Of a stretch of 32,000 nt of DNA, positions 1-32,000 are shown in pieces. Position numbers and translations under genes: made by a program. The DNA is from Gemmata obscuriglobus (GTDB lineage: Bacteria; Planctomycetota; Planctomycetia; Gemmatales; Gemmataceae), in NCBI RefSeq assembly GCF_008065095.1, contig NZ_CP042911.1:3015829-3047828 (forward strand), read 5' to 3'. How positions within the stretch are numbered: the stretch's first letter is position 1; each line of letters starts with the position of its first letter. The notes beneath the pieces are model-generated. The model was not told the DNA's origin. It did no database searches and worked only from the letters and a program-made list of their open reading frames with translations.

Positions 1-66
1 CGACTTGAAAGCCTTTCAACTTGCTGTTCCTGGGCAGGTGCCTAGGTGCCTGGAGCCGGCTCAAAG

Positions 67-2679
67 ATGAACTCGCACACCGACTCGCCGAACCAATCGG
101 GTGAGAGTCACGAGGAAACCGACCAGTCGGCGCCTGACGAGGTCAGTACTCCGCCGTTTACTTTGCAACTTCGGCTCGCGCGGCAGGCACTCGCGAACAA
201 TAATCCAGAGGCCGCGCTCTGTTTCCTCTATCCGGTGTTTGGCCTCAAACCTCACTCGTTTCACCTCCGGCGTCCGTTCCTCCCGTCCCCATCCAACTTC
301 TCGTCGAAGATCACGGAGGTTGTGCCGGAAGCCAGCGCACTTTTGTTGGTGGCGGCAGCGCAGACCGGCCAGATTCGTGATGCCCTTGCGGTCGCGATGG
401 CGGCAAACGGGCTGGTGCAGACCGTCAACGGCAACCACAAGGTCTTTTCGAGTGCGAGTGACTGGCTCGAGGTTTTGGAGAAAGTAAGCGACCTTAACCT
501 GCAACGGGGAACCGCGGCTCGGCTTGCTCGCTGGGCGCGAGAAGGGGTTCGCGTTCTTCGCGAACTTAGCGGGGCTGAATTGATTGAGGACGTCGTCGGT
601 CGGGACACTTTGAACGAGTGGTTCGAACAACCGCATCTCTTGATCGATCAACCTGCCAACGCCGAGGCACTCGCCGAATACTTGGCGGGCGAGCCGGTAA
701 CAGACCGGGAGATCGCCACGCTCGACATCGACGCCTTCATGCACGCGATTGAGCATCGTGATGGCTCTATCCCCGAAGGTGCGGTCGCCATCGCAATTGG
801 ACTGGCTCACGGCCTCAAAGCCCGCTCGTCTGAGGCACAGATTCCGGCGTTCATCAAGGGCGTGTTCGGCAAGGCCGTTACCGGCTCTTTCCTCGCGGAG
901 CTCGAACGTCGGCGCGTTCAACCGGAACGCGCCGTGGAACTCGCGCTCTTCGCCCTCGAACACGACCAGGGGCTGACCGACGCGGGCCGGGCCGAGTTAA
1001 CCGGGCGAGTGGTCGAACGTCTGGCCCAGCTTCCGCCGACTGCCCGCAAGTACCGCGAGCGGTTGCTCGGCCAGGCCGTTGAGTGGGCGCTCACGAACCA
1101 GGCCAGCGGGCATAGTCGGGAGAACTGGCCTGTGGTCGTGCTGTGCTTGGACCGCTTCCCCGGACCGCCCGCGCCGCGCGAGGCGTCCCCCGTCGTTGAG
1201 CTCGAGCGGGGTTCGGCTCCTATTACCGGACCAACGGACGAGGTCGGGGCGGACGTCTTGGCGGCTGGCGAATCGGACGGGGCGCCCGGCCTGACGGTTT
1301 CGGCGGCCGGGGAAGAGGAACCGAGGGCCGTGGGCGCCTTTTCGTACGACGAGCTGAGCTCGGCCGCCCTGGAAGCTGAGCGTGCGGACGAGACGCTTCC
1401 GCGCCGCGGTGCGCTCGAGAACACGCCCCGGCTGCCAGGCGATGGCCACCGCACTCTGGGCGAAGTGGTTGACCAAAGTGACCCTCGCCTCGCCTCGCTG
1501 CTCGGCCGCTATCCCGGTGACCCGGAGCGACCCGTCGTCTTGCTCGGTTTTCAGCCCGTCGGCCAACGCCTGCTCGTCTACACCGTCGAAGCGTCGGAAG
1601 GGAACCCACTTCGCTGGCGAGCGCGAGCTCTTGATGGCGCCGTGGACACGATCCAACGCGCCGTCGAAACCTTCGACGGCTCAATCGCGCGGGCCTGGCA
1701 GGATCATAAGCGCGCCGAGGTGCCCGACCGGAGCCGCGCGCTGGCCGACTCACTGCTCCACGAACTCGGCGCGCATCTCGCCGAGGTTGATGACCTGCTC
1801 AGCGCGGCGGTGTCCGACCTGTTGGCCGCCCACGATCCCGAGCCCAACATCCTGCTCACCGCCGCCGGCGCGGCCCAAGCCCTCCCGCTTGATTTGTTGA
1901 CCGTCCGGTTGGCCGGCGGTTCGGAGCGGCCGCTCGTGCACTGCGGGAGCACCGTTCGTTGGACACCGGGGCTGGTGCTTCAGGAGCGAATGGACACCAC
2001 CGGCAGGCGGTCGGGTGAGGGGACCGGCCGCTCGCTGGGGTGGCTCGCGTACCTGCCCGAACACGACCCAAACGGTCGGTTCGGCGGCTTCTTCAGAGAG
2101 AAGGAGGTCGAGAGCGAAAAGGATCGCTGGTCGCCCGGGGCGAAGTTCCTCCAGCGAACGAAGGGCCGTGGGTGCCAAGGGACGCAGGCGACCGCAGGGA
2201 ATCTGCGGTCGTATTCGGCTGGTCAGTTCAGCGACCTTCTCGTGTTGGCCCACGGCTGCTGGGACCGAGGCGCGGTCGTGCTTTGGGATGAGTTGGTGGA
2301 TTCCCTTGGGGCGGCCCAGTTGGACACGTTGTTCCTGGTCTCGTGCACGATAGGCCGACTCGGGTGGTCAGGTGCTGACGAGCCGATCAGTCACAGCTTG
2401 TTGTCCAACATTCTCGAGCAGGGGTCGGTCTCGCACCTGCTAGCCTTCCGCCACACGATTCCCGATACACCGGCGGTAAAGTTCGCTCTCCGAGTGCGCG
2501 AAGATACGGGTCGCGATCTGGCGCTCGCGCGGAGCGAGTTGTTAAAGTCTTGGTTCCCAAATGGGAGCGCGGCAACGAATGTTTGCCACCAACACCAAGT
2601 GAACACAGGTGATGCGTTCGAACGTTTCGTTGGTGCGGTCTCGATTGCGTACTCGGCAAAACTGGAACCGGTCCGGTGA
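67..2679 (+). CDS. CHAT-domain (caspase-like) peptidase with long helical N-terminal region
   Basis: ORF 46..2679 (GTG start) has its first ATG at 67. The C-terminal ~170 aa show the CHAT His/Cys pattern: 'FSDLLVLAHGCWD' (His), 'LDTLFLVSCTIGRLG' (Cys), 'GSVSHLLAFRHTIPD'. I recognise no motif in the N-terminal ~650 aa. Confidence 0.6.
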   Translation: MNSHTDSPNQSGESHEETDQSAPDEVSTPPFTLQLRLARQALANNNPEAALCFLYPVFGLKPHSFHLRRPFLPSPSNFSSKITEVVPEASALLLVAAAQTGQIRDALAVAMAANGLVQTVNGNHKVFSSASDWLEVLEKVSDLNLQRGTAARLARWAREGVRVLRELSGAELIEDVVGRDTLNEWFEQPHLLIDQPANAEALAEYLAGEPVTDREIATLDIDAFMHAIEHRDGSIPEGAVAIAIGLAHGLKARSSEAQIPAFIKGVFGKAVTGSFLAELERRRVQPERAVELALFALEHDQGLTDAGRAELTGRVVERLAQLPPTARKYRERLLGQAVEWALTNQASGHSRENWPVVVLCLDRFPGPPAPREASPVVELERGSAPITGPTDEVGADVLAAGESDGAPGLTVSAAGEEEPRAVGAFSYDELSSAALEAERADETLPRRGALENTPRLPGDGHRTLGEVVDQSDPRLASLLGRYPGDPERPVVLLGFQPVGQRLLVYTVEASEGNPLRWRARALDGAVDTIQRAVETFDGSIARAWQDHKRAEVPDRSRALADSLLHELGAHLAEVDDLLSAAVSDLLAAHDPEPNILLTAAGAAQALPLDLLTVRLAGGSERPLVHCGSTVRWTPGLVLQERMDTTGRRSGEGTGRSLGWLAYLPEHDPNGRFGGFFREKEVESEKDRWSPGAKFLQRTKGRGCQGTQATAGNLRSYSAGQFSDLLVLAHGCWDRGAVVLWDELVDSLGAAQLDTLFLVSCTIGRLGWSGADEPISHSLLSNILEQGSVSHLLAFRHTIPDTPAVKFALRVREDTGRDLALARSELLKSWFPNGSAATNVCHQHQVNTGDAFERFVGAVSIAYSAKLEPVR

Positions 2680-3848
2680 GGCCCATTCGCTGGTGAAGGT
2701 ACCCGCCCGTCGAGGGTGTGATTCACCGGGCGCGTACTGTACAGGGCCGGTTCGACGGCCATCAACTCGCGGCACACGCCCGCCGTGATCGCGCACGCGC
2801 CTTCAGCCCCTCGCTTGAGGAAGCCCCGCACCCCGGCCCGGAGCCACCCGAGGTAGGTCTGTCGGAACCCGCGCCGCGTCAGCGTCCCGTCCCGCACCCG
2901 CTTCCACTGGTCGAGCAGGATGTCGGCGTAGGTCAACAGGTCCTCGCCGACCCCCGACCCGCCGTTCCCCCGGTCGATCATGGCCTGGAAGTCTCGTCGG
3001 AGGTGCGCCCAGCAGACTTGGCGCTCGCACACAGGGAGGTGGTCGTAGGCCGAGTATCGGTCCGTGGTCAGCACTCCGGGATGGCCCGCGATCAACTCGC
3101 CCAGCACCTTCCGGGCACGGGACAGGCGGACCAGGAACACGGTCACGCGGGCGGTCACCGCGGCCCACAGCCAGCCCCGCTTGCGCCCCTCCGGCCACCC
3201 GGTCTCGTCCACGTTCGCGGGCTTCCCAACGACGTAGGCACGGGCCTCCTCAACGACCGGCCCCAAGGCGACCGCGGCCTTCCGCTGGAGGCCGCATACG
3301 GCGGCCGGGCTGATCGGTACCCCGGACAGGTCCTGGCACAGCCGCGCGACGCCCCGCTTGCCGATCCGGTACGCCCCGCTGAGGAGCGCGCACACCGCCT
3401 GGACCCGCGGCCCGTACCCGCCTCGGGCATCACCCGGTAGGGGCGGGCGGTTGATACGCCCGCAGTTCGGGCACGCGAGCCGGTGCCGACGATATTCGGT
3501 CACCTGCGGGCAAACCGGCGGTAACTCGATGATCTGGTGGCGGAGCGGTTGCGCATCACCCCCGGAGAGCGCGTGTGCGCACCGGTCACAGGTGCTCGGC
3601 CGCAACTCGATGACGTTGTCCGCGGGCAGGTCGGAACGGGAGTGCTTAGGGTGCCCCGGCTGGCCGCCCTTGCGCCTGCTGGATGGGGCCTTCGGCGGGG
3701 CGGCCTTGACGTGCGGCGGGTCGGACGACGGGGGCTTTGAGGAGTTCGTCGAGTTCTGCCCGAGCCGGGCTTCGAGGTAACGGATGTATGCCTGCACCGC
3801 CGGGGGAAGCGCGTCGAAGACCTCAGGTGGTAGCGTTGGAGATGCCAT
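2391..3848 (-). CDS. IS66-family transposase (TnpC-like), probably 3'-truncated; the ORF tail reads through into the CHAT gene
   Basis: ORF 2391..3887, with ATG at 3848 ('MASPTLPP'). IS66 hallmarks are present: 'NSSKPPSSDPP', 'GGQPGHPKHSR', Cys pairs 'CDRC...CPNCG', 'NVDETGW', 'LTTDRYSAYD', 'CWAHLRRDF'. After about residue 385 ('ELMAVEPALY') the expected TNNxAER / RKxSxG tail is not recognisable. The last 289 nt overlap the CHAT CDS in antisense. Confidence 0.7.
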   Translation of the reverse strand: MASPTLPPEVFDALPPAVQAYIRYLEARLGQNSTNSSKPPSSDPPHVKAAPPKAPSSRRKGGQPGHPKHSRSDLPADNVIELRPSTCDRCAHALSGGDAQPLRHQIIELPPVCPQVTEYRRHRLACPNCGRINRPPLPGDARGGYGPRVQAVCALLSGAYRIGKRGVARLCQDLSGVPISPAAVCGLQRKAAVALGPVVEEARAYVVGKPANVDETGWPEGRKRGWLWAAVTARVTVFLVRLSRARKVLGELIAGHPGVLTTDRYSAYDHLPVCERQVCWAHLRRDFQAMIDRGNGGSGVGEDLLTYADILLDQWKRVRDGTLTRRGFRQTYLGWLRAGVRGFLKRGAEGACAITAGVCRELMAVEPALYSTRPVNHTLDGRVPSPANGPHRTGSSFAEYAIETAPTKRSNASPVFTWCWWQTFVAALPFGNQDFNNSLRASARSRPVSSRTRRANFTAGVSGIVWRKASRCETDPCSRMLDNKL

Positions 3849-3946
3849 GCCGCAGAAGGAATACGGAGCAAGACTCACAGCGGCCACAACCGTGAACGCC
3901 TACACCAGGAGATAAATAGCTGAGACTTTAGTACTACTCCGTTACT
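2700..3946 (-). mobile_element. IS66-family element remnant; the left boundary is approximate and no matching second end was found
   Basis: This span holds the transposase above plus ~100 bp of upstream sequence ending in GTAACGGAGTAGTA (minus strand, 3946..3933). That end loosely resembles the GTAAGCG-type termini of IS66 elements. No partner terminus was seen near 2700. Confidence 0.4.
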
Positions 3947-4210
3947 TCGCCACAACTAATTAAATTGTCGCGATTTATGGCGATCTACACCTACAGGTCC
4001 GTGCCCCCGCAATGGGTTCAAATCCCAGCGATTCTGGCTAGTCCGTTCACGAGAGCAGCAAACATTCCGCCGTGGCAGTGAGCATTCCATTTGACTCAAG
4101 TCCAGATCCTACAAGATGTTCCGTCAAGGTGCATTCCGGAGGGGTGTGCATAACACGTTGTAAAACAAGCAGTTGCGGCGAGGTAACGGAGTAGTATTAG
4201 AGGCTCTGAG
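3921..4210. repeat. ~290 bp AT-rich element bounded by ~38 bp imperfect inverted repeats (MITE-like / foldback)
   Basis: The 14-bp perfect core TACTACTCCGTTAC (3933..3946) matches its reverse complement GTAACGGAGTAGTA (4183..4196). Similarity extends about 12 bp on both sides (about 32 of 38 positions match; arms 3921..3958 and 4171..4210). The interior is visibly AT-richer than its surroundings and has no ORF. Confidence 0.6.
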
Positions 4211-4246
4211 GGGCCGGCAATGCACGCCGCCGGCACCTGGAATTGC

Positions 4247-5647
4247 CTAGCGGATTACCCTGGCCACCGCATCCAGTGCCTCTTCTGGTACGAAGAGACG
4301 ATCCGTCTCTGGCAAGGGCTGGGAAAGTGTTCTGAAGCTGTCATCGTCCCGAATAGGGGCCGCCCCTCCTGAGTCATCTACAAAATAACCCCATTCGCTC
4401 GGCGCCTTCGATAACAATGAAAACTTCGGGTGGTCCCGGACGAGATAAGATTCTGGCTCCTTGAAGCCACTATCGATAAGCGCCTTGTTGATCTTCGGAT
4501 ACGCCTCGGGTGATTTCAGAAAACTACTAATCTGTTCAGAAGATCGCGGAACAGATTTGAATAAGGTGCGGGTTCGTATCCTCTTGGCGAGATCGACCAC
4601 GATGGGATCCGCTCCATCAGCCTGAGCCACAATTTCGACAAGCACGTGCAAGGCGAAGTCATCAGCGGACAACAGGGCTTGAAGTGTCACCACTTTGCCG
4701 GCGACCATGTCCATCAAAGGCCCAACGATTCGGTCGCGAGAGAAAGCCGCGAATTGTCCGTCGCGCACGACGGTTTTTAAGCGGCGCAGAAAGAGCGCCA
4801 CCATCCCCTCCGCCGCCCTGACGGTGCGGTGGTAGTACACGGCTTCGTACATGGCACGTCGTGCCACCAAAAAATGCTCGACCACGCGTCTCGATTTGGC
4901 CCGATCGAATCCCACGACAAGTGTCTTTTCGTTTGTTGTCCCCAGTGCGCACGTCGAGATCAACCGACTGAGGTCATATCCCCCAAACGTAACGCCGCAC
5001 TGCTGGCTGTCACGGCGAAGGAAATCGCTGCGGTCGACGTCGATATCGCTATCCAGTAGTCGCGGCAGGTAGGGCAGGTGATACTCGCCAAGCAAAAATG
5101 CACCGATCCGTTCAGCCATCCCGCGCTCGTAAGATTCGAGCATTTGGTGCAGTTCGCCCTCGGGCCAAGCGAGCAGAGCCTGTCCCACGAGAACGTGCCA
5201 CTTCAGCCTGCGCCCTCCCACGGCGCCTGCTGCGGCTGGAAGCCCGAGCCCCTGTCTCCAATTACCCTCGTCGTAGTCCTCACCAATGATCTCGCGCTCC
5301 CATGCGTGCGAGAGGGGCCCGTGCCCGAGGTCGTGAAACAGCGCCGCGAGTGCGAAGTCCCTGATCGCCACCTCGTCGGGGAGCAGAAACGGTGTGATCG
5401 AGTCGCGCCCTACTTCTTGAATGTGCCTGCCAAAGAGTACCGCGAGGTAGGCAGCGCCGATTGAATGAACGAGTCGAGAGTGCTCGCCGCCGGGGAACAC
5501 TAGATGCACAAGCCCGAGCTGGCGGATGTGGCGGAGCCTCTGAATTTCGCGGGTACGAAGCACCTCCACGATGAGCGTCTCCATGCCCCTAAATTCCATG
5601 AGGCCGTGGACACTGTCTTGGATACGCCTTACACGACTCGACCGCAT
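4247..5647 (-). CDS. HD-domain dNTP triphosphohydrolase-like protein (SAMHD1 / dGTPase-like family)
   Basis: 466-aa ORF. The N-terminus 'IQDSVHGLMEF...REIQRLRHIRQLG...GGEHSRLVHSIGAAYLA', then 'LFHDLGHGPLSH', then 'DSDIDVDRSDFLRRDSQQCGV' reproduce the H..HD..D metal tetrad and the DxDRxDYLxRD block of SAMHD1-like HD enzymes. Confidence 0.8.
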   Translation of the reverse strand: MRSSRVRRIQDSVHGLMEFRGMETLIVEVLRTREIQRLRHIRQLGLVHLVFPGGEHSRLVHSIGAAYLAVLFGRHIQEVGRDSITPFLLPDEVAIRDFALAALFHDLGHGPLSHAWEREIIGEDYDEGNWRQGLGLPAAAGAVGGRRLKWHVLVGQALLAWPEGELHQMLESYERGMAERIGAFLLGEYHLPYLPRLLDSDIDVDRSDFLRRDSQQCGVTFGGYDLSRLISTCALGTTNEKTLVVGFDRAKSRRVVEHFLVARRAMYEAVYYHRTVRAAEGMVALFLRRLKTVVRDGQFAAFSRDRIVGPLMDMVAGKVVTLQALLSADDFALHVLVEIVAQADGADPIVVDLAKRIRTRTLFKSVPRSSEQISSFLKSPEAYPKINKALIDSGFKEPESYLVRDHPKFSLLSKAPSEWGYFVDDSGGAAPIRDDDSFRTLSQPLPETDRLFVPEEALDAVARVIR

Positions 5648-5650
5648 AGC

Positions 5651-6979
5651 TCACCCCAGCAATTCAATAAGCGCATCGATCTCGGATTCTCTGCCTCGGG
5701 CCGCCCTAGAGAATGTCCGTAACTGCCTTAGCCGTTCTCTGAGGCGCTGCTTACTCGCCGCCGGCATTCTGAGCACTGCGTTGGTGCGCGGCAGGTGCTG
5801 CAAGAGCTGTTCGAGTTCCGTCTCGATCGCCACGCTCCCGCTACCGATCCCGGACAAAAAGGCGCCCAACTTCTGACCACACAGATGAACGAGTTCCTTC
5901 GCGGTCGCTCGCCTTTCTGGAGCGGCTACCAGCGCCCGCGCCAAGACCGCCCGAAGAGGGTCTGGCACCGAGTCCAGCCTGACGCGTTGCTCCCACTGGG
6001 TGCGCATCCGGTCTCGGATTTTTCCCTCGAATGCTTTTCTCTCAGCGGGGGTCGATGTGCGTGGAACTCTCTCATTGTCGTCGATGAAGAGAAAACTCCC
6101 AGTCACCGCCTTGTACACCGTTGCCCCTAGCGCCCAGACATCGAACTTTCTGGGCTCTGAGGGGTAGGGGCCGTCTTCAAAAAGTTCCGGCGCGCGCGTG
6201 CGAAGACTGCCGGTGACCGACAGTTCGTGTGTGAAATCGCAGGACGTGCGGCAGATGCCGAAATCAAGCAGAATGTACGAACCGTCCTTCTGCCCGATGT
6301 TGTCCGGCTTGATGTCCCCGTGAACGAGTGCCAGTTCGCCGTGCAGGTACGCTATGGCCTGGGCGATGTCGTACAAAAGGTTCGCGGCCTCGTGGGTGCC
6401 ATTGGCACGCCAGGCGTCATTGAGGGCGAAGGGTAGCTTTTCTTCAACGAGAAACTTGTCGCCTTTGACGTTCTGCAGCGGATGTGTGGCGATGATGTTC
6501 GGGTGGCGCATCGCGAGCGGGTGCGACTGAAGTTCTCGGTCTAGAATGAGCTCCTGCTGGGTGCGGTTCCCGAGTAACCGTTTGAGTACAACTTCGCGCT
6601 GCGCCTGCTTCCACTTCGCGTGGTAGACCCTCTTTTGGCTCCCCGTTCGAGACATCGCGGAGATAATCGTGAACCCTTCGGGTGGAATGAGGTTGATGCA
6701 ATCAATGACGGCATCAGGATCGTTTTGGTGCGCGCGGATGAATTTAACAATAAAATTACAATCAATCGGAGACTGAGGACCGTTGCTGAGCTGCTCAATG
6801 AGTTTGCTCAAAAGGCTCGCTGCATTCTCATCCGTCCAGGGATGATCGAGAGCGGTAGCCATCGCCGCCCAATCTTCATCTGACAGTTTTGCGAGAGGAT
6901 GAAACGTATCGTCAATCCTCGCACTCTCGTCGAGAAGCGATTCGAGTACTGATTTGGTTTTTTCCCCCAGGCCAGCCAT
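5651..6979 (-). CDS. Ser/Thr protein kinase with uncharacterised N- and C-terminal extensions
   Basis: This is the in-frame ATG at 6979 ('MAGLGEKTKS') inside ORF 5651..7429. Kinase motifs: 'EVVLKRL' (VAIK-like Lys), 'HGDIKPDN' (catalytic loop), 'LLDFGICR' (DFG), 'RTRAPELF' (APE), 'DVWALGATVY'. The stop at 5651-5653 lies 3 nt from the ATG of the HD gene. Confidence 0.8.
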   Translation of the reverse strand: MAGLGEKTKSVLESLLDESARIDDTFHPLAKLSDEDWAAMATALDHPWTDENAASLLSKLIEQLSNGPQSPIDCNFIVKFIRAHQNDPDAVIDCINLIPPEGFTIISAMSRTGSQKRVYHAKWKQAQREVVLKRLLGNRTQQELILDRELQSHPLAMRHPNIIATHPLQNVKGDKFLVEEKLPFALNDAWRANGTHEAANLLYDIAQAIAYLHGELALVHGDIKPDNIGQKDGSYILLDFGICRTSCDFTHELSVTGSLRTRAPELFEDGPYPSEPRKFDVWALGATVYKAVTGSFLFIDDNERVPRTSTPAERKAFEGKIRDRMRTQWEQRVRLDSVPDPLRAVLARALVAAPERRATAKELVHLCGQKLGAFLSGIGSGSVAIETELEQLLQHLPRTNAVLRMPAASKQRLRERLRQLRTFSRAARGRESEIDALIELLG

Positions 6980-7035
6980 TTTATGCTGCCCTGTGGTGAA
7001 GCTGCTACGTTGGTTGCTGCCAGTCGTCACGAGAG

Positions 7036-8766
7036 AGGTCACGCCACGGTTTGCAGTAGGCCTTGCGGTCCTCGGGGCACGGGATAGGAAAAGCGCGGGG
7101 CGATTTCGCCGCAACTCTCGTGCGGGGCGAGTCATGAGCACACCGCGTTTCACGGCCGAGGAACTCGACCGCCTTCGAGCACTGGCGGCGGAGTGGGGCA
7201 AAATCGTTTCCAAGCGGGCGTTCGGGGACGACGGGCCGGGATTGGACGTGGACTTCCGGACGATGGAGCAGATCGCCACCGCGGCGGCACAAGGGCTCAC
7301 CGAAGGTGCCCTCCAGCAGATGCTCCACCAGCAGGCCCGGAAGGTGCCCGAACAGGTTCCGTGTCCGGTGTGTGGCGAGCCGTGCCCGACCCGACCACAC
7401 ACCCGCACCCTGGCGGCCCAAGGGGCCACGGTTCAACAGGCCGAACGGATCGCCCATTGTCCCGCCTGCCGGCGGGACTTTTTCCCCCCTGCGGCTGGCC
7501 CTCGGGCTGGATGAGCACGGGTACAGTTCCTCGGTCGTTCAACGCATCGTCACGGCCGCCGCCCGGTTCTCCTCGTTCCGGGATGCCGCCGAGGCGGTGC
7601 GGATGACCGGGGTCACGATCAGCGACAACCAGGTGCGCCGACTGGCTCACGAGGTCGGGCACGAGTTGATCGCGCGGCGCGATCGGAAGGCGGTCGAGCA
7701 CCGGCGCCGCCAGTTAGAGCCGCGGACCGCGGTGGTGCCCGTGGCCGTGGTGGTCGAGGTCGATGGGGGGCGCATCCGCACCCGCGCCGCGGGCGCCGGC
7801 CCGGGTGTTCACGAGGCCCAGAACAAGGAGGACAAGGTGGCGTGCCTGGCCACCCTGAGTGGCCCCACGTTCGCCACGGACCCGTGCCCCGAGCCGCCCG
7901 AGTCGTTCCGCTGCCCGCGCCGGGTGCGGCGCCTGGTGCAGCAGATGAAGGGCCCGGCGGGCGAGGTCGCGCCCCCGGAAACCGTGGACGAATCGACGCC
8001 CCCGGTGCCGGCCGGGGAACCCGAAGGGGCCGAGCGGTGGTCCCCGACGCGGTTGGTGCGGACGTGCGTGGCGAGCCTGGAGGGGAGTACCGCGTTCGGC
8101 CCGATGATGGCCGCCGAGGCCCAGGAGCGGCGCTTCTATGAGGCCCCGCGTCGGGCGTTCGTAGCCGACGGTCAGGCGTACAACTGGACCATCTGGCGCG
8201 GGTACTTTGGTGCGTTCGAGCCGATCGTGGATTTCCTGCACGCGGTGTGTTACGTGTTCTCGTCGGCCGCGGCCGTGAGCCCCGATGAGGCGTCGGGTTG
8301 GTCCCAATACGTGGCCTGGATGCGCGCGTGCTGGCAGGGTCGCGTTGGAGAAGTGCTCACCGAACTGGATCAGTGGCAGGCGCGGCTGGGTGAGCCCCCA
8401 CCGGGTGAGGCGGCGACGGCCGAGGAGCGCCGGGACCCGCGCCGGGTGGTGGCGCACGCGCGGACCTACTTGGGGAACAATCGGGATCGCATGGCGTACC
8501 CGCGATACCGGCGCAACGGGCTACCGACGACGAGTAGCTTGGTCGAGTCACTGGTGGGCGAGATCAACGCCCGGGTGAAGAGCACACAGAAGCATTGGAC
8601 CCGGCCCGACGGTGCCGAATCGATCCTGCAACTGCGGGCCGCCGTGCTGAGCCAAGACGACCGGCTCCCACGGTTCTTCGCCGAACGGCCGGGCTCCTCG
8701 TTCCGCAAACGAGATACACTCTGCCACAAATCAGAGGGTGCCACAGCACAAACCGTGGCGTGACCT
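7036..8766 (+). mobile_element. Complete insertion sequence (ISKra4-like), 1731 bp, with perfect terminal inverted repeats and a flanking direct repeat
   Basis: The left inverted repeat AGGTCACGCCACGGTTTG (7036..7053) is the exact reverse complement of 8749..8766. The direct repeat (T)CGTCACGAGAG lies immediately outside both ends (7024/5..7035 and 8766/7..8777). The single transposase gene fills the interior. Confidence 0.85.
7134..8763 (+). pseudogene. DDE transposase (ISKra4-like) split over two frames at a T5C6 run
   Basis: Frame A (7134..7514) encodes 'MSTPRFTAEE...CPVCGEPC...HCPACRRDFFP'. Frame B (within ORF 7306..8763) continues 'LRLALGLDEHGYSS...VEVDGGR...FVADGQAYNW...VESLVGEINARVK'. 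Removing one C from the 7484-7489 run gives a continuous ORF reading 'DFFPLRLALGLDE'. The family name is from memory of similar annotations. Confidence 0.7.
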
Positions 8767-9035
8767 CGTCACGAGAGCGGGCGCATCGTCAGCCATGTCT
8801 GCCCCCTGCGGGGAATTCGCGGGTTAACCCGATTCTGATGATTGTATCGATGGCTGAAAGCATCAGAAATGTGGCCACACGTACAGTATCACTGTGTGTG
8901 TGGCCCCTTCGTTGCCGTGCATCCGTGCGTCGCGCACTGTTTACTAAACACGAAATTGCTCCCAAACGAACGTTGCAACCTGCGTGGCCTCACCCAGAGG
9001 CGAGGTGACGCAGACGCGAACGCACTCGGCGAGAC

Positions 9036-9335
9036 TCACTCGACTGTCCACAGAATGACTGAGTCCTTGTCCTTCACGTATATGCGGTTCCCGATCGCGA
9101 TCGGGTACGCGTACGTCGCGCTCGCCCCCACCTTATAACTCGCGAGTTTCTTGAACTCCTTGTCACTCGGCTCGAACACGGTGAGCTGTCCGTTGGGCGG
9201 AAGCGCGAGCAGCACCGCACCGGCGTCGACGATGTTGCCTTACCCGCGTCCACCGGGGAGTGGCTCGGTCCAGGAGGTTTTGCCCGTTTCGGAACTCACG
9301 CAAAAGAGGGCGTCCGACGAGGTGAGCCCGAAGCC
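9036..9335 (-). pseudogene. C-terminal fragment of a PQQ-like beta-propeller protein with an in-frame stop
   Basis: Manual minus-strand translation gives 'GFGLTSSDALFCVSSETGKTSWTEPLPGGRG*GNIVDAGAVLLALPPNGQLTVFEPSDKEFKKLASYKVGASATYAYPIAIGNRIYVKDKDSVILWTVE*'. There is a TAA at 9240-9242. The architecture matches the C-terminus of the intact propeller at 13007..14329. There is no start codon or N-terminal part. Confidence 0.6.
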
Positions 9336-9740
9336 ATCAACCCGCGCACGATCGCAACGCTCGGCGAAATCGGGGTCCAGATCGAGCCGACGGGAAAGCA
9401 CGCGCCGCGCGGGAAGAAAGGGGCCGCGAACCCCGTCTACAGCGTGAGGTGGGGCAAGGGGCTCAAGACCCGGGAGTTCTCGAAGGTGTACTCCGATCCG
9501 CACAACCCGCAGCGCGATTGCGCCGCGATCCTCGTGTGTAGTGAGGCCGACACGGCGTGCCCGAAGGTGACCGGCGCCGCTGCCCGCATTCCGCTCCCGT
9601 ACCTCGATCCAAAGCTGTTCGACGGTGCACCGTTCGAGTCCGCAAAGTACGCCGAGCGGCGCGACGACATCGGCCGCCTGATGCTCAGCGTGTTCATGCA
9701 GCTGCGAAGGCACTTGGAGGTGGGATCCGGCGGAAAATGA
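9333..9740 (+). pseudogene. N-terminally truncated low-molecular-weight phosphatase / ArsC-like fragment
   Basis: The frame of ORF 9444..9740 extends upstream to about 9333, reading 'AINPRTIATLGEIGVQIEP...CAAILVCSEADTACPKV...LPYLDPKLF...AERRDDIGRLM'. This aligns with the region from 'VNPRAIQFMKERGYD' onward of the intact ArsC at 11345. The CX5R(S) P-loop is missing, and the upstream sequence in this frame is unrelated. Confidence 0.55.
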
Positions 9741-9927
9741 GTTCTCGCTTTGGGTTGGCCCCGTTCATCTCATTTGTCAGCCAACAACGCACATCCTTCG
9801 ACCACCGGCTACCTTCCAACGCCCCGTCATCCGCACCTCGCGCCGGAAGCCCCTACGAACCGATTCTTTTTCAACCCGCATTGCCCCCGCTTCGGCCGAG
9901 CCGTGGAATAAAAGCAGCCGAGTACTA

Positions 9928-9958
9928 TTGACACGAATACACGACTTCGTGTATTCGT
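9928..9958 (+). promoter_or_regulatory. ars promoter (-35 TTGACA) overlapping a 12-2-12 inverted-repeat operator
   Basis: TTGACA lies at 9928..9933. ACGAATACACGA-CT-TCGTGTATTCGT spans 9933..9958 with perfect 12-bp arms, 18 bp upstream of the arsR ATG. A 12-2-12 inverted repeat is the classical ArsR/SmtB operator geometry. Confidence 0.6.
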
Positions 9959-9975
9959 TAATCAGGGAGAGCGCG

Positions 9976-10398
9976 ATGAGCACCAAGAAGACCGCAAAAG
10001 TTCCGGAGCCGAAGGCTGACGAGTGCTGCGACACCCGACCGGAGCTGAAGGACCGGCCGCTGTTGTCGTTCGTCGAGGCGGTCAAGGTGATGGCGCTTTT
10101 TAAGGTGCTCGCCAACGACACCCGGCTCCGGCTCTTGCACCACATCGTGCGGAGCGGAGAGGCGACGGTGACGGACCTGGCGAAGACGCTCGGCATGAAG
10201 CCGCAAGCGGTTTCGAACCAGCTCACGCGGCTCTCGGATACGGGCATGATCCTGTCGCGCCGCGACGGGAACAACGTGTACTACCGGGTCGTGAACGTGT
10301 GCGTGGGACCGCTCCTGGATCTGGCCCTCTGTTTGATGGAAGACCCGGGAGCGAACTGCGCGGTGGAGAAGGATAACGATGAGCAAGACGATAACTGA
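9976..10398 (+). CDS. arsR: ArsR/SmtB-family metalloregulatory transcriptional repressor
   Basis: ATG at 9976 is preceded by AGGGAGA. The winged-HTH motif '[65 protein letters not shown]' is present. It is the first gene of the ars cluster. Confidence 0.85.
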
Positions 10399-11239
10399 TG
10401 CGGTACGGGACAAATACGCGGCGGTCGCAGCAAGCGACTTGAGCGGGACGCACAGTGGTGTCCACGCCGTGGCCGAGGCGTTCGGGTATTCGGCCGAGGA
10501 GCTCGCGAGCATCCCGGCGCAAGCCAACATGGGGCTGTCCTGCGGCAACCCGACCGCGACAGCGAACCTGCGCCCGGGTGAGGTCGTTGTTGATCTCGGC
10601 TCCGGCGGCGGGCTCGACGTGTTCCTCGCTTCGAAGAAGGTCGGGCCGACCGGGCGTGCGATCGGGATCGACATGACCCCGGAGATGGTCGCGCGTGCGA
10701 CCACTAACGCGCAGCGACAGGGCTTTTCGAACGTCGAGTTTCACCTGTCAACGATCAACCAGATGCCGCTCGACAGCGACTCGGCCGACTGCGTCATCTC
10801 GAACTGTGTGATCAACCTGGTTCCGGACAAGGCGGCCGTGTTCCGCGAAATCTTTCGAGTCCTCAAGCCCGGCGGGCGCGTGGCGATCTCGGACATCGCC
10901 CTGAAAAAACAACTGCCGCCCGAGGTCGGAAACGATCTGATGGCGTACATCGGGTGCGTGGCGGGGGCCATTCCGGTTGAGGAGTACGAGAGCGGTCTCA
11001 AAGCGGCCGGGTTCTCTACCGTTCAGATCGTGGACACGAAAAAAGACCTGAACGCGTACGCGAAGGTGGAAGGGCAGGCGGCGTGCTGCTCCCCGGCGAT
11101 GGACGAGGCGACGTCGTCCTGCTGCACCCCGCAGGCCCAGGGCACGGCGAGTGTGCACGGCGGCCTCTCGCACCTCACCGCCAAGTACGACATTAACGAG
11201 TTCGCAGCCAGCGTTCAGGTGTACGCGGTCAAGTCGTAG
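10379..11239 (+). CDS. arsM: Arsenite S-adenosylmethionine methyltransferase
   Basis: The motifs 'VRDKYAAVA', '[10 protein letters not shown]', SAM motif '[13 protein letters not shown]', 'VISNCVINL' and '[12 protein letters not shown]' match ArsM-type methyltransferases. The gene overlaps arsR by 20 nt. Confidence 0.85.
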
Positions 11240-11344
11240 CGGTACTCGCGCCATCGAATCACTGTGGTCCGCACGAACACGTGCCCGTGTGGCGCGATAG
11301 GAGCGTGCGCGCGAAACCAAGCATATTTTCAGGGAGACAGACAC

Positions 11345-11770
11345 ATGGGTGAGGGGAAGAAGCGGGTGCTGTTCGTCTGCGTGGAGAACGCCAACCGGAG
11401 CCAGATGGCGGAAGCGTTCGCGCGGATCCACGGCGGCGACGCTGTGGAAGCGTTCTCGGCGGGGAGCCGCCCTTCGGGGAAGGTGAACCCGCGCGCGATC
11501 CAGTTCATGAAAGAGCGCGGGTACGATCTCGCCGCGCACGGCTCAAAGGCGCTCGACGAGTTCAACGGACGGGCCATTGATGTGGCCGTGACGATGGGCT
11601 GCGGGGACGCGTGCCCCTTGGTCCTGGCTGACCGGCGCGAGGAGTGGCAGATCCCGGACCCGAAGGAGCTCCCAGATGACGAGTTCCGCAACATCCGCGA
11701 CCTCATCGAGGGCAAGGTCAAAACGATGCTCGAGGCGCTCGGTGTGCCGATAAAGGGAGGTGCGGCATGA
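11345..11770 (+). CDS. arsC: Arsenate reductase, LMW-phosphatase (thioredoxin-coupled) type
   Basis: ATG at 11345 follows CAGGGAGA. P-loop 'VLFVCVENANRSQMAEA' (CX5R-S) is present, along with 'MGCGDACP' and 'WQIPDP'. Confidence 0.85.
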   Translation: MGEGKKRVLFVCVENANRSQMAEAFARIHGGDAVEAFSAGSRPSGKVNPRAIQFMKERGYDLAAHGSKALDEFNGRAIDVAVTMGCGDACPLVLADRREEWQIPDPKELPDDEFRNIRDLIEGKVKTMLEALGVPIKGGAA

Positions 11771-12861
11771 GCGCAAGTGCGACACAGACGCCGCCCGAGA
11801 CGGCGGCCCCGAAACGGATGAGCGTTTTCGAACGGTACCTGACGGTGTGGGTCGCGCTCTGCATGGCGCTCGGCGTGGCTATTGGGCGAACGCTCCCGGG
11901 GGCCACGCACGCGCTTCGCGGCCTCGAGTTCGGCTCCGGCAGCCCGATCAATGTGCCCATCGCACTGCTCATCTGGTTGATGATCGTGCCGATGATGATG
12001 AAGATCGATTTCGCGGCCGTCGCGGGCGTCACCCGCCGCCCAAAGGGGCTCGCGGTAACACTGCTCGTGAACTGGCTGGTCAAGCCGTTCGGCATGTTCG
12101 CGCTCGGGTGGGTGTTCTTCCAGGGCCTGTTCTTGCCGCTCATCGGAGATGAACTCGCGCGGCAGTACACGGCGGGCGTGGTCATCCTCGCGGCCGCCCC
12201 GTGCACGGCGATGGTGTTCGTGTGGAGCTACCTCACCGACGGGGACCCGGCGTACACGCTCGTGCAGGTCGCGGTCAACGACCTCATCATGCTGGTGCTG
12301 TTCGCGCCGATCGTGGGCTTCCTGGTCGGTGTTGCTGGGCTCGCGGTCCCCTTTAACGTCATCCTGCTCTCGGTGGGCGTGTTCATCGTTGTGCCGCTGA
12401 CCGTTGGGGTGCTGCTTCGCACGGTGCTCGTACGTGCAAAAGGACGGCACTGGTTCGAGCACGGCTTTTTGCCGAGGTTCCAGCCGGCCGCGATCGGTGC
12501 GCTGCTCGGAACGCTCGTGCTCATCTTCGCGTTCCAGGCGGACAACATCCTGTCGAACCCGCTGCACGTCGCGCTCATCGCGGTCCCGATCCTGATCCAG
12601 GTCTACTTCAACGCTTCGCTGACCTTTGGGCTGATGTGGCTCGTGCGGGTGCCCCACAACGTTGCGGCACCGGGGGCTCTCATCGGGTCGAGTAACTTCT
12701 TCGAGCTGGCCGTGGCCACCGCGATCGCCTTGTACGGCCCCGAATCGGGAGCCGCGCTTGCGACCGTCGTGGGCGTACTGGTGGAAGTGCCGGTGATGCT
12801 CAACGTGTGTGCGATGTGCAACCGGAGCCGCAGCTGGTTCGATTCGAGAAGTATCGCCTGA
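11767..12861 (+). CDS. acr3: ACR3-family arsenite efflux permease
   Basis: There is an ATGA start/stop overlap with arsC. The protein is polytopic and hydrophobic, beginning 'MSVFERYLTVWVALCMALGVAIG' and carrying 'AAPCTAMV', both typical of ACR3. Confidence 0.85.
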   Translation: MSASATQTPPETAAPKRMSVFERYLTVWVALCMALGVAIGRTLPGATHALRGLEFGSGSPINVPIALLIWLMIVPMMMKIDFAAVAGVTRRPKGLAVTLLVNWLVKPFGMFALGWVFFQGLFLPLIGDELARQYTAGVVILAAAPCTAMVFVWSYLTDGDPAYTLVQVAVNDLIMLVLFAPIVGFLVGVAGLAVPFNVILLSVGVFIVVPLTVGVLLRTVLVRAKGRHWFEHGFLPRFQPAAIGALLGTLVLIFAFQADNILSNPLHVALIAVPILIQVYFNASLTFGLMWLVRVPHNVAAPGALIGSSNFFELAVATAIALYGPESGAALATVVGVLVEVPVMLNVCAMCNRSRSWFDSRSIA

Positions 12862-13006
12862 CAACTATTCGAGAAACGACGGCTGCGACGGAAATCGACG
12901 TCTCGCCCGAGGCGCAGATTTCACCGCGACTCGCTAACAATAAGCTCTGACCCCGTCCGGCGCGAGCGGCCAAGGTGCTCCCGTCGAACCCGTCACGGAG
13001 ATCGCA

Positions 13007-14329
13007 ATGAATCTGCGCACCCTGTTCGTCGCGGCGTCCGCTGCGCTCGGCACCGCCTCACTCGCGAGCGGCGACGACTGGCCCCAGTGGATGGGACCCA
13101 AGCGCGACAACGTGTGGCGCGAAACGGGCATCCTCGAGAAGTTCCCAGCGGGCGGGCCGAAGGTCGTTTGGCGCGCTCCCGTCGCCGCCGGGTACAGCGG
13201 CCCGGCCGTCGCGAACGGCAAGGTGTACGTTACCGACCGCGAACTCGCGAAGGGGGCCGCGAACCCGGCCGACCCGTTCGACACGGAGAAAAAGGTCGCC
13301 AGCACCGAGCGGGTGCTGTGCCTCGACGAAAAGACCGGCAAGGAACTGTGGAAACACGAGTACCCGTGTGCGTACCAGATCAGCTACCCCGCCGGTCCCC
13401 GGTGCACGCCGCTGGTGAGCGACGGGAAGGTGTACGCGCTCGGCGCGATGGGCGACCTCCGCTGTCTCGAAGCAGACTCCGGCAAGCTCGTGTGGCAGGT
13501 CGACTTCAAAGAGGCATACAAGGCCAAGCCCGCGATCTGGGGCTACGCCGCGCACCCGATCCTCGACGGCAAGAAGCTGATCACGGTGGTGGGCGGTGAG
13601 GGCGCCCACGTCGTCGCGTTCGACAAGGACACGGGTAAGGAACTGTGGAAGGCCGGCGACGACAAAGAGATCGGGTACGCCCCGCCGCTGATCACCGAGG
13701 CCGCCGGTGTGCGGCAGATGATCGTTGCGGCGCCCAAGTCCGTTTACGCGGTCGACCCGGACACCGGCAAACAGTTGTGGACCACGCCGTACAACGCGAC
13801 CAGCACCTCCATCATCATGACCCCGGTGCGAAGCGGCGAGTACGTGTACGTGGGCGGCTACTCGACCAAAAACCTGATGCTCGAGTTGAACGCGGACAAG
13901 CCCGGCGTCGAGGTGCTGTTCAAAGACAAGAAGGGCTCGGGGCTCTCGCCGGTGAACGTGCAGCCGTTCGTGCAGGACGGCATCATCTACGGGCACGACG
14001 AGGGCGGGGCGCTCAGGGCCGTTGAAATTCCCAGTGGGAAGCGCCTCTGGGACTCCCCCGGTCCGCTCGCCGGTGACCCCAAGGGGTCCGACACGTCGTT
14101 CATCGTGAAGAACGGCGACCGATTCTTCTTCTTCAACGAGAGTGGGGAGTTGGTGATCGGGAAGCTCACCGCAAAAGAGTACGAAGAAGTTGACCGCGCA
14201 AAGGTGATCGAGCAAACCGGTGCCGCGTTCGGTCGCAAGGTCGTCTGGTGTGCCCCGGCCTATGCCGACAAGAAGATGTTCGTCCGCAACGATAAGGAAA
14301 TCATCTGCGTGGACCTCGCGGCGAAATAG
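13007..14329 (+). CDS. Secreted PQQ-like beta-propeller repeat protein
   Basis: Signal peptide 'MNLRTLFVAASAALGTASLASG' is followed by 'DDWPQWMGPKRDNVW'. Repeated 'G.VY...g.l.cld..tGk.lW' blades are present. Confidence 0.8.
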   Translation: MNLRTLFVAASAALGTASLASGDDWPQWMGPKRDNVWRETGILEKFPAGGPKVVWRAPVAAGYSGPAVANGKVYVTDRELAKGAANPADPFDTEKKVASTERVLCLDEKTGKELWKHEYPCAYQISYPAGPRCTPLVSDGKVYALGAMGDLRCLEADSGKLVWQVDFKEAYKAKPAIWGYAAHPILDGKKLITVVGGEGAHVVAFDKDTGKELWKAGDDKEIGYAPPLITEAAGVRQMIVAAPKSVYAVDPDTGKQLWTTPYNATSTSIIMTPVRSGEYVYVGGYSTKNLMLELNADKPGVEVLFKDKKGSGLSPVNVQPFVQDGIIYGHDEGGALRAVEIPSGKRLWDSPGPLAGDPKGSDTSFIVKNGDRFFFFNESGELVIGKLTAKEYEEVDRAKVIEQTGAAFGRKVVWCAPAYADKKMFVRNDKEIICVDLAAK

Positions 14330-14369
14330 TTTCGGCCGCGCTCGTGGAGCTACTGAGAATGTCGAACGG

Positions 14370-14397
14370 CGGGCGGGCATCGAGCCCGCCCGTTTTT
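14370..14397 (+). terminator. Rho-independent terminator of the propeller gene
   Basis: CGGGCGGGC (14370..14378), loop ATCGA, GCCCGCCCG (14384..14392), then TTTTT (14393..14397). It lies 41 nt after the stop codon. Confidence 0.75.
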
Positions 14398-14465
14398 AAT
14401 TGACCAGCGGACGCGCTGACCTTTTCGAAGCTCGGCACGGAATGAAGTCTCGCATGTTAAGCGAG

Positions 14466-15200
<735 letters not shown>

Positions 15201-15262
15201 CACATTTCGCTACACGACCCCGGCCGATCCGCAGCGCTGAGGCCTCTAGGGCCACCACTTTT

Positions 15263-15295
15263 TAACCTCCGATAATAGATGCTTATCGGAGGTTA
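15263..15295. repeat. Perfect 13-bp-stem hairpin (TAACCTCCGATAA / 7-nt loop / TTATCGGAGGTTA)
   Basis: Read directly from the sequence. It lies in the 200-bp gap between the S8 peptidase stop and the phd promoter. No T-run follows it on either strand. Confidence 0.5.
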
Positions 15296-15386
15296 GGGGA
15301 CTTCGAGCGACTCTTAAGCTCGAAAAAGCAGTGTCATTTAAAAGGGATGGTTACGCGAATCGAAACAAACGCCGTTCCATTTTTAG

Positions 15387-18080
15387 TCATGAAATCGTCG
15401 TTTCGGTCAACGTTTCTACTCGTACCGACGTGACATTTTTGATTGGCGTGTACAGATCTGCTTCCACATTTTCCGTCAGTAGGGTTACGACGAGACTGTA
15501 TTGCGCCTTCTGAAGCAGCCGCCCGAGATGGGCCCGTTCGCGCCACCAGCCCGTCACTGGATAAATGGCTATCGAGCCACACGCGGCGAGTTCGGCCGCT
15601 GAGCCTTCCCACCAATCACTGTGAACCGAACCGTGGGTTCGGCCCTTGTCGCCGACGACCCAGTTGCGCGTTTCCGACTGCGACTTCGGCCTCACCTTCT
15701 CGTCTTCCCACTGTGTCTTCGAAATGCGCTGTTTGAATTCCGCAACGCTCTCGAGTGGCCGAATGACGTCAAAGCGTAACCCGTGTGATGCGTACCGGTG
15801 ATTGGCTCCCCACCCGACACTGCCCGGGCTCGGCTCCACAAAATAAGACAATGTCACGCGCATGGTAACGGGCACTTCCCCGAGCTTTTCCAGCTCTTCT
15901 CGCGGCCACGGCAGCGCGTGAAGGTGCATCTCGTTTGTCGCGGGCTTCTTCTTCTCCGAATCGAACTTAAACGGCTGAAGTGCCCCTTCGTGTATCAGCG
16001 TGGCGCAATTTTTCAGACTGTACACCGCCCGGTCGAGGTCCGGAACGCCGTACCCGTAGCAGCGAAGACATCTTTGGACGTTGGCCTTGTTTTCGAGGCC
16101 GAAGCGCCCGGTCATCGCACGGGTCCATTGGGCCGAGTGAACCAACAGGGCGCGGACGGTTTCGGGGCGCAGCTTCGGGTAGTGGCTCCACAACTGGGCC
16201 GCCATCCGTGCGGCCAGTGCCGTCGCCGGGCTCGTGTCGCGCGTCGTGTCGAACAGCCGCCCGCTTGGGTGCAGCATGGTCGTCAGCAGCGACAGGTCCT
16301 CGACGCTCGAGCGCGACCCGCCGTGGGCCCCGTAATTCCCGCCCTCGCACACGATGTCCGGTTTGATCGGCCAGCCCGGGTGGTGATCCTCGGGCCAGGC
16401 AAGTGAGGTGCGGCTCGTCGGGCACAGGTCACCAGCTTCGGCTATGGGCTCGTAGCCGGCGTACGTCGGATCCTGGATCGTCACCTTGTTCGTGAACGCC
16501 CCGACGGTGATCGCGTTCCAGGACTGGGCCGGGTCCTCGATCCCCGCGCAAGTTGTGTTCCACCGGTGGTACTCATATTCAGGCGAATAGAGTTCCGCAC
16601 GCACGTTCCCGGCCGAAATGAACATGAGCTTGGGCGTCTCGTCGAGAACGCCCGCGCAGATTTCGTCAACGGCCCCGGACCACGAGGAGGGCAACCCCTG
16701 CGGCGTCGCGCTCGCCGTCACGGCCATACAGATCGCTCGGTTCCGATCGGGCCGCCTCATCATCGCCAGGGACACGCCCTGTTGGGTCACCGCGCCGTAC
16801 ACCTCCGGAGCGTTTTCGCTCGGGGGCGGCGGAAGGATCTTCACCGACTCGAGCCGGTGGCGCAGCCGAATCACCTCATTGGTGCCCAACACCTCGGTCA
16901 GGCACCCGAATAACGCGATGCCGGCCATACCGGTTCCGTGCTGCTCCTGATCGTGATCGTGCGCTCCCCAGCTCTCATCAACACTCTGGGCGTCCGATTC
17001 GGCCAGTGCTTGCTCAAGAAGCGGATGCCCGCGATGAACACCACGATCCAAGATGCAAACGCTGGGCGCCTCGTTCCCAGCGGCGACTACATTCTTGAGC
17101 ATCGCGGCGGCAAACTGGGCTTGGTCGCGAGCCGGCAACTCGAGGTAGGGGCCGGCGAGTTCCCTCGCCTTTCTGAGCTCTGCCATGAGGCTCAGTAGCT
17201 CCAAGGACCGGGAGAACTGGGCCGCACTACCGTACGCCAAGAGCACGACCCGCTCGGGAAACCTCACGTAACGCGTGGTGGTGCGGATCCCGAGGGCACT
17301 GGTCAAAGAACGAAACCGCGCGACAACGGATTCGGCTTGCGGGCGAAGCGCGTGCAACCACACCTCCCACCACCGTTCCTCAGCCTCGTCGGGGAACTCT
17401 TCCTTCTCGGCCCAAAAATCGCGGACGAGGGCCAGCCGCACCCTGGCAATGCTCGCGACGAGCGGAGTGTTCTTTCGCACCTGCTTCGAGACCGTGGCCC
17501 GTTCACCGAGCGCGGTGATGATGCGGTCGCTTTCGCTGACCGGGCAAGTGATCGATGCGGGGAGTTTTCCGTCCGACGGTTCCTTGATGCTGACTGAAAC
17601 CTTTCGCTTTTTGTCAACCAGCCCTTCTAGTGTCGCGCGCATGCTCTCGTCGGCGCTGATGGTGAGCACCGTTCGGGTCGCGTACGTCTCGACGAGCTTA
17701 AAGAAGTGCTCGAGTTTCCCATCGGCGACAAAGACTTGTGCCGTCTCGACGCCGTCGCGCGGGAGGACGCTTCGCAACTCGATCCCGTCTCTAACCTTTT
17801 CGAGCCCTTTGAGGTTCAGCTCCTCTCCTTTATCACTCTCGAACGTCAGCACCAGTCCGCCGGGCTCGTGTGTGAGCACATCGAGCCCCGACCCGCGCTC
17901 GCGGACGCGGATCTCTGCGGCCTGATCTCGAGCGGCGGCGAACCCGTTTTTCAGCTCGGGGGCGTGCGTTGTGGGGTTACGGGCCGGGGTTTTAAAAGAA
18001 CCGCCCCCGCCCGTGTTGGTTGAGGTGTAAGAAATCGGTTCGGCATTCTGAACGAGACGTAGGTGGGGCAGCTTACTCAT
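15387..18080 (-). CDS. S8-family (subtilisin-like) serine peptidase, IetS-like, with a large uncharacterised N-terminal region
   Basis: 897 aa. The subtilase triad and oxyanion motifs appear in order: 'VCILDRGV' (Asp), 'QHGTGMAGIALFG' (His), 'FISAGNV' (Asn), 'TRDTSPATALAARMAAQL' (Ser). It overlaps the upstream ATPase gene by 8 nt. Confidence 0.8.
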   Translation of the reverse strand: MSKLPHLRLVQNAEPISYTSTNTGGGGSFKTPARNPTTHAPELKNGFAAARDQAAEIRVRERGSGLDVLTHEPGGLVLTFESDKGEELNLKGLEKVRDGIELRSVLPRDGVETAQVFVADGKLEHFFKLVETYATRTVLTISADESMRATLEGLVDKKRKVSVSIKEPSDGKLPASITCPVSESDRIITALGERATVSKQVRKNTPLVASIARVRLALVRDFWAEKEEFPDEAEERWWEVWLHALRPQAESVVARFRSLTSALGIRTTTRYVRFPERVVLLAYGSAAQFSRSLELLSLMAELRKARELAGPYLELPARDQAQFAAAMLKNVVAAGNEAPSVCILDRGVHRGHPLLEQALAESDAQSVDESWGAHDHDQEQHGTGMAGIALFGCLTEVLGTNEVIRLRHRLESVKILPPPPSENAPEVYGAVTQQGVSLAMMRRPDRNRAICMAVTASATPQGLPSSWSGAVDEICAGVLDETPKLMFISAGNVRAELYSPEYEYHRWNTTCAGIEDPAQSWNAITVGAFTNKVTIQDPTYAGYEPIAEAGDLCPTSRTSLAWPEDHHPGWPIKPDIVCEGGNYGAHGGSRSSVEDLSLLTTMLHPSGRLFDTTRDTSPATALAARMAAQLWSHYPKLRPETVRALLVHSAQWTRAMTGRFGLENKANVQRCLRCYGYGVPDLDRAVYSLKNCATLIHEGALQPFKFDSEKKKPATNEMHLHALPWPREELEKLGEVPVTMRVTLSYFVEPSPGSVGWGANHRYASHGLRFDVIRPLESVAEFKQRISKTQWEDEKVRPKSQSETRNWVVGDKGRTHGSVHSDWWEGSAAELAACGSIAIYPVTGWWRERAHLGRLLQKAQYSLVVTLLTENVEADLYTPIKNVTSVRVETLTETTIS

Positions 18081-19086
18081 TCGGGCGACGCTTCCTTCCC
18101 CTCTTCTTCTTCTCGGCGCGCATCGAGCGACGCGCCGCCATTGCTTCGACCAGCAGCGGCCCGGCTACAGTGGTCACGTCAGCCAAGACCGCGGCCCGCG
18201 CGGCGTCCTCAGCGGCTCGCGCCACTTCAGCGTGGCAAAGGCCACGGGCGGCGGCAGTAATGGCCGGCCAGCGCACTTCGGACAGTGTAAACGAACTGAG
18301 TCGATTCTCAATGAGCATCCGCACCGCACCGGTGTCAGGGAGCTCGTACTCGATGACGTCGTCGAAGCGCCGAAACAGTGCGTCGTCGAGCATGCCGATG
18401 AAGTTCGTCGCCGCCACGACGATGCTGTCCGAGTCGTCGCGCTCCATGAACTGCAGAAACGAGTTGAGCACGCGACGGATCTCGCCGACGTCGTTGGACG
18501 CGTTGCGGGTGGCGCCGATCGCGTCGAACTCGTCGAACAGGTACACGCCACGGGTCTCGGCCATCGCATCGAACACGATGTGCAGTTTGGCGGCCGTCTC
18601 GCCCATGAACTTCGTTATCAGGGCGTGGAGTTGCACGAACATTAGCGGCAGCTGGCACTCTCCAGCAAGCGCCGCTGCGGTCATCGTTTTGCCGCACCCC
18701 GGGGGGCCGACCAAGAGAAGTTTTCGCCTCGGGGCCAGGCCGTGCGAGCGCAACCGCTCCCGCTGGCGCTGTTGATGGACGATGTCTTGGAGCTGCTGCT
18801 GGATGCGGCCGGGCAGCACCATGTCACTGAGCCGCGTGTTCGGGTACGAAGCGCTTACCAGGCCTGCGAGCTCTCCCGAAGGGCGCGCGATCGGGACCGC
18901 CCGGGGCGTACCCGCAGCCGCTTGCCGCCGGCTCTCTTCGACGAGCCCCCGTAACTCTTCGGCTAGGCGTGGGTTACCGTGCTTCGCGTTGTGGGCTGCG
19001 ATCTGAAGCGTAACGGCCCGGAACTGCTCATCGTTACGAGCAGAATGACTTCGAATCAGGGCTTTGAGCTGCTCAGCGGTCGCCAC
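18073..19086 (-). CDS. AAA+ ATPase, IetA-like
   Basis: 337 aa, GTG start. Walker A 'LLLVGPPGCGKT', Walker B 'VYLFDEFDAI' and sensor region 'VVAATNFIGMLDDALFRRF' are present. It is translationally coupled to the S8 peptidase. Confidence 0.8.
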   Translation of the reverse strand: MATAEQLKALIRSHSARNDEQFRAVTLQIAAHNAKHGNPRLAEELRGLVEESRRQAAAGTPRAVPIARPSGELAGLVSASYPNTRLSDMVLPGRIQQQLQDIVHQQRQRERLRSHGLAPRRKLLLVGPPGCGKTMTAAALAGECQLPLMFVQLHALITKFMGETAAKLHIVFDAMAETRGVYLFDEFDAIGATRNASNDVGEIRRVLNSFLQFMERDDSDSIVVAATNFIGMLDDALFRRFDDVIEYELPDTGAVRMLIENRLSSFTLSEVRWPAITAAARGLCHAEVARAAEDAARAAVLADVTTVAGPLLVEAMAARRSMRAEKKKRGRKRRPNE

Positions 19087-19818
19087 AACATGTTCCTTTT
19101 TCGAGACACAACCGTCTCGAACACTCCTCTTCTAACCGAGTTTACACTACTGACGAAAGCCCATCTATGCTCGTAATCCGCCAGCCTCGGAGTGGTCCGC
19201 GATGCGAGATGGTGCGCCTTTCGGACTTGCTCTCGATTTCAGTCGTGAGGTGGCCCACCCCGGCCCGTCCCTCACCATGATGCGCCCCAAATGAGTTCGG
19301 CGCGACACCTTAATCGCAGCGGTCGAGGTGGCAGAGTGGGACCGCATGCGCTGGCCAGTTCCCCAGGTACTGGAAACTCTGGGAAACGAGTCCATCTCCC
19401 CGATTCATCGCATCAGCGTGGCGGCTTCGGCGATCCGTGCGTTGTGGCGGCGCGATCTCCCGCGCCACGCACGCCAAGCGTTCCTGTTTGGCGTCCTGGG
19501 GTGGGGATCTTTGCCCGATCGACCGTGCCAGCAAATCACGATACCCGTCAAAGCTGACTGAAAGCTCAAACTCATCATGCACCTCGTCCGTCGCAGCGCG
19601 AATTTGGCGTTTCGGCTATTCAGGCGTGACGATGCAACGCAGAAATGTGATTTGATGGTCAGTAACGGGGCGAATCAATGCCACCCCGCTGAATTCTCGC
19701 AAAAACGTTACAACCGGGACTCGCAACCAGTTTGTCGACTTGCTTTCAGTCTCGAAGACGAAAATTTGCCCTCTGCTAGCTGTGGAATTCCGTATAGTCG
19801 AGTGGTGGTTTTACATTC

Positions 19819-22800
19819 TTGAATGGTCGAGCCCACGACGTGACAACCTTACTTTACTACCCCGCAATCGAGAGTCGTCGTGGCCAGTATTTAGGCAGCC
19901 CGATCGTGAGGTTGCAGCAGCCTGCGGGGGTGGCCGAGGGTTTGCTCGAACCGCTACTGAATCGCGGCGCCGACTGGTCGACGTTTACTCCCGGCCCCGC
20001 CTCCCCTCTTCCCGACCCCGTGCTCATCGCGCCGCGGGCGACTGCAGCCAAAGGGCTGCCGGCGCAGATCCTCATCACGGCCGACGGAAAGTTGCCGCCG
20101 GCCTCCCGTGACGGGTGCCGGTGGTTTCGTCCAGCTCCACACGGGTTCTCTGCGGACCTAGCCGCGTGCGAGGCCGAGTGCGCGTCCATCCTGGACTCGT
20201 GGGTCGGCAGCTTTTCTTTCAAGGCGGAGCGGCGAACCGGCCAGACGGTCCTCGAGCGCGGGCTCCGTCCGCCGCAGATCGGTGCGCTCTACGCCGCGCT
20301 GGCTCACTGGACGGTGACCAATGATCCGGCCACCGTCGTGATGCCCACCGGCACCGGCAAAACCGAAACCATGCTCGGGTTGCTCGTGGCCGACCGGCTC
20401 CGGCGCGTGCTCGTCATCGTCCCCACGGACGCGCTGCGCGATCAGTTGAGCACGAAATTCCTGTCGCTCGGAATTTTAAAGAGTGCGGGCGTGGTCGCGT
20501 CAGGCGCCCTTTTGCCCGTTGTGGGGACGTTGCGCCGCAAGCCGACCACGGTGCAGGAGGTGGACGAGTTCTTTTCACGCTGCAACGTCGTGGTGACGAC
20601 CGCGCAAATTGCCGGGGCGTGCGTGCCCGATGTGCTCGCGCGGATGGCCGCGGTCTGCAGTCACCTCTTCGTGGACGAGGCGCACCACGTGCGGGCTCCG
20701 ACCTGGGAACGGATCCGGACGGCGTTCACCGGCAAAGGGGTTCTTCAGTTTACGGCCACGCCGTTTCGAGGCGACGGCCGACTCGTCGACGGGAAAGTCA
20801 TTTACAACTACCCGTTGCGGAAAGCACAGCAGGACGGCTACTTTCGCCCGATCCGGTTCCGGCCCGTCGAGGATTACGACGAGGACCAGAGCGACAAGTG
20901 CATCGCCGCCGAAGCCCTCGCACAGCTAGAAGACGACTTGCGGGCGGGGCGCGACCATTTGCTCATGGCGCGCTGCTCGAACATCACGCGCGCGGAAAAG
21001 GTCTTCGAGATTTACAAGAAGCTGGCAGCGGGCCACCAACCCGTCCTCGCCCACAGTGAGCTGTCGGCGAACCAGAAGCGATCGGCCGTTGAGGCCTTGC
21101 GCAACCGGACGACGCGGGTCGTCGTGTGCGTCGACATGTTCGGGGAGGGCTTCGACCTGCCGCAGCTGAAGGTTGCCGCCCTCCACGACGTGCACAAGAG
21201 CCTGGCCGTGACGCTCCAGTTCACCGGGCGCTTCACGCGGACCGAGGACGGGGTCGGCGAAGCGACGATAGTCGCCAACATCGGTAACGTCGATGTGGGC
21301 GGCGCCCTCCAGGACCTTTATGCCGAGGACCCGGACTGGAACCTCCTGTTGCGCGAGCTGTCGGAGGCGGCCACCGGCGGGCAGGTGCTGCGGTCGGAGT
21401 TCCTCCAAGGGTTTACGAACCTGCCCGACCGCATCCCGCTCCAAAACATCTTCCCCAAGATGAGCACGGTGGCGTTCGAAACCTCGTGCCCGCGGTGGAT
21501 GCCCGAAGCGATCGAGCGGGTCGTCAGGAACCTGTACGACGAGCCCGCGGTGCACCCGCGCGAGAACGTCGCAATCTTCGTCACGCGCGAGCAGTTCCCG
21601 GTGGTGTGGGGCGACGTGCGCGGCATCAGCGACGTCGTCTACGAGCTGTACATCGTGCACTGGGACGACGCGCAGAACCTCCTCTACATCCACAGCTCGG
21701 ACAACGGGACGGCCCACGAGGACATCGCCAAAGCCGTCTGCGGCCCTGATGCCGCTGCGGTGACTGGCGAGCGCGTGTTTCGAGCCCTTCACGGGGTCAA
21801 CCGTCTGATCCTGACCAACCTCGGGCTCGGTCACTCACTGAGCCGCGCGGTCCGCTTCACGATGCACGTGGGGCCCGACATCCGCGAGGGCCTCACCGAG
21901 ATGCACGCGAAGAACAAGTACAAGACGAACCTCTTCGGTCGCGGCTACGAGGGCGGAGAGAAGGTGAGCATCGGCTGCTCGAAGAAGGGGCGCATTTGGT
22001 CGTTCCACTCGGCCGAGGACGTGCACGACTGGCTCCGCTGGTGCCGGGCGATCGGGCCGAAACTCAAAGACAACACCATCGACGTCGCTGGGCTCCTGAA
22101 GGGGGCGATGGTGACCAAGCCAGTCTCGGCTCGGCCGACCAAAGTCCCTATCACCATCGAGTGGTCCGAGGACCTGCTGTGCCGCGACGAGGACGCCGTC
22201 CAGTTCGAGGTGGCCAACGTGCGCGCCCCCTTTTACGAGGTGGAACTGGAGCTCGTGGGCCATTCCGACACGGACCCGATCCGGTTTCGCATCTCTTCGG
22301 ACGTCTGGCCCCTGCCCGTTGAGTTCGAGGTCCGCCTCTCCGCCGACCGCGTCGAGTACGTCCCCGCGACCGGCACCGACCCGAACGTGATCGTCGGCCG
22401 ACGCACCCTGGCGCTTACGAAGTACTTGAAGCAAGAGCCACCGGTGATCCGCTTCCACGACGGCGCGTTTCTCATCGGCAACGACCTGTTCGAGGCGAAC
22501 GTCACGTCTCGCGTCCCGTTCGACCCGTCTCGCATCGCGACGTGGGCCTGGACCGGGGTAAACCTTAAGGTCGAATCGCAGCGACAAACCAAGCGTACCG
22601 ATTCGATCCAGCGCCATGTGATCGAGCACCTACTCTCGACAACAGCCCCGAACAAATTTGAGGTCATCTTCGATGACGACGCGTCCGGAGAAGCGGCTGA
22701 CATCGTGGCCCTGAGGACTGCGTCGGGCCGTCTGCTCGTGCAGCTCTACCACTGCAAGTACTCCAAAGACCTGAACCCAAGTAACCGGCTCGAGGACCTG

Positions 22801-23118
22801 TACGAGGTGTGCGGACAAGCGCAGCGGAGCGTCTATTGGAAGGGGCAGCCGGAGCGGTTGATCGAACACCTGATCCTCCGCGAGACGAGGAGACTCAAGA
22901 AGGGCGGCGTCTCCCGCTTCGAGCTCGGGGACATGCGAGCGCTCAAGCGGCTCAAGGGCCTGCTGCAGCAGATGACGTGCGAGTTCGAAATCTTCATCGT
23001 TCAGCCCGGCCTATCAGTAGCACAGGCCGAGGCGAGCCAGCTGGATCTGCTGGCGGCGACCGAGCTTTACTTGAGCGAAACGTACAACGCCAAGCTCCGC
23101 GTGATAGCCAGCGTCTGA
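19819..23118 (+). CDS. SF2 (DEAH, ResIII-like) helicase with ~580-aa C-terminal extension ending in a putative Mrr/PD-(D/E)xK-like module
   Basis: Helicase motifs: 'VVMPTGTGKTE' (I), 'LFVDEAHHV' (II), 'LQFTATPFRGDG' (III), 'VCVDMFGEGFDLPQL' (V), 'LQFTGRFTR' (VI). The C-terminus reads 'FDDDASGEAADIVAL...LLVQLYHCKYS'. There is no ATG before motif I, so the start (TTG 19819 or a GTG up to about 20020) is uncertain. Confidence 0.75.
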   Translation: MNGRAHDVTTLLYYPAIESRRGQYLGSPIVRLQQPAGVAEGLLEPLLNRGADWSTFTPGPASPLPDPVLIAPRATAAKGLPAQILITADGKLPPASRDGCRWFRPAPHGFSADLAACEAECASILDSWVGSFSFKAERRTGQTVLERGLRPPQIGALYAALAHWTVTNDPATVVMPTGTGKTETMLGLLVADRLRRVLVIVPTDALRDQLSTKFLSLGILKSAGVVASGALLPVVGTLRRKPTTVQEVDEFFSRCNVVVTTAQIAGACVPDVLARMAAVCSHLFVDEAHHVRAPTWERIRTAFTGKGVLQFTATPFRGDGRLVDGKVIYNYPLRKAQQDGYFRPIRFRPVEDYDEDQSDKCIAAEALAQLEDDLRAGRDHLLMARCSNITRAEKVFEIYKKLAAGHQPVLAHSELSANQKRSAVEALRNRTTRVVVCVDMFGEGFDLPQLKVAALHDVHKSLAVTLQFTGRFTRTEDGVGEATIVANIGNVDVGGALQDLYAEDPDWNLLLRELSEAATGGQVLRSEFLQGFTNLPDRIPLQNIFPKMSTVAFETSCPRWMPEAIERVVRNLYDEPAVHPRENVAIFVTREQFPVVWGDVRGISDVVYELYIVHWDDAQNLLYIHSSDNGTAHEDIAKAVCGPDAAAVTGERVFRALHGVNRLILTNLGLGHSLSRAVRFTMHVGPDIREGLTEMHAKNKYKTNLFGRGYEGGEKVSIGCSKKGRIWSFHSAEDVHDWLRWCRAIGPKLKDNTIDVAGLLKGAMVTKPVSARPTKVPITIEWSEDLLCRDEDAVQFEVANVRAPFYEVELELVGHSDTDPIRFRISSDVWPLPVEFEVRLSADRVEYVPATGTDPNVIVGRRTLALTKYLKQEPPVIRFHDGAFLIGNDLFEANVTSRVPFDPSRIATWAWTGVNLKVESQRQTKRTDSIQRHVIEHLLSTTAPNKFEVIFDDDASGEAADIVALRTASGRLLVQLYHCKYSKDLNPSNRLEDLYEVCGQAQRSVYWKGQPERLIEHLILRETRRLKKGGVSRFELGDMRALKRLKGLLQQMTCEFEIFIVQPGLSVAQAEASQLDLLAATELYLSETYNAKLRVIASV

Positions 23119-23226
23119 ATCACTTTTTCGGCAAGCTCGTTAGCGGTCGGCCTCCTTGCCCGAAGCAAAAACCACTTGCCCATGTGATCAGCAAAGAGGC
23201 ATCAGTTCCCTCAGCGACGCTCAAGC

Positions 23227-23844
23227 TCAAGCGCCTCTGCCGAGCTTCTTTCGAAGCGCTTGCAGCAGAGCGTTTTTGATCTCTAGCGGGTACGCACGAG
23301 CCGTCGGAGTTCCCCACCTTCCCCGCTTCGGAAGCGAATGAGGGTCGAGCTCACCTCTCACCTCGTGCGCGAGCAGCAGCAGCGCATGAATCAATTCGTT
23401 GGCCTTCGTGTCGCGCTGCCCGCTCCCGCTCCGGATCAGATCGAGCAACTCCTCGGACATGCGGAGCGCCTCGGGCGACATGTTGATCTCGCGCCGGGGG
23501 CCGGTGTGCCGCGGGGGCCGAGACTCGACAAGGGGTGGCTGCTCTGCCGCCGCCTGAGAAACGACCGGTGGAGGTGGAAGCAGTTCCCCCACTTTGTGCG
23601 CGTCGGCATTCGCCGAAATCGTTGAAGGGGTGAATGCGGGTACCGAACCGATTGGCGGGGGCTCGCTGAAAACCTTTGGCTTCAGGATCACAGGTGCGGC
23701 ACGACTCGGGGCGGCCGGCTCCCCTACCCGCTTCGGCGCCACCGGACTCGGCCCCACTTCCGCCAAGTAGTCGCCGAGGTCGGTTATCGGGGCCACATCC
23801 AAGGTGAACGTGTCAGAGAGGCCGGGCCGGTACTTGTTAGCCAT
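23227..23844 (-). CDS. Partition-operon partner protein (possible centromere-binding adaptor), Pro-rich, function inferred from position only
   Basis: ATG at 23844 ('MANKYRPGL') overlaps the parA stop by 8 nt. The middle is Pro/Ala-rich. The C-terminal 'REINMSPEALRMSEELLDLIRSG...ANELIHALLLLA' could form a ribbon-helix-helix, but I see no ParB box. Confidence 0.5.
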   Translation of the reverse strand: MANKYRPGLSDTFTLDVAPITDLGDYLAEVGPSPVAPKRVGEPAAPSRAAPVILKPKVFSEPPPIGSVPAFTPSTISANADAHKVGELLPPPPVVSQAAAEQPPLVESRPPRHTGPRREINMSPEALRMSEELLDLIRSGSGQRDTKANELIHALLLLAHEVRGELDPHSLPKRGRWGTPTARAYPLEIKNALLQALRKKLGRGA

Positions 23845-24793
23845 TGACTGTCTCCACATCCTCCAAGCCGGAGTCGATCACCTGCTCGACGAGTTCGGTA
23901 CCCGGGAACGGGTTCAGCGTTGCGCCGAACGCGCCCTTGGCGCCACGGTTGATCATCTCCTTGACGAGCGCCGCACAGTTGGCCGCCTGCTCCTTCGCAT
24001 CCGGGTGTTCGAAAATCGTGATGCCCCGCTCCGTCGATTCCCGGAAGCGCACCGAGCGACCGATGGTTGTTGCGAACACGAGCGCCGGAGTGAACCGCTT
24101 ACATAGGGCCACATGAATCTCTTTATCAAGGATTGCCTTACGGTCGTAGTTTCCGAGCAGCACCCCGGCGAGACTAAGGCCCGGGTTGTACGATTTTCGA
24201 ATCTTCTCGACGGTCCTCGTGATCACCTGTAGCGCCTTCAGATCGTACCCGCTCGGGAACGTCGGGATCACGCACCAGTCGGCGGCGACGAGGGCCGAGG
24301 TCATCAGGAACCCGAGGTTCGGGGGCGTGTCGATGAGGACCACGTCGAACCGGCCCCGTAGCGAGTCGAGCGACGCCCGCAGTCGGAACCGGTGCTCGTG
24401 GCGCAGCTCCTCCATGCTATCTTCGCTGATGCCGTTGTGAACCAGGAGCCCGAACACCTCTCGCTCCAAACGGATTTCGACGGACGAGAGCGCGCGGTGG
24501 CCCGGCACGACGGAGATGAGGCCGCCGAACCGGTCCTCCGGTGTGACCGCGATTTGGGCCGCCGGAACCTTCGACAGGTACGCGTCGGCAAGCGTGTACC
24601 GCCGCTGCCGGATCATCGCATCGGGATCGACGCCCAAATTGCCGGTGGAATCACACTGCGGGTCGGTGTCGACCACGCACACAGAGTAACCAGACGCCGC
24701 AAACGCTGCGGCGGTAGAAACGAGAGAGCTCGTTTTCCCGCACCCCCCTTTCTGGTTCGCAAACACAATGACCTGAGTCTCTCGAAATTTCAT
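23837..24793 (-). CDS. parA: ParA/Soj-family partition ATPase
   Basis: The deviant Walker A 'VFANQKGGCGKTS' is present, along with 'VVDTDPQ' and 'VLIDTPPNLG'. Confidence 0.9.
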   Translation of the reverse strand: MKFRETQVIVFANQKGGCGKTSSLVSTAAAFAASGYSVCVVDTDPQCDSTGNLGVDPDAMIRQRRYTLADAYLSKVPAAQIAVTPEDRFGGLISVVPGHRALSSVEIRLEREVFGLLVHNGISEDSMEELRHEHRFRLRASLDSLRGRFDVVLIDTPPNLGFLMTSALVAADWCVIPTFPSGYDLKALQVITRTVEKIRKSYNPGLSLAGVLLGNYDRKAILDKEIHVALCKRFTPALVFATTIGRSVRFRESTERGITIFEHPDAKEQAANCAALVKEMINRGAKGAFGATLNPFPGTELVEQVIDSGLEDVETVNG

Positions 24794-24840
24794 ATCCTCG
24801 ATACGCCCGCCCCGGAAAACCTAAACACGGGCCAAGTATT

Positions 24841-25053
24841 CCGGTACTCCGGAGGACCGGACAAGAGGGAAAATGCATCCGGCAACGAGTCCCCCACTAC
24901 ACCGGGGATACGAGTGCCGGCGCTCCAATCCCGCTCAGCTTTCCCCCGGTACACCGGGCCTCATTCAAGCGAACTGTTTTCGCATCACTTTTGGTCCCCC
25001 GGAGTACCGGCAGACACAGCGCCTGCCCCCTCTTCTACCCCCCGGTGCACCGG
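24841..25053. repeat. Array 1 of CCCCCGG-N4-CCGG motifs (5 copies); candidate centromere / parA operator
   Basis: Copies start near 24841, 24891, 24943, 24996 and 25038. First-CCGG spacing is 52, 53, 53 and 43 bp. Spacers are unrelated. The array lies immediately upstream of the parA start. Confidence 0.7.
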
Positions 25054-25086
25054 AGGACGCGCAGCCGACGAAGGTCGCGAGGTCTC

Positions 25087-25105
25087 GTACCGGGATTTCG
25101 GGCAT
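25087..25105 (+). repeat. Solitary copy of the 19-bp iteron, located between the two CCGG arrays
   Basis: GTACCGGGATTTCGGGCAT matches the consensus of the cluster at 25792..25983. Confidence 0.6.
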
Positions 25106-25263
25106 ACCTAATTTGGCCCAGAACGATTTTGAGCTCGCCCCCTACCCTCGACGTCGGATCAGCCCTCGGAATCCTCACTTCGCGCCTGTCAGGCGGTTTA
25201 ACGACGCACCAAGCTGCGGATCTCGATCAGTTTTTCTTGCGCCCGGCAGCGATCTGCCCCACT

Positions 25264-25646
25264 CCCCCGGTACACCGGCACACCGAGTTGCCCCGACCGG
25301 CCCGTTGGGACGGACTCCCCCGGGCTACCGGGGAACCGAAAGAGGCCCTGGCGTGACGCCGCGTGGGCAGTCGATCGGTCCCCCGGAGCACCGGGGCTCA
25401 ACTGAGTGAGGTCTCCGGCCGAAATGCGACTCCCCCGGCACACCGGGGCACCGGCTCGCTGCCGTGTGGCCAGGAGAAAAATAGTTCCCACGCTGCTGCT
25501 GCTACCCCCGGTACTCCGGTCCACCGGGGGACAGGCCTGAAAGCCCAGAGCCGAAACCCAACGAACGCCCCTGAGAGCCCCGGGGCGCCGGGGGACACGA
25601 GCGCGCCCGCCTCAAACCGTGCACTCCGGTCCACCGGGGCACCGGG
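25264..25646. repeat. Array 2 of CCCCCGG-N4-CCGG(-N4-CCGG) motifs (7 copies)
   Basis: Copies start near 25264, 25317, 25380, 25432, 25505, 25578 and 25624. Several are extended to three CCGG units. Spacing is 53, 63, 52, 73, 72 and 46 bp. Confidence 0.7.
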
Positions 25647-25791
25647 ACACTATTTCGAATGACAGGTACCGCTGCTGGTGGTAAATGGTTCAACACGGTT
25701 AAAGTACCGTCACGAGACTGGCGCCATTCGCTTGCGGGCCATGCGGCCGATTGCGTTGGCCCAGAGGCCGAAGCGGGGGAGTGGGGCTGCG

Positions 25792-25983
25792 GTACCAGGA
25801 TTTCGGGCACATATGTACTGGGAAACGGGGCACGCTTCACGATCGCGAACGGTCGGAAGAGGGGAGTACTGGGATTTCGGGCAGGCGTACCGGGACTTCG
25901 GACACAACCCTACCGGGATTTGGGGCACAGGGTACCGGGATTTGGGACGCACGATTTAGCTCGAGTACCGGGAATCGGGGCAC
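25792..25983 (+). repeat. Seven direct 19-bp iterons (consensus GTACYGGGAWTTSGGGCAC); candidate oriV Rep-binding sites
   Basis: Copies lie at 25792, 25815, 25866, 25887, 25910, 25932 and 25965, all in the same orientation. Most centre-to-centre spacing is 21-23 bp. The cluster lies 120-310 bp upstream of the rep start. Confidence 0.75.
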
Positions 25984-26035
25984 GAAGTACCCCCTTAACT
26001 ACTTGGATTTGCTGAGGAAACGGACCGACAACTCT

Positions 26036-26088
26036 GTTCTTTTAAACATGTATAAAAATACAATAACTCGTGGTGGTCTTTTTTTAAG
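26036..26088. other. AT-rich tract (candidate DNA-unwinding element / rep promoter)
   Basis: 'GTTCTTTTAAACATGTATAAAAATACAATAACTCG...TCTTTTTTTAAGG' is the most AT-rich stretch in the window. It lies between the iterons and rep. Confidence 0.55.
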
Positions 26089-26106
26089 GTGAGATTCAGG
26101 AGGAAC

Positions 26107-27540
26107 ATGTCTAAGCGTCCGGTAGCTGCAAATCTTCCCACGAGTGCTCACCCAAACTCCGGGTTCCGGGACGAGATGAACTTCGCCGAATTCCCATTGG
26201 CCTCACTCTCGGATCGGGTTGCGGACAATCAGAAGACACTCGAGTTCACCGACACCATTGAGGACTCCTCGACCGGCAAAGACGTGGTCCGCACGCTGGT
26301 CATCACTGCGGCCGACAAGTTCGGTCTTCCCACGGCTCTCGACGACGAACTGCTGCTCGGGCTCATCAAGCTGTCGGTGGAGCAGGGATTCACCGACCCC
26401 AAGGTGTATTTCTCGCGGTACGAGCTCATCAAGAAGCTCGGGTGGCGGGACGAGTCGAAGTCGTACCGGCGCATCGAGGACGGGCTCAACCGCTGGACCG
26501 GAGTCACGCTCCAGTACCGAAAATCGTGGTGGGTGAACGACGAGAAGAGCTGGGTGACCGAGACGTTCCACGTGCTCAACTCGGTGACCGTGTACGACCG
26601 CGAACGCATCGCCCGGCGGCGAATGATGGCCAAGGACGCGCCCGAGAAGGCGCTCTCGTCGTTCGTGTGGAGCGACCAGGTGTTTCAGAGCTTCAAGGCC
26701 GGGTACATCAAGCAGCTCGACTTCGATTTCTACAAGAGCCTGACGAGTGCCATCTCGAAGCGCATGTTCCGGTTCCTGGACAAGCGGTTTTACAACACCG
26801 GGCGCTGGGAGTTCGACCTCCAGGTGTTCGCGTGTGAGCACATCGGGCTGTCGAAAAACTACTCGAACTCGGAGCTCAAGCGGAAGCTCGCACCGGCAAT
26901 ATCGGAGCTCGAAACGAATGGATTTCTGGCCCCGCTTTCGGACGACGAACGGTTCGTACGTGAGCGGTGCGGCAAGTGGCGGGCGGTGTTTGTAAAGGCC
27001 ACGAAAAAGCTCGCGGTGCTCCCGCGCACCGACGCCGAACACGACCCACTGTTTCGGGATTTAGTGGGCCGTGGCCTTAACCCCCGCAGCGCCCAAAAGC
27101 TGCTGCGCGAACACCCGCCCGAGAAGATTCGAGAGAAGGTTCAGCTCTTCGATCAGCTGAAAGAACGGGTAGGCGAGGGGACCATTCGCAACCGACCGGG
27201 ATGGCTGTACGCAGCCATCGTCAAGGACTTTACCGTCGGGGCGGTTGCGTCGGCTCACCCGCCCCCGGTCGTAGCAGTCGTAACACCGCTCGCGACTGTC
27301 GAAGTGAGCGAGCGGGAGCGGGCCGAGAAATCGAAGGCTGAGGCTTTCGAGCGGTACTGGGAAGCGCTTACCGAAGAGCAGCAGCGCGAGTTCGAAGACC
27401 AAGCGGTTGCGGGCGCGTCAGGTTTTCTGCAAAAGCAGTACCACCGAGACAAGGAAGCACGAGGCCACCTGTGGCATGCGTCACGGCAGAGCATCCTCCT
27501 CGAACATTTCAGACGATTCGGGTCTGCTCGAACCGATTAA
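26107..27540 (+). CDS. repA: Plasmid replication initiator (RepA / 'replication initiator protein A' type)
   Basis: ATG at 26107 lies 5 nt after AGGAGG. The N-terminal 'MNFAEFPLASLS' and 'LPTALDDELLLGLIKLS...YFSRYELIKKLGW' resemble the RPA-family initiators. The iteron and AT-rich context upstream supports this. Confidence 0.7.
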   Translation: MSKRPVAANLPTSAHPNSGFRDEMNFAEFPLASLSDRVADNQKTLEFTDTIEDSSTGKDVVRTLVITAADKFGLPTALDDELLLGLIKLSVEQGFTDPKVYFSRYELIKKLGWRDESKSYRRIEDGLNRWTGVTLQYRKSWWVNDEKSWVTETFHVLNSVTVYDRERIARRRMMAKDAPEKALSSFVWSDQVFQSFKAGYIKQLDFDFYKSLTSAISKRMFRFLDKRFYNTGRWEFDLQVFACEHIGLSKNYSNSELKRKLAPAISELETNGFLAPLSDDERFVRERCGKWRAVFVKATKKLAVLPRTDAEHDPLFRDLVGRGLNPRSAQKLLREHPPEKIREKVQLFDQLKERVGEGTIRNRPGWLYAAIVKDFTVGAVASAHPPPVVAVVTPLATVEVSERERAEKSKAEAFERYWEALTEEQQREFEDQAVAGASGFLQKQYHRDKEARGHLWHASRQSILLEHFRRFGSARTD

Positions 27541-27678
27541 ACATCGCTCCCGAACCTGTTGCAACCGGTCCGCCATGGTGTACGGGACAGACGCGGATCC
27601 ACAATCGAGAGCGCTCAACGGAACGGCACCGGCGAGTGGGGAGGATCGACCTACCTAACTCCGCCGGCCTGATAGTCT

Positions 27679-28362
27679 TTAAACGACAGCGCTGCGGGCT
27701 GGCTCGCTAGTTGGTTCGGAGTCCGTCAGGCAGCACGCGCCGGGTGTGCTGAGGAGGCCGCTCAGGGCCTGCCGCACACGATGAAACCGTTGGCGAGCAG
27801 CCTCAGAGGTGATTCCTAGCATCTCCGCGATCGCTTTGGGCCTCAAGCCTTTCAGGTGCAACTGCACCAGTTCCTGGTCGCGCGGCTGCAACCGCCGGAG
27901 CGCAAGGCGGAGCCTAGCAACACATCCCTGAGCCTCGCCTTCACCGTCGAAATCCTCACCATGTTTTTGATGGTCGTTGTCTGGCGAAGACGTCGCGAGA
28001 ACATCTTTCAAGTCGGCTTCTCGCTGAAGGCGTTGTCGCTCGAGACGAACCCATTTAAGGGTTTGGTTACGGGCGACGGCGCGGAAATAAGACGCGCAAC
28101 TGGTTGCCCCGTGTCGGTAGTTGCTACTGGCCTCGATGGCCTTGATGAAGATTGTCTGCAAGGCGTCTTCCGCATCCTGCGCGAACCCGGCACGAGCCAT
28201 AACACTGAACACGGTCCCGGCAATCTCGCGGCCCAACCACCTGGCAGCGGCATCGGCATCAGCCTTGGCGTCGTTGGTACCGAGGCCGACCTTCTGAGCC
28301 AGGGACGCGAGGAGCGCGGTGAGGTCCATCGGTCCAGAAATCTGATCTGCACAGACCGTCAT
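27679..28362 (-). CDS. ECF-type (sigma-70 family) RNA polymerase sigma factor
   Basis: ATG at 28362 follows AAGGAG. Region 2-like 'AEDALQTIFIKAIE...YFRAVARNQTLKWVR' and region 4 HTH 'LQPRDQELVQLHLKGLRPKAIAEMLGITSEAARQRFHRVRQAL' are present. Confidence 0.75.
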   Translation of the reverse strand: MTVCADQISGPMDLTALLASLAQKVGLGTNDAKADADAAARWLGREIAGTVFSVMARAGFAQDAEDALQTIFIKAIEASSNYRHGATSCASYFRAVARNQTLKWVRLERQRLQREADLKDVLATSSPDNDHQKHGEDFDGEGEAQGCVARLRLALRRLQPRDQELVQLHLKGLRPKAIAEMLGITSEAARQRFHRVRQALSGLLSTPGACCLTDSEPTSEPARSAVV

Positions 28363-28663
28363 GATGTTCTCCTTCCGAGCTTCGAGAAATCGGGGCACGA
28401 AGGAAGTAAACTGAATGCCCGGCCGGACGGTGTTGCGCGCGTGCAGGTAGGCTCTCTGCGGGCGGCAAGGAGAGATTCTGGTTCGGATGATAAAGCCACG
28501 GACCGTCATGCGAGGTGATCGACACACGTGTTCTGTTGGAGCAGCAGTAAGTAGGCCGCGCTCATGAAACGTGGCTACTGGTTTACCGGGTTACCCATCG
28601 ACAACCTCTTTCAGGCTCTTCTAGGCGCAGTTGACTGATCATCTGGCGGGTGCGGTCAATTTT

Positions 28664-28686
28664 CCAATCTCGATAATCGAGATTGG
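28664..28686. promoter_or_regulatory. Perfect 23-bp palindrome (11-1-11) in the divergent sigma / vWA intergenic region; candidate operator
   Basis: CCAATCTCGAT-A-ATCGAGATTGG, read directly from the sequence. Confidence 0.45.
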
Positions 28687-28901
28687 TTTGGGCGCAGCAT
28701 TGGCTGCATAACACCCGTTGTTCGGATTTTCCGACTCAATATTTCCTGCCCCGGTTGCCAACTCGTCGCCGCCGAGCAGCGCACATTTTTTCTGTCTCGC
28801 CCGTCACGAATTGAGCTCTTTCGGGAACTATTACATGTCGGCCGGCTGCTGATAATCGCGGCCAGCCGACGCGAGCATCTCACCAACTCAGGAGCGATTT
28901 C

Positions 28902-29762
28902 GTGGCTGAAGCAGAAGACACAATTTCGGACGAGATCCTGGCTCCCGCGCCGAAGGCCGAGGCCGAAATCGCCAAGCGCGGCCGAGGGCGGCCGCCCGGC
29001 AGCAAGAACAAAACGAAGGAGCTGCCGACCGAGCCCCCAAAATCGCCCGCACCGCAGACCATCGAGAATACTCCGGAGGACGCAGCCGTCTCACGGGCGA
29101 TGCGCGATGCCTTAGAGAAGCTCGACTTCGAGTCCATGGGCAGCGCGGACCGGTGGCTGATCTTGCTGGTGCGGGACACGAGCCCGAGTGAGCAGCCGCA
29201 CGAGAAGGAGTTCCATGAAGGGGCCAACGCAATCGGCCCAGTGCTCGCCGCAGACCGGCTCGCCGCAAACCTCGTTGATGTGGCGCTGTGCTACGGTGCT
29301 GAAGATTTCAAGGTCATCGACTGCCAGCACGCCAAGAATTTCGTGATGCCGCAGCACGTGGAGTATGGCCGTGGCACAGCGGGGGCGCCGTGGTTCCGTG
29401 GTATCACACGCGTGTGCAAGGACTACCGCGAGCACCTGGATGACCTGGGGGTTGCCGTCGGTGGCACCTTCGTTGTCGTGGCCTCGGACTTCTTGCTTGG
29501 AGACGATTTCGTCAGTGCCCTACGCGAGTTCCAGGAACTCCAGCACGCGGACCCGAAGCTGGTCGTGATCCCAGCCGGGTTCGGGAACTGGGTGCCACAG
29601 GTCGCCGAGCAGGTCTCGGTTCGCATTAAGCCAGTGGATCTGAACTCGTTCCGGATTTTTGACTTCCTGAAGATCGTCGCCACTTCGATGCGCGAGCTCA
29701 GCTGCTCGCGGCCCGAAGACCGGCAGTCCGTCATTGATAAGCTCAACGACCTCAACGGGTGA
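28902..29762 (+). CDS. AT-hook protein with vWA-like (MIDAS) domain
   Basis: GTG start lies 7 nt after AGGAG. AT-hook 'KRGRGRPPGSKNK' is present. The vWA-like order of elements is 'WLILLVRDTSPSE' (DxSxS), 'GRGTAGAPWF' (GT) and 'TFVVVASDFLLGDD' (D). Confidence 0.55.
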   Translation: MAEAEDTISDEILAPAPKAEAEIAKRGRGRPPGSKNKTKELPTEPPKSPAPQTIENTPEDAAVSRAMRDALEKLDFESMGSADRWLILLVRDTSPSEQPHEKEFHEGANAIGPVLAADRLAANLVDVALCYGAEDFKVIDCQHAKNFVMPQHVEYGRGTAGAPWFRGITRVCKDYREHLDDLGVAVGGTFVVVASDFLLGDDFVSALREFQELQHADPKLVVIPAGFGNWVPQVAEQVSVRIKPVDLNSFRIFDFLKIVATSMRELSCSRPEDRQSVIDKLNDLNG

Positions 29763-29769
29763 TTCCGCC

Positions 29770-30981
29770 ATGGCCGACCTCGTGGTCTGGTCTCCCATCA
29801 ACCAGTGCACCGTCCGCCTCACTCCGGCCGGGGTGAGCGGCGGGCAGACCGAACTGTTCTGGTTCAAAGACGACCCCGCTCGCTGCGCGGGGGTGCCCGT
29901 AGGCGGGAGTTGGGCCCCGTCATATTGGGCCAAGATCGAAGCACTCATTGCCCTGGCCGACCCGAGCGTTGAGGCAGCGTTCCCGGACGAGTTGCTGCTC
30001 GACCCACGGGACCGCAAGACTCCGCTCGGCTTCGGGATGAAGAAGGCCTCGGGCATCCCGCACACGCAGATCGTGATTCCGGCCGAGCGTGCCGCACAAG
30101 GGCTCAACTGGGGGCCACGCGAGGTACGCGATGTGGCCCTGCAGTTCGCGCGGCTGTTCGCCCGTTTCGAACGACTGGGGATCACTCAGAACGACTCACA
30201 CGGGGGCAATTACCTCGTCGACTGGCCCCGGTTTGCCAATCGCCCGACGGTCTTCCGGGTCGACGCGCTTGCGTTCGGGTTTCACTGGAGCGGCACCTAT
30301 TTCGGGTGTGATGCAGCGGTGTTTGAGTTCCTGCCCCCAGAGCTTCACTCCAGCGATTTATCGACCGTTGAGTTTACGCGCGATGTCGACCGCTACAGCT
30401 TAGCGTGCCTGCTGTTCCCGTTACTCACGGGCGGGTCGTACCCGTGGAACTTCGGACGCGGCAAGGGTACGGCGGCCGAGCGGGTCGCGCGTAAAGAATT
30501 CGCGATGTTCACCAACCCGCGCGGCACCAAAGTGCCCCCGAGTGTTGAGACCGCGTTCAACACTCTGCCGGCCGAGGTGATCGTGTTGTTCGAGCGGGCG
30601 TTCCTCGGCGACCCAGCCGTAAGGCCTGCGCCGCGCGAGTGGTTGCATGCGCTGAAGCTAATCGACACGCGATGGCGCCCCACGCTGCCTCGCCTCAAGA
30701 CCGGTCGGTTGAAGGGTCTTGGAAGGGCCATCGCTCAGGCCATGTGGCCGGCCTGTGCGGCAGTTCGAGCGCACCGCTGGATGCTGCTCGCGGTGACGTT
30801 TACGGTCCTTGCCGCCGCCGGCCCGCCCAAAGCTTTGTTTGCGCCAAGATCGCCGGGAGAACCGGCGCTCCCAGCGTCTCAAGCCGGTACGCAGGGGACA
30901 GACAGCGGCCAAGCAGCAGAAGAACCGACGGCGCCGACGCGCAGGCCCAAAAACACCGGCTCGTGGCAGAACCTCAGGTAA
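29770..30981 (+). CDS. YegI-like (TerY-P-type) protein kinase-like protein with C-terminal TM helix
   Basis: ATG at 29770. Motifs: 'VSGGQTELFWF', 'GFGMKKASG', 'GITQNDSHGGNYLV' (catalytic loop analogue), 'FRVDALAF', 'FLPPELH', 'DVDRYSLACLLFPLLTGGSYPW'. A hydrophobic 'WMLLAVTFTVLAAAG' is followed by a Pro-rich tail. Confidence 0.6.
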   Translation: MADLVVWSPINQCTVRLTPAGVSGGQTELFWFKDDPARCAGVPVGGSWAPSYWAKIEALIALADPSVEAAFPDELLLDPRDRKTPLGFGMKKASGIPHTQIVIPAERAAQGLNWGPREVRDVALQFARLFARFERLGITQNDSHGGNYLVDWPRFANRPTVFRVDALAFGFHWSGTYFGCDAAVFEFLPPELHSSDLSTVEFTRDVDRYSLACLLFPLLTGGSYPWNFGRGKGTAAERVARKEFAMFTNPRGTKVPPSVETAFNTLPAEVIVLFERAFLGDPAVRPAPREWLHALKLIDTRWRPTLPRLKTGRLKGLGRAIAQAMWPACAAVRAHRWMLLAVTFTVLAAAGPPKALFAPRSPGEPALPASQAGTQGTDSGQAAEEPTAPTRRPKNTGSWQNLR

Positions 30982-30995
30982 CAGCGGAGGCAGTC

Positions 30996-32000
30996 ATGGG
31001 TTTCGCCATGCACGGGCGCAACGGGCACCGGTCCGCTGGCGCTATGGATCTGTACGAGATCCCTGAGCAGACGGCGCTCGGACTCGGCGACAAAGCGATG
31101 CTGTACCGCAACGGTCGGTTAGTGGGTTATGTCGACCACGCGGGCGTGCTCCGACTCGGCCGGGGGCAGAACCTGGCGGGCGTGCAGCTTCGCCGTCCGC
31201 ACCCGCGCTTGAAAGAGGGTGAGGGGATGTCTTTCACGGTCCCCTGGACCGTGACCGCCGCGATGAAGGAACGCGGCCTTCTTAACGACCCGCACACAGC
31301 GTTCTCGTACTTGGAACGTAACGCGATCCGGGCGATGCGCGAACAGAACTGGTACGCCTACGGCCGCACGACCGAGTTCCGCAAAGTCAACGTCAACGGC
31401 CAGCCCAAGGTGCAACGGGTCACCCGGAAGGTGAAGGTTGACCTGTACCACTTGGTCTATCGCGGCTTTCGCACCCGTGCCGGCGAGGTGTCACCTCAGA
31501 TTAGCGCGTACGCGCTCAACATGGGGCAGGCGGCCAACGGCAAGCACTACGCACTCGACTGGAAGGGGCTCTACAACGCGCAGCAACAGGTCAAGGCCGT
31601 CTGGCACCTGGGGCTCGCCTACGACCTCGGGCAAAAGGCCGGCATCAAGTGCGTCCCAAAGGGGCACTCGATGCGTGCCCTGGGTATCGACCAGAAGGTG
31701 AAGCCCAAGCGCACGCGCCAGGTGCGTAAGCGACTCAAGCAGATGAAGGCTCGGGGGCCTCGAGCGCGCGACCGTGCGGCCCGCGAGACCCGGGCGCCCA
31801 AGCCGGACGTTTCGTGGGGTCAGGCCGTCAAGAACACGGTCTATCAACTCCGCAGCGCGGTCGAACGCAAAATTACTCGGCTCTCCAAATCGCGCCAGCG
31901 GCGGTTCGCACGGCAGTGCGTGCGCGCGGCGGTCCGGTTCTGCAGTGACGGCAACCTGCGGTTCAGCACCCGCGACGTGAAGGCGGCAGCAGCCCACATG
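30996..32000 (+). CDS. Hypothetical protein, 5' part only (ORF open to the end of the window)
   Basis: ATG at 30996 lies 5 nt after GGAGG. I translated 335 sense codons by hand with no stop up to base 32000. The ORF is absent from the supplied track, presumably because it lacks a stop. It is GC-rich at third positions and has a basic tail 'KVKPKRTRQVRKRLKQMKARGPRARDR'. Confidence 0.6.
   Translation, partial: MGFAMHGRNGHRSAGAMDLYEIPEQTALGLGDKAMLYRNGRLVGYVDHAGVLRLGRGQNLAGVQLRRPHPRLKEGEGMSFTVPWTVTAAMKERGLLNDPHTAFSYLERNAIRAMREQNWYAYGRTTEFRKVNVNGQPKVQRVTRKVKVDLYHLVYRGFRTRAGEVSPQISAYALNMGQAANGKHYALDWKGLYNAQQQVKAVWHLGLAYDLGQKAGIKCVPKGHSMRALGIDQKVKPKRTRQVRKRLKQMKARGPRARDRAARETRAPKPDVSWGQAVKNTVYQLRSAVERKITRLSKSRQRRFARQCVRAAVRFCSDGNLRFSTRDVKAAAAHM

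Follow-up and report, generated by a model that had tools for sequence, protein, structure and literature searches.

Two open reading frames on the minus strand of a genomic island in Gemmata obscuriglobus encode a Ser/Thr protein kinase and an HD-domain protein related to SAMHD1 (Table 1); the window referred to below is the whole stretch of 32,000 nucleotides that was analysed. The island also holds ParA, RepA and IS elements, and an IetAS defence system is present in the window. Downstream of the HD gene, the spacer towards the IS66-family transposase gene contains a 36-nt imperfect inverted repeat (3922-3957 and 4171-4206), and the product of the transposase gene scores 211.9 bits against NCBIfam transpos_IS66 (cut-off 180; model positions 1-312 of 387). 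The pair has a GC content of 57-58%, below the 63% of the entire window and the 68-70% of the neighbouring IS genes, and its GC3 is 0.66 against 0.75-0.88 in the remaining genes. The GC dip reported in the first-pass annotation (47-55% against 65-75%) is thus real but smaller.

Table 1. Positions of the kinase-HD pair and surrounding features within the window.
Feature	Position	Strand	Remarks
IS66-family transposase gene, on HD side of pair	2391-3887	-	Pfam DDE_Tnp_IS66, zf-IS66, DUF6444
Low-GC (52%) spacer downstream of HD gene	3888-4246		
HD gene	4247-5647	-	466 aa, ATG start; ORF and translation
Spacer between kinase stop (5651-5653) and HD ATG (5647)	5648-5650	-	3 nt, gct
Kinase gene, 3' portion	5651-7034	-	Last base of codon 7 to codon 467 plus stop
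ISKra4-family IS	7035-8767	+	1,733 bp, inside codon 10 of kinase gene
Kinase gene, displaced 5' end	8768-8796	-	ATG 8796-8794; first 9 codons plus 2 nt (MADDAPALV)
Native upstream region of operon, putative promoter	8797-9000	-	Placed from restored kinase gene
IetAS (Gao_Iet) defence system	15387-19086	-	About 6.6 kb beyond native kinase start codon (8796)
IetS subtilase	15387-18080	-	PADLOC IetS 8.1e-33; Pfam Peptidase_S8
IetA AAA ATPase	18073-19086	-	PADLOC IetA 5.1e-69; Pfam AAA

The same annotation took the pair for an IS-bracketed cassette, which holds for the IS66-family transposase gene on one side, whereas the ISKra4-family element lies inside the operon and splits the kinase gene. The ends of this element are perfect 19-nt inverted repeats (7035-7053 and 8749-8767) and it is flanked by direct copies of a 9-bp target duplication (GTCACGAGA; 7026-7034 and 8768-8776); inverted repeat and duplication together define the kinase boundary at 7034. 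The transposase ORF of the element is distributed over two frames (7137-7514 and 7306-8763), and the match to NCBIfam transpos_ISKra4 (E 6.9e-40, 137 bits) falls below the 205-bit cut-off. In silico excision of the IS along with one copy of the target duplication gave a kinase ORF of 467 aa starting at 8796. Of its 467 residues, 466 aligned gap-free with P0122, the closest homologue (also 467 aa; 72% identity). Without excision, the ORF in the kinase frame begins at ATG 6979 and ends with the stop codon 5651-5653, encoding 442 aa. This ATG was rejected as the native start because the conserved N-terminal motif of the homologues begins upstream of it and the restored gene starts at 8796, and the kinase starts called by NCBI (ATG 7135 and GTG 7042) were rejected because both lie inside the IS. 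The NCBI call for the HD protein (445 aa) omits 21 N-terminal residues that homologues conserve; in the public calls the start is wrong for both genes of the locus and in one case lies within an IS. Of the arrangement first described, a 443-aa kinase followed after 3 nt by a 466-aa HD protein, the spacer and the HD length are correct, while the kinase length is a truncation artefact. As the ISKra4-family element splits the kinase gene, the Gemmata copy is left without its native promoter and start codon, the putative promoter region now being parted from most of the gene. The module is therefore probably silenced or rewired by the insertion, and the Gemmata copy of the pair may be inactive.

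The 3' portion of the kinase gene encodes a helical N-terminal domain, a Hanks-type non-RD Ser/Thr core and a helical C-terminal tail. Pfam Pkinase matches residues 113-365 (91.4 bits, cut-off 31.7; all kinase residues are numbered from ATG 6979), leaving about 112 aa at the N-terminus and 77 aa at the C-terminus; the unassignable extensions of about 125 and 90 aa noted previously do exist, but at these shorter lengths. The motifs LVHGDIKPDN, LLDFG and RAPE are found in the ORF translation, as had been read earlier for HGDIKPDN, DFG and APE. K133, E149, H220-G-D222-x-K224-P-D-N227, D239-F-G241 and A-P264-E265 show no variation among 40-60 homologues, and the beta-3 Lys, the alpha-C Glu, HGDxKPDN, DFG and TGSLRTRAPE are kept invariant in the family. 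Judged by these motifs the protein is a catalytically complete non-RD (HGD) Hanks Ser/Thr kinase. The AF2 model (pLDDT 88.7) has a canonical kinase fold, and its core resembles Aurora, PAK and CaMK kinases in Foldseek (TM-scores 0.68-0.79). The helical N- and C-terminal domains are family-specific: a Foldseek search of the PDB with the N-terminal domain gave nothing better than E 2.6, and phmmer with the same domain against 1.84 billion representative proteins gave 19 matches, 18 of them at the N-terminus of proteins of family size or of shorter sequences and one in a repetitive 1,964-aa protein. The PADLOC profiles Mad6 (4.9e-26) and PD-T4-6 (5.8e-23) match residues 101-368, i.e., the kinase core only, while NF047741 antiphage_MADS6 reaches 35.5 bits against a cut-off of 460 and BREX PglW 23.5 against 990. 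No MADS or BREX partner genes adjoin the pair among its neighbours in the window. Membership of PD-T4-6, Mad6, Stk2 or PglW was rejected, the match being confined to the core and every curated cut-off being missed by wide margins.

The HD protein contains the motifs EHSRLVHS, FHDLGHGPLSH and DSDIDVDRSDFLRRD, in agreement with the full SAMHD1-type H..HD..D tetrad recognised at first reading, and both Pfam HD (24.4 bits, cut-off 22) and HD_assoc_2 (32.4 bits, cut-off 23.1) are above their cut-offs. Matches of phmmer in the PDB included EF1143 (2o6i, 2e-30), 2q14 (2e-25) and fungal SAMHD1 (9mr6, 1e-23), and human SAMHD1 matched over residues 7-289 (1.1e-18), while Dgt-type enzymes reached only E 0.3-0.9 in the same search. 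Residues H61, H105/D106 and D205 correspond to SAMHD1 H167, H206/D207 and D311, and R58, H109 and H114 to R164, H210 and H215. With the exception of H109 (at least 90%), these metal-tetrad and catalytic residues are invariant in an alignment of 20 sequences, and in each of the two HD clades considered below they reach at least 95% conservation, again excepting H109. The protein is a SAMHD1/EF1143-type (COG1078-like) phosphohydrolase with a full catalytic motif set, and it is predicted to be a dNTP triphosphohydrolase effector. PADLOC dGTPase matches at E 0.002 (15.5 bits, residues 57-118 only), and NF041026 (13.7 bits against 400) and TIGR01353 (19.3 against 152) are far from their cut-offs. 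Model scores and PDB matches rule out a Dgt-type or housekeeping dGTPase, and the grouping with such enzymes that had been considered at the outset was not seen. The equivalents of SAMHD1 Q149 and L150 are invariant or nearly so in the HD family and those of Q142 and R145 (Q36 and R39) are conserved. The position of the guanine-reading D137 is occupied by a nearly invariant Arg (R31), so that the allosteric control of the HD protein, if any, probably differs in specificity from that of SAMHD1. Unlike SAMHD1, the protein has a clade-specific insertion around residues 120-148, and its C-terminal region differs as well. S231 is invariant only in the kinase-linked HD clade and is a candidate phospho-acceptor; a firm phospho-acceptor site was not identified in the HD protein.

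In 24 of 24 independent loci the HD gene is directly preceded by the kinase gene in the same orientation, and this linkage holds for every locus in which the HD protein is at least 42% identical. In the nearest HD clade (31-38% identity, Myxococcota) such a kinase was found in 0 of 68 loci. The association is also seen from the other side, as three of three kinases chosen without prior knowledge of an HD neighbour proved to have one. Across 22 homologous locus records the two genes are separated by -20 to +38 nt, mostly by -8 to +5 nt. No conserved third gene or small ORF was found up- or downstream of the pair by tblastx of 23 loci. Pairwise identities of kinase and HD proteins are correlated (r = 0.91, 19 pairs; none of 2000 Mantel permutations reached this value), a relation that plain vertical co-descent would be expected to give as well. 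The two genes are obligately linked, tightly spaced and co-inherited, both catalytic centres are under purifying selection, and the proposal that they form a dedicated, neighbour-conserved pair is confirmed across phyla. Two apparent natural kinase-HD fusions were discarded, P0099 (584 aa) looking like a mis-called ORF and P0125 (666 aa) having an N-terminal extension without a Pfam match. At one locus of a single MAG (L016) the HD gene is decayed and the kinase ORF still open.

The pair has a lower GC content than its flanks in 22 of 22 locus records (difference 0.018 to 0.182), and genes in the flanks are common to only about 1% of locus comparisons; at one locus (L017) the pair is placed between ftsH-folP and folK. 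The horizontal acquisition put forward in the first-pass annotation agrees with this, and in Gemmata the pair looks horizontally acquired. It could be argued that a vertically inherited housekeeping dNTPase has by chance come to lie beside one of many planctomycete Ser/Thr kinases, as Planctomycetes and Myxococcota encode many Hanks kinases and a few control loci of the kinase-less HD clade have generic kinase matches at random positions. This is highly improbable: the kinase found at all 24 loci is the same full-length family including its unique N- and C-terminal domains, and the window copy resides in an island with plasmid-type and IS genes. The absence of the kinase from the sister-clade loci, the foreign GC and the unconserved flanks effectively refute it.

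The hosts belong to Planctomycetota, Acidobacteriota, Actinomycetota, Armatimonadota, Gemmatimonadota and Patescibacteria, and include at least one archaeon (Methanobacteriaceae). A search of IMG/VR viral contigs yielded no relatives, and PLSDB plasmids contained no close ones, only distant HD proteins at 27-31% identity. Defence or mobile-element genes are found within 10 kb at roughly half of 13 Pfam-annotated loci: CBASS and an integrase adjoin the pair at one locus (L087), a SIR2_2 gene lies directly upstream at another (L088), and others have a restriction-modification system with Vsr (L002), HNH, Dcm and HATPase_c_3 genes (L089), an IetAS-like pair with MT-A70 genes and an integrase (L093), or ArdC, RepL and ParA (L091). 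At about 5 of the 13 loci only housekeeping neighbours are seen. Among 95 neighbours of ten genome loci, 18 PADLOC families were matched, against 6 in a matched control scan of 95 neighbours of kinase-less HD genes. Defence genes do adjoin the pair at individual loci (CBASS, RM, SIR2, IetAS), but the PADLOC excess over the control is only slight and the suspected enrichment is at most tentative. The module is compositionally foreign at its loci and often found in defence or mobile islands; the case for a defence role of the pair is circumstantial.

It is conceivable that the pair is a mobile accessory module without antiviral function, which may gate dNTP pools by phosphorylation in dormancy, stress or replication control, or be a selfish addiction-type cassette. 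The weak PADLOC enrichment is compatible with this, as are several loci that lie among housekeeping or metabolic genes and where no gene for defence occurs within 10 kb, and enzymes of the EF1143 type are known housekeeping dNTPases. It is nevertheless unlikely, as the patchy spread across phyla, the consistently foreign GC and the recurrence beside CBASS, RM, SIR2, IetAS and integrases are typical of defence cargo and not of core physiology.

The reading preferred here, at somewhat better than even odds (about 55%), is that the two genes may together form an anti-phage module, with a dNTP-depleting effector under the control of the kinase. Such a horizontally mobile module would most likely defend against phages or other invading DNA. 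The SAMHD1/EF1143-type HD enzyme would be the effector, hydrolysing dNTPs and thereby starving replicating foreign DNA, and the dedicated eukaryote-like Ser/Thr kinase would be the sensor or regulator, its helical N-terminal domain and C-terminal tail being proposed to sense infection or to bind the HD enzyme. The kinase may switch the HD enzyme by phosphorylation in either direction. First, phosphorylation could turn the HD enzyme on at infection. Second, the kinase could keep it inactive in the resting cell, in the way that CloA of Clover is restrained by CloB (see below). The tuning of human SAMHD1 through CDK phosphorylation is a further parallel. The dNTPase activity, the phosphorylation of the HD protein by the kinase and the antiviral phenotype are what we infer from these data.

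The roles could also be distributed differently, with the kinase as the main effector, causing abortive infection by mass phosphorylation of host or phage proteins in the manner of Stk2 or PD-T4-6, and the HD protein as an accessory. The latter would be either an independent second effector or a partner by which the kinase is reset or buffered, in a toxin-antitoxin-like manner. Tight coupling and obligate pairing resemble toxin-antitoxin architecture, the core matches the PD-T4-6 and Mad6 profiles of PADLOC at 1e-23 to 1e-26, and non-RD kinases are constitutively competent. These profile matches, however, span the generic kinase domain only, with antiphage_MADS6 far below its cut-off, and a full SAMHD1-type site under strong selection is unexpected in a mere antidote. 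The decayed HD gene beside an open kinase ORF argues against lethality of the kinase without the HD protein, although it is a single MAG anecdote. An effector kinase is accordingly a quite improbable explanation.

The models of PADLOC v2 and NCBIfam (June 2026) and the searchable literature contained no description of the pair, which upholds the initial impression that it is not a described system. Its hosts are mostly lineages of soil and sediment (Acidobacteriota, Planctomycetota, Actinomycetota, CPR bacteria and an archaeon of a methanogen family), which are missed by E. coli-centred screens and catalogues. It is tempting, though less likely than not to be right, to go further and regard the pair as a new defence system, i.e., a prokaryotic SAMHD1-family antiviral dNTPase gated by a dedicated Ser/Thr kinase with a previously unseen helical sensor domain. 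Bacteria and archaea would then already possess the SAMHD1-CDK logic of phosphorylation-controlled dNTP starvation in the form of a mobile and self-contained immune module. If true, Hanks-type kinase phosphorylation would directly control a nucleotide-depleting effector in a defence system, and a directly alignable SAMHD1 homologue, as opposed to the distant Dgt-type dGTPases, would for the first time be tied to prokaryotic immunity. The question of a prokaryotic immune ancestry of SAMHD1 and its phosphorylation control would be sharpened, and a compact sensor-effector pair would be at hand for which a trigger is to be sought.

Among known systems, Stk2, PD-T4-6, MADS Mad6 and BREX PglW have a eukaryote-like Ser/Thr kinase domain in common with the kinase described here, but the similarity is confined to the core, the present kinase has its own N-terminal domain and C-terminal tail, and those systems are without an HD partner. 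An antiphage dGTPase, a Dgt-type HD protein, has reportedly been described by Tal et al. In Clover, the dNTPase CloA is accompanied by the accessory CloB, a nucleotidyltransferase that makes a nucleotide signal and restrains the toxicity of CloA (PMC12265719). Both systems would share the logic of nucleotide depletion with the proposed kinase-HD module; CloA and the antiphage dGTPase are, however, Dgt-type HD proteins, unlike the HD protein here, and the partner in Clover is a nucleotidyltransferase whereas here it is a protein kinase. Membership of Clover was rejected on these grounds, there being no adjacent NTase. Detocs and CapK/CapS share the concept of phosphorylation as the link between the sensing of infection and an immune or nucleotide-depleting response; neither of them has homology to either gene of the pair. 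In Detocs a histidine kinase phosphorelay leads to a response regulator fused to a PNP domain, a nucleotide-degrading effector, so that both kinase fold and target are unrelated. CapK/CapS has an anti-sigma-factor-type kinase and a STAS-domain repressor as target, and identity with it was rejected by the different kinase fold and the nature of this target. Human SAMHD1 is an antiviral dNTP depleter with a restriction activity that is modulated by CDK phosphorylation. SAMHD1 and EF1143 are direct homologues of the HD protein (E 1e-18 to 2e-30) and have the H..HD..D metal site and the catalytic Arg/His residues in common with it, and the deoxyribose-reading Q/L pair of SAMHD1 is kept. The SAM domain of the human protein is missing here, and while SAMHD1 is served by a cell-cycle kinase, the kinase of the present pair is a dedicated operon partner.

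The kinase and HD genes, taken for an operon in the first-pass annotation, proved to be neighbours at 24 non-redundant loci from many phyla, the window included, with no exception in the sample. A 443-467-aa kinase was encoded immediately upstream on the contigs of three out of three HD homologues, and the pair was present on all six further contigs, which had been looked up from the HD protein in five cases and from the kinase in the sixth. A genome scan, limited to one genome per species, yielded 80 loci; a full-length kinase gene lay directly upstream and on the same strand at all 12 loci with an HD identity of at least 42%, whereas in the next-nearest HD clade (31-38% identity, mostly Myxococcota) all 68 loci lacked such a kinase gene in this position. 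Similarly, kinases selected for contigs absent from the HD match list had the HD gene directly downstream (3/3). Recorded hosts include Bryobacteraceae, Terracidiphilus, Holophagales, Thermoanaerobaculia, Candidatus Angelobacter, Solirubrobacterales, Fimbriimonadaceae, Longimicrobium, Tepidisphaeraceae, Phycisphaerae, Scalindua, Saccharimonadales and a Methanobacteriaceae archaeon. The distance from kinase stop to HD start lies between -20 and +38 nt, in most cases between -8 and +5, and tight coupling is therefore conserved; the 3-nt gap reported for the window is gct, between the kinase stop and the HD ATG. No third conserved gene was found beside the pair across the loci. Pairwise identities of kinases and HD proteins are closely correlated (19 pairs, r = 0.91; 0/2000 Mantel permutations as high), which fits inheritance of the two as a unit, although plain vertical co-descent would give the same correlation.

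Judged by sequence, the HD protein belongs on every test to the SAMHD1/EF1143 family. It carries the motifs EHSRLVHS, FHDLGHGPLSH and DSDIDVDRSDFLRRD, and matches both Pfam HD and HD_assoc_2 above cut-off. With phmmer it matches the dNTPase EF1143 (2e-30), other bacterial COG1078-type structures, the structure of a fungal SAMHD1 (1e-23; identity via PMC12042053) and human SAMHD1 (1.1e-18, over residues 7-289). In the latter alignment R58, H61, H105/D106, H109, H114, D205 and Q43/L44 correspond to human R164, H167, H206/D207, H210, H215, D311 and Q149/L150, and these residues are invariant or nearly so across the family. A housekeeping or defensive Dgt-type dGTPase identity was rejected, as the relevant models and structures barely register (PADLOC dGTPase model, E 0.002; NF041026, 13.7 bits against a cut-off of 400; Dgt entries in the PDB, E 0.3-0.9 only), and the protein does not score as a Dgt-type antiphage dGTPase. 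The public call for this gene (P0001, 445 aa) has a wrong start and is 21 residues too short, since the omitted N-terminal residues are conserved. A comparison of 31 kinase-linked and 66 kinase-less HD proteins showed the same catalytic residues in both groups, whereas an insertion at about residues 120-148, including W130 and L134, as well as W150, G246 and A265, was found in the linked clade alone; S231 is invariant in the linked clade, while kinase-less proteins most often have His there. It is conceivable that the insertion, W150, S231, G246 and A265 are docking or phospho-acceptor features.

In the kinase the motifs LVHGDIKPDN, LLDFG and RAPE are found, so that all kinase and HD motifs of the first-pass annotation are present in the translations, and Pfam Pkinase matches residues 113-365 (counted from the ATG at 6979) with 91 bits. 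The beta-3 Lys, alpha-C Glu, H-G-D-x-K-P-D-N and DFG are invariant in 40-60 homologues, as is TGSLRTRAPE in the activation segment; these motifs place the protein among the non-RD (H-G-D-x-K-P-D-N) Hanks-type kinases. In a confident AlphaFold2 model built with 60 homologues (pLDDT 88.7, pTM 0.79), a canonical kinase core lies between an N-domain made up entirely of helices and a C-tail that is also helical. Foldseek matched the core alone, to Aurora, PAK and CaMK kinases, and the N-domain modelled by itself (pLDDT 86) found nothing in the PDB better than E 2.6. Among 1.84 billion representative proteins phmmer returned 19 matches to the N-domain, 18 of them at the N-terminus of proteins of family size or of shorter sequences and one in a repetitive 1,964-aa protein. 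These searches, together with the conservation, show that the two extensions left unassigned at first are real, conserved and family-specific. Membership of PD-T4-6, Mad6 or PglW was rejected, only the kinase domain being in common. One homologue (P0125, 666 aa, on a 7,474-nt JGI contig) has about 200 extra N-terminal residues that by eye resemble a degenerate dual-specificity phosphatase motif, with no Pfam match, and that may represent a merged upstream gene. The kinase could itself be an abortive-infection effector of the Stk2 or PD-T4-6 kind with the HD protein as an accessory, but this is distinctly improbable. In an Acidobacteriaceae MAG (L016, 9974-11400) the HD gene appears decayed, with several in-frame stops, yet the 469-aa kinase ORF upstream is open, and both genes are intact at the syntenic locus L014; this single anecdote, in which the stops could be assembly errors, speaks against a lethal kinase that the HD protein would be needed to neutralise.

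The window copy of the kinase gene is interrupted. The ATG at 6979 gives a 442-aa ORF, close to the 443 aa first reported, but it is not the native start, as the conserved N-terminal motif of the homologues begins upstream of it. In-silico removal of an ISKra4-family element and one copy of its flanking repeat yields a 467-aa ORF, starting MADDAPALV, which aligns without gaps and with 72% identity to the closest homologue (P0122, 467 aa, start MADEESATV). The element is therefore located within codon 10 of the kinase, and puts 1.7 kb between the rest of the gene and its native promoter and start codon. The proposed bracketing by insertion sequences thus holds on one side of the cassette, where an IS66-family transposase gene is found, while the other element is inside the kinase gene. 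The ISKra4 transposase family is matched by the element's own ORFs with 6.9e-40, a score that falls short of the curated cut-off. Since its repeats are perfect, the element was probably inserted recently. With the element in place the window copy is, because of this disruption, a poor choice for experiments. The NCBI kinase call (P0121, 494 aa, ATG 7135) has a wrong start, inside the element.

Features of the window, with positions counted within it
Feature	Position	Strand	Remarks
Long ORFs (877, 286 and 415 aa)	46-2679 and 28902-30981	+	no Pfam or PADLOC match
Inverted repeat, 36 nt	3922-3957 and 4171-4206		86% complementary; arms 213 nt apart
HD gene	5647 to 4247	minus	466 aa, ATG start
Kinase frame	7429 to 5651	minus	open to TGA at 5653-5651
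Restored kinase start	8796	minus	after in-silico removal of the IS
ISKra4-family IS	7035-8767		1,733 bp, bounded by inverted repeats
IS inverted repeats	7035-7053 and 8749-8767		perfect, 19 nt
IS transposase	7137-7514 and 7306-8763		split over two overlapping frames, possibly a programmed frameshift or a pseudogene
Direct repeat	7026-7034 and 8768-8776		perfect, 9 bp, GTCACGAGA
IetAS (Gao_Iet)	15387-19086	minus	complete pair; PADLOC IetA 5.1e-69, IetS 8.1e-33
ResIII/DEAD helicase	within 19819-27540		1,099 aa; weak matches in PADLOC to PbeA and to type IV restriction enzymes
ParA	23837-24793		part of the plasmid-like or integrative-element stretch
RepA-type replication initiator	26089-27540		part of the plasmid-like or integrative-element stretch

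The pair has a lower GC content than its flanks in 22 of 22 locus records, by 0.018 to 0.182. In the window it is 57-58% against 63% for the whole, which agrees with the low GC noted at first but not with the sampled 47-55%, and GC3 is 0.66 against 0.75-0.88 in other genes. Flanking genes are common to loci in about 1% of comparisons, in closely related genomes only. Plain housekeeping is effectively excluded by this low GC, the unshared flanks and the all-or-none distribution of the kinase between HD clades. At L017 (5654-12780) the pair lies between ftsH-folP and folK, apparently as an insertion within a cluster of housekeeping folate genes. The window is a mobile island with IS66, ISKra4, ParA, a RepA-type initiator and a ResIII helicase, and positions 19819-27540 resemble a plasmid or integrative-element backbone; in Phycisphaerae RAS1 (L091) the pair adjoins a comparable set, with ArdC, a 1,615-aa helicase, RepL and ParA. 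Downstream of the HD stop codon, the low-GC spacer that leads to the IS66 transposase gene contains a 36-nt inverted repeat, which may represent a MITE, the end of an IS or some structured element. An NCBIfam scan of the 877-aa ORF gave no match, and some of the three matchless long ORFs may be spurious given the high GC. No relatives were found among IMG/VR viral contigs, and PLSDB plasmids have distant relatives only. That the pair is mobile but serves dNTP or stress physiology instead of antiviral defence, or is an addiction cassette, is unlikely.

The genomic neighbourhood is suggestive of the defence role first proposed. In the window, the gene for the IetS subtilase (897 aa) overlaps that for the IetA AAA ATPase (337 aa). 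Other loci have a patatin-SMODS CBASS system with an integrase (L087), a SIR2_2 gene (L088), a HinfI restriction-modification system and Vsr (L002), HNH, Dcm and HATPase_c_3 genes (L089), HigB (L010) or NERD (L012) near the pair. At L093 an IetAS-like S8 and AAA pair (6186-9723) directly adjoins the kinase and HD genes, with MT-A70 genes and an integrase; IetAS or an IetAS-like pair is thus co-located at two loci, this one and the window. Five loci have housekeeping neighbours only. PADLOC matched 18 families, several of them generic, among 95 neighbours from ten genome loci and 6 among 95 neighbours of kinase-less HD genes in a matched control. As this excess is slight, some loci have only housekeeping neighbours and relatives in IMG/VR and PLSDB are absent or distant, the association with defence islands is no more than suggestive.

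The best-supported reading, with a probability of about 0.55, is a two-gene immune module in which a kinase switches a dNTP-depleting SAMHD1-type enzyme. The dedicated kinase would sense infection or bind the effector through its unique helical domains and would, by phosphorylation, activate or restrain the HD enzyme, which would deplete dNTPs. Nothing in PADLOC v2.0 (2023) or NCBIfam release 20 (June 2026) matches the pair as such, and full-text literature searches found no description of it, in line with the initial view that no such system had been described. From sequence, the pair is predicted to confer immunity by nucleotide depletion, through an effector lineage and a kind of regulator that are both new. 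A novel combination of domains is by now hardly a surprise per se among defence systems; the appeal of the pair lies in a very clean genomic signal and an attractive SAMHD1/CDK parallel for a putative defence role. According to Tal et al., their defensive dGTPases are not directly alignable to SAMHD1, and defence by EF1143-type enzymes was no more than a speculation of theirs. In Clover, a Dgt-type dNTPase is accompanied by an NTase that restrains its toxicity, and defensive dNTPases can therefore need a partner (PMC12265719). Similarly, CapK/CapS demonstrates that a kinase-substrate pair can work in immune regulation, although its kinase fold is unrelated to that of the pair described here (PMC13373217).
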